This document shows, piece by piece, positions 1 through 64,000 of a DNA stretch of 64,000 bases. The DNA is from Actinomycetota bacterium. Its GTDB lineage: Bacteria > Actinomycetota > Actinomycetes > S36-B12 > UBA5976. The DNA lies in the NCBI GenBank assembly GCA_026393095.1, contig JAPLAV010000047.1, positions 1,430 through 65,429 of the forward strand, in the 5' to 3' direction. The position numbers were made by a program, and so were the translations under genes. Numbering within the stretch: position 1 is the first letter of the stretch; each line of letters opens with the position of its first letter. The notes under the pieces are model-generated. The model was not told the DNA's origin. It made no database searches and worked only from the letters and a program-made list of their open reading frames with translations.

Positions 1-35
1 AGTGTATTCGAGGCTAAATCGTGTCTGAAATTTAT

Positions 36-51
36 GTAACAAATTAGAAAC
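36..51 (+). promoter_or_regulatory. Candidate GlnR half-site (GTAAC-n6-GAAAC) upstream of glnA2
   Basis: The + strand reads GTAAC aaatta GAAAC 24 nt before the glnA2 ATG. This is the same a-site/b-site unit seen as a full double unit upstream of glnA1. Only one unit is visible because the window starts at base 1. Confidence 0.3.
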
Positions 52-74
52 AATCATGGGGCACAATAGGTTTC

Positions 75-1418
75 ATGGATAAACAAGCAGATTTCGTATT
101 AAGAACAATTGAAGAACGCGATATTCGTTTCGTACGTTTATGGTTCACCGATGTGATCGGTTCCTTGAAATCAGTAGCAGTAGCTCCTGCTGAATTAGAA
201 GCAGCTTTTTCTGAGGGTATTGGTTTTGATGGTTCAGCTATTCAAGGATTTTCTCGCGTCTATGAATCAGACATGTTAGCTAAACCAGATCCTGCAACAT
301 TCCAATTACTTCCTTGGCGAAGTGAAGGACCAGGAGTAGCAAGAATGTTTTGCGACATTCAAATGCCTGATGGTTCACCTTCTTATGCAGATCCTCGTTG
401 GGTATTAAAAAGAACAATGGCAAAAGCTGCAGACATGGGTTTTACTTTTTATACTCATCCTGAAATTGAATTTTACTTATTTGAAAACGATAAGAATGCG
501 GTGAACGTTAAATCACCTGAACCAATTGATCATGTTGGTTATTTTGATCAATCAGCGTCAGGTCCAGGTTATGACTTCAGAAGAAATGCCATCACCATGT
601 TGGAATCAATGGGAATATCTGTTGAATTTTCACATCATGAAGGTGGCCCTGGTCAACAAGAAATTGATTTGCGTTACGCAGATGCTTTAAGTACAGCGGA
701 TAACATCATGACATTTCGTTTAGTTGTAAAAGAAGTAGCACTTTCTGAAGGTGTTCGAGCATCTTTTATGCCTAAACCATTTAGAGATCAACCAGGTTCA
801 GGAATGCATACACATTTATCTCTATTTGAAGGAGATAAGAATGCTTTTCACGAACCAGGTGCTGAATACCAATTAAGCAAAGTTGGCAGAAGCTTTATCG
901 CAGGTATTTTGAAACATGCTCCAGAATTTACTGCTGTAACTAATCAATATGTCAACTCATATAAACGACTTACCGGTGGTGGAGAAGCTCCAGCTTATGT
1001 TTGTTGGGGACACAACAACAGATCTGCTTTGGTGAGAGTTCCAATGTATAAACCATCAAAAGGTCAATCAACTCGTATTGAATACCGAGCACTTGATTCT
1101 GCTGCTAATCCTTATCTTGCTTACTCAGTTCTTTTAGCTGCAGGATTAAAAGGAATTGAAGAAAATTATGAATTGCCACAAGGTGCAGAAGATGACGTGT
1201 GGTCATTAACTGATGCTGAAAGAAGAGCATTAGGCATAACCCCACTGCCAACATCATTGGATGAAGCAATCAAAGTTATGGAAAAAAGTGAATTAGTCGC
1301 TGAAACTCTAGGTGAACACGTATTTGATTACTTCCTTAGAAATAAGAGAAGTGAATGGGAAGAATATCGCAAACAAGTAACTCAATGGGAACTTGATCGA
1401 TACTTACCAGTTCTATAA
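75..1418 (+). CDS. glnA2: Glutamine synthetase type I, GlnA2-type (no adenylylation loop)
   Basis: 447-aa ORF. N-terminus MDKQADFVLRTIEERDIRFVRLWFTDV. GS motifs GSGMHTHLSLF and NRSALVRVP. It lacks the Tyr loop seen in glnA1 and lies upstream of glnE, as in other Actinobacteria. Confidence 0.9.
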   Translation: MDKQADFVLRTIEERDIRFVRLWFTDVIGSLKSVAVAPAELEAAFSEGIGFDGSAIQGFSRVYESDMLAKPDPATFQLLPWRSEGPGVARMFCDIQMPDGSPSYADPRWVLKRTMAKAADMGFTFYTHPEIEFYLFENDKNAVNVKSPEPIDHVGYFDQSASGPGYDFRRNAITMLESMGISVEFSHHEGGPGQQEIDLRYADALSTADNIMTFRLVVKEVALSEGVRASFMPKPFRDQPGSGMHTHLSLFEGDKNAFHEPGAEYQLSKVGRSFIAGILKHAPEFTAVTNQYVNSYKRLTGGGEAPAYVCWGHNNRSALVRVPMYKPSKGQSTRIEYRALDSAANPYLAYSVLLAAGLKGIEENYELPQGAEDDVWSLTDAERRALGITPLPTSLDEAIKVMEKSELVAETLGEHVFDYFLRNKRSEWEEYRKQVTQWELDRYLPVL

Positions 1419-1425
1419 TTAATTC

Positions 1426-1980
1426 ATGACCACAACTGGGAAAAGTAGGAAATCACACTTTCCATCCATTGAAAAGAAATACGGCGAAAAAATGTCGTAT
1501 TGGTTCAAGGTCATGGAAAAGATTAAAGATCGAAAATACCCAGAACAAATTGCTCACTTAAGAGAAAACTATGGGTTTTCTCAAGCTCACGCCAATGCTT
1601 TAGTGATGTTTTCTAAAGGTTCTAAGTCAACTTCTAAATTTAAAGACGATAAAGACTATTTCAAAAGTATTGATCCCAAACAAGCAAAAACAATTAAATC
1701 TCTATATAAATTGATTCAAGCAAAGCACAAGAAACTTGAACTAGTAATTGCCTGGAATCAACCGATGCTTCGAAAAGACAAAAGTTATGTTATTGGAGCA
1801 GGAGTCACAAAAAACTACATTTTACTTAATCCTTTTAGTAAAAGTGTTATTGATAAATTCGGTAAAAAGTTAGCTGAATATGACGTTAAAAAACACACCT
1901 TTGCCGTTCCTAATGACTGGAAAATTGACCAAAAATTAATACTTGCCTTAGTTAAGGCTCGCTTGGATGAGATTAAATAA
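1426..1980 (+). CDS. Conserved hypothetical protein, DUF4287-like N-terminal half plus DUF1801/YdhG-like C-terminal half
   Basis: 184-aa ORF 7 nt after glnA2. The segment SIEKKYGEKMSYWFKVM...YGFSQAHANALV resembles DUF4287. The domain call is by eye only. Confidence 0.55.
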   Translation: MTTTGKSRKSHFPSIEKKYGEKMSYWFKVMEKIKDRKYPEQIAHLRENYGFSQAHANALVMFSKGSKSTSKFKDDKDYFKSIDPKQAKTIKSLYKLIQAKHKKLELVIAWNQPMLRKDKSYVIGAGVTKNYILLNPFSKSVIDKFGKKLAEYDVKKHTFAVPNDWKIDQKLILALVKARLDEIK

Positions 1981-2003
1981 GAGAACGAAAGTAGGCTTTA
2001 TCT

Positions 2004-2750
2004 ATGAATAAACCACCAGTTGTATTGGTTGTGCAAAACGAATTAGATGCACCCATTGGTTATTTAGAAGAATGGCTTTTTGAGCGAGGCGTTGGTATCG
2101 AAGTTATTTATCCTTTTAAAGGTGAAACTGTTCCAACAGAACCAGGGGATTTTGCTGGAGTAATTGTGTTAGGTGGATCTCGCGGAGTTCACGATGAAGA
2201 CCAATGGCCATGGTTAAAACAAGAAAAAGAATTATTAAGAAACGTGATTAAATCTCAAACTCCCACACTTGGTGTTTGTTTAGGCGGACAACTGTTAGCT
2301 GATGCTAATGGTGGCAAAGTTGGCAAAACTCAAAAACCAGAAATTGGCGTTGGTTTTGTTGAGTTCTTACCAGAAGCAAAAAATGATTCACTGCTATCTG
2401 CTGTGGTTGATTCTCCCGTTGCAATTCCAGTTCCTCAATATCATCAAGATGCAATATTGGAATTACCAGAAAATGCCAAATTATTGGTGACAAGTGATGA
2501 TTGTGCAGTGCAAGCTTTTGTTTTAGGTAAAAATGCCTGGGGATTGCAATTTCATCCTGAAACAGACTGGAACATCATGAGTGATTGGTTACTCAGCGAA
2601 GATGAAGTTAGAAAAACTCTGGGCATAACCGATGATTCAGTAGAGAATCAATTTAATGAACTGGGCGAAGGAATGAAAAATACCTGGAGAGCATTAGGTA
2701 TTGCTTTTGCTGACACCGTGGTTGATCACGCCGGTAAACAACAGAAATGA
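2004..2750 (+). CDS. Class I glutamine amidotransferase-like protein
   Basis: 248 aa. Nucleophile elbow GVCLGGQLLA and the LQFHPE His/Glu motif. Its stop overlaps the glnE start (ATGA at 2747-2750). Confidence 0.8.
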   Translation: MNKPPVVLVVQNELDAPIGYLEEWLFERGVGIEVIYPFKGETVPTEPGDFAGVIVLGGSRGVHDEDQWPWLKQEKELLRNVIKSQTPTLGVCLGGQLLADANGGKVGKTQKPEIGVGFVEFLPEAKNDSLLSAVVDSPVAIPVPQYHQDAILELPENAKLLVTSDDCAVQAFVLGKNAWGLQFHPETDWNIMSDWLLSEDEVRKTLGITDDSVENQFNELGEGMKNTWRALGIAFADTVVDHAGKQQK

Positions 2751-5677
2751 CAGAACGCCCGGTAACTGAAACCGGAATATTTTCTCGCTCAGGTTTTAGT
2801 AACCCAAGTAAATCTGCTGAGTTAATAAAAACCCTAAAAGCAGAAATCAATCATGAGTTATTAATTGATGATCTAAGTAAAGTCGCAGATCCTGATAACG
2901 CTTTATTACTTTTGGTGAGAATTGCTGATCAACAGGATAAAAACCTAGATAAAGTCTTAAAAGATGACGATGCTCGATTAAGACTTTTGCAGGTTTTAGG
3001 ATCCTCAAATGGATTAGGTGAGCACCTTGTTACTTATTCAGAAGATGTTTTAGTTTTCCTTGAAGAATCTGCAATTAACAAAGCCAGCACTAAAAATGAC
3101 TTAATCCAAGTATTTACAAAAGCTTCAAAAACCAGCAGAGCAAATCTGGTTCGAGAATATAGAAAAGTTCTACTCGGCCTAGCTTCCCGCGATATTTGTT
3201 ACAAATGGCCACTTCGAGATGTGGCAGCAGAATTAGCTGATGCAGCAGATGCAATATTACAAAGTGCATTAAATACAGCAATTGAAAAGAATCCAGAACT
3301 AGAAAAACAATTTAAATTAGCAATCATTGCCATGGGAAAAGCTGGGGGACAAGAACTTAACTACGTATCTGATGTTGACGTTATTTTTACCGCAGAACCA
3401 TCAAATGGAATTGAAGAACAAGTAGCAATTAGTGCTGCCACCAAAATTGCCACTGAAGTAATGCAATACATCAGTGTGGCAAATGATGGTGGAGAAATTT
3501 GGGAAGTCGATGCGGCCCTTAGACCTGAAGGAAAAGCAGGACCATTAGTTCGAACAGTTGAGCAACACGTTGCTTATTACCAACGCTGGGCTAGCACTTG
3601 GGAATTCCAAGCGTTATTAAAAGCTCGCTTTAGTGCCGGAAACTTAGAACTGGGTAATAAATATTTAGATGAAATAACACCTTTTGTGTGGAAAGCAGCG
3701 AGTAAAGAAAACTTTGTTGATGATGTGCAAAAGATGCGCAAAAGAGTGGAAGAAAACATTGATAACCGAATTGGGGAAAGAGAACTAAAACTAGCTCCCG
3801 GTGGACTTAGAGACGTTGAATTTGCTGTGCAACTTCTTCAATTAGTACACGGTCGAAGTGATGTGATGGTGAGAAGTCCTAACACTTTGGAAGCTCTCGA
3901 TCAACTTGCAACTTGGGGATATATCGGTCGAGAAGATGCTGCAACGTTTTCAACTGCCTACACATTCTTAAGAACACTTGAGCATCGAATTCAATTACAA
4001 AAACTATCTAGAACTCACGTTTTGCCAGAAGAAGATAGTGAATTAAGAAAACTTGGTAGATCTCTTGGATTCATGTCTGAATCAAGTGCTGATTTAGAAA
4101 AGCAATGGCGAAAACATCAATTAGAAGTAAGAAGAATTCACGAAAAGCTTTTCTATAGACCACTACTTAATGCTGTGGCAAGACTTGATGCAGGAAGTGC
4201 TCGTTTAACAATTTCTGAAGCAACTTCCCGACTAAATGCACTTGGCTATAAAGATCCAGAATCAGCTTTGCGACACATTGAATCTTTAACTACAGGCGTT
4301 TCTAGACGTGCGGTAATTCAAAAGACATTGTTGCCAGTTTTACTTTCCTGGTTTGCCGATGGACCAGAACCAGATATTGCATTGCTTTCCTTTAGAAGAT
4401 TAAGCGATGCCCTAGGTAGTACTCCATGGTTTTTAAGATTATTAAGAGATGAATCAGCTGCTGCTGAGTTAATGGCCAAACTTCTATCTTCTAGTAGATA
4501 TGCCACCGATTTATTAATGAGTGCTCCAGAAGCAGTTTCGATGTTAGGAAACTTAGAAGAACTTGAACCAAGAACTCGTGAGCAATATGAAACTGAAATG
4601 AATGCTGTAATTGCACGACATGAAACTGCTGAAAACATAGTTTCAGCTGCCCGATCTTTTAGAAGAAGAGAATTACTAAGAACAGCAACTGCTGATTTAA
4701 GTGGCAGATTAACTACTGAGCAAGTAGGAATTGCGTTAAGTAATGTTTACGCAACTGTTATCGAAACTGCTTTAAAAGGTGCAATTTTAGCTGTTGAGCA
4801 AGAAAGTGGAAAAGAAGTTTCCACCAACATGTGTGTGATTGCCATGGGTCGATTTGGTGGTTTTGAACTTGGGTATGGCAGTGATGCTGACGTGATGTTT
4901 GTGCACGAACCTAAAAAAGATTCAGATCCACAAGAAGCAGAAAAATGTGCGCTAGACGTTGCTAATCGTTTAAGAACATTGTTAATGCAGCCTTCAGTTG
5001 ATCCGCCATTAGAAATTGATGCTGATTTAAGACCTGAAGGAAAAAATGGTCCATTAGTTAGAACTCTTGATTCCTATCTTGCGTATTATCAAAAATGGTC
5101 TGCGCCCTGGGAAGCTCAAGCTTTACTACGAGCACTTCCTGTTGCAGGCGATTTAGCAGTTGGTGAGAAATTTATTCAAGGTATTAATAAAACTCGTTAT
5201 CCAGAAAATGGCGTAAGTGAAGAAAACTTACGCGAAATGAGAAGAATTAAGGCTCGCATGGAATCAGAAAGATTGCCTCGAGGAGCTGATGTAAATCTCA
5301 ATACCAAAATGGGTCGCGGTGGATTAAGTGATGTGGAATGGGTTGTGCAACTGCTACAAATGCAACATGGTTCAAAAAATAAATCTTTAAGAATTACTGC
5401 CACATTGCCAGCATTAAGAGCATGCGTCAAAGCAGAGCTAATTAGTGAATCTGATGCAAAGTCTTTAAGTGAATCTTGGACACTTGCGACCTGGATTAGA
5501 AATGCGCAAATGCTTTCCCGTGCTAAAGCAAATGATCAAATCCCAACAGATATTAATGAATTATCAGCAATTGCTTTTACACTTAATCAGAAATCTCATG
5601 CTCAATTAATTGAGGATTACCGAAGAATAACCAGACGGGCCAGATTAGTTATGGAAAAGATTTTCTACGGCGAATAG
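2747..5677 (+). CDS. glnE: Bifunctional glutamine synthetase adenylyltransferase / adenylyl-removing enzyme
   Basis: 976 aa with two tandem nucleotidyltransferase repeats (GKAGGQELNYVSDVDVIF and GRFGGFELGYGSDADVMF). Each repeat is followed by DAxLRPEGKxGPLVRT. Confidence 0.95.
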   Translation: MTERPVTETGIFSRSGFSNPSKSAELIKTLKAEINHELLIDDLSKVADPDNALLLLVRIADQQDKNLDKVLKDDDARLRLLQVLGSSNGLGEHLVTYSEDVLVFLEESAINKASTKNDLIQVFTKASKTSRANLVREYRKVLLGLASRDICYKWPLRDVAAELADAADAILQSALNTAIEKNPELEKQFKLAIIAMGKAGGQELNYVSDVDVIFTAEPSNGIEEQVAISAATKIATEVMQYISVANDGGEIWEVDAALRPEGKAGPLVRTVEQHVAYYQRWASTWEFQALLKARFSAGNLELGNKYLDEITPFVWKAASKENFVDDVQKMRKRVEENIDNRIGERELKLAPGGLRDVEFAVQLLQLVHGRSDVMVRSPNTLEALDQLATWGYIGREDAATFSTAYTFLRTLEHRIQLQKLSRTHVLPEEDSELRKLGRSLGFMSESSADLEKQWRKHQLEVRRIHEKLFYRPLLNAVARLDAGSARLTISEATSRLNALGYKDPESALRHIESLTTGVSRRAVIQKTLLPVLLSWFADGPEPDIALLSFRRLSDALGSTPWFLRLLRDESAAAELMAKLLSSSRYATDLLMSAPEAVSMLGNLEELEPRTREQYETEMNAVIARHETAENIVSAARSFRRRELLRTATADLSGRLTTEQVGIALSNVYATVIETALKGAILAVEQESGKEVSTNMCVIAMGRFGGFELGYGSDADVMFVHEPKKDSDPQEAEKCALDVANRLRTLLMQPSVDPPLEIDADLRPEGKNGPLVRTLDSYLAYYQKWSAPWEAQALLRALPVAGDLAVGEKFIQGINKTRYPENGVSEENLREMRRIKARMESERLPRGADVNLNTKMGRGGLSDVEWVVQLLQMQHGSKNKSLRITATLPALRACVKAELISESDAKSLSESWTLATWIRNAQMLSRAKANDQIPTDINELSAIAFTLNQKSHAQLIEDYRRITRRARLVMEKIFYGE

Positions 5678-5679
5678 CG

Positions 5680-7581
5680 TTATTTATTTAAAGACTTCAA
5701 ATAGTCGTTATAATCATCAATTTCTTTGTCAGTAACTCGTTTAGCAAGTCTTTCGTCTCGAGATGCCCATTGGTAAACCAAAATAGCCAATACAAAAATA
5801 GTTGGCAATTCCCCAAAGCCCCAGGCAATACCACCACCTAGTTGTTGATCAGCGATTTGATTTTGGAGCCAACTTGGTTTTATTTCACCAAACCAACCGC
5901 CACCTAATTGAGTGTCAGTACTAAAAGTAATGAAACCAAAGATGCCATGAAATACTGCTGCTGCAAAAACGAGTCCAAGTCTTAAAACATCAGGAACTTT
6001 TCGAGGGGAAGGATCTATTCCTAAAATATTCCAGAAGAATAAATAACCTGCTAGAACAAAATGAGCATCCATGAATAAATGTCCCAAATGACTTCGCATT
6101 AGAACAGTCAGCAGTGGAGAGAAATACAAAGCCCAAGTTCCACCTGCAAATAAGAAGAAAGAAATTATAGGATGAGACAAAGTATGTAAATACCTGGAAT
6201 TCATTAAAGCCACAATCCAGTCACGAAGATTTCTAACTTCAGAATCTTTATTCTTAACTGTTTCATTCGGTGTTAATACTCTTAAAATCAAAGTAAGAGG
6301 AGCTCCTAGTGGAAGTAAAATTGGTACCACCATTGCTAAGACCATGTGCACTGTCATGTGAGCTGAAAACATCAAAATTGCATAACGACCAAGCATTGAA
6401 TTAGTGACATACATTCCAATTAATACCGCAGCAATCCAAGCAATGCTTCTACCTAGTGGCCAAGAATCTCCACGTCTTTTCAAAGTAAATACTCCGTATA
6501 TATACAGAGAAAGAGCAAGTAAACCCACAGTGAAAGTAAACGGCTCTAGGGCAAATGTGGTTAAGGCATAACCCCAGTCAAAAGCAATAGGTTCGGCAAA
6601 GCCAGTTACAGATTCAATCAAAGTAAAAGCGGCAGTTCCAGTTTTTGGATACGCAGTTGAGGAAAGAACCACTGAAACACCGAGTGTGAAAAGTAGAAAT
6701 CCAACTTCTAAACCAACAAGTTTTTTGATATCGGTTTGCAATCTTTTTCTGATATTCAAGGCAATAACTAAAGCAGAAGAAAGAAGTATTACTTTGAACA
6801 TAATCAATTGACCATAAGTAGTCGTAAATAATTCTGAGAAATTATTAAATCTGGTGTAGGCATTGATTTCACCACTAATTACTAGTGCAATAACTGCAGC
6901 ACCAGCTAGAAATCCAAATTTATGAAGTGCCAATGACTTTTGATCTTGAGTAAATTGGCTTGTAGAAACAATTAAAAATATTGCTGCAACTCCTGAAATC
7001 CACAGTGCAATAGCAATGCCATGAGCTAAACCTGAAACAACAGCCCATTGATGAGTTGAAACTCCACCACCGTGAGATAAAAGCCCTGGAAGAGACAAAC
7101 CAATCACATTAAAAGCTGCAATTACTCCAACGCGATCAAGATTTGGTTTTAGTAAAAATAAGGAAGAAATTAAGGAAATTAAAGAGATAAGAAGTAAAGC
7201 TCTAGCACTTGCAACATCCCAGCCATATGTTGCAATTACATCAAGTCTTGCCACTAAAGAAAGTGGTTGAGAAAGAGCTTGAGTGAGAGTAAATACTGCT
7301 GCTGCAAATGAAACACCTGAAAGAGCAAGTGAAAATCTGGCTGCAATTTTGGCATTTCTATTCTTGAAGGGAACAAATATGCCATCACTAATTAATAAGG
7401 CGATAACAGTTATTCCTAGTACGTAAACTAGTGAAACAAGTATTGGTTTTATAAAGTAAACAATTGGACCACTGTCAGGAATTAATGGGGCAGGAGCATT
7501 CCACAATGAAGAGGTTATAAACAGTGTGAATAAAACACTGATTGGAGTTATGAGAAAAAAGAATAAGTTCTTGGTTTTCAT
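5680..7581 (-). CDS. Polytopic membrane protein, CopD-like N-terminal half fused to CtaG-like cytochrome oxidase assembly half
   Basis: 633-aa ORF that is hydrophobic throughout. The architecture resembles actinobacterial CopD/caa3-CtaG fusion proteins. It converges on glnE with a 2-nt gap. Confidence 0.6.
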   Translation of the reverse strand: MKTKNLFFFLITPISVLFTLFITSSLWNAPAPLIPDSGPIVYFIKPILVSLVYVLGITVIALLISDGIFVPFKNRNAKIAARFSLALSGVSFAAAVFTLTQALSQPLSLVARLDVIATYGWDVASARALLLISLISLISSLFLLKPNLDRVGVIAAFNVIGLSLPGLLSHGGGVSTHQWAVVSGLAHGIAIALWISGVAAIFLIVSTSQFTQDQKSLALHKFGFLAGAAVIALVISGEINAYTRFNNFSELFTTTYGQLIMFKVILLSSALVIALNIRKRLQTDIKKLVGLEVGFLLFTLGVSVVLSSTAYPKTGTAAFTLIESVTGFAEPIAFDWGYALTTFALEPFTFTVGLLALSLYIYGVFTLKRRGDSWPLGRSIAWIAAVLIGMYVTNSMLGRYAILMFSAHMTVHMVLAMVVPILLPLGAPLTLILRVLTPNETVKNKDSEVRNLRDWIVALMNSRYLHTLSHPIISFFLFAGGTWALYFSPLLTVLMRSHLGHLFMDAHFVLAGYLFFWNILGIDPSPRKVPDVLRLGLVFAAAVFHGIFGFITFSTDTQLGGGWFGEIKPSWLQNQIADQQLGGGIAWGFGELPTIFVLAILVYQWASRDERLAKRVTDKEIDDYNDYLKSLNK

Positions 7582-7617
7582 GATTTGGTCTTAACTTACC
7601 TCAAGAAGGGTTGAAGA

Positions 7618-8283
7618 CTATTTCTTTGTTATTTTTCCCACAATTTTTAGCCAAGTTGCTACTGAATAACCAATCAGCACACCAAAGAGAACGGTTCCTA
7701 AACCAACTTGACCACCAAGTAACCATCCAATTGTTAAAACGGTTATTTCAATAAACATTCGTACTCGACCAACAGGTAAACCTGTTATTAAATGAATTCT
7801 GGTCATTAGCCCATCTCTAGGACCTGGTCCCATGTGACAAGTTAAATAAAAACCACTACCTAAACCAACTATGGCAATACCAACAAGAATTTGAATAATT
7901 TGTAATGCGCTTGATGTCGGAGTGGGCAAAATTCCTGACATTACTTCAAGGGCTATCGAAATAATAATGATGTTTAAAATTGTTCCTAAACCTGGTTTCT
8001 GTTTCAAAGGAATCCATAAAGCTAAAACTCCAACACCTGAAACAAAAGTTGCCCAACCAATACTTAATCCAGTTTGCACAGCAATACCTTGAGCAAAAAC
8101 TGTCCAAGGAGAAACTCCTGCATTAGCAGCAATTAAGAAAGCTTCACCGGTTCCAAATAGCCATAAGCCAATTATTAAAATTAAAATCGTAGAAGGTTTT
8201 GATTTCCAATAATGATTTGATCTCCATGGTGTAACTGGAATTGTTTTTGATGGAAACAACCATTTAGGAATATATTTTTTCAA
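7618..8283 (-). CDS. Membrane protein, YczE/YitT-like
   Basis: 221 aa with about 5-6 predicted TM helices. The pattern GTGEAFLIAANAGVSPWTVF is typical of the YczE/YitT family. Assignment by eye. Confidence 0.5.
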   Translation of the reverse strand: MKKYIPKWLFPSKTIPVTPWRSNHYWKSKPSTILILIIGLWLFGTGEAFLIAANAGVSPWTVFAQGIAVQTGLSIGWATFVSGVGVLALWIPLKQKPGLGTILNIIIISIALEVMSGILPTPTSSALQIIQILVGIAIVGLGSGFYLTCHMGPGPRDGLMTRIHLITGLPVGRVRMFIEITVLTIGWLLGGQVGLGTVLFGVLIGYSVATWLKIVGKITKK

Positions 8284-8852
8284 TTCAATCCTTTAAGCAT
8301 TAATTCTGTTAATGGCTTCCTACTTCTAGGAGCAAGTTCTCTTTCTAATAAAGCTTGACTTAATTTGGAAGGTTCACTTATTTTGCCTACCCCAATTAAA
8401 ACAATTGGTTCAACATTCTCAGGTAATGAAAACACTTCTTTGACTTTTGATTTACTAAATCCACCCATTTGGTGAGTGTGTAATCCCATGCTTTGAGCTT
8501 GAGTGATTATTGCACTGACTGCTAATCCTGCATCAAATATTTCTATATTTGAAACTTTTTCACCTGTAGCTGCAACTAAAACAATGGCACTAGCATTTGG
8601 TGCCCACTCCAAGTTATTTTCTTTAAGACTTGAAACTAAAGCAGCAAAGTTACTATCTCCACGAAGTCCAACTAAAAATCTCCAAGGTTGAGCATTCATC
8701 GAGGAAGGAGACCATCTTGCTGCTTCTAATAGTGAATGGATTTGATCATCACTTAATTTGTGAGAATCATCAAAAGATCTAGGACTCCACCTGTTAGCAA
8801 TAAGTTCATGAAGTTGAGCTTCGGTGGCGGCTGGTTTGTGGGGAATGGACAT
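8280..8852 (-). CDS. Nitroreductase family protein
   Basis: 190 aa. Motifs RWSPRSF and ARWSPSSMNAQPWRF. 4-nt overlap with the downstream membrane protein gene. Confidence 0.8.
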   Translation of the reverse strand: MSIPHKPAATEAQLHELIANRWSPRSFDDSHKLSDDQIHSLLEAARWSPSSMNAQPWRFLVGLRGDSNFAALVSSLKENNLEWAPNASAIVLVAATGEKVSNIEIFDAGLAVSAIITQAQSMGLHTHQMGGFSKSKVKEVFSLPENVEPIVLIGVGKISEPSKLSQALLERELAPRSRKPLTELMLKGLN

Positions 8853-8870
8853 AAATAGAATTATTGTCTA

Positions 8871-9527
8871 ATGCTTGAGAATGCGCGACTTAGGGTTGAA
8901 CCAGGAGTAATCCGTACATTTCATGCCCGTAGAGGTCGAGTTACTAAAAATCAAATATTTGCATTAGAAAACTATTTTTCTGAATTTGAATTACCAGAAG
9001 GTCCTTGGGATTTTAAAGAATTATTTGGTGATAAAAAAGTTGTATTTGAAATAGGTTGTGGCAGTGGTGAGTCAACAGTTGGATTTGCTAAATCAAATCC
9101 TGAAACAATTATTATTGCCATAGAAGTTCATCGCCCAAGTATTAGTCATTTAGTTGAAACTGCACATAAAGAAGGTTTAACTAATATTAAAGTTGCATAC
9201 TCTGACGGAGTGCAGGTTTTAAGAGATTGGGTTCAAGATAAATCTTTAACTGCCATTTTTGCTTTCTTTCCAGATCCTTGGCCAAAGAAACGTCATAATA
9301 AGCGAAGATTGTTTAGAACCGAAATTGTGGAATTGATGCAAAAGAAACTTAAAGATGGTGGTGAAATTATTACCGCTACCGATTGGGCGGAATACGGACA
9401 ACAAATGTTGGAAGTATTGCCTAATTCCGAGCTTTCAATTCGTCCAACTTGGCGACCAACCACTAAATATGAGCGAAAGGGATTAGCCGCCAATCGAGAA
9501 ATAATGGAAATTCAAGCAAAATTATAG
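8871..9527 (+). CDS. trmB: tRNA (guanine-N7)-methyltransferase
   Basis: 218 aa. SAM-binding EIGCGSGES and the TrmB hallmark FFPDPWPKKRHNKRRL. Confidence 0.9.
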   Translation: MLENARLRVEPGVIRTFHARRGRVTKNQIFALENYFSEFELPEGPWDFKELFGDKKVVFEIGCGSGESTVGFAKSNPETIIIAIEVHRPSISHLVETAHKEGLTNIKVAYSDGVQVLRDWVQDKSLTAIFAFFPDPWPKKRHNKRRLFRTEIVELMQKKLKDGGEIITATDWAEYGQQMLEVLPNSELSIRPTWRPTTKYERKGLAANREIMEIQAKL

Positions 9528-9627
9528 AAACTCCCAGAGAACTTTAAGGTTGAAAAGGTTATCTAGGAAATGCACTGAAAGTCCAAAGTGTTAGTTTGGA
9601 TATAGATAAATTGAAAATGAGGAATAG

Positions 9628-11178
9628 ATGCGTAAGCGCAATGTTGTGATCGTGGCCATTTCAGCCTTAGTTGTGGCAGGTGGAATTTATACATATACCA
9701 ATTCAAATAAGCCTGCTGTTGATACTTATTTAACTGCTGCTGCTACATCAGAATTAATCGAAAGCAGTGTCTCAACCACTGGTTCCATTGTTGATGAATT
9801 CACTTTTAACGTAAACGCTGATACTCCAGCCGTGTTAACCAAAATTGCAGGAGTTACTACCACTAGCTCTGGAAATCCAGTTTCACTAAGTGACACTTGG
9901 ACAATTAGCAAAATCAATAAAGATGAAGGCTCCATTGTTGCAAAAAATTCAACAATCGTGACTTTAAAGAATTATGAGGGAAATACTCAACTAATTAAGT
10001 CTCCTGTTGCAGGTCGCGTTAGAGCGATTAATGGCATAACCGGTTTTGCAATAAATGGAAATGTTGCTTCTGTTGGGGCAGGAAAAATTTTGGTAAGTAT
10101 TGATGTAACCGAAACCCAAGCTACAAAACTAAGTGTTGGTTTGCCAATTGCTTTAGCAATTAATTCTTCAGACACTTTGACTTCGGGATATATTTCCTCG
10201 ATTAAGTCAAGTGCCACTACTGCTAATGACACAACTCCTACTTACAAAGTGTTAATTACTCCAACACCTAAGACTTTGCCTGCAAGTGCCAGAGCTGGAA
10301 TGACTGCAACAGTTGATGTGACACCTGTTGGAAGTGATCGAATTAGATACACAGACGCAATTTTAATTGATGAATTTACTTACGACATTGATGTCAACAA
10401 TAAAGCAACTTTAACTACTAGAAATGGAATTGATCTTTTCAAGATAGTGACACCTACAACAAGTATTGGAACAAAACAATGGACAGTATCAGCTTTAAAA
10501 ATTGAACCAGGAACTGTTGTTAAAGAAGGCGACATTATTGCTACTTTAAAGAATTTTGATGGCACAACCAAATCTGTTAAATCTCCAGTGAATGGAACAG
10601 TTAGAGAAATTTTGACTGCTCCAGGTGCAGTTGTTTCAACGGCAATTGCCACTATTGGTTCTGGTCCAATGATTGCCTCAATCAAGGTGAGTGAATTTGA
10701 CATTACAAACGTGGCACTAGATCAAGTTGTGGAACTAAAACTTGGAAATAGTACTGAAGTAAGTCCGGGCAAAGTAACTCAAATAGGCCAAGTTGCAACC
10801 ACTGACTCAAACGGAGTTTCACAATTTAGTGTCTTTACCCAATCCGATGCCCTTGTTTCAACATGGAGAATTGGTATGACTGTCACTGCAAAAATTATTT
10901 TGCAAAGTAAACAAGCAGTAATTGCTGTTCCAATTCAAGCACTCGTTAAAAAAGGAAACACTACTTTCGTGCAAGTTCTTGATGCTGAAAATAAACCAGT
11001 AGACAAGGAAGTGAAAGTAGGAATTACAGGTTCTCAATTAGTTGAAATCTTGAGTGGAATCAAAGTAGGCGAAGAAGTTGTGTTAGGTAAGCAATCTCTT
11101 GATGGAAAACTTCCTACTTCTGAAGATCCATTTGCTGAGCAACGAGACAGCCGACGTAATAGCGAATCTCCAAACTAA
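9628..11178 (+). CDS. Membrane-anchored periplasmic-adaptor (MacA/HlyD-like) protein with tandem duplicated lipoyl/beta-barrel module
   Basis: 516 aa with an N-terminal TM anchor. Two internally homologous modules are present (…IVTLKNYEGNTQLIKSPVAGRVRAINGITG… and …IIATLKNFDGTTKSVKSPVNGTVREILTAPG…). It is followed directly by MacB-type ATPase and permease genes. Confidence 0.7.
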   Translation: MRKRNVVIVAISALVVAGGIYTYTNSNKPAVDTYLTAAATSELIESSVSTTGSIVDEFTFNVNADTPAVLTKIAGVTTTSSGNPVSLSDTWTISKINKDEGSIVAKNSTIVTLKNYEGNTQLIKSPVAGRVRAINGITGFAINGNVASVGAGKILVSIDVTETQATKLSVGLPIALAINSSDTLTSGYISSIKSSATTANDTTPTYKVLITPTPKTLPASARAGMTATVDVTPVGSDRIRYTDAILIDEFTYDIDVNNKATLTTRNGIDLFKIVTPTTSIGTKQWTVSALKIEPGTVVKEGDIIATLKNFDGTTKSVKSPVNGTVREILTAPGAVVSTAIATIGSGPMIASIKVSEFDITNVALDQVVELKLGNSTEVSPGKVTQIGQVATTDSNGVSQFSVFTQSDALVSTWRIGMTVTAKIILQSKQAVIAVPIQALVKKGNTTFVQVLDAENKPVDKEVKVGITGSQLVEILSGIKVGEEVVLGKQSLDGKLPTSEDPFAEQRDSRRNSESPN

Positions 11179-11180
11179 AA

Positions 11181-11870
11181 ATGTCTACCGTTGTTGAAAT
11201 GTTGAATGTTACAAAAACATTCGGCGAAGGATCTTCCATAGTAAAAGCTCTTGATGGTGTTGATATTCGTATTGAAAAAGGCGAATTTGTAGCAATTGTT
11301 GGAGCTTCTGGGTCTGGTAAGTCAACCATGATGAATTTAATTGGTTGTCTAGATCGACCAACTGCAGGTCTTGTCAAAGTAGCAGGGGAAGATTTATCAG
11401 AATTAAACGATAAGAAATTAACATCCCTTCGAAACTTAGCCATTGGTTTTGTTTTTCAATCATTTTTTCTGCTTCCTAAAACTGATGCTTTAGATAACGT
11501 TGCAACTCCACTTTTTTATAGGGGAGTGCCAGCAAAAGAAGCTCGAAAAAAAGCCATGGAAATGTTAACCAAGTTAGGCATGGCCGATCGCCACACTCAC
11601 CAATCAACTCAACTATCTGGTGGGCAACAACAAAGAGTGGCTATTGCTCGAGCTCTAGTTACTGAACCATCGTTAATTTTGGCAGATGAGCCAACTGGTG
11701 CACTTGATTCCAACACTGGCAAGCAAGTTATGGATTTATTTGAAGGATTAAATAGAGAAGGAATCACCATCGTTTTAATTACTCATGATCTTGATATTGC
11801 CAAAAGAGCAAAAAGAAGAATCACCCTAAAAGATGGCAAAATTATTAATGATGAGCGTGATGTGGCATGA
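11181..11870 (+). CDS. ABC transporter ATP-binding protein, MacB/LolD type
   Basis: 229 aa. Walker A GASGSGKST and signature LSGGQQQRVAIARAL. 2-nt gap from the adaptor gene and 4-nt overlap with the permease gene. Confidence 0.9.
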   Translation: MSTVVEMLNVTKTFGEGSSIVKALDGVDIRIEKGEFVAIVGASGSGKSTMMNLIGCLDRPTAGLVKVAGEDLSELNDKKLTSLRNLAIGFVFQSFFLLPKTDALDNVATPLFYRGVPAKEARKKAMEMLTKLGMADRHTHQSTQLSGGQQQRVAIARALVTEPSLILADEPTGALDSNTGKQVMDLFEGLNREGITIVLITHDLDIAKRAKRRITLKDGKIINDERDVA

Positions 11871-13033
11871 ACATATTAATTGCTGCCCGTTTAGCTTTTT
11901 CCAGAATTATTGCTACTAAAACTCGTTCAGGTTTAACCATGCTAGGAATAATTATTGGAGTTATGTCCTTAATTGCTTTGGTATCTGTTGCTCAAGGCGC
12001 CACCTCTGGTATTCAAGACCAATTTAAGGGCCTAGGTGCAAGAAATCTAAATATCACCGGAACTACAAATCAATCACTAACCACCGATGATGTTAAAGAA
12101 ATTGAAAAACTCTCAGGAATTGAAATTGTTACAGAAACAGTTTCTGGAAGAGTCACATTGTCTTCTAATGAAGCATCAACTAGAGCTCAAATTATTGGAG
12201 TCGATCAAAATTATAAAACAGTTGTTGATCCAGATATCTTTGTAGGAAGTTTCTTACCTGATGTAACAAATGCTTCTGATGCACGATTAATAGTCTTAAG
12301 CACCACATTGGCAAGTGATTTGAAATTAGATGCTTATTCCATTGGTTCATCAATTGCCGTTGGTTCCACAGAATTCACAATCGTGGGAATTCTGGATGAT
12401 GCTGATGGTTTTGGGACAAGGGGCACTGCTTATATTCCATTAGAAACTGCTTTTAAATATGTAGCAGTTCCGCCTTATCTAAGTTCCATAACAGTCCAAA
12501 CAACTAGTGAAGAAATAGTTCCTGAAGTTACTACAAATTTAACTGCTCTTTTAAAAGCCCGACATAACATCACAGGAGAGCGTGAAGCAGATTTTGTGAT
12601 TACTGATGCAAGTCAATTACTTGACGCCATTGGCACAGTTCAACAGTTTTTATCACTATTACTTGGCGGTATTGCTTCAATTAGTTTGGTTGTCGGTGGC
12701 ATTGGAATTATGAACATCATGTTGGTTTCGGTTAGAGAAAGAACTAGAGAAATCGGCATTAGAAGAGCAATCGGTGCTCAACAATCACAAATCCTTACTC
12801 AGTTTTTGATTGAAGCAATAGTTTTATCTTTAGTGGGTGGAATTATTGGTGTGATTATTGGTGAAGTTGTGGCGTACTTCTTAGCTCAGCTGGGTCAATG
12901 GAATTTTGCGCTTAGCCCAACAATGATCCTTGCTTCTTTGGGTTTCTCTATGTTTGTTGGTGTGGTTTTTGGTGTGTGGCCTGCTAGAACTGCTTCTAAG
13001 TTAAAACCAGTTGAGGCATTGCGCTTTGAGTAA
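11867..13033 (+). CDS. ABC transporter permease, FtsX/MacB type
   Basis: 388 aa. One N-terminal TM helix, a large extracytoplasmic domain, then three C-terminal TM helices (FtsX-like topology). Confidence 0.85.
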   Translation: MNILIAARLAFSRIIATKTRSGLTMLGIIIGVMSLIALVSVAQGATSGIQDQFKGLGARNLNITGTTNQSLTTDDVKEIEKLSGIEIVTETVSGRVTLSSNEASTRAQIIGVDQNYKTVVDPDIFVGSFLPDVTNASDARLIVLSTTLASDLKLDAYSIGSSIAVGSTEFTIVGILDDADGFGTRGTAYIPLETAFKYVAVPPYLSSITVQTTSEEIVPEVTTNLTALLKARHNITGEREADFVITDASQLLDAIGTVQQFLSLLLGGIASISLVVGGIGIMNIMLVSVRERTREIGIRRAIGAQQSQILTQFLIEAIVLSLVGGIIGVIIGEVVAYFLAQLGQWNFALSPTMILASLGFSMFVGVVFGVWPARTASKLKPVEALRFE

Positions 13034-13060
13034 TTCTTGTCATCTGACAAGATTGCCGTT

Positions 13061-13723
13061 ATGGCTGAATTAGTTTTCTTTTCTGGAACCATGGACAGTG
13101 GTAAATCCACCCTGGCTTTGCAAACTCACCATAACCATTCAACAGCTGGTCGTCGCGGTTTAGTTTTCACTAGAAAAGATAGAGCAGGAGAGGCAACTCT
13201 TAGTTCTCGACTTGGATTAAAAGCAAGTGCAATTGAGGTAACAATTGATACCAATTTTTTAAGATTAATGACTCAAGCACTCTCAAAGGGTGAAACTGTT
13301 GACTATTTGATTTGTGATGAAGCTCAGTTTTATGAAGTTGAACAAATCGATCAATTAGCAAGAGTTGTTGATGATTTTGGAATTGATGTATTTACTTTTG
13401 GAATTACCACAGATTTTCGAACCGCACTTTTTCCAGGTGCTCAAAGATTGCTTGAAATTGCAGATCGAGTAAACATTTTGCAAGTAGAAGCTCTTTGTTG
13501 GTGTGGTAAAAAAGCAACCCATCAAGCTCGAATTGTTAATGGAGTAATGGTCACCGAAGGTGAACAAGTAGTAGTTGGAGATGCTGGCACTAGTGCTAAA
13601 CCTGATGAAGTAGTTTATGAAGTTTTATGCCGAAAGCATCACATGCGAAAAGTGACCTCGAAGAAAGCAAAACAAGAACACATGTCAAAAACAGCTTTGC
13701 CTTTTGAAGACTCGATTGGCTAA
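13061..13723 (+). CDS. tdk: Thymidine kinase
   Basis: P-loop FFSGTMDSGKST and a C-terminal zinc ribbon (CWCGKK…CRKHH). I prefer the ATG at 13061 (MAELVFFSG…) to the TTG at 13037 given in the ORF track. Confidence 0.9.
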   Translation: MAELVFFSGTMDSGKSTLALQTHHNHSTAGRRGLVFTRKDRAGEATLSSRLGLKASAIEVTIDTNFLRLMTQALSKGETVDYLICDEAQFYEVEQIDQLARVVDDFGIDVFTFGITTDFRTALFPGAQRLLEIADRVNILQVEALCWCGKKATHQARIVNGVMVTEGEQVVVGDAGTSAKPDEVVYEVLCRKHHMRKVTSKKAKQEHMSKTALPFEDSIG

Positions 13724-13860
13724 ATAAAGACATATCGTCGAGGCAGTTAACCTAGTGTTCATCTTGGTTTCTCTTGCCCTCAATCATCACAATTGGATTT
13801 AGTAATGCAATAAGTGGCAAAGTGTCCCTTAGAAGATTGAAAGTTCCTGGGAGGGATTTC

Positions 13861-14544
13861 ATGTCAAGTAGAAAAGTTCGAGCATTAATTTCAGAATTAC
13901 TAGGTTCATTCACGATCGCTGCTGCTGTAGTGGGCTCAGGCATATTGGCCCAAAACATGACAGATGATAAAGCCATCATGTTGATTATCAACACAATTGG
14001 AACTGTATTTGGTTTAGCAATTGCAATATCTATTTTTTCACAAGTCGGACTTGCTCATTTCAACCCAATTGTGACTCTGTGGACTTTTTCCAGAGGAAAG
14101 CAAACCTTAGTTGAATCCTTACAATTAATCGTTTTCCAAGTTTTGGGATTTGTTATTGGTGTGGGACTAATCAACTACACATTTGGTGGAGATTCTTTTC
14201 AACAAGCAACTCAAGTAAGAGCAGGAACTGGCTTATTGATCAGTGAAGTAATTGCTTCAGCAGGATTAATTTTCGTGCTGACAGCCGTTACCCGATCTGA
14301 TCTGCGCGGTGGGCCACAAGTTTGGGTACCAATTTGGCTAGGAGGAGCAATGCTGTTCTCCTCTTCAGGTGCATTTGCAAACCCAGCGTTTACTTTTGCT
14401 AGATCTCTCACAGACTCATTTACCGGGATTGCCTCTAGTTCTGTTTTCGGATTCATCGTTGCTGAATTAATCGGCCTTGTAATTGGTGGACTTCTTGTTA
14501 TGTATGTTTTCCAAATGAAGTTTAAGAAGCCTAAAGTTTCATGA
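13861..14544 (+). CDS. MIP-family channel (aquaglyceroporin-like, candidate arsenite channel)
   Basis: Two half-helix motifs, HFNPIVTL (NPI) and ANPAFTFARS (NPA). I place the start at ATG 13861, preceded by GGGAGG. The stop overlaps the arsC start (ATGA). Confidence 0.85.
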   Translation: MSSRKVRALISELLGSFTIAAAVVGSGILAQNMTDDKAIMLIINTIGTVFGLAIAISIFSQVGLAHFNPIVTLWTFSRGKQTLVESLQLIVFQVLGFVIGVGLINYTFGGDSFQQATQVRAGTGLLISEVIASAGLIFVLTAVTRSDLRGGPQVWVPIWLGGAMLFSSSGAFANPAFTFARSLTDSFTGIASSSVFGFIVAELIGLVIGGLLVMYVFQMKFKKPKVS

Positions 14545-14900
14545 CTAAAAAAGTAAGCGTTTTATTTGTCTGCGTACATAACGCAGGTAGATCACAAATG
14601 GCTGCTGCTTACTTAAGCTATTTATCCCACGGAACTATTGAAGTTAGATCTGCTGGCTCAATGCCAGCAGATCAAATTAATCCTTCTGTTGTGGCAGCAA
14701 TGTTAGAAGAAGATATTGATATTTCAAAAAATGTTCCTAAAATTTTAACAACAGAAGCGGTACAAGATTCAGATTATATAATAACAATGGGTTGTGGTGA
14801 TGCTTGTCCTATATTTCCAGGTAAAAAATATTTAGATTGGAAATTAGAAGATCCACTTATATGGGGTTTAATCGAAGAAATTAGGGGTCAAAAAAAGTAA
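14541..14900 (+). CDS. arsC: Arsenate reductase, LMW-PTP (thioredoxin/mycoredoxin-coupled) type
   Basis: 119 aa. Catalytic P-loop VLFVCVHNAGRSQMAAA and GCGDACP cysteines. It is about 15-20 aa shorter at the C-terminus than typical family members. Confidence 0.85.
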   Translation: MTKKVSVLFVCVHNAGRSQMAAAYLSYLSHGTIEVRSAGSMPADQINPSVVAAMLEEDIDISKNVPKILTTEAVQDSDYIITMGCGDACPIFPGKKYLDWKLEDPLIWGLIEEIRGQKK

Positions 14901-14949
14901 TAAAACTACTGGTATAGATTAGTTATTACTAGTAGGAGATGATTTTTTT

Positions 14950-16161
14950 ATGAAAGCGCTCGTTATCGGAGCGGGTGGAGTTGGGCGTTCAATCGCCAAT
15001 ATCGCATCTAGAAGAAAATTTATAACCAGCATGGTTATTGCTGATCGTTCATTAGAACGAGCACAACTTGCAATCAAAAGATTAAATGATGATCGCTTTG
15101 ATGCAGCTCAAGTAAACGCTGCTGAATTAGAAGACATTAGAGAATTAATTCGTGACACTAAACCAGATGTTGTGATCAACGCTGTTGATCCAAGATTTGT
15201 GATGCCAATATTTTTAGCTTGCGAAATTGAAAATACTAATTACATGGATATGGCTATGTCTTTGTCTCGTCCTCATCCTAAGTATCCACACACCGAAGTG
15301 GGAGTGAAATTAGGAGATGAGCAATTTGCCCGAGACTGGAACTGGGCTGAAAGAAAGATTTGGGCAGTTGTGGGAATGGGAATTGAACCTGGACTAAGTG
15401 ATGTCTTGGCCAAATATGCCTCAGATGAACTCTTTAGCCAAATTGATGAATTAACAGTGCTAGATGGATCCAACATTGTGATTGAAGGAGATTCTTTTGC
15501 CCCTTCATTCTCAATCTGGACCACCATCGAAGAATGCTTAAACCCACCTTTGGTTTGGGAAGATGGCAAAGGTTGGTTTACCACCAAGCCATTTTCTGAA
15601 CCACAAATATTTGATTTCCCAGAAGGTATTGGTCCGGTGGAATGTGTCAACGTAGAACACGAAGAAGTTGTGTTAATACCTCAAAAAATTGAAGCTAAAA
15701 AAGTTAACTTTAAATACGGACTTGGAAAAGAATTCATCGACATATTAAAAACCATTAACAAGCTTGGTTTAGATAAGAAAGAAAATGTGGACGTTCAAGG
15801 AGTTTCAGTTTCTCCTAGAGATTTGTTAACAGCCTCATTGCCAGATCCTGCCACTTTGGGATCTCGCATGAAAGGTAAAACTTGTGCAGGAGTGTTAGTT
15901 AAAGGATTAGATAAAGAAGGCAAACCAAAAGCTACTTATTTGTATCACGTTGTTGATAACGAATGGTCAATGAAAGAATACGGCGATCAAGCAGTAGTTT
16001 GGCAAACTGCACTAAATCCTGTTGTTGCGATGGAATTGATTCATAATGGAACTTGGAAGCCACAAAGTGTGATGGGTCCTGAATGGTTTGAACCTAAACC
16101 ATTTTTATATTTAGTGAACGAATATGGCGCCCCGTGGAAGATGAGAGAAGAAAAGGTTTAG
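14950..16161 (+). CDS. Saccharopine dehydrogenase-family NAD(P)-binding oxidoreductase
   Basis: 403 aa with an N-terminal Rossmann motif VIGAGGVGRS. Size and layout match the saccharopine / carboxynorspermidine dehydrogenase family. The substrate cannot be assigned. Confidence 0.7.
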   Translation: MKALVIGAGGVGRSIANIASRRKFITSMVIADRSLERAQLAIKRLNDDRFDAAQVNAAELEDIRELIRDTKPDVVINAVDPRFVMPIFLACEIENTNYMDMAMSLSRPHPKYPHTEVGVKLGDEQFARDWNWAERKIWAVVGMGIEPGLSDVLAKYASDELFSQIDELTVLDGSNIVIEGDSFAPSFSIWTTIEECLNPPLVWEDGKGWFTTKPFSEPQIFDFPEGIGPVECVNVEHEEVVLIPQKIEAKKVNFKYGLGKEFIDILKTINKLGLDKKENVDVQGVSVSPRDLLTASLPDPATLGSRMKGKTCAGVLVKGLDKEGKPKATYLYHVVDNEWSMKEYGDQAVVWQTALNPVVAMELIHNGTWKPQSVMGPEWFEPKPFLYLVNEYGAPWKMREEKV

Positions 16162-16244
16162 TTCTTCTTAATCTTTCCCCTTAGATTTTCGAATTACCCC
16201 CTGTCTGGCTTTCTTAATCTCTTACACGTGGAAGTATTCACCTC

Positions 16245-17498
16245 ATGACAAAAAGAATTCATCCAGCTTGGGTCGTTGCAGGAATTACCTTTTTAACTTT
16301 AATTGCATCTGCTGGTACTAGATCTGCTCCTTCAGTTTTAATTGTTCCTTTGGAAGAAAGTTTTGGCTGGGGCAGAGACGAAATCTCTTTTGCAATTGCT
16401 GTGAATGTTTTACTCTTTGGTTTAGTTGCACCTTTTGCCGCAGCTTTAATGGAACGCTTTGGTATTAAAAAAGTAGTAATGACTGCCTTAAGCGTTGTGG
16501 GAACAGGTTCTGCATTAACAATATTTATTCAAAAACCTTGGCAATTAGTTGCTCTGTGGGGTGTTGTTGTTGGAGTTGGTACCGGTTCTATGGCGTTGGT
16601 ATTTGCCGCAAGCATTGCTAATAGATGGTTTATTAAAAATCGAGGCCTAGTTATTGGTGGCCTAACGGCTGCAACAGCAACTGGTCAATTAATTTTCTTA
16701 CCCGGATTATCAACACTGGCGATCAATATTGGTTGGCAAAGTGTTTCGATTGCAGTTTCATTGAGTTGTTTTGTGATGGTGCCAATTATTGGACTATTTA
16801 TGTATGAAAGACCTTCATCTGCAGGTGTTACTCCATACGGTGCACCTTTTGATTGGGTTGAGCCAATTCAAAACAAACAAAACGCAGGTCGTGTAGCAAT
16901 TGATTCTTTAAAGCAAGCTTTGAAAGTTAGAAATTTCTGGTATCTGGCTGGATCTTTTTTTGTGTGCGGATTATCAACTAATGGATTAATTGGAACACAT
17001 TTTATTCCAGCAGCTCATGATCACGGAATGATGGAAGTTGCTGCAGCAAGTTTACTTGCTTTGGTTGGCGTATTTGATGTGATTGGCACATTGTTTTCTG
17101 GTTGGTTAACCGATCGAATTGATCCTAAGAAATTACTTTTCTTTTATTACTTACTAAGGGGAGTTTCACTATTCTTACTTCCTTCAATTCTTTTCTCCAC
17201 AATTCATCCATCAACTTTAGTTTTTGTTATTTTTTACGGTCTGGATTGGGTTGCTACAGTTCCACCCACAATTTTGTTATGTAGAACCGTACTTGGACCT
17301 GAAAGAGCCACAGTTGTTTATGGTTGGGTGTTTGCCGCACACCAAATTGGTGGATCGATTGCAGCTTTAGGTGCAGGAATTGCTCGAGTTAAATTTGGGG
17401 ATTATTCCCTTGCTTTTTACACCAGCGGATTGTTATGTGTAATTACTGCTATGGCGGTATTGAAGATAAATTACAAGAAAGAAGTAATTAGTTCTTAA
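16245..17498 (+). CDS. MFS transporter (oxalate/formate antiporter-like)
   Basis: 417 aa with about 12 TM helices in a 6+6 arrangement around a central loop. Confidence 0.8.
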   Translation: MTKRIHPAWVVAGITFLTLIASAGTRSAPSVLIVPLEESFGWGRDEISFAIAVNVLLFGLVAPFAAALMERFGIKKVVMTALSVVGTGSALTIFIQKPWQLVALWGVVVGVGTGSMALVFAASIANRWFIKNRGLVIGGLTAATATGQLIFLPGLSTLAINIGWQSVSIAVSLSCFVMVPIIGLFMYERPSSAGVTPYGAPFDWVEPIQNKQNAGRVAIDSLKQALKVRNFWYLAGSFFVCGLSTNGLIGTHFIPAAHDHGMMEVAAASLLALVGVFDVIGTLFSGWLTDRIDPKKLLFFYYLLRGVSLFLLPSILFSTIHPSTLVFVIFYGLDWVATVPPTILLCRTVLGPERATVVYGWVFAAHQIGGSIAALGAGIARVKFGDYSLAFYTSGLLCVITAMAVLKINYKKEVISS

Positions 17499-17501
17499 AA
17501 T

Positions 17502-17535
17502 AATTATGGCCCCTAATTTCTTAGGGGCCATAATT
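17502..17535. terminator. Bidirectional intrinsic terminator between the MFS gene and the heliorhodopsin gene
   Basis: A perfect 15-bp stem (aattatggcccctaa / ttaggggccataatt) with loop tttc, and T-rich flanks on both strands. It lies 3 nt after the MFS stop and 19 nt after the heliorhodopsin stop. Confidence 0.8.
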
Positions 17536-17554
17536 TAAGTACTTTTGGTTGCAA

Positions 17555-18325
17555 TTAAGCAGGAATCAAAGTACCGGAGAAGATTTGCCAAGCAAGTGCT
17601 GATTTTGCAACCAAACTCAACACAATGTAGGCACGTTCTCCTCTTAAGTAATTACTCCATTTACCTTTGCCTTTGTATTGCAAGTATTGAACTAGGGCAA
17701 AAGAGTTAAAGAAGACAAATAGAGAAATGATGATGCCATAAACAAACCCTGGCACCTGCACATCAGAAGATGATCCTGGTGCGATTACATAAATTAGTAA
17801 TCCCAGCCAAGGAACAATTCCTGCGATGCAACCAAACCAAAATGGCAGTAAATCTCCATCTTTTGGTTGGGTGTATTTCTCTTGTAACCAGCCAAATAAA
17901 ATCATGGAAGCATTAACGCCAAATATTGCCAACAGGGCAACAATGTCTCCGATTCCACAAATTTGAGCAATCAAAACGATCATCAACGATGAGGAGAGTG
18001 AATATTCAACCCAACGAAAAATGTTTTGATTCTTAAGAAGTGAAGCTGAGTATCTCGTAAAGTATTTTTCACTTGCAACAATAAAGTGAAAAAGGGCAGA
18101 AAGTCCCAAGAATAAAGCAACTGCGAGACCAACTGGTGTGCTGAAAATAACTACTGGAGCGCTAAAAGTAGTTCCTGGAGGACCGTTTAAATATGTTCCT
18201 GTAACAGGTAATGCAAAATCATTTGCTAACGCTAGAACTGCCAACATTTGCAAAAGGTGGAATCCTCCTGCAATTCTGTTGAAATTCTTTAAAGACTTGA
18301 TTTGTTTAATTGTTGGCTTAGCCAT
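17555..18325 (-). CDS. heR: Heliorhodopsin (inverted-topology retinal-binding seven-helix protein)
   Basis: 256 aa with seven hydrophobic helices. Lys241 lies in helix 7 (LSLVAKSALAW), Glu107 in helix 3 (FRWVEYSLSS), plus His23 and His80. Lys/Arg clusters occur at the N-terminus and in loops 2-3 and 6-7, giving an N-in topology. From memory the sequence is about 90% identical to heliorhodopsin 48C12. SD AAGGAG lies 5 nt before the ATG. Confidence 0.92.
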   Translation of the reverse strand: MAKPTIKQIKSLKNFNRIAGGFHLLQMLAVLALANDFALPVTGTYLNGPPGTTFSAPVVIFSTPVGLAVALFLGLSALFHFIVASEKYFTRYSASLLKNQNIFRWVEYSLSSSLMIVLIAQICGIGDIVALLAIFGVNASMILFGWLQEKYTQPKDGDLLPFWFGCIAGIVPWLGLLIYVIAPGSSSDVQVPGFVYGIIISLFVFFNSFALVQYLQYKGKGKWSNYLRGERAYIVLSLVAKSALAWQIFSGTLIPA

Positions 18326-18386
18326 AACTTCTCCTTTTCCCTATGTCAGGCTAAAGCACAATTATTGAAAAAAGCTTGTTTAAATG

Positions 18387-18423
18387 AAAACACCCCCAAC
18401 AATTGACTTGTTGGGGGTGTTTT
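18387..18423 (-). terminator. Intrinsic terminator downstream of glnA1 (between glnA1 and the heliorhodopsin gene)
   Basis: An 11-bp GC-rich stem (cacccccaaca / tgttgggggtg) with a 7-nt loop, flanked by an A4 and a T-tract. On the minus strand the hairpin is followed by TTTTCATTT. Confidence 0.85.
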
Positions 18424-18433
18424 ATACGACTTT

Positions 18434-19858
18434 TTAGATGTCGTAGTACAGCTGGTATTCGTAAGGAGTTGGACGCAAACGAATTGGGTCCACTTCTTTT
18501 GTTCTCTTGTATTCAATCCAGGTATCAATTAGATCTGGAGTAAATACACCACCTGCTGTTAAGTAATCCTTGTCCTTTTCTAACGCAGTTAATACTGCAT
18601 CCAAAGAACCTGGGACTTGTGGCACAGATTTTGCTTCTTCTGGTGGTAGTTCGTAAAGATCCTTATCAACTGGTGTTGGCGGTTCGATTCTGTTTTTCAC
18701 ACCATCAATACCGGCCATCATCATGGCAGCAAATGCCAGATATGGATTACATGCAGGATCTGGAACTCTAAACTCAATACGTTTAGCTTTTGGATTAGAT
18801 CCAGTAATAGGAATACGAATTGCAGCGGAACGGTTTCTTTGTGAGTAAACCAAGTTCACTGGTGCTTCATAACCTGGAACTAAACGGTGGTATGAGTTAA
18901 CAGTTGGGTTAGTGAACGCCAGCAACGATGGAGCATGCTTTAACAATCCACCGATGTACCAACGTGCAACATCAGATAATCCGGCGTAACCTTTTTCGTC
19001 ATAAAACAAAGGCTTGCCATCTTTCCACAATGATTGATGACAGTGCATACCTGAACCGTTATCACCAAACATTGGTTTTGGCATAAAGGTTGCGGTGTGA
19101 CCGTTTAGGAAAGCTACGTTTTTCACAACATATTTAAACAACATGATTTGATCTGCTGATTTTAATAATGTGTCAAATTTGTAGTTAATTTCTGCTTGAC
19201 CAGCAGTTCCTACTTCGTGATGTGCGCGTTCAACTTCAAAACCAAGATTAATTAGTGTTGAAGAAATAATGTCACGCAAATCAGCAAAATGATCTACTGG
19301 AGGAACAGGGAAGTAGCCACCTTTAAATGGAGTTTTGTAGCCAAGGTTGCCACCTTCTTCTTCTCTTCCGGTATTCCAGGCTGCTTCAATTGAATCAATT
19401 TTGAAGAATGAACCATGTGGTTGATTATCAAAACGAACTTCATCAAAGATATAGAACTCAGCTTCTGGACCAAAATAAACAGTGTCAGCAATACCTGATG
19501 CTTTTAAGAAAGCTTCAGCTTTAGCAGCAACGTTTCTTGGATCTCTTGAATATGGTTCATTGGTGAATGGATCTCTAATTGAGAAATTCATTGCTAATGT
19601 TTTTGCTTCGCGGAATGGATCAAGATATGCAGTTGTCACATCCGGCATTAACTTCATATCTGATTCGTGAATTGCTTGGAAACCACGAATTGAAGAGCCG
19701 TCAAACATTAATCCGTCTTCAAAAACGGAATCATTAAATGCTTTGGCTGGAATGTTGAAGTGTTGCATAACACCAGGCAAGTCCATGAATCTCACGTCAA
19801 CGAATTCAATATCGTTTTCGCGGATGTACTTGATCGCCTCTGCGGCGTTCTTAAACAT
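18434..19858 (-). CDS. glnA: Glutamine synthetase type I (GSI-beta, adenylylation-regulated)
   Basis: GS motif [11 protein letters not shown] and adenylylation loop [12 protein letters not shown] place the start at ATG 19858, 6 nt after AGGAGG; the ORF track starts one codon earlier at a TTG. Confidence 0.95.
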
Positions 19859-19951
19859 CAATAACCTCCTGATAGAACTTTCTATTGGTTTTTAAAAAGA
19901 GGGCACGACCTCGGGCCATCAATCTGTTGGTTCATAACCTACTAAAGGGGT

Positions 19952-19989
19952 GTATCGCTTCGGTAACCCAATTGTTTCGGCCTTGTAAC
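19952..19989 (-). promoter_or_regulatory. GlnR-type box upstream of glnA1
   Basis: The minus strand reads GTTAC-aaggcc-GAAAC-aattgg-GTTAC-cgaagc-GATAC. This matches the actinobacterial GlnR box gTnAc-n6-GaAAc-n6-GtnAC-n6-GAAAC with one mismatch. Its 3' edge is 93 nt upstream of the glnA1 ATG. Confidence 0.6.
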
Positions 19990-20058
19990 AAGTTTTCCCA
20001 AACGCCTCTAAAGCAAGATTAAATCGCCAAAATATGACCTGGGCAATAGATTTGGTAT

Positions 20059-20406
20059 ATGACTTTTAAGAGAATCCTGGCCCTGATCTTTGATTGGGTA
20101 GCTGCCATTTTGGTCGTGCAAGTAATCCCTAATGGCCCTGATTATGGAACGCAAAGTAATTCCCTTTTAACATTATTGGTTTTTGCAATTGAAGTAACAC
20201 TTTTTACCTGGATGATGGGCTCATCTTTTGGGCAACGAATTGTGGGATTGCGGGTAAGAGATTTAATTAAAGACTCAAACCCAACATTTGCGCAAAGCGT
20301 ATTTAGGACTTTATTAATTGTGCTACTTGTTCCGCCATTGCTCGCAGATGCAGAGGGCAGAGGACTACACGATCGAATTGCAAAGACAAAAATTACTAAC
20401 GTCTAG
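20059..20406 (+). CDS. RDD family membrane protein
   Basis: 115 aa with 2-3 TM helices and a C-terminal RGLHDRIAKT motif typical of RDD domains. Its 3' end overlaps the convergent DUF4191 gene by 11 nt. Confidence 0.7.
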   Translation: MTFKRILALIFDWVAAILVVQVIPNGPDYGTQSNSLLTLLVFAIEVTLFTWMMGSSFGQRIVGLRVRDLIKDSNPTFAQSVFRTLLIVLLVPPLLADAEGRGLHDRIAKTKITNV

Positions 20407-21091
20407 GAATTCTCATACCTTTGGGCATGGCACCTTTTGGAATTGGAAGAGCACTTGCTCCAGAGGCACCGAATCTATTTCTTAATTCACGAGATTCTGC
20501 AGGGGAAATCTTTTTACCCATTTTCATAATGGTTTTATTTAACTTCTTGAAAGTAACAAGTCCTTCACCGTTTCCTACGATGATGGATGCTACTGGAATT
20601 TCTCCTGCAATTCTTTTTGCTTTTACTCTTTCACTTTCCAATAACTGAGCAACTCGTCCAGGAGAACCTTCTCCTACTAAAACAATTCCCACAGGTCCAA
20701 TAACTCTGTGCACTAAATCTTGATTTCTAGTTACTGCAACTGCTGGTGTTACAAACCAACCTTTTCTTAAAGTGTTTAATACAGCAGCTGCTGCACCTGG
20801 TTGGCCTTCAATTCGAGCATAAGCTGCCTTTTCAGCACGCTTGCCAAAAACATAAACCGTTGCAAGTAAACCAATTGATACTGCCAAAGTTGTCGTAATT
20901 AATTGAGAAAAAGATGATTGAAATGCAAATTGAGCAATTAATACCAGTGGCACGGTTGTACCAATGAGTGTGCCAAGAATTATGAAGGGAAGGGCTTTGT
21001 CAGTTTTACGAGTAATTGAATAAGTCTGACCAATTTGTTTTAAGGTCTTGAATCTTTCTTTTTTTACTTTTGGTTCTTTATTCTTAGCCAC
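20396..21091 (-). CDS. DUF4191-like membrane protein (conserved actinobacterial neighbour of lipA)
   Basis: 231 aa with a Lys-rich N-terminus followed by two TM helices. Its position directly downstream of lipA matches the actinobacterial lipA/glnA1 neighbourhood. Confidence 0.6.
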   Translation of the reverse strand: MAKNKEPKVKKERFKTLKQIGQTYSITRKTDKALPFIILGTLIGTTVPLVLIAQFAFQSSFSQLITTTLAVSIGLLATVYVFGKRAEKAAYARIEGQPGAAAAVLNTLRKGWFVTPAVAVTRNQDLVHRVIGPVGIVLVGEGSPGRVAQLLESERVKAKRIAGEIPVASIIVGNGEGLVTFKKLNKTIMKMGKKISPAESRELRNRFGASGASALPIPKGAMPKGMRIPRR

Positions 21092-22041
21092 TAATTTTTC
21101 CCATTCTTAACTTCTAGTGCTTGTTTATATAGTCGACCTGCTCGGTAAGAAGATCTAACCAACGGTCCAGACATTACGCCAACGAAACCTAATTCTTTAG
21201 CTAAGTCACCTAATTCTACGAATTCTTCTGGCTTGACCCAGCGAGCAATCGGGTGATGAAGCGTTGAAGGTCTCAAATACTGAGTAATTGTGATTAAGTC
21301 ACAACCTGCCTTGACTAAATCTTCTAAAGCAGTAACGATCTCTGCTTTTTCTTCACCCATGCCCAGAATCAAGTTTGATTTAGTAATCATGCCTGTCTCT
21401 TTTGCAGTGGTGATAACACCTAATGACTTCTCATAATTAAATGCAGGTCTAATTGATTTAAAAATTCTTGGAACAGTTTCTAGATTATGAGCAAATACTT
21501 CAGGTTTAGCGTCAAATACTTGTTGCAATAAATCTTTTTTGCCACTGAAATCGGGAGTAAGGATTTCCACACCACAATCAGGATTGTGTTTGTGAATTGC
21601 TCTAATGGTTTCGGCATATAACCAAGCACCTTCATCTTCTAAATCATCTCGAGTTACCCCAGTTACTGTCGCGTATTTCAATCCCATGGTTTTAACACTT
21701 AAGGCAACTTTGTCTGGTTCTGTTCTATCTAGTGGATCAGGTTTACCTGTATCAATTAAACAAAAATCACAACGTCTAGTACAAGCTGAACCACCAATTA
21801 GAAATGTTGCTTCGCGGTCTTCCCAACATTCAAATATGTTTGGACAACCTGCTTCTTGGCAAACTGTGTGTAAACCTTCTTTTTTAACCATGTCTCTAAT
21901 GCGGGTGTATTCAGGTCCGGTTTTAAGTTTGGTTTTAATCCATTCCGGTTTTTTCTCAATTGGCACTTCAGCATTGCGAGCTTCGATACGAAGAAGTTTT
22001 TTACCTTCCGGATTTAACCCGGTCACAATTTCAGTAGTCAT
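21091..22041 (-). CDS. lipA: Lipoyl synthase
   Basis: 316 aa. Auxiliary cluster motif [13 protein letters not shown] and radical-SAM motif CTRRCDFC. Confidence 0.95.
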
Positions 22042-22709
22042 CAGACTTCTACTTTAGAACGTTTTGACACATTGCGCTTGAGCGCACCGTTTCTTAGTTC
22101 TTCCTCGATCAGGGGAGTTACTTCTGCCACGCTCACATCTCTGCCTAATTCCAGAGAAATAGTAGTGACATCGGCGTCACCTATGCCGCAGGGAACAATT
22201 CTTCGAAAAGCATCCAGTGAGTTATTGCAGTTCAAAGCAAAGCCGTGCATGGTTGCTTTCTTGGCAACTCTGATTCCAATTGCTGCTATTTTTTTATCCG
22301 GTGAACCTTTGCCCTTTACCCACACACCACTTCGGCCTTCAATTTGTGTTGTTTCTAAACCAAGTTTGGAACAAACATTCATTATTAATAATTCAAGTCT
22401 TCGGACATGAGCTACCACATCAACTGGATCATCTAATTTCATAATTGGATAACAGACAATTTGTCCTGGACCATGCCAAGTAATTCGACCACCGCGATCG
22501 ATATCAAAAACAGGGGATGAATCAGTTGGTCTATCTTCTGGTTTTGTTGACCTGCCAGCGGTATAAACATTTTGGTGTTCTAGTAGGACTGCAACATCTG
22601 GATGATTTTCAGCAACAATTTTGTGATGTAGTTCTCTTTGTCGATCCCATGCACTTTGATATTCGACGCCTGAGCCCCAATTTTGGATGATTAACTCAGA
22701 ATTGGACAT
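22041..22709 (-). CDS. lipB: Octanoyltransferase (lipoyl(octanoyl) transferase)
   Basis: 222 aa with motif [12 protein letters not shown]. 1-nt overlap with lipA. Confidence 0.9.
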
Positions 22710-22834
22710 GCCTTAATCGTATTAGTGAATGTCAAAATGTGCTAAATCGGTTGTCTTTAATACACTGTTTAATAGAGCAAATCGGCGTCACCTAAATGGT
22801 GCACCTTGATTAAAAGCTAAAAATACACATTGGA

Positions 22835-25057
22835 GTGAATTACGTGAGCCCTGCTGCAAAACCAAAACACAGCAAAAAAGTAGTTGCGAAAAAGACTGCC
22901 GCAAAGAAACCTAAAGTTAAAAAAGTTAAAGCACCTAAGAAATTTACATTCTTAGCTGTTGCCGTGGTCGTGATTTGGATGGGTATTTCAGGTGTGGCCG
23001 GTCCACTTTTTGGAAAACTATCTGAAGTTCAAGAAAACGATAATGCAGCATTCTTACCTGCATCAGCAGAATCCTCTCGAGTGAGTGAAGTTGCGACACA
23101 ATTTACTTCTTCAGATTCTCTTCCAGCCTTAGTCGTTGTAACAGGCGATTTAACTAAAGAAAATCTTGCTAAAGCAAATGAATTTGCCGCAAATATTGGA
23201 ACACTAAAAATTGAAGAAGGCGATGGCAAAGTTGTTGCAGACTATTTAGTAGCAGGCGCCAAATCTTTCCCAATTCCGTCAGAAGATGGAGAAGCGCTAT
23301 TAATTAGTGTTGAAATCTCTGCTGAAAAAATTGTTACTCCACTTCCAAACGGAGAACCAGCCCTTCCTGCCATTGTTAACACCATTAGAGATGGTGGCAA
23401 AGACATTGAAGGTCTAACAATTAACGTGACAGGTGCTGGCGGAATCCTGGCAGATCTTTTCGGTGCATTTGGCGCAATTGACACAACTTTGTTGTTAAGC
23501 ACACTTCTCGTGGTGGCTTTAATTCTTATTGTGGTTTATCGAAGCCCATTGCTATGGATCTTCCCCTTATTTTCAGCGGTGATTGCTCTTTCGCTTTCAG
23601 GGTCAATTGTTTATTTATTGGCTAAAGAAGAGATCATTACTTTAAATGGACAATCCCAAGGAATTTTGTCAGTTCTAGTAATTGGTGCAGCAACTGATTA
23701 TGGTTTGTTGCTCATTGCTCGTTATCGAGAAGAACTTCATTTAGTTGAATCAAGATTTAGTGCAATGAAAAAAGCATTACGTGGAGTATTTGAACCGATC
23801 GTAGCTTCTGGTGCAACAGTTTCTGTTGGATTATTAGTTTTGATCCTTTCAGAACTTGATGCCAATCGTTCCCTTGGTCCAGTTGGAGCCATTGGAGTTG
23901 TTTGCGCTGTTATAACAATGCTGACCTTGTTGCCAGCATTTCTCGTTATTTTTGGTCGTTGGATTTTTTGGCCAAGAATTCCACACTTTGATTCAAAGGA
24001 TGAGAAACTTTCAGGAATTTGGTCAAAAGTTGCAAAATATGTTGATAAGAAAACTCGTCGTGCTGGCTTAATCACTGGAGTTATTTTGTTGGCTCTTGCT
24101 GGTTATTCTTCACAACTTGATGCAAGTGGTTTATCTCAAACAGAAACTTTTGTTGGAAAACCAGATTCAGTAGTTGGTCAAGAAGTATTAGGACAACACT
24201 TCCCAGCAGGAGAAGGAAACCCTTCATACATTGTTGGACCAGCTGATAAAACTCAAGAATTAATCAAGGTAATAACTGACACACCTGGTGTGGGAGATGC
24301 TTTCCCAGTTCCAGATGGTCCAGTAATTCCTGGTCAACCTTTGCCAAAACCAAAATTTGTGAATAATCAAGTTTTGATTACTGCCACTTTGGAAGATGCA
24401 GCAGATTCAGCTGAAGCTAAAGCAACAGTTGTAAATTTGAGAGAAAAACTTGATGCGGTAAGTACTGATGCCTTAGTCGGTGGATTTACTGCGGTAAACG
24501 AAGATATTGCGGAAGCAAATGCTCGCGATAATCGAATAATTATTCCAACAGTGTTGGTAATTATTTTCCTTATCTTGGCCTTGCTCCTAAGAAGCCTTTT
24601 GGCACCATTCATGTTGATCTCAACAGTGGTGTTGTCATTTGCAGCAACTCTTGGTGCCTGTCAATTGGCATTTAAATATGTCTTTGGTTTCCCAGGAGCA
24701 GATACAGGATTTCCACTTTTTGCCTTCGTATTCTTAGTGGCATTAGGTATTGATTACAACATCTTCTTGATGACAAGAGTTCGAGAAGAATCAAAGAAAC
24801 TAGGAACCAGAGCTGGAACACTTAAAGCGTTAACTGTGACTGGAGGAGTAATTACTTCAGCCGGTGTGGTGCTTGCTGCAACATTTGCAGTGCTTGGATT
24901 GTTGCCACTGGTGTTCTTAGCTGAACTTGGTTTTGCGGTGGCATTTGGTGTGTTACTTGACACTATTTTGGTCAGATCTATTTTGGTGCCAGCATTAACA
25001 ATTGGTATCGGTAAAAAAATCTGGTGGCCAAGTAAGTTAATGAATGGTAAAAATTAA
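22835..25057 (+). CDS. MMPL-family (RND superfamily) membrane transporter with Lys-rich N-terminal tail
   Basis: 740 aa in a 2 x (1 TM + extracytoplasmic domain + 5 TM) layout typical of MMPL proteins. The start may instead be the GTG at 22844, 8 nt after GGAG. Confidence 0.8.
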   Translation: MNYVSPAAKPKHSKKVVAKKTAAKKPKVKKVKAPKKFTFLAVAVVVIWMGISGVAGPLFGKLSEVQENDNAAFLPASAESSRVSEVATQFTSSDSLPALVVVTGDLTKENLAKANEFAANIGTLKIEEGDGKVVADYLVAGAKSFPIPSEDGEALLISVEISAEKIVTPLPNGEPALPAIVNTIRDGGKDIEGLTINVTGAGGILADLFGAFGAIDTTLLLSTLLVVALILIVVYRSPLLWIFPLFSAVIALSLSGSIVYLLAKEEIITLNGQSQGILSVLVIGAATDYGLLLIARYREELHLVESRFSAMKKALRGVFEPIVASGATVSVGLLVLILSELDANRSLGPVGAIGVVCAVITMLTLLPAFLVIFGRWIFWPRIPHFDSKDEKLSGIWSKVAKYVDKKTRRAGLITGVILLALAGYSSQLDASGLSQTETFVGKPDSVVGQEVLGQHFPAGEGNPSYIVGPADKTQELIKVITDTPGVGDAFPVPDGPVIPGQPLPKPKFVNNQVLITATLEDAADSAEAKATVVNLREKLDAVSTDALVGGFTAVNEDIAEANARDNRIIIPTVLVIIFLILALLLRSLLAPFMLISTVVLSFAATLGACQLAFKYVFGFPGADTGFPLFAFVFLVALGIDYNIFLMTRVREESKKLGTRAGTLKALTVTGGVITSAGVVLAATFAVLGLLPLVFLAELGFAVAFGVLLDTILVRSILVPALTIGIGKKIWWPSKLMNGKN

Positions 25058-25788
25058 GAAATAGTTCCAACGGCGAGGCGCATTTCTTGCACCTCGCCGT
25101 TTATTTTTTCTAATTTGTAAGCTGCTGGTCCAGTTTTTGAATCAGAATCAATATCACTTAATACTTCAACAGGCTCAATTCCTTTAAAGACAATACCGGT
25201 GTGATCATCTGTGGCAAATGCAGTTTCAAAAGTTCCATTTTTAATAAGGGACTGTATAAGTGGTCTTCTTTGAGCTTCTGAGTCATAGTGAACACCATTG
25301 GCATAGGGAAGAAGCGCTAATCCGTTATTGACTGGTTTTAATTCAGGACCAAATGAATCAGTTGTTCCACCGATAAACCAACAAATTGATCCAGCACTTA
25401 CCCCAGATAAAACCGTGCCATTTTCCCAAGCAGTTTTTAATACTTCATCTACTTTGTGAAGTTTCCACACGGCTAAAAGATTTGCAACAGAACCTCCACC
25501 AACCCAAACTAAATCTGCATTGAGTAATCGTTTTTCTACATCTTCATTAGGTTGAGGAAATAAAGATAGATGTGTTACATCAACACTTAAATCACTTATT
25601 GCTTCATAACTTCTTGAAATATAAGAGGCATCATCACCAGTTGCTGTCATCATGAAACAAACTTTGGGACGTTCTTTTTTGGTCAATTCCAGTGCTTTTA
25701 AGAATGTGGCACCAGGTCTCATCACACCCCAGCGTTTAGTTGTTACAAATCCACCAGAGGTAGCAACTATGTATTTTTCTTTACTCAC
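25054..25788 (-). CDS. Peptidase S51 / type 1 glutamine amidotransferase-like protein (peptidase E-like)
   Basis: 244 aa. The pattern VWVGGGSVANLL…SGVSAGSICW resembles the S51 dipeptidase E/cyanophycinase fold. Assignment by eye. Confidence 0.6.
   Translation of the reverse strand: MSKEKYIVATSGGFVTTKRWGVMRPGATFLKALELTKKERPKVCFMMTATGDDASYISRSYEAISDLSVDVTHLSLFPQPNEDVEKRLLNADLVWVGGGSVANLLAVWKLHKVDEVLKTAWENGTVLSGVSAGSICWFIGGTTDSFGPELKPVNNGLALLPYANGVHYDSEAQRRPLIQSLIKNGTFETAFATDDHTGIVFKGIEPVEVLSDIDSDSKTGPAAYKLEKINGEVQEMRLAVGTIS
25069..25110 (+). terminator. Intrinsic terminator of the MMPL gene, embedded in the 3' coding end of the convergent S51 peptidase gene
   Basis: A 13-bp stem with one mismatch (aacggcgaggcgca / tgcacctcgccgtt), loop tttct, followed by TTATTTTTT. 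Confidence 0.8.
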
Positions 25789-27029
25789 AATCCCAAACTT
25801 ACCTTAACTAATGTTGCAGTATTTGTACCACTAAGAAGAGCTCCTTGAATTGAGGAAGTTACACGGTGATCTCCCGCAACAAACAAATCTTTATTAATTT
25901 GGTTTGAAGAAACAAGCGAAAATGGAGGAGTCATCTCAGGAAGGGCTTCCTTTATTTTGTACTCCTTGATCAATTCCCAATTCTCGGTGTTGACACCAAA
26001 AAGATGAGACAAATGTTTCTTCACACTTAATAAATCTGCGTTCTCGTTTGGAGAAATAGCAGAAGCTGAAACTAATACTTCACCATGAGGTGCATAACTT
26101 GGAGCAGCATTTGTTATAACTACAGCATTAGTTAGCGGTCCAGTTTTTTGAGAATCAACAAAAAGTATTGGTTTTGCCTTAACTATTGAATTAACACTTT
26201 TGTCTGCTTTGAAGTACCAAGTAGTTACCGAATGCATTTTTTTAGGTTCAAGTTTTAACCAAGATATTGCCGTTGTTGGGTCTGTGGCTACAACAATCTT
26301 TCGAGCCTGAATCTCACCATCTGAGGTAATTAGCTTGTTTTCTGAAATACTTAATACTTTTGTATTAAGGGAGATCTTTTCTTTTGGAAGTTTAGCTGCT
26401 AATTGATTTGAAATCTCTTGCATTCCTTTTGCTGGAACACTTGGTATTCCTTGCAAAAAGTTCTTCAAAACCACATCAAGAAATTTACGAGAGGTAGATA
26501 GTTCTGATTCTAGAAATACTCCTTGCAAAAAAGGTCTCAAGAGTTTTTCCAATAGTGCACCCTTAATTCCAGATTTAGTTAAAGATGCTTGTGCTGAGAT
26601 ATCTTTTGTGGTGGCAATTTGAGCATCAGAGGCAATCAAATACTGTAGAAAATATCTGACTAAGCCTAATTGACTCAAAGGATTTCCTGGTAAATCTCTT
26701 AGTAAACGAAAGCGAAAATCTTTACTTCGGAATGGATCAACAACTAATCTAAGACGTTTACCATCTCTTATTGCAACACCGGGAGTAAATGGCTTTAGAT
26801 CCAAGACTTGGTAATCAATTAAACGTTTTCCTTCGGCATAGCTGGGGTTATATAACTGAAATCCTCGATCAAGAGTAAATCCATCAATAACATCTGATCT
26901 GACTCTTCCACCAACTCCATCTGATGCTTCAAAAATTTGAAAGTCAATTTTGTTTTTCTGTAATTCGATTGCACAAGCTAAGCCCGCTAAACCTGCGCCA
27001 ATTATGGCGACTTCAACTTGCTTAGTCAT
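25785..27029 (-). CDS. NAD(P)/FAD-dependent oxidoreductase (amine oxidase / phytoene desaturase-like superfamily)
   Basis: 414 aa with an N-terminal dinucleotide-binding motif VAIIGAGLAGLACA followed by EASDGVGGR. The substrate is not assignable. Confidence 0.7.
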   Translation of the reverse strand: MTKQVEVAIIGAGLAGLACAIELQKNKIDFQIFEASDGVGGRVRSDVIDGFTLDRGFQLYNPSYAEGKRLIDYQVLDLKPFTPGVAIRDGKRLRLVVDPFRSKDFRFRLLRDLPGNPLSQLGLVRYFLQYLIASDAQIATTKDISAQASLTKSGIKGALLEKLLRPFLQGVFLESELSTSRKFLDVVLKNFLQGIPSVPAKGMQEISNQLAAKLPKEKISLNTKVLSISENKLITSDGEIQARKIVVATDPTTAISWLKLEPKKMHSVTTWYFKADKSVNSIVKAKPILFVDSQKTGPLTNAVVITNAAPSYAPHGEVLVSASAISPNENADLLSVKKHLSHLFGVNTENWELIKEYKIKEALPEMTPPFSLVSSNQINKDLFVAGDHRVTSSIQGALLSGTNTATLVKVSLGL

Positions 27030-27922
27030 TAATAGGTAATAGCTGAGTTTAAAGTGCTCAAAATATCTGAATGGTTAAATTTAAATCCAGAGGCTTTCAA
27101 TTTAGAAGGTAAAACTTTACTTGAGCCAAGTGCTTCGACAGAAAATTCACCTAAAGCAATTTTGAGAGCAAAACCTGGAACGTTAAAAAAAGCTGGTTTA
27201 TTAACTACACTTGATAAAGCTTTAGTAAATTCTGCATTTGTTACCGGACTTGGATTAGTTAGATTCACTCCACCAGTAAGTCTTACATCATCAATTAGGT
27301 GAAAAATTGCTCTAACTTCATCTTCCAGCGAAATATAGGACCAATACTGTTTTCCATTTCCTAATCTTCCCCCTAAACCAAATCTAAATAGTGGCAATAC
27401 TTTCTTAAGTAATCCACCACGCTTACTCATGACTAATCCTGTTCGAGGATGAACTACTCTGATGTTGTTTTTTCTAACTCTTTGTGCGGCATATTCCCAA
27501 TTGAAAACAACATCACTTAAGAAACCTTCACCTAGGCCAGCATTTTCATCAACTGCAACATCAGCGGTATCCCCGTAATAACCCATGGCTGAACCTGACA
27601 CAAAAACTGAAGGGGGAGTTCTTAAGTTAACAATTGCATTAGCAAGAGTTTCAGTTGAATTAACTCTGCTATTTAAAATCTCTTTTTTGTATTTCTTAGT
27701 CCAACGATGATCGCCCACCCCAGCACCAGCAAGATGCACGATTGCTGTGGAATTCTCAAGTACGGCTAAATCAATGACTCCTTTATTGGGATCCCATTGA
27801 GATTCGTTCTTTTCTTTAGGAGTACGTCGAACAAGTTTTACAACTTCTATTTTATTTTTTTCAGCTTCTCTAACTAATGCAGAACCAATTAAACCGGAAG
27901 CACCGGTTATCACTAATTTCAT
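27029..27922 (-). CDS. TIGR01777-type NAD-dependent epimerase/dehydratase family protein (YfcH-like)
   Basis: 297 aa with Rossmann motif VITGASGLIGSAL. Its position immediately downstream of the E2 gene matches that in mycobacteria. Confidence 0.8.
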   Translation of the reverse strand: MKLVITGASGLIGSALVREAEKNKIEVVKLVRRTPKEKNESQWDPNKGVIDLAVLENSTAIVHLAGAGVGDHRWTKKYKKEILNSRVNSTETLANAIVNLRTPPSVFVSGSAMGYYGDTADVAVDENAGLGEGFLSDVVFNWEYAAQRVRKNNIRVVHPRTGLVMSKRGGLLKKVLPLFRFGLGGRLGNGKQYWSYISLEDEVRAIFHLIDDVRLTGGVNLTNPSPVTNAEFTKALSSVVNKPAFFNVPGFALKIALGEFSVEALGSSKVLPSKLKASGFKFNHSDILSTLNSAITY

Positions 27923-27928
27923 TGTTTT

Positions 27929-29716
27929 TTATAAACCTAATTCAGATTCGAAATTAGCTTCTTCTAGTCTTACTTTCATTGAAGATAGGAATCTGGCAGC
28001 ATCTGCGCCATCAACAAGTCTGTGATCGTAGGTAAGAGCTAGATAAACCATTTGTCTAATTGCAATCTGATCGTTTCCATCGCTTCCTTGGACCACAACT
28101 GGTCTTTTTACAACAGCACCAGTTCCAAGAATGGCTACTTGTGGTTGATTAATAATTGGTGTGTCAAACAAAGCGCCACGACTTCCGGTATTAGTCAAAG
28201 TAAAAGTGCCACCGCTTAATTCATCGGGAGTTACTTTGTTATCTCTGGTTCTGTTGGCAACATCTTGAATTTTTCTGGATAGCCCAGCAATTGAAAGATC
28301 TCCAGCGTCTCTGATAACTGGTACTAGTAAACCTCTAGGAGTGTCAACAGCAACTGCTAAATGGATTGCGTCGCTGTAAGCAATTTGAGTAGCATCAGCA
28401 GAAATTGTGGCATTAACTATTGGGAATTCTTTTAAAGTTTCAACTGCTACTTTGGCAAAGAAAGGAAGAAATGAAAGCTTTACTCCTTCACGAGCCACGA
28501 ATGAGTCTTTAACTTTATTTCGAAGTGAAGCAATCTTAGTTACATCTACTTCAACCACACTTGTTAATTGTGCAGAAATATGAAGTGATTGCACCATTCT
28601 TTCGGCAATTACTCTTCTTAAACGAGTAGTTTGTTCAATTCGTCCGCGAAGTGGTTGTTCCACACTTGCGGCAGGAGTAGCAGGTTTTGCTGGAGCAGAA
28701 ACTGGTGTTGGTGTTGCAACAGGAGCAGATACTGCAGCAGCAACAGGTGTCGCAACTGGTGGAGCAGCAGGAGCTGCAACAACTGGAGCGGCAACAGGTG
28801 TTTCTGTTGCATTCAAAACATCTTCTTTTTTAACTCGACCATTTACTCCAGAACCAGAAATTGTTGAAATATCAATCCCTTTTTCTTTGGCAAGTTGTCT
28901 AACAATTGGGGTTGCATAAGTATCTTTTGTTGAACTAGAAGTTGTGGCAAAAACTGTCGGAGTTGGAGTTGCAACTGGTGGCGCTTGTGGCACAACTACT
29001 GTTTCAACTTTTGGTGCAGGTGGTGGAGTTTGCACAACTGGTGCAGGTGCAGGGGTTGCAGGCTTTGGAGCAACTGCGCCGGCAGATGAAGAAATAACTG
29101 CCAATACTGCGCCAACTGCTGCTACTTGATCTTGTGAAACTTTAATTTCAGTAATTACTCCTGCTGCAGGAGATGGAAGTTCAGTATCAACTTTGTCTGT
29201 TGATATTTCAACAATTGCTTCATCTAGTGAAACGGAATCGCCCACATTTTTCAACCAACGTGTGATTGTTCCTTCAGTTACTGATTCACCTAATGCTGGT
29301 AACACAACATTTACAGTTGATCCACTTGCAGCAGGTGCTACAACTGGTGGTGCAACTGGAGCAGGTGCAGGAGTTTGTACAACTGGTTTTTCAATAACAG
29401 GTTCTGGTTTTGGTGTAGGTGGAGGAGTTTTCACAACTGGTGGTGCAACTGGAGCAGGCGCACTTGGTGTTGCTGATCCTGCTTCACCAATTACTGCCAT
29501 AACACCGCCAACGGGAATAACAGAATCTTGCGCAGCTTTAATTTCTAATAAAACTCCAGCAACTGGAGAAGGAATTTCAGTATCGACTTTGTCCGTTGAA
29601 ACTTCAACAATGGCTTCGTCAACTTTAATTACATCGCCCACATTTTTTAACCAACGAGTAACCGTTCCCTCGGTAACTGATTCACCGAGTTGAGGCATTG
29701 TTACGTTAGTTGCCAT
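27929..29716 (-). CDS. sucB: Dihydrolipoamide acyltransferase E2 (two lipoyl domains, PSBD, catalytic domain)
   Basis: 595 aa. Two lipoyl domains (…EVSTDKVDTEIPSP… and …EISTDKVDTELPSP…), Ala/Pro-rich linkers and the catalytic motif DHRLVDGADAARF. It is equivalent to actinobacterial DlaT/SucB. Confidence 0.95.
   Translation of the reverse strand: MATNVTMPQLGESVTEGTVTRWLKNVGDVIKVDEAIVEVSTDKVDTEIPSPVAGVLLEIKAAQDSVIPVGGVMAVIGEAGSATPSAPAPVAPPVVKTPPPTPKPEPVIEKPVVQTPAPAPVAPPVVAPAASGSTVNVVLPALGESVTEGTITRWLKNVGDSVSLDEAIVEISTDKVDTELPSPAAGVITEIKVSQDQVAAVGAVLAVISSSAGAVAPKPATPAPAPVVQTPPPAPKVETVVVPQAPPVATPTPTVFATTSSSTKDTYATPIVRQLAKEKGIDISTISGSGVNGRVKKEDVLNATETPVAAPVVAAPAAPPVATPVAAAVSAPVATPTPVSAPAKPATPAASVEQPLRGRIEQTTRLRRVIAERMVQSLHISAQLTSVVEVDVTKIASLRNKVKDSFVAREGVKLSFLPFFAKVAVETLKEFPIVNATISADATQIAYSDAIHLAVAVDTPRGLLVPVIRDAGDLSIAGLSRKIQDVANRTRDNKVTPDELSGGTFTLTNTGSRGALFDTPIINQPQVAILGTGAVVKRPVVVQGSDGNDQIAIRQMVYLALTYDHRLVDGADAARFLSSMKVRLEEANFESELGL
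29085..29713 (-). repeat. Intragenic duplication: two lipoyl-domain coding units plus Ala/Pro-linker repeats within the E2 gene
   Basis: The DNA segments around 29195-29300 and 29590-29700 are roughly 75% identical by eye. They encode the two lipoyl domains. The linkers repeat PAPAPVAPPVV. Confidence 0.8.
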
Positions 29717-29737
29717 TTAAATATTTTCCTTTTCTAT

Positions 29738-31138
29738 TTAATCGTGGGTGTGTAACGGTTTACCGGAAAGTGCCATTGCTGCTTCACCCATTGCTTCAGA
29801 CATTGTTGGATGAGCGTGAATATATGGAGCAACATCTTCTGGGGACGCATCCCATGAATACATTAATTGAGCTTCAGCTAATAATTCGCCAACTCGTGAA
29901 CCAATCATGTGAATTCCCACAATTTGGCCACCATTTTTTAGTGCAATTAACTTAATAAATCCGGCAGTCCTTAAAATTTGGCTTTTACCGTTTCCTGCTA
30001 AATCGTATTGAACTGTTCTTAATTGATCAGCACCGTATTTTTCTTTAGCAGCTGATTCATTTAATCCAACTGAGGCTACTTCTGGTTCAGAATAAACAAC
30101 TCTTGGAATAGCAGTTACGTCGATTACTCTTGGATTCAAACCCTTAATGTGTTCTGCTACAAATATTCCTTCTTGGAAACCTTTGTGAGCCAATTGTGGG
30201 CCTCGAACAATATCTCCTACAGCATAAACATTTGCAAGATTTGTTTGTAAGTTTTCATTAACTTTAATTAATTCGCCATCAAATTCAAGCCCTGTTTCTT
30301 CAAATCCTTGATTTCTAGTTGCAGATCCTCGTCCCACAGCAACCAACATCAAGTCAGCTGCAAAAGTTTGTCCATCCTCAAGTTTTGCGACGACACCGTG
30401 CTTGGTCTTATCAACACCGGCAAATCGAACACCAGTAGAGAAATTGATGCCACGTTTTCTAAAAGCGCGTTCCATTGCTTTTGAAACTGCTTCATCTTCT
30501 GCAGGAACTAATCTTGGTAAACCTTCAATAATTGTTACTTCAGCACCTAATGATTTCCAAACGCTGGCAAATTCCACACCGATAACTCCACCACCAAGAA
30601 TGATCACACTTGCTGGAACTTTACTTAATTTAAGCGCATGTTCTGAGTTAATAACTTGATTTCCATCAACTTCTAAATTTGGAAGTGATTTTGGAAAAGA
30701 GCCAGTGGCAAGAACTACATGTTTACCTTCAAATACTTGGTCTCCCACCATAACTTTGTTGGGACCAACAAATTTTCCATTTCCAGTTACATAATCAACA
30801 CCACGATGTTTTACTAAACCTTGTAAACCTTTGTACAAACGATTAACAACACCATCTTTGTAATCATTTACTTGTGGCATATCAATGCCTAAAAGATTTG
30901 ACTTAACACCAAACACTGCAGATTCGCGAACGCTGTCAGCAATTTCACCAGCATGAAGTAAAGCTTTAGTAGGAATACATCCTCTGTGTAAACAAGTTCC
31001 GCCAAGAACATCTCGTTCAATAAGGGCGACTTTTAAACCAAGTTGTGAACCACGTAATGCTGCGGCATAGCCGCCGCTTCCTGCTCCAAGAATTACTAAG
31101 TCGTATGTGGCCACTAGTAACCTTTCCTTCTGTTCCAC
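29738..31138 (-). CDS. lpdA: Dihydrolipoyl dehydrogenase (E3)
   Basis: FAD motif GAGSGGY and redox-active disulfide GGTCLHRGCIPTK. The true start is probably GTG at 31114 (MATYDLVILG…), preceded by GAAGGAAAGG. The ORF track extends to the GTG at 31138. Confidence 0.95.
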   Translation of the reverse strand: MEQKERLLVATYDLVILGAGSGGYAAALRGSQLGLKVALIERDVLGGTCLHRGCIPTKALLHAGEIADSVRESAVFGVKSNLLGIDMPQVNDYKDGVVNRLYKGLQGLVKHRGVDYVTGNGKFVGPNKVMVGDQVFEGKHVVLATGSFPKSLPNLEVDGNQVINSEHALKLSKVPASVIILGGGVIGVEFASVWKSLGAEVTIIEGLPRLVPAEDEAVSKAMERAFRKRGINFSTGVRFAGVDKTKHGVVAKLEDGQTFAADLMLVAVGRGSATRNQGFEETGLEFDGELIKVNENLQTNLANVYAVGDIVRGPQLAHKGFQEGIFVAEHIKGLNPRVIDVTAIPRVVYSEPEVASVGLNESAAKEKYGADQLRTVQYDLAGNGKSQILRTAGFIKLIALKNGGQIVGIHMIGSRVGELLAEAQLMYSWDASPEDVAPYIHAHPTMSEAMGEAAMALSGKPLHTHD

Positions 31139-31357
31139 CCTCGTGAGGCTTCTCTATGTATATCCTTTCACGCAAGCAAAAATAGGCAATTTTGGGTTTG
31201 AATGTGTTGAGAGGGAGATGACTAGTAAGTTTTTAAGCCATTTGGTGGGCTTCCCCAATAAGAACAGGTTTCACATCTTCACCCATGAGAAAGGCAGATT
31301 AACCCTACGATGTGCAAATCCCAAGCCCAGAAAGTCTTGACTGGTGTGAGATATTAA

Positions 31358-32890
31358 TTAATTTTTTGCAAGTTTTTGAGCTAAATGCACAAGTGTTCTA
31401 ACTCCTACACCTGTTCCACCAAAACCGTTGTATCCATAAGGAGCTCCTTCATTAAATGCAGGAGGTGCAATATCAATATGTACCCAAGGTGTTTTTTCGT
31501 CAACAAATTCTTGTAAGAAAGCAGCACCAACCATCATGCCTCCGGCTGGATTTGGAGTGAAACCAACATTTGCAATATCTGCTGTTTTGGAATCAAGAAT
31601 TGTTCTTGATTCTTCTGGAATTTGCATTGGCCACATTGCTTCACCAACTTCTTTGGCACTGGCAAATACTTGATCTCTTGCTTCATCTTTATTAGCCATG
31701 ATTCCTGCAGTTCTAGAACCAAGTGCCACAGTTGCGGCACCAGTTAATGTTGCTAAATCAATTATTAGATCTGGTTTATCAATTTGTGCTCTACCTAGTG
31801 CATCAGCTAAAACAAGTCTTCCTTCAGCATCGGTGTTTAAGACTTCAATAGTTTTTCCACCAAAAGTTGTAACAACATCACTGGGTCTTTGAGCACTTGC
31901 TGAAGGCATATTTTCAGCTAAAGCGGCATAAGCGGTGACATTAATTTTTAAATCAAGATCCATGATCGCTCTTAAGGTTTCAATAACAGTTGCAGCACCA
32001 GCCATGTCACATTTCATGGTGTGCATGGATGCAGGTGGTTTTAATGAAATTCCTCCGGTATCAAAAGTAATACCTTTTCCAACTAACGCTAAATGAAAAT
32101 CAGCACCACGGGATTTGTAAGCAAGGCGAATAAATCTTGGTGGATTGATTGAACCTTGACCAACACCTAAGAGTGCGCCAAAACCTTGTTTCTTAAGTGC
32201 TTTTTCTTCAAGAATTTCTACAGTTAATTTCAAATTCTTTTTGAAAGTCTTTTTCACATAACGTGCAAAAGTTTCTGGATACATGTGACTTGGGGGAGTA
32301 TTAACTAGGTTTCTAACGTTCTTAATTGATTCAGCAATAATTTGGGCTTCCTGAAAACTTGTTTTATTCACAAATAGATCATGAACCAAGATATTTACTT
32401 GCTTTAGAGTTTCAGATGATTTCTCATTTTTAGTTTTGAATTCGGTAAATGAATATGCACCAAGTTCCACTCCCATAGTTACCGCGTGTGTTGCAACGGT
32501 GGTATTTGTGGGCAGAGCAAAAAGTGCTGAGGATTTACCTACTAAAGACCTAGCAGCGACACCTGAGGCTCTTCTCAATGTTTCCATTTCAAGAGGTTGA
32601 GTTTTAGTGACTTTGCCAAGTCCGACACAAAGCACTCCACTTTTAATTGTTAGATAGGCAAGTTCTGATTTCTTACCTGAAAAGTTAGTTAACTTGATTG
32701 CTTCAATTATTTCATTTTTTGATGCTGCTTCAAAAGCAATGGCAGGTTCTAAGAACTCTGGTCCATTATCTGTTTGGGCAAAACCCACAACAAGTACTTC
32801 GTTTGCAGAAATATTTTTGGAATCAGTGAGGCGAGTAATTGACATAAGAAATAGCCTAGTAGCGTTTTGTTCTATGAGCGATTCAGCCAA
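31358..32890 (-). CDS. pepA: Leucyl aminopeptidase (M17)
   Basis: M17 motif NTDAEGRLVLAD. The start is uncertain between TTG 32890 (17-nt divergent overlap with gcvT) and ATG 32845. Confidence 0.9.
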   Translation of the reverse strand: MAESLIEQNATRLFLMSITRLTDSKNISANEVLVVGFAQTDNGPEFLEPAIAFEAASKNEIIEAIKLTNFSGKKSELAYLTIKSGVLCVGLGKVTKTQPLEMETLRRASGVAARSLVGKSSALFALPTNTTVATHAVTMGVELGAYSFTEFKTKNEKSSETLKQVNILVHDLFVNKTSFQEAQIIAESIKNVRNLVNTPPSHMYPETFARYVKKTFKKNLKLTVEILEEKALKKQGFGALLGVGQGSINPPRFIRLAYKSRGADFHLALVGKGITFDTGGISLKPPASMHTMKCDMAGAATVIETLRAIMDLDLKINVTAYAALAENMPSASAQRPSDVVTTFGGKTIEVLNTDAEGRLVLADALGRAQIDKPDLIIDLATLTGAATVALGSRTAGIMANKDEARDQVFASAKEVGEAMWPMQIPEESRTILDSKTADIANVGFTPNPAGGMMVGAAFLQEFVDEKTPWVHIDIAPPAFNEGAPYGYNGFGGTGVGVRTLVHLAQKLAKN

Positions 32891-33980
32891 TCTAATTCAT
32901 TCACCACTTCACCAACGCCATATTGAACTAGGAGCAAAACTTGCACCCTTTGGTGGTTGGGAGATGCCACTTGAATATTCAGGCGGTGGTGTTCTAGCTG
33001 AACATGGCGCAACTAGAGATGCAGTTGGAATCTTTGATGTTTCTCACTTGGGAACCGCAACTTTAACTGGACCAAATGCCGCTGATCGACTTAACGAAGT
33101 TTTAACAAATGATATAAATCGCATTAAGCCTGGACAAGCTCAATATTCCACCATTCTTACTGAAGATGGCACAGTAGTCGATGACTTAATTGTTTATTTA
33201 AGATCAAAAGATGAAGTATTAATAATTCCTAACGCTGGCAACTCAACAACAGTTTTAGAAATAATAAAGAAAAATATGCCCTCTGACATAGTTGTGAAGA
33301 ATCTTCATACCGACATAGCAATCATTGCTATCCAGGGCCCTAAATCAATTGAATTAGTAAATGATCTAGGTCTTCCCACTGATATGGAATACATGTCATT
33401 TAAGGATGTTTCTTTTATGGGCAATTCAGTAACAATATGCCGTACGGGTTATACGGGTGAAAAAGGATTTGAAGTTTTAGTTCCAGCAGCAAATGCTGTG
33501 AATTTTTGGGATGAAGTTTTTGTTAAAGGACAAAAATATGGCGCTAAAGCAGTTGGTTTAGGTGCGCGAGACACTTTAAGAACTGAAATGGGTTACCCGT
33601 TGCACGGCCAAGATATTTCGTTAAAAATCTCACCCCTTGAAGCAGGTCTAAGTTGGGCAGTAATTTTAGATAAACCTAAATTCTTAGGTAAAGATGCTTT
33701 AGTAAAAGAAAAAGCAAATGGAGTAAAAAGAAAACTTGTGGGCATAAAAGCAATTGAACGAGCAATTCCCCGAGGTCACATGAAAGTTATTGATCAAAAT
33801 AATCACGAATTGGGTGAAATTACTAGTGGTACTTTTTCTCCCACTTTGAGAGAAGGAATTGCATTAGCTTTACTTGAATCAAATGTAAAAATTGGCGATA
33901 AAGTTTTTGTTGATGTGCGAGGAAAAAATGTTGAATTCTTGGTGACTAAGCCACCATTTGTGGAATCTAAAGTTCGCTAG
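32874..33980 (+). CDS. gcvT: Glycine cleavage system aminomethyltransferase (T protein)
   Basis: I set the start at ATG 32874 (MSDSANLIHSPLHQRHIELGAKLAPFGGWEMPLEY). Motif GYTGEKGFEV. The 60-codon N-terminal extension in the ORF track is antisense to pepA. Confidence 0.9.
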   Translation: MSDSANLIHSPLHQRHIELGAKLAPFGGWEMPLEYSGGGVLAEHGATRDAVGIFDVSHLGTATLTGPNAADRLNEVLTNDINRIKPGQAQYSTILTEDGTVVDDLIVYLRSKDEVLIIPNAGNSTTVLEIIKKNMPSDIVVKNLHTDIAIIAIQGPKSIELVNDLGLPTDMEYMSFKDVSFMGNSVTICRTGYTGEKGFEVLVPAANAVNFWDEVFVKGQKYGAKAVGLGARDTLRTEMGYPLHGQDISLKISPLEAGLSWAVILDKPKFLGKDALVKEKANGVKRKLVGIKAIERAIPRGHMKVIDQNNHELGEITSGTFSPTLREGIALALLESNVKIGDKVFVDVRGKNVEFLVTKPPFVESKVR

Positions 33981-34599
33981 CTTTTACAGCACTTACCGCT
34001 AAGGCAAGTTCTGCCAAGGGGTGAGCGTTTTCTTTTGTGTTCATAATTGTTTTGCAGCCCATAAATTTAATTGCTTCAGTTAGTGCTGGAATTACAGGTG
34101 TATTTGCTATTAGTAAATAGTCTTTTATTTTGGAATTAGATCTCATGGCGACAAAACCTAAAGCAATAGCACCTGGTCCTACCAAGATTGTTTTAGTTTG
34201 TCTTGAAGCTGATGCAATCAATGCGTTGAATGCAGCATAAGCATTTTCACCTAAAGTCTTAGTGATTACTTCTTGTGAATCTGATTTTAAAGTTCTGGTA
34301 ACCCGCAATAAATCTCTTAAATCTCCAGCATCTTTGACCCATTGATCATCATTGCCCACACTTGATTTACCTAACAGTGATGCAGCATCAATTGTTAGAA
34401 AAGCACCAATTAACCCACTTGCCAAAACTATGTCATGAGATGCATAAATTCCAATTACAGAAGTATTAGCATCAATTGCTTTATTTACATCATTTTTATT
34501 TTCACCAGAAAGCTTTTTATGTTCAACAGCAACAGGAGTGAGATCAGACCAATTAAATTTGGTGTCATCAAAGCCAAGTGCGAGAACTGAATTAATCAC
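33967..34599 (-). CDS. Hypothetical protein, last gene of the riboswitch-controlled ECF operon
   Basis: 210-aa ORF with a 4-nt overlap with the upstream S-component gene. I recognise no motif. Its 3' end overlaps convergent gcvT by 14 nt. Confidence 0.5.
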   Translation of the reverse strand: MINSVLALGFDDTKFNWSDLTPVAVEHKKLSGENKNDVNKAIDANTSVIGIYASHDIVLASGLIGAFLTIDAASLLGKSSVGNDDQWVKDAGDLRDLLRVTRTLKSDSQEVITKTLGENAYAAFNALIASASRQTKTILVGPGAIALGFVAMRSNSKIKDYLLIANTPVIPALTEAIKFMGCKTIMNTKENAHPLAELALAVSAVKASEL

Positions 34600-35384
34600 G
34601 CATTTAAGACTACAGGTTTAGAAAAATTGGCTTTCTTGGTCATGCGTCGCATTGCTTTAAGCAACGGGTTAGCAAGAAAAAATAACAAAGTAGCGGTAAC
34701 GATTCCTCTGGGTAAGTCATAACCAAAACTTGTCAAAAGACTAAATCTGACCCAGCGGGTCAATTGTTCGGTGATAGCTAAACCAGGTTGAAAAGATATT
34801 TCAGGCAAAAGCCCATTTGCGAAAGGCCAGAACCAAAGGTTGAGTAGTAGACCTGCGATAAAACCAACTAGAAATCCGTAACAGACCATCAACACTATTT
34901 CTTTTTTTCCAGTTAGTTTAGGAAGTAACCCAGCTCCTGCCCCAACCCACGCTGCCACCAACATTTGAAACGGTAGCCACGGGCCAATACCGCCAGTTAA
35001 AATCGCTGAACCAAGAATTCCAATTGCGCCCAAAACAAAACCAAAACTTGCACCAAGGGCTCTACCGCCAATAATGATGATTGCCCAAACTGGTTCCAAA
35101 CCAGCAACGTGCCCACCCAATGGTCTAACAGCTGCTACAACTGCGCTGAGCACTCCCAGAATTGCTAAAGATCGTGAATCAATTCCGCCTTGCATCACAT
35201 CAGCTAAAGCCACCATTAAAACTAAGGGGACTATTAGGAGCAACAAAATAGAAGCGTTATCAGAATTATTACTAAATGCAGAATCATTTTGTATCAGAAA
35301 TGGCCATAAGAATGCCATCAAACCAATTAAAGTTGTCACAACCATAGAAATTGTTGTTAAAGAATTTACTTTTATTAGTTTCAT
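34596..35384 (-). CDS. ECF transporter substrate-specific (S) component-like membrane protein
   Basis: I set the start at ATG 35384, which forms an ATGA overlap with the ATPase stop. About 262 aa with about 6-7 TM helices, Gly/Ala-rich. The position is typical of a dedicated ECF S component. Confidence 0.6.
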   Translation of the reverse strand: MKLIKVNSLTTISMVVTTLIGLMAFLWPFLIQNDSAFSNNSDNASILLLLIVPLVLMVALADVMQGGIDSRSLAILGVLSAVVAAVRPLGGHVAGLEPVWAIIIIGGRALGASFGFVLGAIGILGSAILTGGIGPWLPFQMLVAAWVGAGAGLLPKLTGKKEIVLMVCYGFLVGFIAGLLLNLWFWPFANGLLPEISFQPGLAITEQLTRWVRFSLLTSFGYDLPRGIVTATLLFFLANPLLKAMRRMTKKANFSKPVVLNA

Positions 35385-36988
35385 CTTAAATCTTCGAGTG
35401 CGAAAGCAACATCTGAAACAGTCAGCCAATTAGCTGGAGACATAACTTTAGAGACTTGCGGTGAAAACATGGGGGAACTAGAAAGCACTTCACTAACTGG
35501 ACCATCTGTAACAATTTCTCCATCAGCCAACAAAATAACTCGAGTAGCCACTTCAGCTGCCAATTCTACATCGTGGGTGGCAAGAATTATGGTGTGATTC
35601 TTTTTACCTAATTTTTGTAAGTTACTTACTAATTGTCTTTTGGCTGCATAATCAAGTCCCCGAGTTGGCTCGTCTAACAGAATCAAAGGTGGTTTAGCTG
35701 CCAGCACCACTGCTAGTGCTAAAGATAATTTTTCCCCTTCAGATAGATCACGTGGATGAGCATTTTCTGAAACATCAGTAGTTAATTGCTCAAAAATACT
35801 AAACGTAGTGCCCGGCACAGCATCAGAATCACTGTCACTGGAAATGCATTCGTTAATCACTGAATCAGCAATAAGTAAATCTGTAGGTTCTTGGGGAACA
35901 AGACCCACACTTTCAATTAAAGATTTTCCTTTTAGAGTTAAAGGATTTTTTCCGTTGACTAAAATTTTTCCACTCGTTGGTTCAAGTAAACCCACAAGTA
36001 GGGACAGCAGTGTTGATTTACCAGATCCATTTCTACCCATTAGGGCCACAATTTCTCCATCAGAGATGTCTAAATCAATATGTCTTAAAGCACGCAGGTT
36101 CCCATAGTTAAAATTAAGATTTTCTACACTCACCAAAGTTTTGGTGGGAACATTTACTCTAATTCTTGGTTTAGATTTCTCTAATCTGGTTCTTAATTCA
36201 TCAGCAAATTTGCGCGCATCTCTAACAGTTAAAGGAAGTGGTGACCAGCCTGCGGTTCTGCCTAATTCCACAACTGGGGGAGCCAATAAAGAACTAGCAA
36301 AAACTTGGGCTGGTCTATCTGCATAAACTTCAGCTTCACGATCAACCACAATTACGCGATCTGCATATTGCACAACTCTTTCTAATCTGTGTTCAGCTAA
36401 TACAACTGTTAACCCCAAATCGTGTACCAGTCTTTGTATTGCTGCTAAAACTTCTTCGGCAGCAGTGGGATCAAGTGCGCTGGTTGGTTCATCTAGTACT
36501 AAAACTTTGGGATTAGTTGTTAAAACTGAAGCAATTGCAACTCGTTGTCTTTGCCCTCCAGAAAGTGTGGCTAGTGATCTATTTCTTAACTCAGCCAAAC
36601 CTAATAAATCAAGAACTTCTTCTACTCTTCTTCTCATCGTGCTGGGAGCAATACCAAGTTGTTCCATGCCATAGGCAAGTTCATCTTCCACAAGATCGGT
36701 AACAAATGATGCGCGGGGATCTTGTCTGACAACTCCTACTAGATCAGCAAAATCTCTGGGTGGAAACTCTCTAATGGAGCGACCGTCAACAGAAACATCT
36801 CCAGTTAAATCTCCGCCCGTAAAATTAGGAACTAAACCGTTTAATAGTCCCAGGAGGGTGGATTTACCTGAACCAGTCTTACCAACTACTAAGACCAATT
36901 CTCCGGCTGGAATCGTTAGATTCACATTTTCAAGAATTGCAAAATTAGTGTCACTATATTTAAACGTTACGTTTTCAAATTTGATCAT
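35381..36988 (-). CDS. ECF transporter fused double ATPase (EcfA-EcfA'/CbiO-like)
   Basis: 535 aa with two ABC cassettes: Walker A GKTGSGKST and GRNGSGKST, signatures LSGGQRQRVAIA and a degenerate LSEGEKLSL. Confidence 0.9.
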   Translation of the reverse strand: MIKFENVTFKYSDTNFAILENVNLTIPAGELVLVVGKTGSGKSTLLGLLNGLVPNFTGGDLTGDVSVDGRSIREFPPRDFADLVGVVRQDPRASFVTDLVEDELAYGMEQLGIAPSTMRRRVEEVLDLLGLAELRNRSLATLSGGQRQRVAIASVLTTNPKVLVLDEPTSALDPTAAEEVLAAIQRLVHDLGLTVVLAEHRLERVVQYADRVIVVDREAEVYADRPAQVFASSLLAPPVVELGRTAGWSPLPLTVRDARKFADELRTRLEKSKPRIRVNVPTKTLVSVENLNFNYGNLRALRHIDLDISDGEIVALMGRNGSGKSTLLSLLVGLLEPTSGKILVNGKNPLTLKGKSLIESVGLVPQEPTDLLIADSVINECISSDSDSDAVPGTTFSIFEQLTTDVSENAHPRDLSEGEKLSLALAVVLAAKPPLILLDEPTRGLDYAAKRQLVSNLQKLGKKNHTIILATHDVELAAEVATRVILLADGEIVTDGPVSEVLSSSPMFSPQVSKVMSPANWLTVSDVAFALEDLR

Positions 36989-38163
36989 GCAGCTTGCCTA
37001 TTTACTTGATTGGAAACTTTAAATAAATCTGAAGTTGGCCGAGAAGTCAATGGTGGTTTTGGGGAAAAGGTTATCGCTAAAACTGACACCCAAATGCTGG
37101 AAAGTGTTATGAAATTTATTTGCGGAAAACTCAGTGGACTGCTCAGAGGGTTAAGCACAATATTTTCAGTAAATCTCATTGCCACTAAACCAAACAGTGC
37201 AGTGGTAATGACTAGTACTTCTGGAATGTGCCACTTATCTGGACGATATTTAGTCCTAGAAGCATTCTGGCCAGCAAACCTCAGCGCAAAAAAGGAAAGT
37301 GCGATACCAATGATCATTGTTAATAAACCAATTTTTGACTGACTAAATACGCCTAATAATCCAGCCAACCCTAAAAGTATTCCCAATAATCCGCCCAGCA
37401 TAAAAATATTTGTAAGTTTTCTTTTTAAAGTGCTTTGATGTATTCGTCTGCCATAACCTCGAGAGTCCATGGCTGAGGCTAACAGCAAAGCTCTTTCCAT
37501 AGCACCTTCTAAAACGGGCACAAATGTTTTAGCTAAGGCAGGAATCCCAGTAGTTTTTCTGCCTCTCAAATATTGTGCATCTCTTACCCGCTTGGCATCA
37601 AATGCAAGTTGGGGAGCAAAAGTTAAAGCTACCGTAATTGATAAACCAACTTCATAAAGTGCTGCTGGAATTGATTTGAGCATTCTGGTTGGTGAAGCTA
37701 AAGATTGAGCACCACCAATGCAAACCAGAATTGTGGCAAGCCTTAAGCCTTCTTGGAACGCAAATAAAACAGTATTGGCTTTAATTTCACCACCTAATTT
37801 AACTCCTGCAAAAAAACTGGGTAGATCAATTTCGGGAAGAGTAAATAATAAGGTGTCACCGAAAATATCGGGTGTAATAATTACTAAAAGTATTCTAAAA
37901 ATAATCACAAATCCTGCAGCGAATAAATAGCCTTTTATCGATTTAGACCAGGGGGCATCACTTTTTCTGAATTTCACTACAAGTAAAACTACCGAAATTA
38001 TTGAAAGTAAAAATATTGGATTTTTAGTACCTGCAGCCATTGCTGCTAACAAAATTGCCCATAACCACCAAGCACCAGAGTGTAAAAATCGTTGTTCAGC
38101 TAAGGACAAGGGCTTATGCCATCTGCGGGGGGCAGATGGCACAAGAGTCTTATTTTTCAGCAA
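36985..38163 (-). CDS. ECF transporter transmembrane (T) component, EcfT/CbiQ-like
   Basis: 392 aa polytopic protein with the coupling-helix motif SAMDSRGYG. 4-nt overlap with the ATPase gene. Confidence 0.8.
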   Translation of the reverse strand: MLKNKTLVPSAPRRWHKPLSLAEQRFLHSGAWWLWAILLAAMAAGTKNPIFLLSIISVVLLVVKFRKSDAPWSKSIKGYLFAAGFVIIFRILLVIITPDIFGDTLLFTLPEIDLPSFFAGVKLGGEIKANTVLFAFQEGLRLATILVCIGGAQSLASPTRMLKSIPAALYEVGLSITVALTFAPQLAFDAKRVRDAQYLRGRKTTGIPALAKTFVPVLEGAMERALLLASAMDSRGYGRRIHQSTLKRKLTNIFMLGGLLGILLGLAGLLGVFSQSKIGLLTMIIGIALSFFALRFAGQNASRTKYRPDKWHIPEVLVITTALFGLVAMRFTENIVLNPLSSPLSFPQINFITLSSIWVSVLAITFSPKPPLTSRPTSDLFKVSNQVNRQAA

Positions 38164-38168
38164 TTTAA

Positions 38169-38852
38169 TTATTTCTTTTTACGCATTTTCAAAACTAGCG
38201 CCAAAGCTACAATTATTACTGCTGCCAAACCAATAAGTTGCACGTTAGTGTTCATTGGATTGTTATTTTCTTCTGCTGGCATTTCCATTGTGGCCATATC
38301 TTCAGCTGGAGCAGTTTCAGGTGCGCCTGAAGTTGTGGAAGTAATTTCTAAACCACATTCTTCTTTAGGATAACCGTTAATACCACAAACGAATCCATCA
38401 TTTGCTCTAACATCTAATCCTGCTGCATTTAATGCATCTGCGGCAGTTTTACCTGTTTTAACAGTTACACACTTAATAACATTTGCTGTTGGAGGAGTTT
38501 CTCCTTCAGGGGAGATTGCTTGATCACCGAACTCAACAACCACGGCAACTCTTGAAGCTCCTGCTTGCTCTGCAGTATCTGGACAAAGTTCTGCAAATAC
38601 TGCACTTTCATTTGGTGGCAAACCGTTGTCTGCTCCAGTGATTGCAAATTTGTATCCAGTAACCATTTGATCTGTTGCTAAAGAACCTTTTTCATCAGCA
38701 GGACCAAAATTTGAAAACGACCATGATTCGTCTGCTGTTACCCAATATGTCCAATAACGATAATCAGCAGCATTTGCTGGTGTTATTGAAAATAGGGAAG
38801 TGAAAATACTTGCAATAAAAATTACTGCGATATTTCTTTTTAACTGCTTCAT
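38169..38852 (-). CDS. Secreted, C-terminally membrane-anchored protein (possible corrinoid-binding accessory protein)
   Basis: 227 aa. Signal peptide ending ANA|AD. C-terminal TM helix plus KMRKKK tail. The central segment VKTGKTAADALNAAGLDVRANDGFVCGINGYPKEE resembles the DUF4430/transcobalamin-like pattern (by eye). It is the first gene after the cobalamin riboswitch. Confidence 0.5.
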   Translation of the reverse strand: MKQLKRNIAVIFIASIFTSLFSITPANAADYRYWTYWVTADESWSFSNFGPADEKGSLATDQMVTGYKFAITGADNGLPPNESAVFAELCPDTAEQAGASRVAVVVEFGDQAISPEGETPPTANVIKCVTVKTGKTAADALNAAGLDVRANDGFVCGINGYPKEECGLEITSTTSGAPETAPAEDMATMEMPAEENNNPMNTNVQLIGLAAVIIVALALVLKMRKKK

Positions 38853-39017
38853 TCGTTTCTCCTCGTGCTTTTGGCCGTAGGTGAGCGAAATGAGCGAGGC
38901 TTAAGAATTAATAATCTAAATACAAAACCCTTTGCATCAATAGATACAAAGGGAAGGTGGATCTAGAAAAACAATCCGGCCTGCCCCGTTTTCCTCGACG
39001 GCGCGTTGGACGACTCA

Positions 39018-39129
39018 TTCCTTGTTAGGTAATCCGACTTGTCATTTGGCACCAGATTTTTCATCTGGTGAATGACCCACGGTTGCGGGACAGTGCCGGT
39101 ATCCGACCGGCTTCCCCTTTTACAAGGAA
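39018..39129 (-). promoter_or_regulatory. Cobalamin (B12) riboswitch aptamer
   Basis: The minus strand reads TTCCTTGTaaaaGGGGAAGCCGGTcGGAtACCGGCACTGTCCCGCAACCGTggg…GGTGCCAaatgacAAGTCGGATTACCTaACAAGGAA. This contains the conserved cobalamin core, a B12-box-like AGTCGGATTACCT and a closing 8-bp helix. The aptamer ends 165 nt upstream of the first operon ATG. Confidence 0.8.
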
Positions 39130-39281
39130 CAGGTTTTCTTGCTTAAAAGACAACTTACATGGGCACACTCCATCCCAGTCAATGGCAAAGAGGTGGTGAG
39201 TTGTGAAACTATTTATATAGGGAAACACAAGTTGTCGCGGGGGCACACTTGAATTTTCTCTAAGAGCAGGAGAAAGTCAAA

Positions 39282-39494
39282 ATGGCATTTACCTGGGTTT
39301 ATTTAGATGAAGCAGGAAAACCAGTTGCAGACTTACCAAAAGAAGCAGTGATCGCAGAATATCAAACCAGAGCAGAAGCTGAAAGCTGGCTAACCACTAA
39401 TTGGAAAAGTTTACTAAATGGTGGAGTACATCAAGTATCTCTTTGGGATGGAACTGAATTGGCCATGGAAAACATGAGCCTTCATCCAGCTTAA
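39282..39494 (+). CDS. Small hypothetical protein (70 aa)
   Basis: The ORF has SD AGGAG 7-8 nt upstream of the ATG. No recognisable motif. The coding status rests on the SD and on the lack of a competing ORF. Confidence 0.4.
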   Translation: MAFTWVYLDEAGKPVADLPKEAVIAEYQTRAEAESWLTTNWKSLLNGGVHQVSLWDGTELAMENMSLHPA

Positions 39495-39498
39495 AAAA

Positions 39499-40023
39499 TT
39501 ACTTAAATTCTTTTGGCGCTCCACCAATTTTTACAATTGATGGTGGAATACGTAATTGTCTTAATTGCAATGCACGCATAAGGCCATAAAAAACTGCCCC
39601 TTTTCTTTCCTTAGGATCTAAGTAAGTTGCATTGATTTCCTTTTTAATTTTGAATCCCAACAAAACTTCATCAAGCAATGTGCCAAGCATCATTACTAAC
39701 CACAGGAAATAAACAACTCGAGCAATTGTTGGATTGGGTATTAAAGATAGAACTAAAACAATTAAAGCTAAAGGTAGGAATAATTCACCAAAATGCCAAC
39801 GAGAATCAACCAGGTTTCTTACATGTCTTCTGACTGGACCTTTATCTCTAAACGGCATAGCCCATTCTTCGCCTCGGTTCATTGCTAAACGAGTTTCTAA
39901 TCTTTGCTCGCGAGCACGTTGACGAACGGCTACTTTTGCTTCTTTGGAATCTTTAGGAACTTTCAAAGCTTTCTTACGCGCAGCTTCAGCGTCTTTGCGT
40001 TTAGGAGTTGGTTCTGATTTCAT
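39499..40023 (-). CDS. DUF3043-like membrane protein
   Basis: 174 aa. A basic N-terminus (PTPKRKDAEAARKK) is followed by two TM helices, as in the actinobacterial DUF3043 family. Confidence 0.65.
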   Translation of the reverse strand: MKSEPTPKRKDAEAARKKALKVPKDSKEAKVAVRQRAREQRLETRLAMNRGEEWAMPFRDKGPVRRHVRNLVDSRWHFGELFLPLALIVLVLSLIPNPTIARVVYFLWLVMMLGTLLDEVLLGFKIKKEINATYLDPKERKGAVFYGLMRALQLRQLRIPPSIVKIGGAPKEFK

Positions 40024-40050
40024 AATTGTTTTCTAGGTTAGCAGGTTTTA

Positions 40051-41223
40051 TTACGCCCCTGGCAAAGCCAACATTTGATTGAGGGCGATGCGGGCATAGG
40101 CCTTGGTGTCTTGGTCAACTTTGATCTGATTAACAACGTTTCCATTTACTAGATTTTCTAATGAGGCAACTAAATGAGGCAAATCAATTCTGTTCATGGT
40201 GGAGCAATAACAAATTGTTTTATCTAGAAAAGAAATGTTTTTATCGGGAAATTCTCGAGCAAGGCGCCTGACCAGATTTAGTTCTGTTCCAACAGCCCAA
40301 CTAGTTCCAGGCCTTGAAGCTTTAATAGTTCTGATAATTCCTTCAGTCGATGCCACCACATCAGCTGCCTCTGCTACTTCATTGACACATTCTGGATGAA
40401 CAATGATTTTTACATCCTTTATGCGCTGTCTTACATCCATTACTGATTTCATATTGAATCGGGCATGAACTGAGCAGTGACCTTTCCACAGAATCATTTT
40501 GGCGTTGACAAGTTCAGCATCAGTTAAACCACCGCGAGGTTTTAAAGGATTAAAAACTACGCAGTCTTCCTTTTTCAATCCAAGTCTCATCACAGCAGTA
40601 TTTCTACCTAAATGTTGATCAGGTAAAAATAAAACTCTTTCACCTTTGGCAAAAGACCATTCCAAAGCTTTTTGAGCATTAGAAGATGTACAAACTGTGC
40701 CACCATTTTTTCCGGTAAAACCCTTAATTGCTGCAGTTGAATTCATATAAACAACTGGCACTGTGGTTTTGGCAATTCCTAAATCTTCTAGTACTGACCA
40801 ACAAGTTTCTACTTGACTAATTTCAGCCATATCAGCCATAGAACAACCTGCTGCTAAATCTGGCAAGATTACGTTTTGTAAATCAGAGGTAAGAATGTCG
40901 GCACTTTCGGCCATGAAGTGAACACCGCAAAATACTATGTAATCAGCATTTGGTCTTGCTGCTGCATCTTTTGCTAATTTGAATGAATCTCCAGTGGTAT
41001 CAGCAAATTGAATTACTTCATCTCTTTGATAGTGATGGCCCAAAATAAATAAACGATCACCTAATTTTTCTTTGGCAACTAGAGCTCGCTCCACTAAATC
41101 AGGGGCAGAAGCTTTGGGTAATTCACCAGGACACTCCACACCTTTTTCAGTGTCGGAATCGGAAAAGTTTCCTAAAAGATGCAACAAAGGTGTTGCAGCA
41201 GGTTCAGTCCAAGTTGGTGCCAT
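40051..41223 (-). CDS. nadA: Quinolinate synthase
   Basis: 390 aa with a three-fold pseudo-repeat NadA pattern (…FILGHHYQRDEV…, …VVYMNSTAAIKG…, …IIVHPEC…). No nadB or nadC is adjacent. Confidence 0.9.
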   Translation of the reverse strand: MAPTWTEPAATPLLHLLGNFSDSDTEKGVECPGELPKASAPDLVERALVAKEKLGDRLFILGHHYQRDEVIQFADTTGDSFKLAKDAAARPNADYIVFCGVHFMAESADILTSDLQNVILPDLAAGCSMADMAEISQVETCWSVLEDLGIAKTTVPVVYMNSTAAIKGFTGKNGGTVCTSSNAQKALEWSFAKGERVLFLPDQHLGRNTAVMRLGLKKEDCVVFNPLKPRGGLTDAELVNAKMILWKGHCSVHARFNMKSVMDVRQRIKDVKIIVHPECVNEVAEAADVVASTEGIIRTIKASRPGTSWAVGTELNLVRRLAREFPDKNISFLDKTICYCSTMNRIDLPHLVASLENLVNGNVVNQIKVDQDTKAYARIALNQMLALPGA

Positions 41224-41252
41224 ATACCAATCGTGTCATGTTCTACTAATCT

Positions 41253-42281
41253 GTGCGAGTGCGCATAGTAATTGCTCCAGACTCATTTACCGGTACCTTG
41301 ACGGCTGCTCAAGCCGCTCTAGCGATCAAAACAGGTTGGGAAAAAACCACAAAAGCCGATTTCTTTTTAGCACCCATGAGTGATGGAGGGCCTGGCTTTA
41401 TTGATGCCATTGAATTTGGCTTCGGAGGAAACAAAATTCATCAACAAATAACAGGCTTAGAGGGCACCACTATTACTGCACCAATTTTGATAGTTGGGAG
41501 AACTGCTTATATTGAATCTCATTTAATTGTGGGCCCACAATTTATCACCAAACAGCCCCGAACTCCCGATAAATACACATCTAAAGGAATTGGTGAATTA
41601 ATTAATGTTGCAGTGCAACGAGGTTGTCAAACAATATTTGTGGGAGTGGGAGGAACTGCTTCTATTGATGGTGGGGCAGGAATCCTAGAAACTGTTGAAA
41701 AAGAAACTCTAGGTGATGTTGAACTTGTCGCCGCAACAGATGTTGATGTGTTACTACTTGGTAATCGTGGTGCGGCTAAAGGTTTTGGCGAGCAAAAAGG
41801 TGCCAGCAAAGAATTAATTGAGGAATTAGAAAACAAACATGAGACTTTAGCTAAAAACACCCCTAAACGTAGCGACAACAAAGATGCATCTCAAATGCTT
41901 GGTGCCGGTGCAGGTGGAGGAATTGGATTTGGTCTAATGGCACTAGGTGCAAACAGAGTTAGTGGATTAGATCTGGTAACTGAATCTTTTGATTTAGCAC
42001 ACGAAATAGCAAATAGCGATTTAGTAATAACTGGCGAAGGTAAACTTGATTGGCAAACCTTAAGAGGGAAAGTAATAACTGGTGTTGCACAAATTGCCAA
42101 TGAAAGTGCGATCTCTTGTTTAGCACTATGTGGTCAAGTCATTGCAGGTAAAAGAGAATTAGCAGCTGCTGGAATTGTTGGGGCTTATGGCTGCATCGAA
42201 GAAGGCGAAGAATTACCCGATGACCCATTTATGGCCCTGGTTTTCCTCGCGGAGCGGGTCAGCAAGACATGGTCGCAATAA
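41253..42281 (+). CDS. Glycerate kinase family protein
   Basis: GTG start. N-terminal APDSFTGTLTAAQAA and the C-terminal TGEGKLDWQTLRGK motif of the GlxK/GarK family. Confidence 0.85.
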   Translation: MRVRIVIAPDSFTGTLTAAQAALAIKTGWEKTTKADFFLAPMSDGGPGFIDAIEFGFGGNKIHQQITGLEGTTITAPILIVGRTAYIESHLIVGPQFITKQPRTPDKYTSKGIGELINVAVQRGCQTIFVGVGGTASIDGGAGILETVEKETLGDVELVAATDVDVLLLGNRGAAKGFGEQKGASKELIEELENKHETLAKNTPKRSDNKDASQMLGAGAGGGIGFGLMALGANRVSGLDLVTESFDLAHEIANSDLVITGEGKLDWQTLRGKVITGVAQIANESAISCLALCGQVIAGKRELAAAGIVGAYGCIEEGEELPDDPFMALVFLAERVSKTWSQ

Positions 42282-42315
42282 CGTGGCAATATAGACAGTG
42301 AAGGAAAGGTAAAAC

Positions 42316-42663
42316 ATGACCGCTGAAACCACCAACACCGAAGGTGTTTTGTTAACTGAATTTGCAACAACCAAAGTTCGTACTCTTTTGAGTCAAGAAG
42401 GAAGAGATGATTTAGCTCTTCGAATTGCTGTGCAACCAGGTGGATGTTCAGGCATGCGTTACCAATTATTTTTTGATGATCGCTCCCTAGAAGGAGATGC
42501 CACTCACGCATTTGGTGATGTGAAAGTAGTGGTAGACAAAATGAGTGTTCCTTACTTAATGGGTGCAACTATTGATTTTGTTGACACTATTGAGAAGCAA
42601 GGTTTCACGATTGATAATCCAAACGCCGGGGGATCCTGTGCGTGCGGTGATTCTTTCCACTAA
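42316..42663 (+). CDS. erpA: Iron-sulfur cluster insertion/assembly protein (HesB/IscA/ErpA family)
   Basis: 115 aa with the three cluster-ligand cysteines in GGCSGMRY and CACGDSF. Confidence 0.9.
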   Translation: MTAETTNTEGVLLTEFATTKVRTLLSQEGRDDLALRIAVQPGGCSGMRYQLFFDDRSLEGDATHAFGDVKVVVDKMSVPYLMGATIDFVDTIEKQGFTIDNPNAGGSCACGDSFH

Positions 42664-42702
42664 ATCTTTCTTTTCCTTAAATAATCACTATTCTTTCTAT
42701 TT

Positions 42703-43686
42703 GTGACATTAAATATTGCAATCACTGGCTCCATTGCCACAGATCATTTAATGCGCTTTCCAGGAAAATTCACTGACTCATTAGTTGCAGACAAATTAGA
42801 TCACGTTTCGCTATCTTTCTTAGTTGATGATTTACAAATTAGACGAGGTGGCGTTGGAGCTAACGTTGCTTTTGCCATGGGCAAGATGGGACTTCGACCA
42901 ATTTTGGTTGGAGCTGTTGGAAAAGACTTTGCTGAATATAGATCTTGGTTAGAAAGACACAATGTTGATTGTGAATCAATTCATTACAGTGAAGAAAAAC
43001 ATACCGCCAGATTTGTGTGCACCACAGATGAAGTTGCTAATCAAATAGCTTCCTTTTATCCCGGTGCAATGAGTGAATCAAATCAAATAGAACTAGGTCC
43101 AGTAATTGATCGTTTAGGAAAAATAGATTTTATTTTCATTGGCCCAAGTGATCCAGAAGCAATGATTAAACATACTGAAGAAGCAAAACAAAGAGGAATA
43201 GCTTTTATTGCTGACCCAAGTCAGCAAATGGCTCGCATGGATGGAAAACAAATTGCTCAATTAATTGATGGTGCTGAGTATTTATTTATGAATGAATACG
43301 AATCATCTTTAATTGAAAAGAAAGTCGGTTGGAACACTGATGAATTGATGAAAAGAGTTGGCACCGTCGTTACAACTCTTGGTGCCAAGGGTGCACGCAT
43401 TCAAAGTAAACATGAAACTATTGCCACAGTTGCTTGTCCACCAGAAGCCGAAAGAATTGATCCAACTGGAGTGGGAGATTCATTTAGAGCAGGTTATTTA
43501 GCAGCACATTCATGGGGATTAATTCCTGAGCGTTGCGCACAAGTTGGTTCCATGCTTGCAACCTATGTAATTGAAACTGTGGGAACGCAAGAATACACAT
43601 TTACCAATACCGAATTTGTTAATCGATTCTCATCATTTTATGGTGCAAGTGCATCAAGTGAAATTGAAAAACATTTAGTTAAATAA
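42703..43686 (+). CDS. PfkB-family carbohydrate/nucleoside kinase (adenosine kinase-like)
   Basis: 327 aa with the PfkB signature DPTGVGDSFRAGYL. Its position next to the HesB-like gene and ctaC mirrors mycobacterial adoK. Confidence 0.75.
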   Translation: MTLNIAITGSIATDHLMRFPGKFTDSLVADKLDHVSLSFLVDDLQIRRGGVGANVAFAMGKMGLRPILVGAVGKDFAEYRSWLERHNVDCESIHYSEEKHTARFVCTTDEVANQIASFYPGAMSESNQIELGPVIDRLGKIDFIFIGPSDPEAMIKHTEEAKQRGIAFIADPSQQMARMDGKQIAQLIDGAEYLFMNEYESSLIEKKVGWNTDELMKRVGTVVTTLGAKGARIQSKHETIATVACPPEAERIDPTGVGDSFRAGYLAAHSWGLIPERCAQVGSMLATYVIETVGTQEYTFTNTEFVNRFSSFYGASASSEIEKHLVK

Positions 43687-43690
43687 CTTT

Positions 43691-44356
43691 ATGCCCACAC
43701 CGCTTGAGCCTTCGGTTTGGGATTTTCCAACGCTAGAGCAAATGCCTGAAGATGATTTAGTGATTTTGGGTGCTGATTTAAAACCAGAAACCGTGATTGA
43801 TTCCTACCAGCATGGGATTTTTCCTATGCATATTCCAGTTGCAAACAAACGAGAAATTGGTTGGTGGTCCCCGCAGCAACGAGGAATTTTACCTTTGCAC
43901 AAAATAAATATTTCTAAATCTTTACAAAAATCAATGAAAAAGTTTCAAGTTACTTTCGACCAAGCTTTTGATCAAGTAATTGATGGCTGTGGGGATGATA
44001 AAAGGCCACAAGGCTGGATCAATAAAGAAATAAAGATTGCCTATAAGAAATTATTTGAATTAGGTTATGTGCACTCAGTTGAAGTCTGGAATAAGAAAGA
44101 TGAGTTAGTTGGTGGACTCTATGGCGTGGAAGTTAGAGGATTATTTGCTGGAGAATCAATGTTTCATAGAGAAACTGATGCTTCCAAAACTGCCATGGTT
44201 TATCTAGTTAACAGATTGAAAGAAGCTGGGGGAGAAAGAATTTTTGACGTGCAATGGCAAACCCCTCATTTAAAGTCTATGGGAGTAATAAAAATTCCTA
44301 GAAGCAAATATCTTTCACTTCTTCCAGAAGTGATGAAAACTAAACCTGCTTTTTAA
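43691..44356 (+). CDS. aat: Leucyl/phenylalanyl-tRNA--protein transferase
   Basis: 221 aa with motifs GIFPM, WWSPQQRGIL and GESMFHRETDASK. Confidence 0.9.
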   Translation: MPTPLEPSVWDFPTLEQMPEDDLVILGADLKPETVIDSYQHGIFPMHIPVANKREIGWWSPQQRGILPLHKINISKSLQKSMKKFQVTFDQAFDQVIDGCGDDKRPQGWINKEIKIAYKKLFELGYVHSVEVWNKKDELVGGLYGVEVRGLFAGESMFHRETDASKTAMVYLVNRLKEAGGERIFDVQWQTPHLKSMGVIKIPRSKYLSLLPEVMKTKPAF

Positions 44357-45516
44357 ATTCCTGCAGATTCTTTTAATTCTTTCATAGTTTCATTCAAAGC
44401 TTTTATGAAATCTAAAATATCTGCATCCTTAGTATCAAATGGCAATGAAATTCTGATATTAATTTGATTATCAAAACCCATGGCAGCTAAAACATGAGAA
44501 GGTTTTACTTGATCAGGTGTACAAGATGATCCACTGGAAATTGCAAAACCTCTCTTACTTAAACCACTAACTAAAGCTTCTCCATCGATGTTTTTAATTA
44601 CTGCTGCTAACACATGAGGAAGCCTTGCAACAGGATCACCCAGCAGAGTTATATCTAAATTACTTGCCAGCAATTGCCTGAGATCATTAATCAATGTGCC
44701 AAGGGATTTGGCAATTTCCGATCTATTTAAGGTTATTTCTTCAAGGCTTGCCCCAATTGCCACAGCGTGTGGAATGGATATGTTGTTGGAAAATTTATGA
44801 TTTTCTCGCCCATCGTCTAGCAGGATTGATTTGAATCTCACATTTCTTTTCACAACCAAAATATCAATTCCAATAGGAGCACCCCAAGTAGCAGGTTTTA
44901 GAAGTAATACATCCCAATCACTTCCCAGGTTCACTAAACCAGCAGTCATAGTGGCATCTACAAACAAAGGAATATTTAATTCCTGACATTTTTTGTAGAT
45001 TGGATTTATTGGTTGTTGGGTACCAACTTCATGATTAGTAAATTGCAAAACAGCTAAACCTGGTTTGTTAGTTGTAAGGGAGTCAATAAATTGGCTTTCA
45101 TTAACACGGGCGAATTTATCAACAGGAATTTCAAAAGTAGAAAAATCCTTTAATCTTTCAATTATTGCTTTTTGTTCCACTGCGGAATAAACAACTGTTT
45201 TATTATCCAAGGCTTTGAGAAGTCCACTAATTGTTAAATCAATTCCTGCATTTCCCGAAGGAATAAATGAAACTTCATCTGGGTTAACTTTCAATCTTGC
45301 AGCAATTGATGCTCTGGCACTATCAAGTAGAAGCCGAGCAGAACGAGAATCGTGATAGAGCTTGGTTGGATCAACAAAGGCATAATCAGGAAGAGATCCC
45401 AAGGCTTTTTTTGCAGCAGGGTGAATAGGATGAGAACTTAAAGTGTCGAAGTTATGCGTATGTGCACTTGTGCTTGAAGACATGTGTTTAACGTTACTCG
45501 CCCTTGTTTTCCTCAC
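44353..45516 (-). CDS. Class V aminotransferase / cysteine desulfurase-like protein
   Basis: C-terminal active-site loop SSGSSCTPDQVKPSHVLAAMG. The candidate PLP lysine is in LLLKPATWGAP. The start is uncertain between GTG 45516 and ATG 45483. Confidence 0.75.
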   Translation of the reverse strand: MRKTRASNVKHMSSSTSAHTHNFDTLSSHPIHPAAKKALGSLPDYAFVDPTKLYHDSRSARLLLDSARASIAARLKVNPDEVSFIPSGNAGIDLTISGLLKALDNKTVVYSAVEQKAIIERLKDFSTFEIPVDKFARVNESQFIDSLTTNKPGLAVLQFTNHEVGTQQPINPIYKKCQELNIPLFVDATMTAGLVNLGSDWDVLLLKPATWGAPIGIDILVVKRNVRFKSILLDDGRENHKFSNNISIPHAVAIGASLEEITLNRSEIAKSLGTLINDLRQLLASNLDITLLGDPVARLPHVLAAVIKNIDGEALVSGLSKRGFAISSGSSCTPDQVKPSHVLAAMGFDNQINIRISLPFDTKDADILDFIKALNETMKELKESAGI

Positions 45517-45578
45517 AAAGCCTTGAGTGCACTAATCTGTTATATATACAGTGCAATCTTAAAGGAGAATTGGGTTTC

Positions 45579-46409
45579 GTGCGCAAAATTCGTGCCGGTC
45601 TAATCCTGGGATCTGTTTTCCTACTTTCAGCCTGTTCTAAAGCTGCTCAAGATGAAACTTTGCGAATTGGATTTCCCGAACCTACAACCACTGAAGGAAT
45701 CCTGATACTAAATCTGTGGCAAGGAACTTGGATTGTTGCCCTAGGTGTGGCTGCCCTTGTTCTTGGTTTACTTTTTGCAGCACTAATTCTTTATCGTCGT
45801 AGAAGTGATGCTGATGTTCCAAAACAAACTCGTTACAACATTCCTTTAGAGATTCTTTACACAATTGTTCCACTAGTTATTGTGTTAGGACTTTTCTTCT
45901 TTACCGCAAGAGATCAATCAACTTTAATTAAATTAACCGGAGAACAAAAACACACAGTTAATGTGGTTGGTTTTAGATGGTCTTGGATTTTTAATTACAA
46001 AGAAGCGGGTGTTTATGAAATTGGCACCCCAGCACTTCCTCCTACTCTTTATTTGCCAGTTGATGAAAAAGTTAAATTTGAATTAACTTCACCAGATGTA
46101 ATCCACTCATTCTGGGTTCCAGCATTTTTAATGAAGATGGACGTAGTTCCAGGAAGACTCAACGCTTTTGAATTAACCCCGACTAAGCCTGGTGAATTTG
46201 TTGGTAAATGTGCAGAGCTTTGTGGAGTAGATCATTCTCGAATGTTATTTAACGTCAAAGTTGTCTCTCGCGCCGAATTTGACCAACACATTGCTGATTT
46301 GAAAGCCGCCGGTCAAGTTGGTGCTTTAACATCAGGAAGAGTAGAAACAAGTGGTAACCCAGATTGTCTTGGTAACCCTGAATTAGCTGGATGTAAGGCG
46401 GAAAACTAA
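45579..46409 (+). CDS. ctaC: Cytochrome c oxidase subunit II (lipoprotein)
   Basis: I set the start at GTG 45579, 11 nt after AGGAG. Lipobox LLSAC and CuA motif CAELCGVDHSRM. The ORF-track N-terminal extension overlaps the divergent gene. Confidence 0.9.
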   Translation: MRKIRAGLILGSVFLLSACSKAAQDETLRIGFPEPTTTEGILILNLWQGTWIVALGVAALVLGLLFAALILYRRRSDADVPKQTRYNIPLEILYTIVPLVIVLGLFFFTARDQSTLIKLTGEQKHTVNVVGFRWSWIFNYKEAGVYEIGTPALPPTLYLPVDEKVKFELTSPDVIHSFWVPAFLMKMDVVPGRLNAFELTPTKPGEFVGKCAELCGVDHSRMLFNVKVVSRAEFDQHIADLKAAGQVGALTSGRVETSGNPDCLGNPELAGCKAEN

Positions 46410-48131
46410 ATGACGTTAATTGAAGATCGTCCAACAGTTTCATCTCACGCTCATGCAGCAAAAAAGAACACCATGGGCAGAACCATTGTTAAATGGATGT
46501 CTACGACAGATCACAAAATTATTGGAAATCTTTATTTAATTACCTCATTTATCTTCTTCATGATTGCCGGTTTAATGGCAATGGTTATCAGAGCAGAATT
46601 AGCCAGACCTGGTTTGCAATTTGTCACAAATCAGCAATACAACCAAATGTTTACCATGCACGGAACAATTATGTTGTTCCTGTTTGCAACTCCATTGTTT
46701 GCTGGTTTTGCAAACGCGATCATGCCACTTCAAATTGGTGCACCCGATGTATCTTTTCCCAGACTTAATCTTGTTGCCTACTACATGTTCTTATTTGGTG
46801 GAATAATTGTTGTCTCAGGTTTCTTAACCCCAGATGGTGCCGCAAGTTTTGGTTGGTTTGCTTATGCACCACTTTCTAACGCTGTTCACTCGCCAACTAT
46901 TGGCGCAGATCTTTGGATAATTGGACTAGCCATTAGTGGTTTGGGAACAATTCTTGGCGCAGTTAACTTTGTTACCACAATTTTGACTATGAGAGCTCCT
47001 GGAATGGTGATGTTTAGATTGCCAATTTTTACCTGGACAATCCTTCTAACAAGTGTGTTAGTTTTGATGGCTTTCCCCGTACTTGCCGCATCTTTAGTTG
47101 TGTTGGAAGTAGATAGAACTTTTGGTGCCCAAGTATTTGACGCAGCAAATGGTGGAGCAATTTTATGGCAACACTTGTTTTGGTTCTTTGGCCATCCAGA
47201 GGTTTACATCATTGCCTTGCCATTTTTTGGAATAATTAGCGAAGTAATTCCAGTATTTAGTCGTAAACCAGTTTTTGGTTATAAAGGTTTAGTTTTTGCC
47301 ACCATTTCAATTGCAGGACTCTCAGTTGCAGTTTGGGCACATCACATGTATGTCACAGGAGCTGTGTCATTGCCATTCTTTGCGCTAACCACCATGTTGA
47401 TTGCTGTACCTACCGGAGTTAAATTCTTTAACTGGATTGGCACAATGTGGCGAGGATCAATTTCTTTTGAAACCCCAATGCTTTTTGTTATTGGATTCCT
47501 TATTACTTTCCTTTTGGGTGGATTAACCGGCGTAATGTTAGCAATGCCGCCAATTGATTTTCATGTCTCTGATTCATATTTCGTAGTAGCACATTTTCAT
47601 TACACCGTATTTGGAACTGTAGTTTTTGCAATGTTTGCAGGGTTTTATTTCTGGTGGCCAAAATTCACCGGCAGAATGTTGGATGACTCACTTGGTAAAA
47701 TTCACTTCTGGACAGTGTTCATTGGTTTTCAAGTAACTTTCTTGATTCAACACTGGTTAGGTATCAAAGGAATGCCGAGACGTTATGCCGATTATTTAGC
47801 CAGCGATGGCTTTACATTAGGAAACACAATCTCAAGTATTGGTTCATTCTTACTTGGTGCTTCCACATTGTTCTTCCTGTGGAATATTTACAAAACTTGG
47901 AGAACTGCCCCCTTAGTAAAAGTAAATGATCCATGGGGTTGGGGAATGAGTTTGGAATGGGCGACTTCATGTCCACCACCAAGACATAACTTCACAGAAT
48001 TGCCACGAATTAGATCTGAGCGTCCAGCCTTTGATGCAGCTCATCCTGAACTTGCTGACCTGGATGCACCAGTTAGATTAAATATTTTGGATGATGCCAT
48101 TGGTGGACCAAAGTTAGGGAAAAGAAATTAA
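46410..48131 (+). CDS. ctaD: Cytochrome c oxidase subunit I
   Basis: 573 aa with 12 TM helices and motif WFFGHPEVY. It starts immediately after the ctaC stop. Confidence 0.97.
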
Positions 48132-48539
48132 ATGAAATCTGGTGGATATCTATTTCTTCTAGGTGGTCTTTTCTACATAATCACAGGAACTATTTATTAC
48201 GTGGTAACTAGAGAACCAGTTGGCACAACTGCTTTAATTTTGACAGCAGGACTTGCTGAACTTGTGGCGTTCTTCTTGCTTTTCACTCAAAATAGACTTG
48301 GTTACCAACCAGAAGATAATTCTGAAGCAGAACAAAATGAAGCACCAGCTGATTATGGTTTCTACTCACCTCATTCATGGTGGCCCATGATTGCAGCAGC
48401 TGCTACAGCAGTTATTTTCTTGGGTTTAATTTTTGCAGTGTGGATTTTGTTATTAGGGCTTGGTTTAGTGCTCTTTGCTGTCTGGGGCTGGTTATTTGAA
48501 TATTGGAAGTTTGAAAGAGTAGAACCAATTAGGCATTAA
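48132..48539 (+). CDS. ctaF: Cytochrome c oxidase subunit IV (actinobacterial CtaF)
   Basis: 135 aa with four TM helices. The segment YGFYSPHSWWP…FEYW is typical of actinobacterial subunit IV. It starts directly after the ctaD stop. Confidence 0.8.
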   Translation: MKSGGYLFLLGGLFYIITGTIYYVVTREPVGTTALILTAGLAELVAFFLLFTQNRLGYQPEDNSEAEQNEAPADYGFYSPHSWWPMIAAAATAVIFLGLIFAVWILLLGLGLVLFAVWGWLFEYWKFERVEPIRH

Positions 48540-48540
48540 G

Positions 48541-49845
48541 TTGAAAAAATTTCAGAAGAGAAATGAAAATAATTCCTCTCAAAGTACTAAGTTAAATCGA
48601 ATTTCACCCCTTGCAGATTTCTTCAAGCAAGAATCAGCTTCAGGAAAACTAATTGTTTTAGCCTCTCTTGTGGGATTACTCATTGCCAATAGTCCTTGGG
48701 GTAAAAGCTATTTTCAAATCCTTGAGTCAACATTTTCACTCTCCTTATCAGCATTTAACTTTGAAATGGACTTATTACATTTTGTAAATGATGGACTGAT
48801 GACAATTTTCTTTTTCGTGGTGGGCCTAGAAATAAAAAGAGAATTAGTTGAGGGGCATTTATCAACTCTGAAAAATGCAGCTTTGCCTTTCTTTGCAGCA
48901 ATTGGAGGAATGCTTGTTCCTGCATTGATCTACTTGTCTATTGCTGGAGACTCCTATAGTTCAGGATGGGCTATACCTGTTGCCACAGATATTGCATTGG
49001 CAGTTGGAGTTTTGGGATTAATTGGCAGTAAAAGTATTTCAATTCTGAGACCATTTCTGTTAGGACTTGCAGTAATTGATGACATAGGCGCAATTTTAAT
49101 TATTGCTGTTTTCTTTTCGGTTGGGGTTAATTTCTCCTGGTTATTAGCAGCTGGAGTCTTAGTTTTAATAGTGGTTTTAACTAAATATTTAGATATTAGA
49201 TTCACAACTGTTTACATCTTTTTAGGATTAATTCTTTGGTTGTGTCTTTATAAATCTGGGGTGCATCCGACCATGGCAGGAGTAATTCTTGGCCTGCTTG
49301 CACCAGCTATTCCATTTATTTCTAAAGAATATGTAGACACAGAAGAAACAGAAGAATTAGTGAACCTATCGAGTGTGGATCACGTTGCCAAAACCAAGAA
49401 AATTGCTAAAAACTCTGTTTCGGTAGTGGAATGGCTTTTGCACCAAATACATCCCTGGACAGCCTTTCTAATTGTTCCACTCTTTGCATTTGCAAATTCT
49501 GGAATAGTAATTTCTGCGCAAAGTCTGCAAGAGGCACTAAATTCTCCGCTTGCTTGGGCAATTTTTGCAGGACTAGTCGCTGGAAAACCTTTAGGAATTT
49601 TAGCTTTTAGTTTTGTGGCCATCAAAACAAGTGTGGGAGCGTTATCTGGAACAGTTAAATGGCGAGAGATCTTTGCCACTGGAAGCTCGGCTGGTATTGG
49701 TTTTACCGTTTCAATCTTTATTGCCAAACTTGCTTTTACTGATCCGAATTTGCAAAACCTTGCCATCTTGAGTGTCCTGGTTGCATCGGTATTTAGCGGA
49801 GTTCTTTCCCTGCTCTTATTCAAATTGGGAACTTCGCAAAAATAA
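48541..49845 (+). CDS. nhaA: Na+/H+ antiporter NhaA
   Basis: 434 aa with the NhaA motifs ANSPW and ATDIALAVGVL. The TTG start is 1 nt after the ctaF stop, and there is no in-frame ATG upstream of the conserved N-terminal region. Confidence 0.9.
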   Translation: MKKFQKRNENNSSQSTKLNRISPLADFFKQESASGKLIVLASLVGLLIANSPWGKSYFQILESTFSLSLSAFNFEMDLLHFVNDGLMTIFFFVVGLEIKRELVEGHLSTLKNAALPFFAAIGGMLVPALIYLSIAGDSYSSGWAIPVATDIALAVGVLGLIGSKSISILRPFLLGLAVIDDIGAILIIAVFFSVGVNFSWLLAAGVLVLIVVLTKYLDIRFTTVYIFLGLILWLCLYKSGVHPTMAGVILGLLAPAIPFISKEYVDTEETEELVNLSSVDHVAKTKKIAKNSVSVVEWLLHQIHPWTAFLIVPLFAFANSGIVISAQSLQEALNSPLAWAIFAGLVAGKPLGILAFSFVAIKTSVGALSGTVKWREIFATGSSAGIGFTVSIFIAKLAFTDPNLQNLAILSVLVASVFSGVLSLLLFKLGTSQK

Positions 49846-49958
49846 GTGCCTTTGTGCCCTCACGCACAAACTTCCCTCACGAGGGGTGAAAAAATGTTCA
49901 AAAAATATTGCTAAATCTCTTTCATTTGTTCACAATGTTCGGGTATGAATACCTACTA

Positions 49959-50002
49959 AGCGCTTAAGCCGCGATGGACGCGGCTGCTCTGGGAGGTGCG
50001 CT
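49959..50002 (+). promoter_or_regulatory. GC-rich nested stem-loop enclosing the Shine-Dalgarno of the amino-acid permease gene (candidate cis-regulatory RNA)
   Basis: The outer helix agcgc/gcgct (49959-63 with 49998-50002) encloses a 7-bp hairpin agccgcg-atgga-cgcggct. The SD GGGAGG sits in the unpaired 3' segment, and the ATG lies 3 nt after the outer helix. Confidence 0.3.
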
Positions 50003-50004
50003 AA

Positions 50005-51513
50005 ATGGCTAGAAATTCTGCACAGCATGAAGCTGACGCAAGAAAGTTAGCTGAACTGGGTTACAAGCAACAGTTCGAACGTAAATGGAGTGGGTTCTCA
50101 AACTTCGCTGTTTCGTTTTCAATTATTTCTATTTTGTCTGGATGTTTCACAACATTTAGCCAAGCTTGGAATAACGGTGGACCGGTTGCAATTTCAGTCG
50201 GTTGGCCAATTATTGCTTCATTGATTTTGATCATCGGTTTTTGTATGGCTGAACTTGTTTCTGCCATGCCAACAGCCGGTGGTATTTACTACTGGTCATT
50301 CAAGTTAGGTAAACCAGTTCATGGTTGGCTAACTGGTTGGCTAAACCTTGTTGGTTTGATTGCTGTTATTGCTGGTGTGGATTATGGTTTCGCAACCTTC
50401 TTCACCTTCACTGTCAGCTTGTTCAACCCAGCATGGAGTATTGAAAACCTAGGTCTTGTTTTCATTGTCTTCTTAGTCACTGTTATCACACACGTAATGA
50501 TTAACGTGTTTGGTGCAAAGATTATTCATTGGATGCAAAACGTAAACGTTTACTGGCACGTTGTTGGTGTGGCAGCAATCGTTTTGATTTTGGTATTCAT
50601 CCCAGAACAACATCAATCACTTGAATGGATGTTCACCACCCAAATCAATAACAGCGGTTGGACAAGTTACTGGTTCTACGTGTTGCCACTTGGCTTCTTG
50701 TTGACCCAATACACAATCACTGGTTTTGATGCTTCAGCTCACGTTTCTGAAGAAACCTCAAACGCTTCTATCGCTGCTGCAAAAGGAATTTGGCAATCAA
50801 TTTTCTACGCAGGTATCGGTGGATGGATCTTGTTGCTTTCAATGCTTTATGCAGCAACAAACGTTGAAGAAATTAACAAGAACTTTGGTTTTTCACCAAT
50901 AGTTCTATTAACTTCTTTGCCACAAAACTTCGCGGTAATCGTTTTGGTTATCTCACTTGTAGGTCAATATCTATGCGGTATGTCTTGCGTAACTGCAGCA
51001 TCTCGTATGTTGTTTGCCTTCTCACGTGATGGAGCGGTTCCTGGAAGCAAATGGTTGAAGAAAGTTGACGGAAACAAGAACCCATCAAATGCAGCAGTAG
51101 GTGCAGCACTTGGTGCAGTTGTGTTAACTCTTCCAGCTCTTTATGCACCTGAAGGAACAGTTGTTCCAGTTGCATTCTTCGCTGTTACTTCTGTAACCGT
51201 GATTGGTTTGTTCGTATCATTTGCAATTCCAATTTTCTTGCGTTGGAGAATGGGCGACAAGTTCAAACAAGGTCCATGGAACTTAGGTAACAAATGGAAA
51301 TGGATGGCACCAGTTGCAGTTCTAGAAATTGCAATTATTTCTATCTACTTCATGTTGCCAACAACACCAGCAGGTATGCCAGGTAATGAAAACTTCACCT
51401 GGTTGGCCTTCCAATATTCACCAATTGCGATGTTGATTGTTATCGGCGGAGCAATGATTTGGTGGTATGCAGGTGCACGCAAATGGTTTAAGGGTCCTAA
51501 GTCAGACCTCTAA
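50005..51513 (+). CDS. Amino acid/polyamine/organocation (APC) superfamily permease
   Basis: 502 aa with about 12 TM helices. The N-terminal pattern LGYKQQFERKWSGFSNFAVSFSIIS is typical of APC permeases. Confidence 0.85.
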   Translation: MARNSAQHEADARKLAELGYKQQFERKWSGFSNFAVSFSIISILSGCFTTFSQAWNNGGPVAISVGWPIIASLILIIGFCMAELVSAMPTAGGIYYWSFKLGKPVHGWLTGWLNLVGLIAVIAGVDYGFATFFTFTVSLFNPAWSIENLGLVFIVFLVTVITHVMINVFGAKIIHWMQNVNVYWHVVGVAAIVLILVFIPEQHQSLEWMFTTQINNSGWTSYWFYVLPLGFLLTQYTITGFDASAHVSEETSNASIAAAKGIWQSIFYAGIGGWILLLSMLYAATNVEEINKNFGFSPIVLLTSLPQNFAVIVLVISLVGQYLCGMSCVTAASRMLFAFSRDGAVPGSKWLKKVDGNKNPSNAAVGAALGAVVLTLPALYAPEGTVVPVAFFAVTSVTVIGLFVSFAIPIFLRWRMGDKFKQGPWNLGNKWKWMAPVAVLEIAIISIYFMLPTTPAGMPGNENFTWLAFQYSPIAMLIVIGGAMIWWYAGARKWFKGPKSDL

Positions 51514-51528
51514 ATCATTAAAAACTAT

Positions 51529-51573
51529 TAATGGGTTTGCTCTAGTTTTTCTAGAGCAAACCCATTAGTTTTA
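51529..51573 (+). terminator. Intrinsic terminator after the APC permease gene
   Basis: A perfect 17-bp stem (taatgggtttgctctag / ctagagcaaacccatta) with loop ttttt, followed by GTTTTA. Confidence 0.8.
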
Positions 51574-51597
51574 GGTTTAACTAACAAAGGATTAAGT

Positions 51598-52362
51598 ATG
51601 GGTCGCGTTCAAGATAAGGCTTGTTTAGTAACAGGAGCAGGATCTGGAATTGGCAAAGCAACTGCTCTTCGATTAGCTGAAGAAGGCGGCAAAGTAGTTG
51701 TTTCAGATATTAACTTTGAAAGTGCTCAAAAAGTAGCAGATGAAATCAAAAAATCAGGGGGAGTTGCTATTGCCCATAAGACTGATGTTTCAGATTTTAA
51801 GCAATGTGAAGATTTAATTGAAATATGTGTAAAAGAATTTGGCACAGTACACGTTGTAGTAAATAGTGCCGGGGTAAATATTCCGGGAGTTTTTCATGAA
51901 GTATCTAACGAGATAATTGATAAAACCTTAAACGTAAACCTCAAAGGTTCAATGTATACCTGTAGAGCTGCTATTCCTCATATGTTGAAACATAAGAATG
52001 GATCATTAGTAAATATTTCAAGTGTGAATGGAATTGTTTCTGAACCATTCTTAACTATTTATTCCGCCTCTAAAGGTGGAGTTGTGATGTTAACAAAAGG
52101 AATTGCACTTGATTATGCAAAATTAGGCATTAGATGCAATGCCATATGTCCTGGTTGGGTTGATACTCCAATTAATTACGCACACGCAGAAATGATGGGT
52201 GGACTAGACAAGATTTATAAAGAAATCGGAAATTTCCAACCGATTGGTAGACCTGGAGAACCTATTGAAATTGCTCACCTTGCTTTATTTTTAGCAAGTG
52301 ATGAAGCATCATTTATGACAGGCTCAATTGTCTCTGCCGATGGTGGAATGACCGCTCAGTAG
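51598..52362 (+). CDS. Short-chain dehydrogenase/reductase (SDR) family oxidoreductase
   Basis: 254 aa. Cofactor motif TGAGSGIGKA and catalytic YSASKGG. Confidence 0.85.
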   Translation: MGRVQDKACLVTGAGSGIGKATALRLAEEGGKVVVSDINFESAQKVADEIKKSGGVAIAHKTDVSDFKQCEDLIEICVKEFGTVHVVVNSAGVNIPGVFHEVSNEIIDKTLNVNLKGSMYTCRAAIPHMLKHKNGSLVNISSVNGIVSEPFLTIYSASKGGVVMLTKGIALDYAKLGIRCNAICPGWVDTPINYAHAEMMGGLDKIYKEIGNFQPIGRPGEPIEIAHLALFLASDEASFMTGSIVSADGGMTAQ

Positions 52363-52372
52363 ACTTAACAAC

Positions 52373-53752
52373 ATGTCAACACCTTCACCTGGATATGCAG
52401 TAACAATTCGTGTTGAACTTTCTGCAACAGCAGATTCCACTGGGGGATTAACTGCAGCAGTTTCAAATGCTGGTGCTTCCTTAACTGCTTTAGACGTTGT
52501 TGAATCAACTCATAACTCAATCGTTGTAGACGTAACTTGTAATGCCACTGATGAAGATCATGCCAAGAAAATCACTGACAGTATTTCAAAACTTGAAGGT
52601 GCCACAGTTAAGAAGGTTTCTGATAGAACTTTCTTGATTCATTTAGGTGGCAAACTAGAAGTTCATTCCAAAGTGCCATTAAAGACTCGTGATGATCTTT
52701 CCCGTGCCTACACTCCAGGAGTAGCAAGAATTTCTCAAGCAATCGCAGATGACCCTGCAAACTTAAGACGACTAACTATTAAAAGAAATACCGTGGCAGT
52801 AGTCACAGATGGCTCAGCTGTCCTTGGTTTAGGAAATCTGGGTGCTGCAGCAGCATTGCCTGTGATGGAAGGAAAAGCTGCTTTATTTAAAAGATTTGCC
52901 GATATTGATGCCTGGCCAGTTTGTATTGACTCTCAAGACGTAGATGAAATTGTTCGAACTGTGCAATTGATTGCCCCGGTTTACGGAGGAATCAATTTGG
53001 AAGATATTTCTGCTCCAAGATGCTTTGAGGTAGAAGCTCGGTTAAGAGAATTATTAGATATTCCGGTATTTCATGACGATCAACATGGCACAGCCATCGT
53101 GGTGCTCGCGGCCTTAACAAATGCCTTGAGAGTTGTTGGTAAAAAGATTGATTCCATAAAGGTTGTTATGACCGGAGCTGGAGCTGCTGGAACTGCGATT
53201 GCCAGGTTATTAATTAGAAGTGGATTGAAAGACTTAATCGTTTTTAACCATTCAGGGGCGATCCACAAAGGATCCTCAGAAGCAATTGACTCTCAATGGT
53301 TAGTTGAAAACACCAATAAGAATAATTTCGACGGCACAATTGGCCAGGGGCTTGTGGGAGCAGATGTTTTCATAGGCGTAAGTGCTCCAGATATTTTGAC
53401 TGAAGCAGATATTAAGCAAATGGCACCTAAATCAATTGTCTTTGCCTTAGCGAATCCAAATCCAGAAATAGATCCATTAATTGCCAGAAAATATGCAGCA
53501 GTGGTGGCAACAGGGCGAAGTGATTACCCAAATCAAATAAATAACGTCTTGGCATTTCCAGGAATCTTTAGAGGGCTTCTGGATGCTCAAGCCAAGAATG
53601 TCACTGATGAAGTTTTAGTAGCAGCAGCTAAAGCAATTGCTGAACGAGTTAGCAGTGATCAATTAAATGCTTCTTTTATTGTGCCAAGTGTGTTTGATCC
53701 AGCAGTTGCACCTGCTGTTGCTCAAGCTGTGCGTGCAACTTTGGGTAAATAA
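52373..53752 (+). CDS. NAD(P)-dependent malic enzyme with N-terminal ACT-like domain
   Basis: 459 aa. Malic enzyme motif TDGSAVLGLGNLG and NAD-binding GAGAAGTAIA. Confidence 0.9.
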   Translation: MSTPSPGYAVTIRVELSATADSTGGLTAAVSNAGASLTALDVVESTHNSIVVDVTCNATDEDHAKKITDSISKLEGATVKKVSDRTFLIHLGGKLEVHSKVPLKTRDDLSRAYTPGVARISQAIADDPANLRRLTIKRNTVAVVTDGSAVLGLGNLGAAAALPVMEGKAALFKRFADIDAWPVCIDSQDVDEIVRTVQLIAPVYGGINLEDISAPRCFEVEARLRELLDIPVFHDDQHGTAIVVLAALTNALRVVGKKIDSIKVVMTGAGAAGTAIARLLIRSGLKDLIVFNHSGAIHKGSSEAIDSQWLVENTNKNNFDGTIGQGLVGADVFIGVSAPDILTEADIKQMAPKSIVFALANPNPEIDPLIARKYAAVVATGRSDYPNQINNVLAFPGIFRGLLDAQAKNVTDEVLVAAAKAIAERVSSDQLNASFIVPSVFDPAVAPAVAQAVRATLGK

Positions 53753-53757
53753 AGGGC

Positions 53758-55092
53758 TTAAACCACAGTAGGTTGTGGATTTCCAGATTCTGTGATGGCT
53801 TGTCTGATATTTACTCTTAGTAACAACAATCCACCCACAATAAAGAAAGCGATAATTAACAACACACTTTGTCGATAAGAACCTGTTAATCCAAACGCCA
53901 CACCAAAAGCAAATGTTCCTAACCAACTGGTACCACGTTCACTAATTTCATAAAACGAAAAGAATTGTGCTTCACGTGATCGAGGAATTACTTGGGAATA
54001 TAAAGATCTAGATAAAGCTTGGCTTCCACCCAAAACAAAACCAATTCCTGCTGCAATTACTAGATAAGGATTTTGTTGACCCGCTGGAAGTGCGTAAGTA
54101 ATAATTACCATTACAGTCCAGATAACAAGAGTTAACAAGATAACTTTTTTAGCACCAATAGAATTTGACAATCTTCCTAAGAGGAGTGCTCCAATTAGGG
54201 CAGTAATCTGCACAATTAATATCGCAAATACTAACGAAATTTCAGTTAACTTTAATTCCAAAATTGCATAAGTTCCTGAAATTGCAATTACAGTTTGAAT
54301 TCCATCGTTATAAAATAAATAAGCAATTAAAAACTTTAATGTTTCAGGATATTTGCGTACATCTTTTAATGTTACTTTTAGTTCTTTAAATCCTACGGTT
54401 AAGGCTTGTGATCCAACTGCACCTACAGGTCTATTTAAAGTTCTTAAGCCCCTAACTGTGATGATAGTGAAAATTGCCCACCAAACTCCAGCAGACATTA
54501 AGGAGATTCGAATAGCTTCACCTTGAGTTACCCCAAAAGATTCATAACCTGCGTACAAAACAAGATTAAGTAGAAGTAGTAATCCACCACCGGCATAACC
54601 AAAAGCCCAACCACGCGATGAAACTGTGTCTCGTTTATCAGGTGCTGCTAAATCCTGTAAATAAGAATTTGCCACAACTAGAGCTGCACCAAAAGAAATG
54701 TTGGCAACGATTAAAAGAAAAGCACCTAATGCATATCGGCCATCTTTCACAAAATATAAAAACATTGTGGAAATAGATCCAATGTAGGCAAATACTGCCA
54801 ACAATCCATTTCTACTTTTAATTCGATCTGCAATTCCACCAACGATTGGTAAAAGAAAAACTTGCGCAAATACAGAAAAAGAAACTGCATAAGGATAAAG
54901 AGATCCAGGGCGCATATCTAATCCCCAAAGTGAAATCATTCCTGAAGCATCAGCTCCACTTTCAGCAACAGAAGTTAAATAAGGTCCAATAAATAGACTG
55001 ATAACAGTGGTGGAAAAAGCAGAGTTTGCCCAGTCATATAAATACCAACTGCGGCGAACGCCTTTCTTTGTAAGAAAGCCGTCTGTGGTCAA
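53758..55092 (-). CDS. MFS transporter (UMF1/Atg22-like family)
   Basis: 444 aa with a TTG start. The N-terminal WYLYDWANSAF motif is typical of the UMF1 family. About 12 TM helices. Confidence 0.75.
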   Translation of the reverse strand: MTTDGFLTKKGVRRSWYLYDWANSAFSTTVISLFIGPYLTSVAESGADASGMISLWGLDMRPGSLYPYAVSFSVFAQVFLLPIVGGIADRIKSRNGLLAVFAYIGSISTMFLYFVKDGRYALGAFLLIVANISFGAALVVANSYLQDLAAPDKRDTVSSRGWAFGYAGGGLLLLLNLVLYAGYESFGVTQGEAIRISLMSAGVWWAIFTIITVRGLRTLNRPVGAVGSQALTVGFKELKVTLKDVRKYPETLKFLIAYLFYNDGIQTVIAISGTYAILELKLTEISLVFAILIVQITALIGALLLGRLSNSIGAKKVILLTLVIWTVMVIITYALPAGQQNPYLVIAAGIGFVLGGSQALSRSLYSQVIPRSREAQFFSFYEISERGTSWLGTFAFGVAFGLTGSYRQSVLLIIAFFIVGGLLLLRVNIRQAITESGNPQPTVV

Positions 55093-55101
55093 AATACTTC
55101 C

Positions 55102-56445
55102 TTATCTGACATAGGTTCTAGCATTTTCGCTGAAGCCTGTGAAAGATTTAGCATCGGTTTTTCCAGGGATCTTTTCCACTTTAATGGTTCCATCAGCATT
55201 TACCTGCACGGCCAACAAACCAACGACTTTATTTGAACCACTCAGGGTGTAACCCTTTTTAGGTTTATTTGGATTATGCGCAGATCCATCTGAGTTCTTA
55301 ATCTCAAATTCAACCAACGAAATAACTGCGGGGGTTGAAGCAGATGAGGTTAGCGTTTTTGGATCAACGTTGCCAACACTCATGAATTGGCATGGGCAGC
55401 CTTCCCAATCTCCAATGCTGTAAATAAATGATTTGTTGTCAACTGCGTCTGGAGCAATCGCTAAATGGGTATCCCAGTAGCCTCGTGCAACTTTGCCATG
55501 ATTGTCATAGCTTGCTGTTTGATCACCTTTACCTCTATAACCATTTGAATCTTTTTCAAACCAGTTACCTTGAGCTGTTCCTTCTTGATCCCAATCAATT
55601 TTGCCATCAAATGGCGCGGTTGCTTTTAGGGATATTGCTTCTAATTTACTTTTCTCGGCAGCTGGAAAATAGTCAAAAGGATTTGCGGTGTAGCTTTTCC
55701 AGGATTCTGCTTGTGAGTATGAATCAGGATTTGCAAATACAAGTTTTACATTCTGATCAAAAGTTGAAAAATCATATCCAGGAGAAACAGAATCATCTGC
55801 AACAGTTTGTCCTGCTTTTACCGCAGCACCCATTGCGATACCTTCACCCAATTTTCCAATGTGAATAAATACTGAATAAAGATCGCAAGAATGTTCAATT
55901 ATGACTCTGTGGTCAGGGTATGGATAATTATTTGTTTTTTGGAAATCCTCAAGACCAACAATTTTGCCATCAGCTGGACTTGTAACTAGGTATGAACCAT
56001 CTGCTACTGGGGTTTGAGAGTTCTCAGGATAGTAAACATAAATGTGATCAATAGGTGTGATGTGTGTACCGAGCATGCCACCCATTGGATAAATGTGTGA
56101 CATTTTTGATACATCACCAATGCCTGCTGTGTATTTATTTACTTTTGAGTCGGCATCACATTGTCCGCCAGAAAAAATTTGCGAAATTGTGCCACCACCC
56201 ATTGGTTTTTCGCCACCTTCTGGTCGCCAAACTAATTTTCCATCACCCATAACTTGGCAAAGTAATTCGTTACCATCTTCGCCTTGTCCACGATCACCTT
56301 CTTTTTCACAAAGAAAACCTTCAGTTACACCACCTGCACTGTTTTGTCCCTGTCCTTGTTGTCCGCCTTGGTCGTCTTTTGGTCCACCACCACAAGCTGT
56401 TAGCAATAAAGAGAGAATTGCGATTGGCAAAATTAGTTTTATCAC
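55102..56445 (-). CDS. Secreted lipoprotein of unknown function with possible degenerate LytM/M23-like domain
   Basis: 447 aa with a GTG start 7 nt after GAGGAG. Lipobox LLLTAC followed by the Gly/Gln-rich linker GGGPKDDQGGQQGQGQ. The segment ADGKIVGL…HRVIIEHSCDLYSVFIHIGKL…VKAGQTVA resembles an M23 barrel but has no HxH motif. Confidence 0.6.
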   Translation of the reverse strand: MIKLILPIAILSLLLTACGGGPKDDQGGQQGQGQNSAGGVTEGFLCEKEGDRGQGEDGNELLCQVMGDGKLVWRPEGGEKPMGGGTISQIFSGGQCDADSKVNKYTAGIGDVSKMSHIYPMGGMLGTHITPIDHIYVYYPENSQTPVADGSYLVTSPADGKIVGLEDFQKTNNYPYPDHRVIIEHSCDLYSVFIHIGKLGEGIAMGAAVKAGQTVADDSVSPGYDFSTFDQNVKLVFANPDSYSQAESWKSYTANPFDYFPAAEKSKLEAISLKATAPFDGKIDWDQEGTAQGNWFEKDSNGYRGKGDQTASYDNHGKVARGYWDTHLAIAPDAVDNKSFIYSIGDWEGCPCQFMSVGNVDPKTLTSSASTPAVISLVEFEIKNSDGSAHNPNKPKKGYTLSGSNKVVGLLAVQVNADGTIKVEKIPGKTDAKSFTGFSENARTYVR

Positions 56446-56687
56446 TGGTGAACTCCTCAGTAGTTAATGGGGCAAGTCTTTCACTTATTTGTGGAGTTTC
56501 ATATTGTGCAACGATTAATTCTTGCTTAGTTAATTGTGAAGGTTTTCCTCCACCCACGACACACCTTCCAAGCTCAGACACGCCGTGGTGAACTTCTGGT
56601 TAAGTTCTCATTAAGGCTTTGACCTGCGAAAACGTCACTTGCGTAACTCCTGAAACACCTTTAACGCAACTTGCGGTGCCCCGGTGG

Positions 56688-56716
56688 TTGCAAATGTCGG
56701 ATCAAAGTACTAATGT
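56688..56716 (+). promoter_or_regulatory. Candidate sigma-70-type promoter of the nrdR-nrdJ operon
   Basis: TTGCAA (56688-93), a 17-nt spacer, then TAATGT (56711-16). It lies about 160 nt upstream of the nrdR start. Confidence 0.45.
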
Positions 56717-56717
56717 T

Positions 56718-56733
56718 GCACTACATCTTGTGG
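56718..56733 (+). promoter_or_regulatory. NrdR-box-like palindrome overlapping the predicted transcription start
   Basis: gcACTACATCTTGTGg matches 12 of 16 positions of the NrdR box consensus acaCwAtATaTwgtgt (consensus recalled from memory). It begins 2 nt after the -10 hexamer. Confidence 0.4.
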
Positions 56734-56775
56734 TGGAAATGGCGGAAACGTCCATTAGTTGGGGTTAAACCCAAG

Positions 56776-56852
56776 TTATCCACAGCAGATGAGCCCAAAA
56801 GACGAAGGCTACAAGCCAGTTATCCACAGGGCGAAACCCACGGTTATCCACA
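56776..56852 (+). promoter_or_regulatory. Cluster of three perfect DnaA boxes (TTATCCACA) in the nrdR leader
   Basis: GTTATCCACA occurs three times in the same orientation, with the 9-mers at 56776-84, 56820-28 and 56844-52 (spacing 44 and 24 bp). All lie between the candidate promoter and the nrdR SD/start. Confidence 0.6.
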
Positions 56853-56875
56853 CCATATTTGATTGGAGCACGGCA

Positions 56876-57391
56876 TTGTTCTGTCCTTTTTGCCGTCACT
56901 CTGATTCAAGAGTGGTTGATTCCAGAGCAACAGATGACGGTTCAGCAATTAGACGTCGTCGTCAATGCCCTGAATGTGATCGCAGATTTACCACCATCGA
57001 AGTTGCAACATTAAGTGTTGTGAAAAGAAGTGGTGTGATTGAACCGTTTTCAAGAGCAAAAGTTGTTAATGGTTTAAGAAAAGCTTGCCAAGGAAGACCC
57101 GTCACAGATGATGACTTGGCATTGCTGGCACAAAAAGTAGAAGAAGCAGTACGCGCATCTGGTGCAGCAGCAGTTGATTCACATGAAGTAGGACTAGCAA
57201 CACTTGCTCCACTTCGTGAATTAGATGAAGTTGCTTATTTGCGTTTCGCAAGTGTGTATCGCTCTTACGAATCTTTAGAAGATTTCGAATCAGAGATTTC
57301 ACTACTTCGCACAGCTCGAGAACTCGGGGACGTTTCCGTCGCTATTGCCACTAAGGGTGACAAAAGTGTCGAGGACGGCTCGGAGAAATAA
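56876..57391 (+). CDS. nrdR: Transcriptional repressor NrdR
   Basis: I set the start at TTG 56876, 7 nt after GGAG, giving (M)[16 protein letters not shown]…[10 protein letters not shown] (zinc ribbon) plus an ATP-cone. The 39-codon upstream extension in the ORF track is the DnaA-box leader. Confidence 0.9.
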
Positions 57392-57436
57392 GAGCAGTTA
57401 GAAAAATTCAAAACTAAAAAGAAAAAGGTAAAGAAA

Positions 57437-60235
57437 ATGACAGACATGATCAGCGGCGGCTTCAAATTAGGTCGCAAGCAAGCACGTGGCATTGGAATGC
57501 AACGCGTATTCACCAAAGAAGGTGTTCATCCTTATGACGATGTCAAATGGGAACGTCGCGACGTAGTTCAAAACAATTGGAAAACTGGTGAAGTTGTTTT
57601 CGAACAAAAAGGTGCAGAATTTCCTGACTTTTGGTCTGTTAATGCTTCAACCATTGTTACCACTAAATATTTTCGTGGCGCAGTAGGTGCTGATAATCGT
57701 GAATGGTCATTAAAACAATTAATTGATCGTGTAGTTCTTACTTACACAAAAGCTGGAAAAGTTGGCGGATACTTTGGGTCAGATAATGACGCAAAAGTAT
57801 TTGAAGAAGAATTAACTTACATGTTGCTACACCAAGTATTTTCTTTCAATTCACCAGTTTGGTTCAACGTTGGAACATCTGCACCACAACAAGTAAGCGC
57901 ATGCTTCATCTTGAGTGTGGAAGATTCCATTGATTCAATTCTTAACTGGTACAAAGAAGAAGGCGTAATTTTCAAAGGTGGATCAGGTGCTGGAGTTAAC
58001 CTTTCACGCATCCGTGGATCTCTTGAATTACTTTCTTCAGGTGGAACTGCTTCAGGTCCAGTTTCATTTATGCGTGGTGCTGATGCATCTGCAGGAACAA
58101 TCAAATCAGGTGGCGCAACAAGACGTGCGGCCAAAATGGTTGTACTTGATATTGATCATCCAGATGTTGAAGAATTTATCGATACCAAAGCTCGCGAAGA
58201 AGACAAAATTAGAGCGCTACGTGATGCAGGTTTTGATATGGATCTTGGTGGCAAAGACATCATTTCTGTGCAATACCAAAACGCAAATAACTCAGTAAGA
58301 GTTTCTGATGATTTCATGAAAGCTTATGAAAACAATCAAGACTTTAACTTGACTGCACGCGCAGATGGTCATGCTGTTAAAACTGTAAATGCTCGATCCC
58401 TATTCAGAAAACTTTCTGAAGCTGCATGGGGTTGTGCTGATCCTGGTATTCAATACGACACCACAATCAATGACTGGCACACCAGTCCAGAAACTGGTCG
58501 TATCAATGCATCTAACCCATGCTCTGAATACATGCATCTTGATAACTCAAGTTGTAACCTTGCATCTTTGAACTTAATGAAGTTCTTAAAAGATGATGAC
58601 ACTTTCGATGCTGACAAGTTCAAGAAAACAGTTGAATTTGTAATCACCGCTATGGAAATTTCAATCTCATTTGCAGATTTCCCAACACCAGCAATTGGTC
58701 AAACCACTAGAGATTTCCGTCAACTAGGAATTGGTTATGCAAACCTAGGTGCATTGTTAATGGCACTTGGTCTTGCTTATGACTCAGATGCAGGAAGAGC
58801 ATTAGCTGCATCAATTACCTCATTGATGACTGGTACTTCTTACAAGAGAAGTGCTGAAATTTCAGCAATCGTGGGACCTTACGTTGGTTACGCTCGCAAC
58901 GCTGATGCACACAAACGTGTAATTCGTAAACATGCTGCAGCAAATGATGCTGTAAAAATTGATAGCGAATTAGATCGTTCCGTTCACCAATTAGCAACAC
59001 AAGTTTGGCAAGAAGCAATCAAACTTGGTGAAGTTCACGGTTATAGAAACGCACAAGCAAGTGTGTTAGCTCCAACTGGAACCATTGGTTTGATGATGGA
59101 TTGTGACACCACCGGAATTGAACCAGATCTTGCATTGGTTAAATTCAAGAAAATGGTTGGTGGCGGTTCAATGCAAATTGTGAACCAAACAATTCCAAGA
59201 GCACTTCGTCGTCTTGGTTACACCGAAGAAACCGTGGAAGCAATTGTTGAACACATCGGTGAACACGGAAACATCATTGATGCTCCTGGTCTAAAACCAG
59301 AACATTACTCAGTCTTTGATTGTGCAATGGGAATTCGTTTCATTAGCCCAATGGGACACGTGAAAATGATGGCAGCAGCACAACCATTCTTATCTGGTGC
59401 AATTTCCAAAACCGTAAACATGCCATCAACTGCCACAGTTGAAGAAGTTGAAGATGTTTACTACCAAGGTTGGAAATATGGTTTGAAAGCTTTGGCAATC
59501 TATCGCGATAATTGCAAAGTTGGACAACCTCTAAGTGATGCAAGTAGTAAAGAAGAATCTTCTTCAACACCACAAGGAATTAGTTCTCTGCCAATTCGTC
59601 AACGTCTACCAAAATCACGCGCTGGAATGACAACCTCATTCTCAGTAGCCGGTGCTGAAGGTTACATGACAACTTCTGCTTATGCAGATGGTCGTTTAGG
59701 TGAAGTATTCCTAAAGATGAGCAAGCAAGGTTCAACTCTTGCTGGCATCATGGATGCATTCTCAATTGCTGTATCAATTGGCTTGCAATACGGTGTACCT
59801 CTTGATCAATACGTTCAAAAATTCACCAACATGAGATTTGAACCATCAGGAATGACCGATGATGAAGATGTGCGCATGGCTCAATCTGTAATGGATTACA
59901 TCTTCAGAAGATTAGCTCTGGATTACTTGCCAGAAGAACACAGAAGTGCATTAGGAATCTTTACTGCAGCAGAAAGAAAGAATGCAGTAAATGAGGCCTA
60001 CGCAACTCCTGCAGAAATCGAAGCAGTAGCAACAGATTTTGTGCCAACTACAACTCTTCCAGTGGTAGAAAAAACAAACAGTGCTGCTCCTGCTAGAAGT
60101 TCCATGGAAGTTTTGGAATCTCTAACTGGTTTGAAATCTGATGCACCACTGTGTATGACTTGTGGTGTGAAAATGAGAATGGCTGGATCATGCTTCGTCT
60201 GTGAAGGATGCGGTAACACCAGCGGTTGTTCATAA
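57437..60235 (+). CDS. nrdJ: Vitamin B12-dependent ribonucleotide reductase (class II)
   Basis: 932 aa. Active-site region NASNPCSEYMHLD. The C-terminal Cys-rich tail CMTCGVKMRMAGSCFVCEGCGNTSGCS is typical of actinobacterial NrdJ. Confidence 0.95.
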   Translation: MTDMISGGFKLGRKQARGIGMQRVFTKEGVHPYDDVKWERRDVVQNNWKTGEVVFEQKGAEFPDFWSVNASTIVTTKYFRGAVGADNREWSLKQLIDRVVLTYTKAGKVGGYFGSDNDAKVFEEELTYMLLHQVFSFNSPVWFNVGTSAPQQVSACFILSVEDSIDSILNWYKEEGVIFKGGSGAGVNLSRIRGSLELLSSGGTASGPVSFMRGADASAGTIKSGGATRRAAKMVVLDIDHPDVEEFIDTKAREEDKIRALRDAGFDMDLGGKDIISVQYQNANNSVRVSDDFMKAYENNQDFNLTARADGHAVKTVNARSLFRKLSEAAWGCADPGIQYDTTINDWHTSPETGRINASNPCSEYMHLDNSSCNLASLNLMKFLKDDDTFDADKFKKTVEFVITAMEISISFADFPTPAIGQTTRDFRQLGIGYANLGALLMALGLAYDSDAGRALAASITSLMTGTSYKRSAEISAIVGPYVGYARNADAHKRVIRKHAAANDAVKIDSELDRSVHQLATQVWQEAIKLGEVHGYRNAQASVLAPTGTIGLMMDCDTTGIEPDLALVKFKKMVGGGSMQIVNQTIPRALRRLGYTEETVEAIVEHIGEHGNIIDAPGLKPEHYSVFDCAMGIRFISPMGHVKMMAAAQPFLSGAISKTVNMPSTATVEEVEDVYYQGWKYGLKALAIYRDNCKVGQPLSDASSKEESSSTPQGISSLPIRQRLPKSRAGMTTSFSVAGAEGYMTTSAYADGRLGEVFLKMSKQGSTLAGIMDAFSIAVSIGLQYGVPLDQYVQKFTNMRFEPSGMTDDEDVRMAQSVMDYIFRRLALDYLPEEHRSALGIFTAAERKNAVNEAYATPAEIEAVATDFVPTTTLPVVEKTNSAAPARSSMEVLESLTGLKSDAPLCMTCGVKMRMAGSCFVCEGCGNTSGCS

Positions 60236-60256
60236 AACAAAAAAGTTAAAAACTAC

Positions 60257-60296
60257 TAAAGGCTGGGCGCAAATGCGCCCAGCCTTTAACTTTCTA
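60257..60296 (+). terminator. Intrinsic terminator after nrdJ
   Basis: A perfect 14-bp stem (taaaggctgggcgc / gcgcccagccttta) with loop aaat, followed by ACTTTCT. Confidence 0.8.
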
Positions 60297-60311
60297 CTAA
60301 GTTAGGAATCT

Positions 60312-61940
60312 ATGGGTGCAATCGACGTTAATGGCATTGCATACCGACTTCCCACCGGTCGACTTCTATTTGATGATGTTTCATTCAAAGTTGGCGAAGG
60401 AATAACTGCAGCCTTAATTGGTGACAATGGGGCAGGAAAATCAACACTTTTTAAAATTATTACTGGTGTTTTAAACGCTGATGAAGGTTCAACTTCAATT
60501 TCTGGTGGTCTTGGCGTTATGCCACAGCTTCTAACAGGGGCTGCAAAAAAAGTTGAAGAAAATGACACCGCCCTTGCATCCCTTGGTTTAAATGCCACAG
60601 TTGCAGATGCCTTAAAAGTAGTTTCCCCAAAAAGAGTTCAAGAAGCAATGAAACATGTGGAAGCTTGCGAATTAGCGATGATGGAAGATGAAAGTGAAGA
60701 TATTCAAATGAAATATGCCCACGCATTAGCAGAATATGCCGATGCGGGAGGTTATGACAATGAAATTTTGTGGGATGTTTGTTGCCAAGCAGCAGTTGGC
60801 ATGGAATATGAAAAATGTAAATTCCGAGAACTAAAAACTCTTTCTGGGGGACAAGCAAAAAGATTAATTTTAGAAGCACTATTGCGAGGACCTGATCAAG
60901 TTTTGCTTCTTGATGAACCAGATAACTATTTGGATGTTCCAGCAAAAAATTGGTTGGAAGATCAACTAAAAGAATCTTCTAAAACAATTCTTCTGATTAG
61001 CCACGATAGAACTCTTTTAACAAGAGCTGCTGATCGAATTATCACTATTGAAGGTGGCACTGCTTGGGTGCACGGTAAAGGTTTTGGAACTTACTACGAA
61101 GCAAGACAAGAACGCCATGACAGATTAGGTGAATTATTAAAGCGTTGGGAAGATGAACATCAAAGACTTAAAGACTTAGTTCAAACTTTGCACATGCAAA
61201 CTAAATCTTCTCCTGCCATGGCACCAAAATATCGAGCAATGCAATCCAGATTGAAACGTTTCGAAGAAGCAGGAGCTCCACAAGCACCACCCCCACCACA
61301 GAGATTAAAAATGAAACTTAAAGGTGGCAGAACTGCAGTAAGAGCTATTGTTTGTAAAGATTTGCAATTAACAGATTTAACAAAACCTTTTGATATGGAA
61401 TTGTTTTATGGCGAACGAGTAGCTTTCTTAGGTGGAAATGGAACTGGTAAATCTCACTTCTTAAGACTTCTAGGTGGAGACGAAACTGTTAGACACACAG
61501 GGGATTGGAAATTAGGTTCCAGAGTTGTTCCTGGTTGGTTTGCTCAAACTCATGATCATCCTGAGTGGAGTAGAAAGACTTTAACCGAAATTTTGTGGGA
61601 AGAAAAATCTTTACAAATTGGAGCAGCAGTTGGCACATTATCTAGATATGGATTAGGTGCTCAATCTGATCAATTGTTTTTAACTCTTTCTGGTGGACAA
61701 CAAGCAAGATTTCAAATTTGTTTACTTGAGCTTTCTGGGGCGACTTTGTTACTTTTAGATGAACCAACAGATAACTTAGACATAACAAGTAGTGAAGCCC
61801 TGGAAGCAGCTCTTGACGTTTTTGATGGCACAGTCTTGACTGTTACTCATGACAGGTGGTTTGTGCAGAATTTCGATCGCTTCTTTTTGTTAGATAAAGA
61901 GGGTAACGTTAAGGAAGTTCAAGAGCCAGTTTGGACCTAG
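60312..61940 (+). CDS. ABC-F family ATPase (no transmembrane domain)
   Basis: 542 aa. Two ABC cassettes (GDNGAGKST / LSGGQAKRL and GGNGTGKSH / LSGGQQARF) are separated by a charged linker. Confidence 0.9.
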   Translation: MGAIDVNGIAYRLPTGRLLFDDVSFKVGEGITAALIGDNGAGKSTLFKIITGVLNADEGSTSISGGLGVMPQLLTGAAKKVEENDTALASLGLNATVADALKVVSPKRVQEAMKHVEACELAMMEDESEDIQMKYAHALAEYADAGGYDNEILWDVCCQAAVGMEYEKCKFRELKTLSGGQAKRLILEALLRGPDQVLLLDEPDNYLDVPAKNWLEDQLKESSKTILLISHDRTLLTRAADRIITIEGGTAWVHGKGFGTYYEARQERHDRLGELLKRWEDEHQRLKDLVQTLHMQTKSSPAMAPKYRAMQSRLKRFEEAGAPQAPPPPQRLKMKLKGGRTAVRAIVCKDLQLTDLTKPFDMELFYGERVAFLGGNGTGKSHFLRLLGGDETVRHTGDWKLGSRVVPGWFAQTHDHPEWSRKTLTEILWEEKSLQIGAAVGTLSRYGLGAQSDQLFLTLSGGQQARFQICLLELSGATLLLLDEPTDNLDITSSEALEAALDVFDGTVLTVTHDRWFVQNFDRFFLLDKEGNVKEVQEPVWT

Positions 61941-61966
61941 CATGGACAATGGAATGGAAGAGATAA

Positions 61967-63208
61967 ATGAATAAAAATGAAGTTCATGCAATTGATGAAG
62001 TAAATTCACACGTATTTAGGGCGGGAGAATTACTTAAATTATCCAAAGATCTAATTAAAGCATTTTCTGCCTCTGAAAGAGAAGTTATAATTTCCATTCC
62101 ATTAAGAAGAGAATCTGGTGGCATTGATGTTTTAACTGGTTATCGAATTCAACATTCTTCAGCACGAGGTCCTCGAAAAGGTGGCATTAGATATCACCAA
62201 TCCGTTGATTTGGATGAAGTAAGAGCGTTAGCAAGTCTTATGACTTGGAAAACTGCATTGGTTGATGTGCCATTTGGTGGCGGTAAAGGTGGAGTAACGG
62301 TGGATCCAACCACATTAACTGTTAGAGAAAAAGAAGAAGTAACAAGAAGATGGACCAGAACAATGGTTAACATTCTTGGTCCTCATCGTGATGTTCCAGC
62401 TCCAGATATGGGTACAGATGCTCAAACCATGGCTTGGATTATGGATGAGTATCAAAGAATAAATGGATTTTCTCCAGCTGTAGTAACTGGAAAACCTCTT
62501 GGATTGTTTGGCGCTCCTGGTCGAGAAGAAGCAACAGGACGAGGCGTAATAGGTGTAACACTTGGTGCTTTAGAAAAACTTAAGAAAAATCCAAGTGACA
62601 TAAGAGTAGCCATTCAAGGATTTGGAAATGTAGGAGTATATGCAGCACTAGCGGCTCAAGAAGCTGGCATGAAAGTAGTTGGCTTGGCAGACATCACCGG
62701 TGGAAAAACCAATGAAAAAGGTTTCAATATCAAAGAGATTATTGGAAAATACAAAAAAGTTTCGGAAATCCCAGATGGTAAAGATGTATCAGGCGAAGAA
62801 ATATTGATTATGGATTGTGATTTATTAATTCCAGCAGCCCTTGGTGGAGTGATCAATGATTCAAATCATGAAAAAGTTCAAGCAAAAATCATTGTGGAGG
62901 GTGCAAACCAACCATTAACGCTTTCGGCAGATACTGCACTGCAAAAGCGTGGGGTAGTAGTCGTGCCGGATATTTTGGCAAACGCAGGAGGTGTGATGGG
63001 TTCTTATTTTGAATGGACGCAAAATATTCAAGAATTTATATGGCCAATCGAAAAATTCAGAAACGAACTCGACACTAGAATGAAGATTGCCTTTGATTCA
63101 ACGTGGGAAGCATCCCTTAAATATGGTTGCGATTTAAGAACAGCAGCTTTTGTGGTTTCAGTTGAACGTGTTGCCACAGCGTTTAAGCTTCGAGGAGATT
63201 TACTCTAA
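61967..63208 (+). CDS. gdhA: Glutamate dehydrogenase (Glu/Leu/Phe/Val dehydrogenase family)
   Basis: 413 aa. Catalytic Lys motif VPFGGGKGGV and dinucleotide motif QGFGNVG. Confidence 0.9.
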   Translation: MNKNEVHAIDEVNSHVFRAGELLKLSKDLIKAFSASEREVIISIPLRRESGGIDVLTGYRIQHSSARGPRKGGIRYHQSVDLDEVRALASLMTWKTALVDVPFGGGKGGVTVDPTTLTVREKEEVTRRWTRTMVNILGPHRDVPAPDMGTDAQTMAWIMDEYQRINGFSPAVVTGKPLGLFGAPGREEATGRGVIGVTLGALEKLKKNPSDIRVAIQGFGNVGVYAALAAQEAGMKVVGLADITGGKTNEKGFNIKEIIGKYKKVSEIPDGKDVSGEEILIMDCDLLIPAALGGVINDSNHEKVQAKIIVEGANQPLTLSADTALQKRGVVVVPDILANAGGVMGSYFEWTQNIQEFIWPIEKFRNELDTRMKIAFDSTWEASLKYGCDLRTAAFVVSVERVATAFKLRGDLL

Positions 63209-63288
63209 AGTCTGCGTTGAGGAATCAGCATTAAGACATCACCTTGGAGTCAAGGAAAGCTTTTAAAAATCAATTCGTAAAAATCGAA

Positions 63289-63702
63289 TTAACGAATTAA
63301 TCTAGCCCTAACTAATAGTAGATACATCTCGCAACCTAGACAGAAGTTAAATACCGCATTTAAGAATGCTGCGGCTAACGCAAAGGCTGTAGCGATGAGA
63401 AACACTGTTGGACTACCAATTGCCACACCAATTAATCCCACGACTCCAAAGATGAATCCAACTAATTGTGCAAATTGAGGAGGCTTAACGTTTTCTAATT
63501 CACCAACACCTTTAAGTCTTGGTTTAACTAAAGTCTTGAAAATGTAGCCGTATGGACTTTTGTGCGGTCCAGCAAATGCTCCCATTGCCCAAACTAAAGT
63601 TTGGATTGCAAGCAGAATTGGGCTATCAAAGTAGATGACAAGTAATAAGACAACCAGTGTTATAGCAGCACCAAATCTAGGACCTCGGGCATCAATTTGC
63701 AT
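63289..63702 (-). CDS. DUF4395-like membrane protein
   Basis: 137 aa. N-terminal IDARGPRFGAA followed by four TM helices and a C-terminal CxxC (FCLGC). 11-nt overlap with the upstream thioredoxin-like gene. Confidence 0.6.
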   Translation of the reverse strand: MQIDARGPRFGAAITLVVLLLVIYFDSPILLAIQTLVWAMGAFAGPHKSPYGYIFKTLVKPRLKGVGELENVKPPQFAQLVGFIFGVVGLIGVAIGSPTVFLIATAFALAAAFLNAVFNFCLGCEMYLLLVRARLIR

Positions 63703-64000
63703 TTGTTTTCTCCATTTTTATAGTTGTGATTTTTTCTAGAGTATTTCGTAATTGGTCTCTTTTTGGAGCACCAATAATTCTGCCTTCCTCTAAACCTGAC
63801 TCGTTGAAAAACAAAACAGTTGGAGAGCTTTTAACGTGGAGTTTCTTGGCAAGTTCAATTCTTTCCACAGCGTCTATTTCGTAGAAGGAAATATCCTTAT
63901 CGTTTTTAATCAGTTCATTAATTTGTCTTTTAACTCCAGGACAGATTGAGCAATATTCTGTTTTGAATTGCAAAATTGTGGCTTTCTTACCTAATTCATG
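63692..64000 (-). CDS. Thioredoxin/glutaredoxin-like protein (5' end probably outside the window)
   Basis: CxxC motif EYCSICPG preceded by the beta-strand ATILQF. The reading frame stays open to the window edge, so the TTG at 63973 in the ORF track is probably not the true start. Confidence 0.6.
   Translation of the reverse strand, partial: HELGKKATILQFKTEYCSICPGVKRQINELIKNDKDISFYEIDAVERIELAKKLHVKSSPTVLFFNESGLEEGRIIGAPKRDQLRNTLEKITTIKMEKTNAN

Follow-up and report, generated by a model that had tools for sequence, protein, structure and literature searches.

A HeR-48C12-type heliorhodopsin gene downstream of glnA1 in a freshwater actinobacterium: gene architecture, probable separate transcription and a possible glutamine synthetase partner

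Introduction

HeR-48C12 is the founding heliorhodopsin (PDB 6SU3/6SU4, 6UH3) and the reference for heliorhodopsin structure and spectroscopy, and its cellular role is still unsettled. The hallmark of the family (PMC12817590) is a TM7 Schiff-base Lys within SxxxK, a Glu counterion and a His23/His80 pair. In the studied pairing of a heliorhodopsin (HeR) with a glutamine synthetase (GS), AbHeR-AbGS of Actinobacteria bacterium IMCC26103, the Kd is 6 uM and light raises kcat/Km 2.2-fold; the effect is small (1.1-1.2x product, with an enzyme kcat/Km of 5-12 M-1 s-1), and the ICL3 lysines K216, K217 and K220 are implicated in GS binding (Cho et al., 2022, PLoS Biol, PMC9529153). Transcripts of HeR, GS and NAD synthetase together were recovered by Bulzu et al. 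(2021). Cho et al. (2022) also drew the GS-HeR adjacency on fosmid 48C12 and doubted that 48C12 binds its adjacent GS (PMC9529153); the glnA1-HeR layout is thus already known in the literature. Other HeR partners include the ABC transporter of the OcHeR-OmrDE system (PMC11109279) and photolyase (cited therein).

The DNA analysed here is a 64,000-nucleotide stretch of an annotated MAG contig (MCX6457951/2), called the window below. Its heliorhodopsin locus is of the HeR-48C12 type and belongs to a freshwater acI/Nanopelagicales actinobacterium. The locus resembles fosmid 48C12 in its HeR (237 of 256 residues, or 92.6%, identical to PDB 6su3) and, by the description of Cho et al. (2022), in a co-oriented upstream GS at a distance "much larger" than in the AbHeR operons and in a GS about 37% similar to AbGS, matching glnA1 here. 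The window comes from a different strain, whose sub-lineage carries an MFS gene as an insertion downstream of HeR. With the AbHeR-AbGS operon the locus shares a subfamily-1 acI HeR directly downstream of a co-oriented type I GS, and the mechanism proposed there is a regulatory rhodopsin that binds GS via its cytoplasmic loops. The two differ in the enzyme (430-aa GSI-alpha there, adenylylatable 474-aa GSI-beta GlnA1 here), in the gap (24-36 bp without a terminator there, 108 bp with a strong terminator here), in the surroundings (NAD synthetase upstream and panB adjacent there, with NAD synthase in L067; a GlnR box and a divergent RDD gene here) and in HeR itself (63-70% identity, with a different ICL3 sequence). 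Of the properties of the HeR-GS operon class (the "GS group" of Cho et al., 2022; class 1 of Bulzu et al., 2021), the locus has the upstream same-strand GS; this GS is not of the AbGS type, and the locus lacks the upstream NAD+ synthetase and, probably, the single transcription unit. The locus parallels OcHeR-OmrDE, HeR-photolyase and sensory rhodopsin-transducer pairs in that the gene of a rhodopsin without pump activity lies beside that of a candidate partner for modulation by contact. Each of those pairs is known or predicted to form one operon, whereas the genes here appear to be separate units with a putative partner.

The best explanation of the locus as a whole, a tentative one, is that glnA1 and HeR are separate transcription units and that HeR is a photoreceptor for which GS is the likeliest class of partner.

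Gene content of the locus

The identity of HeR and the gene architecture of the locus can be stated with high confidence. The features around HeR are as follows (labels such as L001 denote related sequences).

19952..19989, minus strand: GlnR box, a-b-a-b pattern GTTAC-n6-GAAAC-n6-GTTAC-n6-GATAC; unique match, conserved
19936..19941, minus strand: candidate -10 of glnA1, TAGGTT (TATGTT in L001 and L002), in a conserved upstream block; a prediction
18434..19858, minus strand: glnA1, GSI-beta glutamine synthetase, 474 aa, with the adenylylation Tyr motif
18387..18423, minus strand: intrinsic terminator of glnA1, 16-bp stem and 5-nt loop followed by UUUUCAUUU; from folding and conservation
18348..18353, minus strand: candidate -10 of the HeR promoter, TAGCCT, within the block TANNCT(G/T)A; from conservation
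18331..18336, minus strand: Shine-Dalgarno sequence AAGGAG of HeR, 5 nt before the ATG; conserved
17555..18325, minus strand: heliorhodopsin (HeR), 256 aa, with H23, H80, E107, S237 and K241
17502..17535, serving both strands: bidirectional terminator hairpin, 15-bp stem, common to HeR (minus) and the convergent MFS gene (plus)
16245..17498, plus strand: MFS transporter gene, converging on HeR; variable insert that L081 and L084-L088 lack

An earlier note on this DNA, made from the sequence alone, had described most of this layout. Its HeR reading frame (18325-17555, minus strand) is supported by PF18761 (E=1.5e-98, 329 bits, cutoff 26.7, full profile span 1-242 of 242) and by the HeR equivalog NF038020 of NCBIfam (341.5 bits, cutoff 100). 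Its adenylylatable glnA1 (19858-18434) is borne out by profile (Gln-synt_N and Gln-synt_C domains; TIGR00653 at 681 bits against a cutoff of 429), by the top PDB match (M. tuberculosis GlnA1, E~1e-227) and by the presence of both the GSI-beta insertion (about 25 residues, alignment columns 141-165) and the adenylylation motif; AGGAGG stands just before the ATG. Also correct were its GlnR box (19989-19952), now a single perfect and conserved match, the 108 bp between the co-oriented genes, the 61-nt spacer with the Shine-Dalgarno sequence AAGGAG, and the bidirectional hairpin (17535-17502), which folds on both strands.

Residues S237, K241, E107, H23 and H80 of HeR are invariant across alignment A1. 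Because it is nearly identical to the solved and studied 48C12 protein, HeR is taken to be a non-pumping retinal-binding photoreceptor; by the same identity, its topology is expected to be inverted (N-terminus cytoplasmic), with no ion pumping.

The wider neighbourhood includes the following genes; those at 75-5677 form the second half of the ancestral gln cluster and lie 12 kb from HeR.

75-1418, plus strand: glnA2, confirmed
1426-1980, plus strand: DUF4287 gene, between glnA2 and the class I GATase gene
2004-2750, plus strand: class I GATase, confirmed
2747-5677, plus strand: glnE, confirmed
32694-33980: gcvT, 14 kb from HeR
61967-63208: gdhA, 44 kb from HeR

The glnE product, with two GlnE and two GlnD_UR_UTase domains, is the cognate adenylyltransferase of glnA1. 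Upstream of glnA1 lie the divergent RDD gene and DUF4191-lipA-lipB. The frame is that of the GlnR-controlled actinobacterial glnA1/glnE/glnA2 cluster: the order lipB-lipA-DUF4191-RDD-glnA1 ... glnE-glnA2 is kept (L166 has the compact form), and an a-b-a-b GlnR box stands upstream of glnA1, as with the GlnR boxes of S. coelicolor glnA. The difference is that about 12 kb of unrelated genes, HeR first, are inserted between glnA1 and glnE. We take M. tuberculosis Rv2220-Rv2222c to show the same glnA1/glnE/glnA2 order. The earlier note had placed HeR in a nitrogen-assimilation core; glnA2, glnE, the GATase gene, gcvT and gdhA are all in the window, but they amount to an inherited frame (glnA1/glnE/GATase/glnA2) plus two distant genes. 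A nitrogen-island reading was rejected because L166 has the same frame without HeR and because gcvT and gdhA lie far off among unrelated genes.

Conservation of the glnA1-HeR adjacency

The order lipB-lipA-DUF4191-RDD-glnA1-HeR-SacDH is syntenic in nine contigs whose HeRs are at least 91% identical. The adjacency is confined to one HeR clade and decays inside it, from 108 bp to 589 bp with a small ORF and then to 3.36 kb, where a P-type ATPase gene and a beta-CASP gene lie in between; at 86% glnA1 identity HeR is missing from the locus. The adjacency holds in the nine close contigs and erodes in L001, L002/L164 and L165. In a neighbour-joining tree of 161 HeRs, type A is monophyletic, and type B is dispersed among HeRs that have no GS beside them; resolution at 65-70% identity is too low for a count of gains and losses.

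Neighbour statistics were taken from the best 80 of at least 595 relatives found in a GTDB scan, and so describe the acI-like subfamily. Within these best 80, acI HeRs have GS upstream more often than any other neighbour (12 of 70 neighbours). Of the 65 species whose upstream sequence covers at least 1.5 kb, 13 have a GS directly before HeR and 50 have no GS within view. By a rough estimate, GS would be the immediate upstream neighbour by chance in about 0.2% of cases, since there are 2-3 GS genes among roughly 1,300-1,500 genes.

A real possibility, although short of probable, is that the adjacency is historical and neutral: HeR would reside in an old gln region of a streamlined genome, GlnA1 would be unaffected by light, and the real partner might, in line with proposals for other HeRs, be a membrane transporter, a protein of the photolyase type or some function in lipids or oxidative stress. 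The probable separation of the two transcription units and the erosion of the linkage described above speak for this, and conservation within the 48C12 clade weighs little against it because the whole region is syntenic in that shallow clade. Diversity of HeR neighbours among these best 80 relatives is also very high (44 Pfam families among 70 neighbours, for example UbiA, Zn-ADH, a hydrolase and the photolyase-related DPRP), partners other than GS are on record (the ABC transporter of PMC11109279 and photolyase), and there is the doubt of Cho et al. about 48C12 and its neighbouring GS (PMC9529153). Yet GS is by far the most enriched neighbour class of the HeR subfamily in that same sample, and two HeR clades have different GS paralogues in front of HeR, which would be improbable for random positions unless both go back to one ancestral position. 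Both adjacencies do fall in the old glnA1/glnE/glnA2/NAD-synthetase/panB region, so that one historical origin may be common to them in place of independent recruitments.

Glutamine synthetase paralogues

The light-stimulated GS that the earlier note mentioned is real (Cho et al., 2022), but the enzyme, AbGS, is not GlnA1; it is a GlnA2-type GSI-alpha, 37-39% identical to the GlnA1 of the window. The 430-aa HeR-linked (type-B) GSs carry exactly the AbGS residues S54/A55/Y154/P238/E302, and the HeR of L067 matches 11 of 11 published AbHeR residues. These enzymes are 68-71% identical to the glnA2 product of the window and 35-39% identical to that of glnA1, and they have neither the GSI-beta insertion nor any of the adenylylation loop. 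AbGS as an orthologue of GlnA1 was accordingly rejected on residue fingerprint, identity, indels and context. The earlier note had suggested that light adds an input to control by GlnE; because AbGS-type enzymes lack the adenylylation loop, such an effect is without experimental precedent. All experimental and co-transcription evidence for a GS link concerns loop-deleted GlnA2-type GS and not GlnA1.

It is quite unlikely that HeR acts in trans on the GlnA2-type enzyme encoded at 75-1418, with the glnA1 adjacency irrelevant: that enzyme belongs to the orthologue class of AbGS and shares Ala55 and Pro238 with it, but it retains a 15-aa loop lost in every HeR-linked GS and stays linked to glnE, and the cytoplasmic loops of this HeR clade differ from those of AbHeR (YKGKGKW vs YKKVGKW; ICL2 TQPKDGD vs E(Q/T)PGNGG).

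The ICL3 positions equivalent to the binding lysines of AbHeR are K218, G219 and K222 in the window HeR, with an additional K220; the position of AbHeR K217 is Gly in the clade. The AbHeR lysines were discarded as a mark of GS-binding HeRs, since HeRs that have no GS beside them conserve these residues to the same degree (57-72 of 79). By the same count, the lysines of the basic cytoplasmic loops, through which the earlier note had the light sensor modulate GS, do not tell the two groups apart.

Transcription of glnA1 and HeR

We conclude that glnA1 and HeR are probably transcribed separately, as two monocistronic units arranged head to tail. Searching the 64 kb for GTNAC-n6-GAAAC-n6-GTNAC-n6-GANAC gave one match, with 0 mismatches, where 100 shuffles predict 0; the box agrees with the published a-b-a-b consensus gTnAc-n6-GaAAc-n6-GtnAC-n6-GAAAc (PMC10704036). 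It is kept in the 48C12 clade and in the relatives L001 and L002 although the flanks have diverged. No OmpR-family regulator (a GlnR candidate) was found among the window ORFs scanned. The candidate -10 of glnA1 lies 10 nt past the last GlnR half-site; actinobacterial -10 elements follow the TANNNT rule. The leader of glnA1 folds into a 5-pair mini-hairpin alone, without significant energy (z = 0.18) or covariation, and a riboswitch or attenuator there was rejected on both grounds. Rfam searches at gathering thresholds and ARAGORN found nothing across the window.

The gap of exactly 108 bp between the two genes, co-oriented on the minus strand, contains the glnA1 terminator. The earlier note had placed this hairpin correctly (18423-18387) but gave it an 11-bp stem; the stem is 16 bp and perfect. 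Hairpins were assessed by folding, and a simple terminator scan had missed both because their stems extend into A/U tracts. The glnA1 hairpin has a dG of -26.1 kcal/mol (z=-7.95; 0 of 200 shuffles equally good) and is kept in 8 of 8 close relatives, and in L081 and L086 substitutions leave the stem intact through G.U pairs, which form on the sense strand alone. The bidirectional hairpin beyond HeR has dG values of -24.4 and -23.0 on its two strands (z -5.1 and -4.0).

A sigma-70 scan returned 4 sites against 7.8 expected and found no convincing -35 for HeR in the spacer; the one spacer match was rejected, its -35 being the T-tract of the terminator. The earlier statement that the spacer lacks a convincing -35/-10 pair holds for the -35, yet a conserved -10-like block is present at 18348-18353. 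TANNCT(G/T)A is the sole conserved block in an otherwise variable spacer, and lies about 28 nt before the HeR ATG. This distance is the same in every one of the 11 type-A sequences; L001 and L002, whose upstream gene is not glnA1, are among them. In L002 and L164 it stands behind a beta-CASP gene. In L001, glnA1 has its own terminator and HeR the same -10 block, with two terminators between the two genes. A -10-only promoter is proposed for HeR because this block is conserved. The view of the earlier note that the hairpin argues for separate transcripts is upheld by its 8/8 conservation, by the sense-strand wobble pairs and by a HeR -10 block independent of glnA1.

A read-through operon, in which a leaky terminator or attenuator would let GlnR co-induce HeR with glnA1 under nitrogen limitation and so couple photoreceptor and GS dosage, is improbable: the genes are co-oriented and close together, a convincing -35 is missing, the U-tract is interrupted (UUUUCAUUU) and the type-B arrangement is truly co-transcribed, but the GC-rich 16-bp stem at -26 kcal/mol is a strong terminator, the -10-like block persists where the upstream gene differs from glnA1, and L001 carries two terminators between the genes.

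Under separate transcription, the GlnR-box promoter would drive glnA1, with nitrogen-limitation control suggested by the motif, and the glnA1 transcript is predicted to stop at the strong, conserved intrinsic terminator; some read-through may occur. For HeR, conservation predicts a separate weak promoter that consists of a -10 alone and lies some 20 nt before the Shine-Dalgarno sequence; the HeR transcript would finish at the bidirectional terminator.

Possible role of HeR and significance

In the likeliest output mechanism, a light-driven conformational change in HeR would pass via the cytoplasmic loops to a bound partner protein. By the example of AbHeR and AbGS, the single most probable partner class would be glutamine synthetase, and the partner could be the adjoining GlnA1 or the GlnA2 encoded 17 kb away. 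That some GS is the direct target of HeR in this organism is possible rather than probable, and that the target is GlnA1 specifically is unlikely.

Two HeR-GS arrangements can be told apart. In one, which experiments have addressed, HeR forms a tight operon with a GlnA2-type GS whose loop is deleted; in the other, as in 48C12 and the window, a HeR gene that appears to be separately transcribed stands beside glnA1. The AbHeR result does not transfer to GlnA1 by annotation alone, and the enzyme pairs worth testing are now clear.

It is doubtful that HeR-48C12-type proteins bind GlnA1 and modulate it by light, with HeR wired to two GS paralogues in different acI lineages. If so, the paralogue would be GlnA1 in the 48C12 clade and the loop-deleted GlnA2 in the Planktophila-type clade, and light would form a third layer of control atop GlnR (transcription) and GlnE (adenylylation). 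A weaker corollary is that HeR may first have lived inside the ancient glnA1/glnE/glnA2 cluster, the present arrangements being rearranged remnants. A light input to GlnA1 is possible, and if GlnA1 were modulated by light in the most abundant freshwater bacterioplankton, this would bear on nitrogen cycling in lakes.

Gene content of the glnA1-heliorhodopsin region

All the elements on which the earlier note built (heliorhodopsin (HeR), glnA1, both hairpins, the GlnR box, glnA2, amidotransferase, glnE, gcvT and gdhA) are present in the window at the coordinates given there, with HeR 108 bp from glnA1.

Features of the region and of the linked gln genes
75-5677: glnA2, class I amidotransferase (GATase) and glnE
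2004-2750 (+) and 2747-5677 (+): GATase and glnE, with a 4-bp overlap at the glnE start
17535-17502: hairpin between HeR and the convergent MFS gene, folding well on both strands
17555-18325 (-): HeR, 256 aa, full-length; Pfam PF18761, E=1.5e-98; NCBIfam HeR equivalog, 341 bits
18423-18387 (-): hairpin 3' of glnA1, perfect 16-bp stem, dG -26.1 kcal/mol, z=-7.95
18434-19858 (-): glnA1, 474-aa type I glutamine synthetase (GS); nearest solved structures M. tuberculosis GlnA1, E~1e-227
19952-19989 (-): GlnR box (a-b-a-b), 0 mismatches, sole match in the 64-kb window, none expected by chance

The window HeR shares 237/256 residues (92.6%) with HeR-48C12 (PDB 6SU3), the founding heliorhodopsin, and keeps H23, H80, E107, S237 and K241; HeR and GS were already annotated in the MAG contig as MCX6457951.1 and MCX6457952.1, respectively. 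The glnA1 product carries the GSI-beta insertion (~25 residues) and the adenylylation motif [11 protein letters not shown], and the GlnR box agrees with the consensus in a published review (PMC10704036). Gene order suggests that glnA2-(DUF4287)-GATase-glnE is a conserved unit. The GATase-glnE pair downstream of glnA2 is retained in L166:9064-12875, a relative's locus with glnA1 76% identical. The presence of gcvT and gdhA was borne out, but not their place in a nitrogen-assimilation core, as they lie 14 kb and 44 kb distant, surrounded by unrelated genes.

In the glnA1 leader (19897-19921, -), a short and conserved mini-hairpin, GGC(C/A)C...GTG(C/T)C, precedes a T-run and was flagged as terminator-like; its folding energy is not significant, it shows almost no covariation (1/5 pairs), and it has no Rfam match. 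Elsewhere, a 447-aa ORF (55102-56445, -) has no Pfam family above threshold, its sole match being a weak one to Peptidase_M23 (E=1e-4, 22.8 bits vs cutoff 28.7).

Transcription units

The hairpin 3' of glnA1, previously credited with an 11-bp stem, is a predicted terminator kept by every close relative compared (8/8). The right arm is all but invariant (a single change, in the closing U-tract of L081). The left arm has two substitutions (L081 and L086 types), both of which form G.U pairs in the glnA1-sense RNA and so leave the stem unbroken, but give a mismatch on the antisense strand. The spacer beyond it is variable except for the Shine-Dalgarno sequence and a block, TANNCT(G/T)A, ~28-30 nt before the HeR ATG. 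The block recurs in L001, whose glnA1 and HeR are separated by a small ORF and two terminators, and in L002/L164, where P-type ATPase and beta-CASP genes stand between them. We read glnA1 and HeR as separate monocistronic units, one of the two options (separate transcripts or attenuated read-through) that the earlier note drew from the hairpin, and the HeR promoter as a predicted -10-only type; some read-through past the glnA1 terminator may occur.

In relatives, the stretch between glnA1 and HeR is a hotspot for insertions. In L001 (3850-4440) it holds a 99-aa ORF that belongs to no family and has its own hairpins on its flanks, and at L002:5245-8607 and L164:8474-11714 it holds a reverse-strand P-type ATPase and a beta-CASP/RMMBL (RNase J-like) gene.

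Extent of the adjacency

Eighty HeR loci from GTDB species representatives (best 80 of at least 595 relatives; acI-like subfamily) and 80 from metagenomes were surveyed, and neighbouring GS genes were typed by comparison with window glnA1 and glnA2. The order lipB-lipA-DUF4191-RDD(-)-glnA1-108/109 bp-HeR-(MFS)-SacDH is common to nine metagenomic contigs whose HeR is at least 91% identical. The MFS transporter gene (16245-17498, +), convergent with HeR, is limited to the sub-lineage nearest the window (L082, L083, L162, L163); L081 and L084-L088 have no MFS gene and SacDH downstream of HeR instead, directly adjoining in L081 and L088 and 0.7-1.6 kb off in L084-L087.

Upstream glnA1 (93-99% identical; type A) was found among sampled loci only in the 48C12 clade, L001 and L002. 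Type-B loci have a 430-aa GS directly upstream of HeR (gap 24-36 bp), and type-C loci have no GS in view. Of the species representatives (best 80 of at least 595 relatives), 65 have 1.5 kb or more of sequence upstream of HeR; in 13 of these a GlnA2-type GS lies directly upstream, in 2 glnA1 lies at 589 bp or 3.36 kb, and 50 have other upstream content. Among upstream neighbour families GS ranks first (12/70, best 80 of at least 595 relatives), ahead of UbiA, Zn-ADH, a hydrolase and a photolyase-related protein. An NJ tree of 161 HeRs recovers type A as monophyletic, with type B interspersed among type C. In L164 (glnA1 93% identical) the distance to HeR is 3.4 kb, and no HeR lies downstream of glnA1 in L165 (86%); L166 (76%) has the compact ancestral frame without HeR (glnA1> PEMT> <glnE <GATase <glnA2 NADsyn>). 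From this series and the neighbour counts, the glnA1-HeR adjacency is real, limited to one clade and eroding inside it.

Identity of the published GS partner

The study mentioned in the earlier note is Cho et al. 2022 (PMC9529153), which showed binding between AbHeR of Actinobacteria bacterium IMCC26103 and its neighbour AbGS, with a Kd of 6 uM in vesicles, and a 2.2-fold rise of kcat/Km in light relative to AbGS alone. A drawing of the 48C12 fosmid in the same paper includes the GS upstream, and strand-specific HeR+GS+NAD-synthetase transcripts were found by Bulzu et al. 2021; both the arrangement and the light-GS hypothesis are therefore already in the literature.

Type-B GSs are 68-71% identical to window glnA2 and 35-39% to window glnA1, and match exactly all the AbGS residues of the paper (S54, A55, Y154, P238, E302). 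The type-B locus L067, whose HeR matches 11/11 published AbHeR residues, has the panB / NAD synthase / GS / HeR / leuA context of the AbHeR-AbGS operon (Cho et al. 2022). These GSs are without the GSI-beta insertion and the entire adenylylation loop, have GSI-alpha enzymes as best PDB matches and barely reach TIGR00653 (429.8 vs cutoff 429.15). By sequence, then, the published HeR partner is a paralogue different from window GlnA1, and because AbGS-type enzymes have no adenylylation loop, the suggested light input to a GlnE-controlled enzyme is without experimental precedent. The AbHeR loop lysines with a demonstrated role in AbGS binding carry no partner-specific signal, since they are equally conserved in HeRs without a GS neighbour; one is Gly in the 48C12 clade.

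All HeR-linked GlnA2-type GSs in the sample (L067:8672-9964 and 24 other type-B loci) are ~430 aa and miss a 15-aa stretch at the GlnA1 adenylylation-loop position. The glnE-linked glnA2 of the window (75-1418) and L166:12872-14209 retain it as DDVW(S/A)LT..ERRA(L/M)G; loop deletion, HeR linkage and loss of glnE adjacency co-occur in the sample.

Meaning of the HeR-GS link

In acI bacteria HeR and GS are associated far more often than chance would give, and for type B the association has experimental support. In two clades HeR follows different GS paralogues. Either the recruitment was convergent, in which case a general functional link between HeR and GS would be favoured, or the arrangement is the rearranged remnant of one old HeR residence within the glnA1/glnE/glnA2/NAD-synthetase/panB region. 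Two observations support the latter: both HeR positions lie inside that ancient cluster, and homologues of the glnA2-adjacent DUF4287 gene neighbour HeR in ~11 type-C loci, which hints that HeR may once have been inside the gln cluster. The DUF4287 gene (1426-1980, +) is directly 3' of glnA2; its homologues (54-65% identical) adjoin HeR or lie within 7 kb, mostly upstream on the opposite strand, at loci without nearby GS (L012, L029, L056, L063, L075-L077, L109, L131, L137, L143).

For the window HeR, GS is tentatively the single most likely direct partner, and GlnA1 specifically is an improbable one; a non-GS role with a historical adjacency is about as likely as a GS partner. The observation made in the earlier note is confirmed and its interpretation partly supported. 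What is usefully added is a distinction between the two GS paralogues, evidence that glnA1 and HeR are transcribed separately, and the narrow phylogenetic spread of the glnA1 adjacency.

Follow-up and report, generated by a model that had tools for sequence, protein, structure and literature searches.

The window analyzed here, by which we mean the whole 64-kb stretch of DNA, contains a gene predicted to encode a heliorhodopsin (HeR) of the 48C12 type, and its assignment as a close orthologue of HeR-48C12 is fully supported by the sequence comparisons described below. That the product is a HeR and that it acts as a sensor or regulator is, both parts taken together, very probable in our judgment. 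Within the same 64 kb are found the adjacent gene for the glutamine synthetase (GS) GlnA1, the gene for GlnA2, an orthologue of the only GS proven to be a HeR partner, and the gene for the GS adenylyltransferase GlnE (Table 1).

Table 1 Positions of the HeR gene, its flanking elements, and other features in the window
Feature	Position	Strand	Basis or remark
glnA2-type GS, 447 aa	75..1418	+	No adenylylation motif; 68–70% identity to GS adjoining Planktophila-type HeRs
DUF4287 gene	1426-1980		Directly after glnA2
glnE, GS adenylyltransferase	2747..5677	+	Profile match
MFS transporter, converging on HeR	16245-17498	+	Profile scan
Predicted bidirectional terminator	17503..17534	.	14-bp inverted repeat ATTATGGCCCCTAA / TTAGGGGCCATAAT between the converging HeR and MFS stops
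HeR coding sequence, 256 aa	17555..18325	−	ORF, profile matches, 48C12 alignment
HeR ribosome-binding site AAGGAG	18331..18336	−	5 nt 5' of ATG; conserved as AAAAGGAG in all close relatives
HeR 5' region, terminator to ribosome-binding site	18337..18381	−	TANNNT hexamer (TAGCCT in the window), in register across relatives
Predicted intrinsic terminator of glnA1	18382..18423	−	~16-bp hairpin, then UUUUCAUUU; starts ~10 nt past the glnA1 stop
glnA1-type GS-I, directly upstream of HeR	18434..19861	−	TIGR00653, 681 bits; adenylylation motif DLYELP
Conserved trio: peptidase S51, 414-aa flavin amine-oxidase-family protein, YfcH/TIGR01777 epimerase-like protein	25054-27922	−	Also in L088 and L089
277-aa protein	34596-35429		Likely B12 uptake operon; no Pfam match
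Double ABC ATPase	35381-36988		Likely B12 uptake operon
CbiQ	36985-38163		Likely B12 uptake operon
227-aa anchored protein	38169-38852		Likely B12 uptake operon; no Pfam match
Cobalamin riboswitch RF00174	39013-39158	−	31.5 bits, equal to the gathering score; E 2.9e-6
447-aa ORF	55102-56445	−	Sub-threshold Peptidase_M23 match, 22.8 bits versus cutoff 28.7; no NCBIfam match
NrdR	56759-57391
B12-dependent class II ribonucleotide reductase	57437-60235
Glu/Leu/Phe/Val-type dehydrogenase, probably GDH	61967-63208

Family assignment and functional residues

The open reading frame proved intact when the sequence was checked, and it starts with ATG. Its product matched the Pfam family Heliorhodopsin (PF18761) over the entire profile (positions 1–242 of 242) with 329.4 bits against a cutoff of 26.7, this being the sole Pfam match at E ≤ 0.01, and the NCBIfam HeR equivalog NF038020 with 341.5 bits against a cutoff of 100. 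The 48C12 chains in the Protein Data Bank (6SU3, 6UH3, and 9LJJ) aligned gaplessly from end to end (E ~1e-155), with TaHeR and the eukaryotic Cv06 as more remote matches. The bacteriorhodopsin family of type-1 rhodopsins (PF01036) gave no match at E ≤ 0.01, the helix-C pump motif (DTD, DTE, or NDQ) was not found in the protein, and helix G carries SxxxK instead of the DxxxK of type-1 pumps. The hydrophobic blocks of the hydropathy profile fit seven transmembrane helices. An earlier reading of the same DNA from its sequence only (hereafter the sequence-only reading) had proposed a 256-residue HeR with seven hydrophobic helices and no type-1 pump motifs, and had named a search with the Pfam model and a pairwise alignment with 48C12 as checks; the full-length profile matches, the PDB matches, the hydropathy blocks, and the functional residues lying in register bear out this identity.

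HeR-48C12 itself originates from an actinobacterial fosmid from Lake Kinneret and is represented by PDB entries 6SU3/6SU4, 6UH3, and 9LJJ. The two proteins are equal in length and align without gaps, with 237 of 256 residues identical (92.6%), close to the value of about 90% given previously. Eleven of the 19 substitutions are located in the cytoplasmic N-terminus and the B–C loop, the others being conservative and situated in the helices and extracellular loops, with none in the retinal pocket, the cavity, or the D–E and F–G loops. All of the 37 structure-defined residues named by Kovalev et al. 2020 (PMC7049168), covering the Schiff-base region, the water cavity, the hydrophobic barrier, the E149 region, the retinal pocket, and the surface clusters, are identical in the window HeR. 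The Schiff-base lysine K241 (codon 17603–17605) lies within the helix-G motif S237-L-V-A-K241 and the counterion E107 (codon 18005–18007) in helix C; H23, H80, S76, S111, N101, Y108, N16, E230, R104, Y92, and S237 are kept as well.

The residue and codon coordinates given in the sequence-only reading for K241, E107, H23, and H80 were all correct on rechecking, and K241 and E107 align with the Schiff-base lysine and the counterion of 48C12. Its description of E107 as a single buried carboxylate holds in that no other carboxylate lies deep in helix C, E149, E230, D36, and D127 being at helix ends. Its roles for K241 and E107 also stand, but not its assignment of the proton-accepting group, because the proton acceptor in 48C12 is a water cluster rather than H23, H80, or E107, the histidines assisting the transfer (Kovalev et al. 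2020, PMC7049168).

Because all of the pocket residues are identical to those of 48C12, the window HeR is expected to bind all-trans retinal, to absorb at ~550 nm, and to undergo a sensor-type photocycle lasting seconds without ion pumping. Light-driven or light-gated ion transport, as in the viral heliorhodopsin V2HeR3, is by comparison a very improbable mode of action. Proton transport by some viral HeRs is among the reports cited in passages of PMC12873467 and PMC11109279; however, 48C12 with its same internal residues shows no transport (PMC7049168), the extracellular half of the HeR is wholly hydrophobic, and the viral subfamily 2 differs at these very residues, for example at position 202, which is Glu there and Leu in the window HeR. 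The family, the structure of so similar a protein, the topology, and the GS neighborhood are already published, so that the window HeR adds little as an object, and the weight formerly given to it as the most interesting element of the window is not upheld for an orthologue this close to the type protein.

Topology and sequence constraint

With the helix boundaries transferred from 48C12, 16 Lys and Arg residues fall within the N-terminus and the B–C, D–E, and F–G loops, whereas the opposite face has none; K241 is the sole further basic residue. By the positive-inside rule, this distribution predicts an inverted topology with the N-terminus in the cytoplasm, the orientation shown experimentally for 48C12 (PMC7049168). 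The same orientation had been derived in the sequence-only reading from the clusters K3/K7/K10/K13/R17, K87/R91/K98/R104, and K218/K220/K222/R228/R231, each member of which is correct, although K150 and K155 of the D–E loop were left out of that list.

Nine metagenomic loci encode HeR proteins 91–95% identical to that of the window. In comparisons with the eight of these that have full-length genes, dN/dS was 0.04–0.11 at dS of 0.3–0.75, which indicates that the window gene is functional. The 37 positions variable within the clade are distributed unevenly: six each are in the N-terminus and the B–C loop, five each in the A–B and E–F extracellular loops, one in the F–G loop (K/R218), and none in the D–E loop, helix D, or helix G, with the other 14 spread over helices A, B, C, E, and F, the C–D loop, and the C-terminus. 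The D–E and F–G loops are the surfaces mutated by Cho et al. for mapping GS binding in AbHeR, the HeR of Actinobacteria bacterium IMCC26103 (PMC9529153). Their invariance could also have a purely structural cause, namely the roles of E149, R104, E230, and Y226.

Probable transcription unit of the HeR gene

The stop codon of glnA1, a gene overlooked in the sequence-only reading, lies 108 bp upstream of the HeR start in the same orientation. The spacer, which holds the predicted glnA1 terminator, folds at ΔG −33.9 kcal/mol (z = −5.1 versus shuffles). All seven close loci with upstream DNA have the hairpin at the equivalent place. In a more distant locus (L002), the corresponding position is occupied by a hairpin of unrelated sequence followed by a U-run, a pattern that marks a terminator maintained for its function and not simply a stretch of sequence that has failed to change. 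On the other side of the gene, the inverted repeat folds at ΔG −24.7 kcal/mol (z = −5.8). Both flanking hairpins were found by reading the sequence and confirmed by folding, a consensus terminator scan having missed them.

Bounded by the terminator of glnA1 upstream and the bidirectional terminator downstream, the HeR gene is probably a monocistronic unit. The TANNNT hexamer, ~25 nt before the ATG, may be the −10 element of its own promoter; a promoter consensus scan near the gene gave a weak match only (18390–18361). Because of the strong conserved hairpin between them, glnA1 and HeR would not form an operon of the kind found with AbHeR, and the conserved terminator means that reasoning from a shared operon should not be extended to the 48C12 clade.

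Glutamine synthetase genes and synteny of HeR loci

The start codon of glnA1 is probably the ATG at 19858 rather than the TTG at 19861 (product MMFKN..., 475 aa), since the orthologue in locus L005 is 474 aa long from its ATG. An exact-sequence look-up of the 475-aa product as called from TTG returned no record, for which the wrong start may be the explanation. The presence of glnE shows that classical post-translational control of GlnA1 is already in place. Both GS proteins of the window are candidate HeR partners, GlnA1 by adjacency and GlnA2, encoded 16 kb from HeR, by homology, being of the type of AbGS, the GS partner of AbHeR. Nitrogen-assimilation genes are unusually dense in these 64 kb, comprising glnA2, a class-I glutamine amidotransferase, glnE, glnA1, and the Glu/Leu/Phe/Val-type dehydrogenase.

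Synteny was compared over 160 related loci, onto which the window proteins were mapped by tblastn; neighbor counts are based on the 118 loci with enough upstream DNA, in a sample that is redundant (L009 and L092, for example, represent a single contig). The order lipB-lipA-DUF4191-RDD-glnA1 precedes HeR in every locus of the 48C12/window clade that has upstream sequence, and the gap between glnA1 and HeR is 108–109 bp in 7/7 loci at 91–95% HeR identity. At 73–76% HeR identity, the range to which the best species-representative genomes also belong, glnA1 lies in the neighborhood in all three loci; the gap is 589 bp in L002 and 3.36 kb in L005 and L007 (74–76% HeR identity), where inserted genes for a P-type ATPase and a beta-CASP hydrolase interrupt the glnA1–HeR pair. 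The closest relatives of the source organism come from lake metagenomes.

For the Planktophila-type HeRs (63–70% identity), a GS gene is located 25–66 bp upstream in 28 loci, and its product is 68–70% identical to window GlnA2 but just 35–39% to window GlnA1. As the latter range reproduces the 36.6% identity reported by Cho et al. between AbGS and the GS beside 48C12 (PMC9529153), AbGS is assigned by sequence to the GlnA2 paralogues. Taking all 118 informative loci, GS is the commonest upstream neighbor of HeR (38 loci), followed by UbiA as the next family with 15 loci; the rest are diverse and include alpha/beta hydrolase (12 loci), Zn-ADH (7 loci), and peptidase S51 (7 loci). The genes glnA1, glnE, and glnA2 are neighbors in many actinobacteria, for example in M. 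tuberculosis (Rv2220–Rv2222c), and we take this arrangement to be ancestral, so that the two GS adjacencies of HeR may descend from one ancestral locus. Their use as independent lines of evidence was accordingly downgraded, since a single ancestral insertion at glnA1-glnE-glnA2 could explain both.

Several side observations concern the same loci. The window has the order glnA2, DUF4287, GATase, glnE, and a divergent DUF4287 gene lies 46–74 bp upstream of HeR in eight Planktophila-type loci, including L018, L031, L037, L046, L080, and L110; this placement may likewise point to an ancestral connection of the HeR position with the glnA2 region. The slot between HeR and a saccharopine-dehydrogenase-like gene holds an MFS gene in the window, L083, and L084, DUF305 in L086–L088, DUF305 plus a haemolysin-III family protein in L085, and nothing in L082 and L089. 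With this variable content, the slot has the look of a local hotspot where genes are gained and lost, beside the fixed glnA1–HeR junction. Two separate contigs of one MAG (REEB492), L044 and L080, each encode a HeR ~66% identical to the window protein, which may reflect either a second HeR copy in some freshwater actinobacteria or a mixed bin.

Retinal supply and other genes of the window

By its gene content, the window is a typical actinobacterial region (39% GC), with the glnA1-RDD-DUF4191-lipA-lipB order, Cyt_c_ox_IV, DUF3043, and MMPL as markers. When all 56 ORFs of 100 aa or more were compared with Pfam and NCBIfam, no match was obtained to the crtE/B/I/Y or blh families, in agreement with the earlier statement that retinal-synthesis genes are absent, and none of the ORFs encodes a type-1 rhodopsin. 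According to Chazan et al., blh is generally rare near HeR genes. The Amino_oxidase gene at 25785–27029 was considered as a hidden crtI and rejected, since it scored 42 bits against a cutoff of 238 and only its FAD-binding N-terminus matches; the resemblance of its 414-aa product to HpnE, CrtI, and PPOX is confined to that part.

These gene scans bear on a further reading, in which the HeR is not primarily a signaling protein and serves instead as a two-chromophore light harvester that recruits external xanthophylls, or as a light-dependent enzyme or binder whose targets in the cytoplasmic cavity are small planar anions or lipids. Every cavity residue is conserved in the window HeR, a lateral fenestration or carotenoid-binding site is reported for 91% of HeRs including 48C12 (preprint 10.1101/2025.11.27.691015), a triangular anion was seen in the cavity at low pH (Kovalev et al. 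2020, PMC7049168), and lipid remodeling has been proposed by Chazan et al. We nevertheless judge this reading improbable: no bacterial HeR is known to have an output that is enzymatic or conserves energy, an antenna alone gives no function, and the 56 ORFs scanned include no carotenoid, DegV, or DUF2177 genes.

Among the remaining features, the cobalamin riboswitch, which a whole-window Rfam scan at gathering thresholds (no matches) had missed, precedes a likely B12 uptake operon, and a class II ribonucleotide reductase that depends on B12 is encoded in the window together with NrdR (Table 1). A tRNA search of the window found none.

Proposed mode of action and candidate partners of the HeR

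In the proposed mechanism, the HeR would be a seven-helix protein with its N-terminus in the cytoplasm, carrying retinal on K241 with E107 as counterion, and would be transcribed as a unit of its own. We infer that light is relayed through the cytoplasmic face, a light-induced conformational change being passed to a partner protein via the D–E and F–G loops. The leading candidate for this partner would be a GS, either the adjacent GlnA1 or GlnA2 as the orthologue of the AbHeR partner, and nitrogen assimilation would thereby become light-responsive. The function of HeR had been called unresolved in the sequence-only reading, which overlooks the published regulatory roles (PMC9529153, PMC9769723, PMC11109279). 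AbHeR binds the adjacent GS, as measured by isothermal titration calorimetry (ITC), and up-regulates it in activity assays through lysines of the F–G loop (K216/K217/K220 in AbHeR numbering), raising GS activity under light, and its substitutions E151Q and D223N tightened GS binding (Cho et al. 2022, PMC9529153). Co-transcription of HeR and GS has been described in Planktophila (PMC8612252), and relatives have been reported to regulate a photolyase (PMC9769723) and an ABC transporter (PMC11109279).

A GS as the partner of the window HeR is favored by the binding data for AbHeR, the frequency of GS as a neighbor, and the invariant loops. At the level of single residues, K218 and K222 are retained, with K220 as an extra lysine and G219 at the position of AbHeR K217, and Q153 and N225 match the substitutions E151Q and D223N. 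Doubt arises from the terminator, from the neighbor being the other paralogue, from the interrupted adjacency in L005 and L007, from the loop motif being unspecific, and from Cho et al., who themselves doubt that 48C12 binds its neighboring GS (PMC9529153). The basic motif of the F–G loop is equally conserved in HeRs with unrelated neighbors and was for that reason rejected as a marker of GS-binding HeRs. A large survey of HeR neighbors in which the word glutamine does not occur (10.1101/2021.02.16.431466), together with the possible origin of both adjacencies from a single ancestral locus, also counts against a GS partner. On balance, regulation of a GS is put forward tentatively, as a possibility open to considerable doubt.

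The main rival reading is a genuine HeR sensor whose partner is not a GS, the glnA1 adjacency being an inherited gene order in a streamlined genome and the target, or several targets, being encoded elsewhere; we give this possibility serious weight, a little short of an even chance. It would explain why the conserved terminator isolates HeR transcriptionally, why the adjacency is broken in L005 and L007, and why HeRs of 63–70% identity keep the loop motifs beside such diverse neighbors as UbiA, alpha/beta hydrolase, Zn-ADH, and peptidase S51, and it is in line with the action of other HeRs on photolyase and ABC transporters (PMC9769723, PMC11109279) and with the reservation of Cho et al. on the 48C12–GS pair (PMC9529153). 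It is at odds, however, with GS of either paralogue being the most frequent single upstream neighbor in the sampled loci and with the biochemical precedent in a 66%-identical homologue (PMC9529153). A non-signaling role and ion transport are both less likely than regulation of a GS or a sensor with another partner.

Returning to regulation of a GS, we speculate that the target of HeRs of the 48C12 type is GlnA1, the housekeeping enzyme under GlnE control, and not GlnA2, or that they act on both, through the clade-invariant D–E and F–G loops and with expression from their own promoter. This more specific proposal is unlikely as it stands, but if true it would mean a direct light input into primary ammonium assimilation of abundant freshwater actinobacteria, with the dosage of HeR set independently of glnA1. 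The question is thereby sharpened to whether the 48C12 clade acts on GlnA1, on GlnA2, or on neither.

Comparison with known systems

The arrangement in the window is worth comparing with those of HeRs already described. On the 48C12 fosmid, according to its published description, a GS gene also adjoins HeR, with a gap larger than in the rest of the GS group of Cho et al. As in that group, GS is directly upstream of the window HeR on the same strand; the short-gap GS operon without terminator is replaced by a 108-bp spacer with hairpin and U-tract, and the AbGS (GlnA2)-type neighbor by a GS 35–39% identical to those of the Planktophila type. AbHeR-type HeRs are ~63–68% identical to the window HeR, and AbHeR itself 66%. 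AbHeR and the window HeR have in common their membership in HeR subfamily 1, the GS gene immediately upstream, and the residues E149/K150, K218, K222, R228, and E230 (48C12 numbering). However, the neighbor of AbHeR is a GlnA2 paralogue at 25–66 bp, co-transcribed and with no predicted terminator between, whereas that of the window HeR is a GlnA1 with an adenylylation site, set apart by a conserved terminator, the GlnA2 orthologue being encoded at a distance. Neighbor profile scans detected no transducer, photolyase, ABC multidrug transporter, histidine kinase, or MerR gene beside the window HeR. The mode of action proposed here, a slow photocycle with the signal passed on by protein contact and not by ion transport, is that of TfHeR with photolyase, of OcHeR with OmrDE, and of sensory rhodopsins with their transducers.

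Follow-up and report, generated by a model that had tools for sequence, protein, structure and literature searches.

Three perfect copies of the DnaA box TTATCCACA are located in the leader of a ribonucleotide reductase (RNR) operon of a freshwater actinobacterium, which raises the question of which protein reads these sites and for what purpose. The window, i.e. the whole stretch of DNA analyzed, was 64 kb in length. The operon consists of nrdR (56876-57391, + strand), encoding a protein of 171 amino acids from a TTG start codon, and nrdJ (57437-60235, + strand), encoding a class II (B12-dependent) ribonucleotide reductase of 932 amino acids. Pfam identified Zn_ribbon_NrdR (1-42/42) and ATP-cone domains in the first product and Ribonuc_red_2_N, Ribonuc_red_lgC and TSCPD domains in the second, which confirmed the nrdR-nrdJ identity proposed in the first-pass annotation. 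The NrdR of the window is 99% identical to the NrdR of an 'acTH1' freshwater actinobacterial MAG. In one relative (L096-L099), an intein carrying a LAGLIDADG homing-endonuclease domain splits nrdJ, and the products are about 1231-1396 amino acids long.

The alignment to the Zn_ribbon_NrdR profile starts at the first residue of the protein read from TTG (56876-56878). A Shine-Dalgarno sequence, GGAG, was read from the sequence at 56865-56868 (+ strand), 7 nt 5' of this start codon, and GGAG or AGGAGG is found at the same place in relatives. A longer nrdR reading frame of 210 amino acids (56759-57391) runs through the box cluster, and most of the public NrdR calls for the clade (P0001-P0009 and others) are 200 amino acids long with an ATG at position 56789, within the box cluster, as start. 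Both are considered over-extensions, because the zinc ribbon profile begins at TTG 56876. A coding function of the box region as an N-terminal extension of NrdR was rejected, since L002 and L009 have lost the frame through 1-2 nt indels and the domain begins at TTG 56876. The extension had been called an artefact at the outset, and this view holds. As a by-product, the extension of public NrdR calls through the box cluster emerges as a systematic annotation artefact in this clade.

Upstream of nrdR, on the minus strand, Pfam identified a lipoprotein (weak M23 match) and an ATG22/MFS transporter. The intergenic region between the divergent genes is 430 bp long and has a GC content of 46%, compared to 39% for the window. 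A weak match to the Rfam thermoregulator family ROSE_2 was seen at 56444-56512 (20.8 bits, E=0.069; the gathering score of the family is 65). This match overlaps the start of the minus-strand lipoprotein gene and was judged to be a chance hit.

A scan of both strands of the window gave exact copies of TTATCCACA at 56776-56784 (box 1), 56820-56828 (box 2) and 56844-56852 (box 3), all on the + strand, and thereby reproduced all three coordinates of the triplet reported previously within 77 bp. Box 1 is found in the context aGTTATCCACAGc, box 2 in AGTTATCCACAGG and box 3 in gGTTATCCACAcc. A G precedes each copy, resulting in the 10-mer GTTATCCACA with starts at 56775, 56819 and 56843, and a 12-mer, AGTTATCCACAG, is common to boxes 1 and 2. 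Measured from start to start, box 2 lies 44 bp from box 1 and box 3 lies 24 bp from box 2, corresponding to gaps of 35 and 15 bp, in contrast to the gap of 2-3 bp which defines close pairing in E. coli. A series of weak boxes repeated every 11 bp from box 1 to box 2 (44 = 4 x 11) was considered and rejected, the intervening 9-mers matching the consensus at only 3 of 9 positions.

No other perfect copy of TTATCCACA was present on either strand of the window, for which shuffled sequence gave a mean of 0.51 copies. Copies with one mismatch were at background level (24 observed, 20.5 expected). The probability of at least three copies in any 77-bp stretch of the window was about 2.5e-6 by a Poisson estimate. 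The cluster is therefore real and not a product of chance, as had been argued from the letters at first sight. Membership of a dispersed repeat, which had been named as a possible objection, was not observed either: about 310 kb of clade DNA, partly redundant, contained 65 perfect copies in nrdR leaders and 2 elsewhere.

A candidate promoter is located at 56688-56716 (+ strand) with the -35 element TTGCAA (56688-56693), a spacer of 17 bp and the -10 element TAATGT (56711-56716), which is of the actinobacterial TANNNT type. A simple sigma-70 scan made no call at this position, and the assignment is based entirely on conservation in the clade, where TTGCA and TA...T are invariant or almost so in the alignments. 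Transcription would start at approximately position 56723, about 7 nt past the -10 element, and the three boxes would then be found at about +54, +98 and +122 of the leader. The candidate promoter and the Shine-Dalgarno sequence flank the triplet, in accordance with the location between promoter and nrdR ribosome-binding site given in the first-pass annotation.

A pair of NrdR boxes, absent from the earlier reading, directly adjoins the DnaA box cluster. An NrdR operator consists of two boxes of 16 bp with a linker of 15-16 bp; the key positions of each box are C4, A6, A8, T9, T11 and G13, of which C4 and G13 are critical (PMC13584703). NrdR box 1 (56718-56733, GCACTACATCTTGTGG) has all six key positions, and NrdR box 2 (56749-56764, CGTCCATTAGTTGGGG) has C4, A6, T11 and G13. 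The linker between the two is 15 bp, in agreement with the rule. In both boxes C4, A6, T11 and G13 were invariant in 26 of 26 aligned leaders, described below, with drift at the remaining positions, and the middle dinucleotide of box 2 was variable. A palindrome of 16 bp, TTGGGGTTAA(A/C)CCCAA, at 56759-56774 shares bases with the right half of NrdR box 2 and stops 1 bp short of DnaA box 1. This palindrome was almost invariant in the 26 leaders, and no covariation within it was found in the leader alignments. The order of elements in the leader is thus promoter, NrdR box 1, NrdR box 2 with the palindrome, three copies of TTATCCACA, Shine-Dalgarno sequence and TTG start.

Other conserved blocks were observed 60-160 bp upstream of the nrdR promoter, namely GACAC motifs at 56558-56562 and 56577-56581 (the second as GACACGCCG) and the block TTGACCTGCGAAAACG at 56619-56634. 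The cores GACACGCC and TGACCTGCGA are also found upstream of nrdR in relatives with a GC content of 57-74% (L087, L094, L096, L088, L120-L123). The GACAC and TTGACCTGCGAAAACG blocks point to putative sites for further regulators, and a WhiA-type GACAC site is one idea as to their identity.

The three sites were found in 10 out of 10 species-level relatives in the genome collection (NrdR 85-99% identical, 38-45% GC) and also in L081 (NrdR 81% identical, 47% GC). A pattern scan of metagenomes was anchored on NrdR box 1 and the palindrome only, to avoid selecting for DnaA boxes, and resulted in 19 loci, all 19 upstream of nrdR. These and the loci fetched earlier gave 26 distinct leaders from an acTH1/Nanopelagicales-like clade, which were aligned. 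All three sites were retained in every one of the 26 leaders, so the conservation check proposed with the first-pass annotation came out in favor of the boxes, and the spacers were seen to drift. Box columns were 95% identical (22 of 27 invariant) compared to 79% for spacer columns (15 of 63 invariant), with a Mann-Whitney p value of 1.5e-6, uncorrected for phylogeny. The starts of boxes 1 and 2 were 44 bp apart (range 42-45) and those of boxes 2 and 3 were 24 bp apart, with 25 bp in a single relative.

The gene upstream of the leader varies between lineages: in the window it encodes a lipoprotein, L081 has a glycosyltransferase gene at this place, and LysM/LexA are found in others. The leader element is constant while the upstream gene changes, which shows that the element belongs to nrdR. 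In relatives of the Microbacteriaceae type (L012, most of L015-L080, L092, L093), nrdR follows right after a conserved upstream gene with a very short spacer. Neither an NrdR box pair nor DnaA-like boxes were found in these upstream spacers, even in the one with a GC content of 43-45%. The whole leader module is accordingly lineage-specific.

The conservation of single positions was the decisive result with regard to the identity of the sites. All three sites in the window match the DnaA consensus TTATCCACA (relaxed form TTWTNCACA) at nine of nine positions. Among the 26 leaders, box 1 was TTATCCACA in 13 and TTTTCCACA in the other 13. Box 2 was invariant at all nine positions in 26 of 26, and its flanks AG...G were likewise kept. 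Box 3 was found as TTATCCACA, TTGTCCACA, TTATACACA and TTTTACACA, and as CCATCCACA or TCATCCACA in one subclade. Positions 4, 6, 7, 8 and 9 were invariant in all 78 box instances (26 leaders with three boxes each). Position 3 was A, T or G, position 5 was C or A (A in TTATACACA and TTTTACACA, at box 3 of 8 of the 26 leaders), and positions 1-2 varied only at box 3 of the one subclade with CCATCCACA and TCATCCACA. Presumably the DnaA of this lineage has the box specificity of the general DnaA consensus. The substitution pattern is the degeneracy of that consensus, quoted as TTWTNCACA/TTATNCACA in PMC2533591, and the sites are therefore read as DnaA boxes, which upholds the canonical DnaA box identity first suggested for the triplet as far as base sequence can tell. 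The context gTTATCCACAg is found at many ChIP-verified DnaA sites of E. coli, and TTTTCCACA is found at such sites as well (PMC11317965).

Three observations speak against the DnaA reading. Binding to a single consensus box often goes undetected in E. coli, where the stable sites are pairs 2-3 bp apart (PMC11317965), compared to gaps of 35 and 15 bp here. Such close pairing favors stable cooperative binding but is not obligatory for DnaA box clusters. Box 3 has drifted to CCATCCACA in one subclade, and in high-GC relatives the left half of NrdR box 2 likewise has the core TCCACAG(G) of the sites. With these points taken into account, it is reasonably probable that the three copies of TTATCCACA are high-affinity DnaA boxes which add an initiator input to the NrdR control of nrdR-nrdJ.

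DnaA could also be bound by the triplet mainly for another purpose. The main role of the cluster would then be that of a titration site or reservoir for DnaA, in the style of the B. subtilis clusters or E. coli datA, and not control of nrdRJ transcription. Perfect boxes should be occupied by DnaA for most of the time and are very rare elsewhere in the clade (2 in about 310 kb), and three of them in a small, streamlined genome would make up a sizeable share of the non-origin high-affinity sites. The genome size of the clade may be about 1 Mb, the longest clade contig being 1.1 Mb. Titration by chromosomal boxes is an accepted mechanism (bioRxiv 10.64898/2026.05.06.723188; PMC2533591). A site of the datA type is characterized by at least four boxes and an IHF site, but only three boxes were counted here and no IHF-type partner site was evident. 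To our knowledge, Actinobacteria are without classical IHF. Moreover, the distance of the cluster to the NrdR operator and to the Shine-Dalgarno sequence of nrdR is always kept, whatever the upstream gene, which points to a cis-regulatory role. Titration as the main role is thus considered quite unlikely. Titration and transcription control are not exclusive, and titration alongside control of the operon is possible, being compatible with the observations though without specific support from them.

A different protein was considered as well, in the first place NrdR itself. The sites could be extra NrdR contacts, either half-boxes or decayed third to fifth NrdR boxes, which extend the repression complex downstream. 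This was weighed seriously because the TCCACAG(G) core is common to NrdR box halves, a point likewise absent from the earlier reading. Relatives have ATCCACAG as the left half of their NrdR box 2 (CATCCACAGGTTGTGG in L045, L120 and L122). TCCACAG(G) is the most widely shared k-mer of nrdR leaders, found in 11 of 13 lineages, and NrdR box 2 of high-GC relatives begins with it as its left half (CGTCCACAGGTTGTGG). What may be a third NrdR box is present in L087, with a linker of 5 bp, and in L014, where TATCCACAGCTCGCGG lies 16 bp after box 2, and three NrdR boxes are known for Thermotoga nrdJ (PMC13584703). The core CCACA, the control region and the operon are common to both kinds of site.

However, NrdR boxes are 16-bp partial palindromes, paired with linkers of 15-16 bp and dependent on C4 and G13, and the triplet shows the opposite conservation. 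Placed in the NrdR frame, the sites carry only C4, A6 and A8 and are without T11 and the critical G13, and isolated boxes are not bound by NrdR (PMC13584703). Position 5 of the DnaA box is equivalent to the NrdR-critical C4, and 8 of the 26 leaders have an A there at box 3. In contrast, the positions to which NrdR is indifferent (DnaA positions 4, 6 and 8) are invariant in 78 of 78 instances. The sites are direct repeats and not palindromes, and they are spaced by 28, 44 and 24 bp, in disagreement with the phasing of 31-32 or 42-43 bp known for NrdR boxes. NrdR half-sites in the clade of the window were rejected on the conservation of single positions together with the rules for NrdR boxes, and an NrdR function of the triplet is judged improbable.

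The resemblance between the two kinds of site is a confounder in relatives with a GC content of 57-74%, the leaders of which contain many DnaA-like boxes (at most one mismatch) after the NrdR pair. In L096 the array TTATCCCCA-gg-TCATCCACA-cc-TTGACCACA-ggt-TTGTCCCCA was found. Co-oriented arrays of DnaA-like 9-mers with gaps of 2-3 bp are seen in L096 (about 1350-1410), L087 and L119-L123; many of the 9-mers overlap NrdR-like 16-mers, and these 16-mers include plausible third NrdR boxes. The raw count of DnaA-like boxes in the high-GC leaders was 11 in 1.4 kb compared to 2 in 71 kb, but only 8 of 21 DnaA-like matches remained after masking of NrdR-like 16-mers. In L123, the halves of the NrdR boxes (TCGTCCACA.. 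and ..TTGTGCACA) themselves score as DnaA boxes. The perfect copies of TTATCCACA in L013 and L014 (70% GC) fall within NrdR-like 16-mers, in L014 at the canonical linker of 16 bp. The enrichment in high-GC leaders was rejected as support for the DnaA reading: the matches overlap NrdR-like boxes, so that the enrichment is largely confounded by extra NrdR-like boxes (8 of 21 clean) and is not independent support. DnaA-like and NrdR-like sites may be interleaved in actinobacterial nrdRJ leaders more generally. A practical consequence is that NrdR box halves (CCACA and TTGTG) mimic DnaA box halves, which constitutes a trap for box-density origin finders and regulon finders in Actinobacteria.

Another protein that binds direct repeats, e.g. 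an OmpR-family cell-cycle regulator such as MtrA, could use the motif GTTATCCACAG. Three co-oriented repeats would suit such a protein, the conservation reaches 1-2 bp past the 9-mer (AG...G), and the other conserved, unexplained blocks upstream indicate that further factors act at the locus. For this explanation to be true, three matches to the DnaA consensus at nine of nine positions and a degeneracy of the DnaA type would have to be a coincidence, and we know of no actinobacterial regulator with the motif GTTATCCACAG. The explanation is therefore regarded as distinctly improbable.

The boxes are situated in the presumed 5' UTR and all are on the sense strand, so the repeats might instead work at the level of the mRNA, either by forming a structure or by recruiting an RNA-binding protein or sRNA. 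Between boxes 2 and 3, a small hairpin with one compensatory change is found in a single subclade (L008 at about 2945-2965, L009, L010, L105 and L118). The hairpin is GGCTAG-AAAAA-CTAGCC, or GGCAAG...CTTGCC in other members (T:A to A:T). It sits where box 3 has decayed to CCATCCACA and is absent in L081 and the group of the window. A search of the leader against Rfam gave no match at gathering score and only chance-level matches at E<=10. The z-score of the single-sequence fold was -1.34, and RNAalifold found compensatory changes in 0 of 15 and 1 of 22 pairs in alignments of 10 and 26 leaders, respectively. A structured RNA or riboswitch was rejected on these grounds (no Rfam family, z-score of -1.34, almost no compensatory pairs), and a role of the repeats in RNA is very unlikely. 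Origin finders based on box density would flag the cluster, with its three perfect boxes in 77 bp and its location in the 430 bp that separate two divergent genes. It is nevertheless extremely improbable that the cluster is a replication origin or part of one, since no dnaA or dnaN lies beside it (five neighboring genes by Pfam, and nothing suggestive in the ORF list), GC skew follows local gene orientation without a switch at 56.5 kb, no AT-rich unwinding element is found beside the boxes (intergenic region 46% GC compared to 39% for the window) and the element stays with nrdR when the upstream gene changes. The first-pass annotation had already dismissed oriC.

The preferred reading remains that of DnaA acting on the operon. 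Since the boxes are found in an RNR leader and are conserved in relatives, the synthesis of dNTP precursors is probably tied to replication initiation in this freshwater actinobacterium. The operon would be autoregulated, with the box triplet as its second operator. Transcription would begin at the conserved promoter (56688-56716), and NrdR, a dATP/ATP sensor, would occupy the box pair at 56718-56764, which overlaps the predicted start site. DnaA would occupy the three co-oriented boxes of the leader. When free DnaA is abundant, RNA polymerase would be impeded, either by a roadblock or by stabilization of the adjacent NrdR complex; repression is the sign we infer. Because the boxes lie downstream of the predicted start, a roadblock or a stabilized NrdR complex is the simplest model, and by analogy with known DnaA-repressed genes a repressive roadblock is probably the mode of action; activation instead of repression is possible. 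After initiation, when DnaA is drawn away or inactivated, repression would be relaxed, and expression of the class II reductase would in this way track the replication status.

A more far-reaching version of the model is a two-input gate, in which a DnaA array in fixed register with the NrdR operator switches the only or main RNR of these freshwater Actinobacteria together with its repressor by a roadblock, the triplet also serves as the principal extra-origin DnaA sink, and variants with interleaved or overlapping DnaA-like and NrdR-like boxes may be widespread in high-GC Actinobacteria (L096, L119-L123). Taken as a whole, this version is doubtful. The conserved cluster next to the NrdR operator would provide a compact cis-element, about 110 bp in length.

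Outside E. coli and a few other models, control of dNTP synthesis by DnaA is not well established. Full-text literature searches gave no link of DnaA boxes to nrdR/nrdJ leaders, class II reductases or Actinobacteria. If true, the present reading would mean that an uncultured, highly streamlined lineage has retained or evolved anew the coupling of precursor supply to the initiator.

The cluster was compared with known non-origin clusters of DnaA boxes. E. coli datA is a non-origin cluster of high-affinity boxes able to sequester DnaA, which is a likeness to the triplet. In contrast to the triplet, datA needs IHF, promotes hydrolysis of DnaA-ATP and has more boxes, and nothing comparable is visible here, where the cluster is in fixed register with promoter, operator and Shine-Dalgarno sequence. 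The chromosomal DnaA-box cluster of Streptomyces also consists of non-origin high-affinity boxes which could sequester DnaA. The B. subtilis clusters at dnaA, ywlC, yydA and sda are similar to the present cluster in that they lie between genes, consist of consensus boxes and are kept in related species (PMC2533591). Repression by DnaA through occlusion or a roadblock is the mode thought to operate in B. subtilis, and a titration role has also been proposed for these clusters (PMC2533591). They differ from the triplet in that they usually contain more boxes, many of them with one mismatch, and have no link to RNR.

The closest parallel is found in E. coli, where DnaA binds and regulates nrdAB and binds nrdDG (PMC11317965) and where DnaA-ATP is reported to repress nrdAB, for which Gon 2006 and Olliver 2010 are cited. 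Common to nrdAB/nrdDG and the present locus are DnaA boxes in the control region of an NrdR-repressed RNR operon, the box context gTTATCCACAa/g and a coupling of dNTP supply to the initiator, which here is predicted. The boxes of the present operon are likewise situated within the control region, between the promoter with the NrdR operator and the Shine-Dalgarno sequence. DnaA control of RNR genes is thus already known from E. coli nrdAB and nrdDG, and the layout found here is somewhat different. The nrdAB site of E. coli is a close double box with a gap of 3 bp, located upstream of or at the promoter of a class Ia enzyme. The putative site described here has three separated boxes downstream of the predicted transcription start, in the leader of an operon for the repressor NrdR as well as a class II enzyme.
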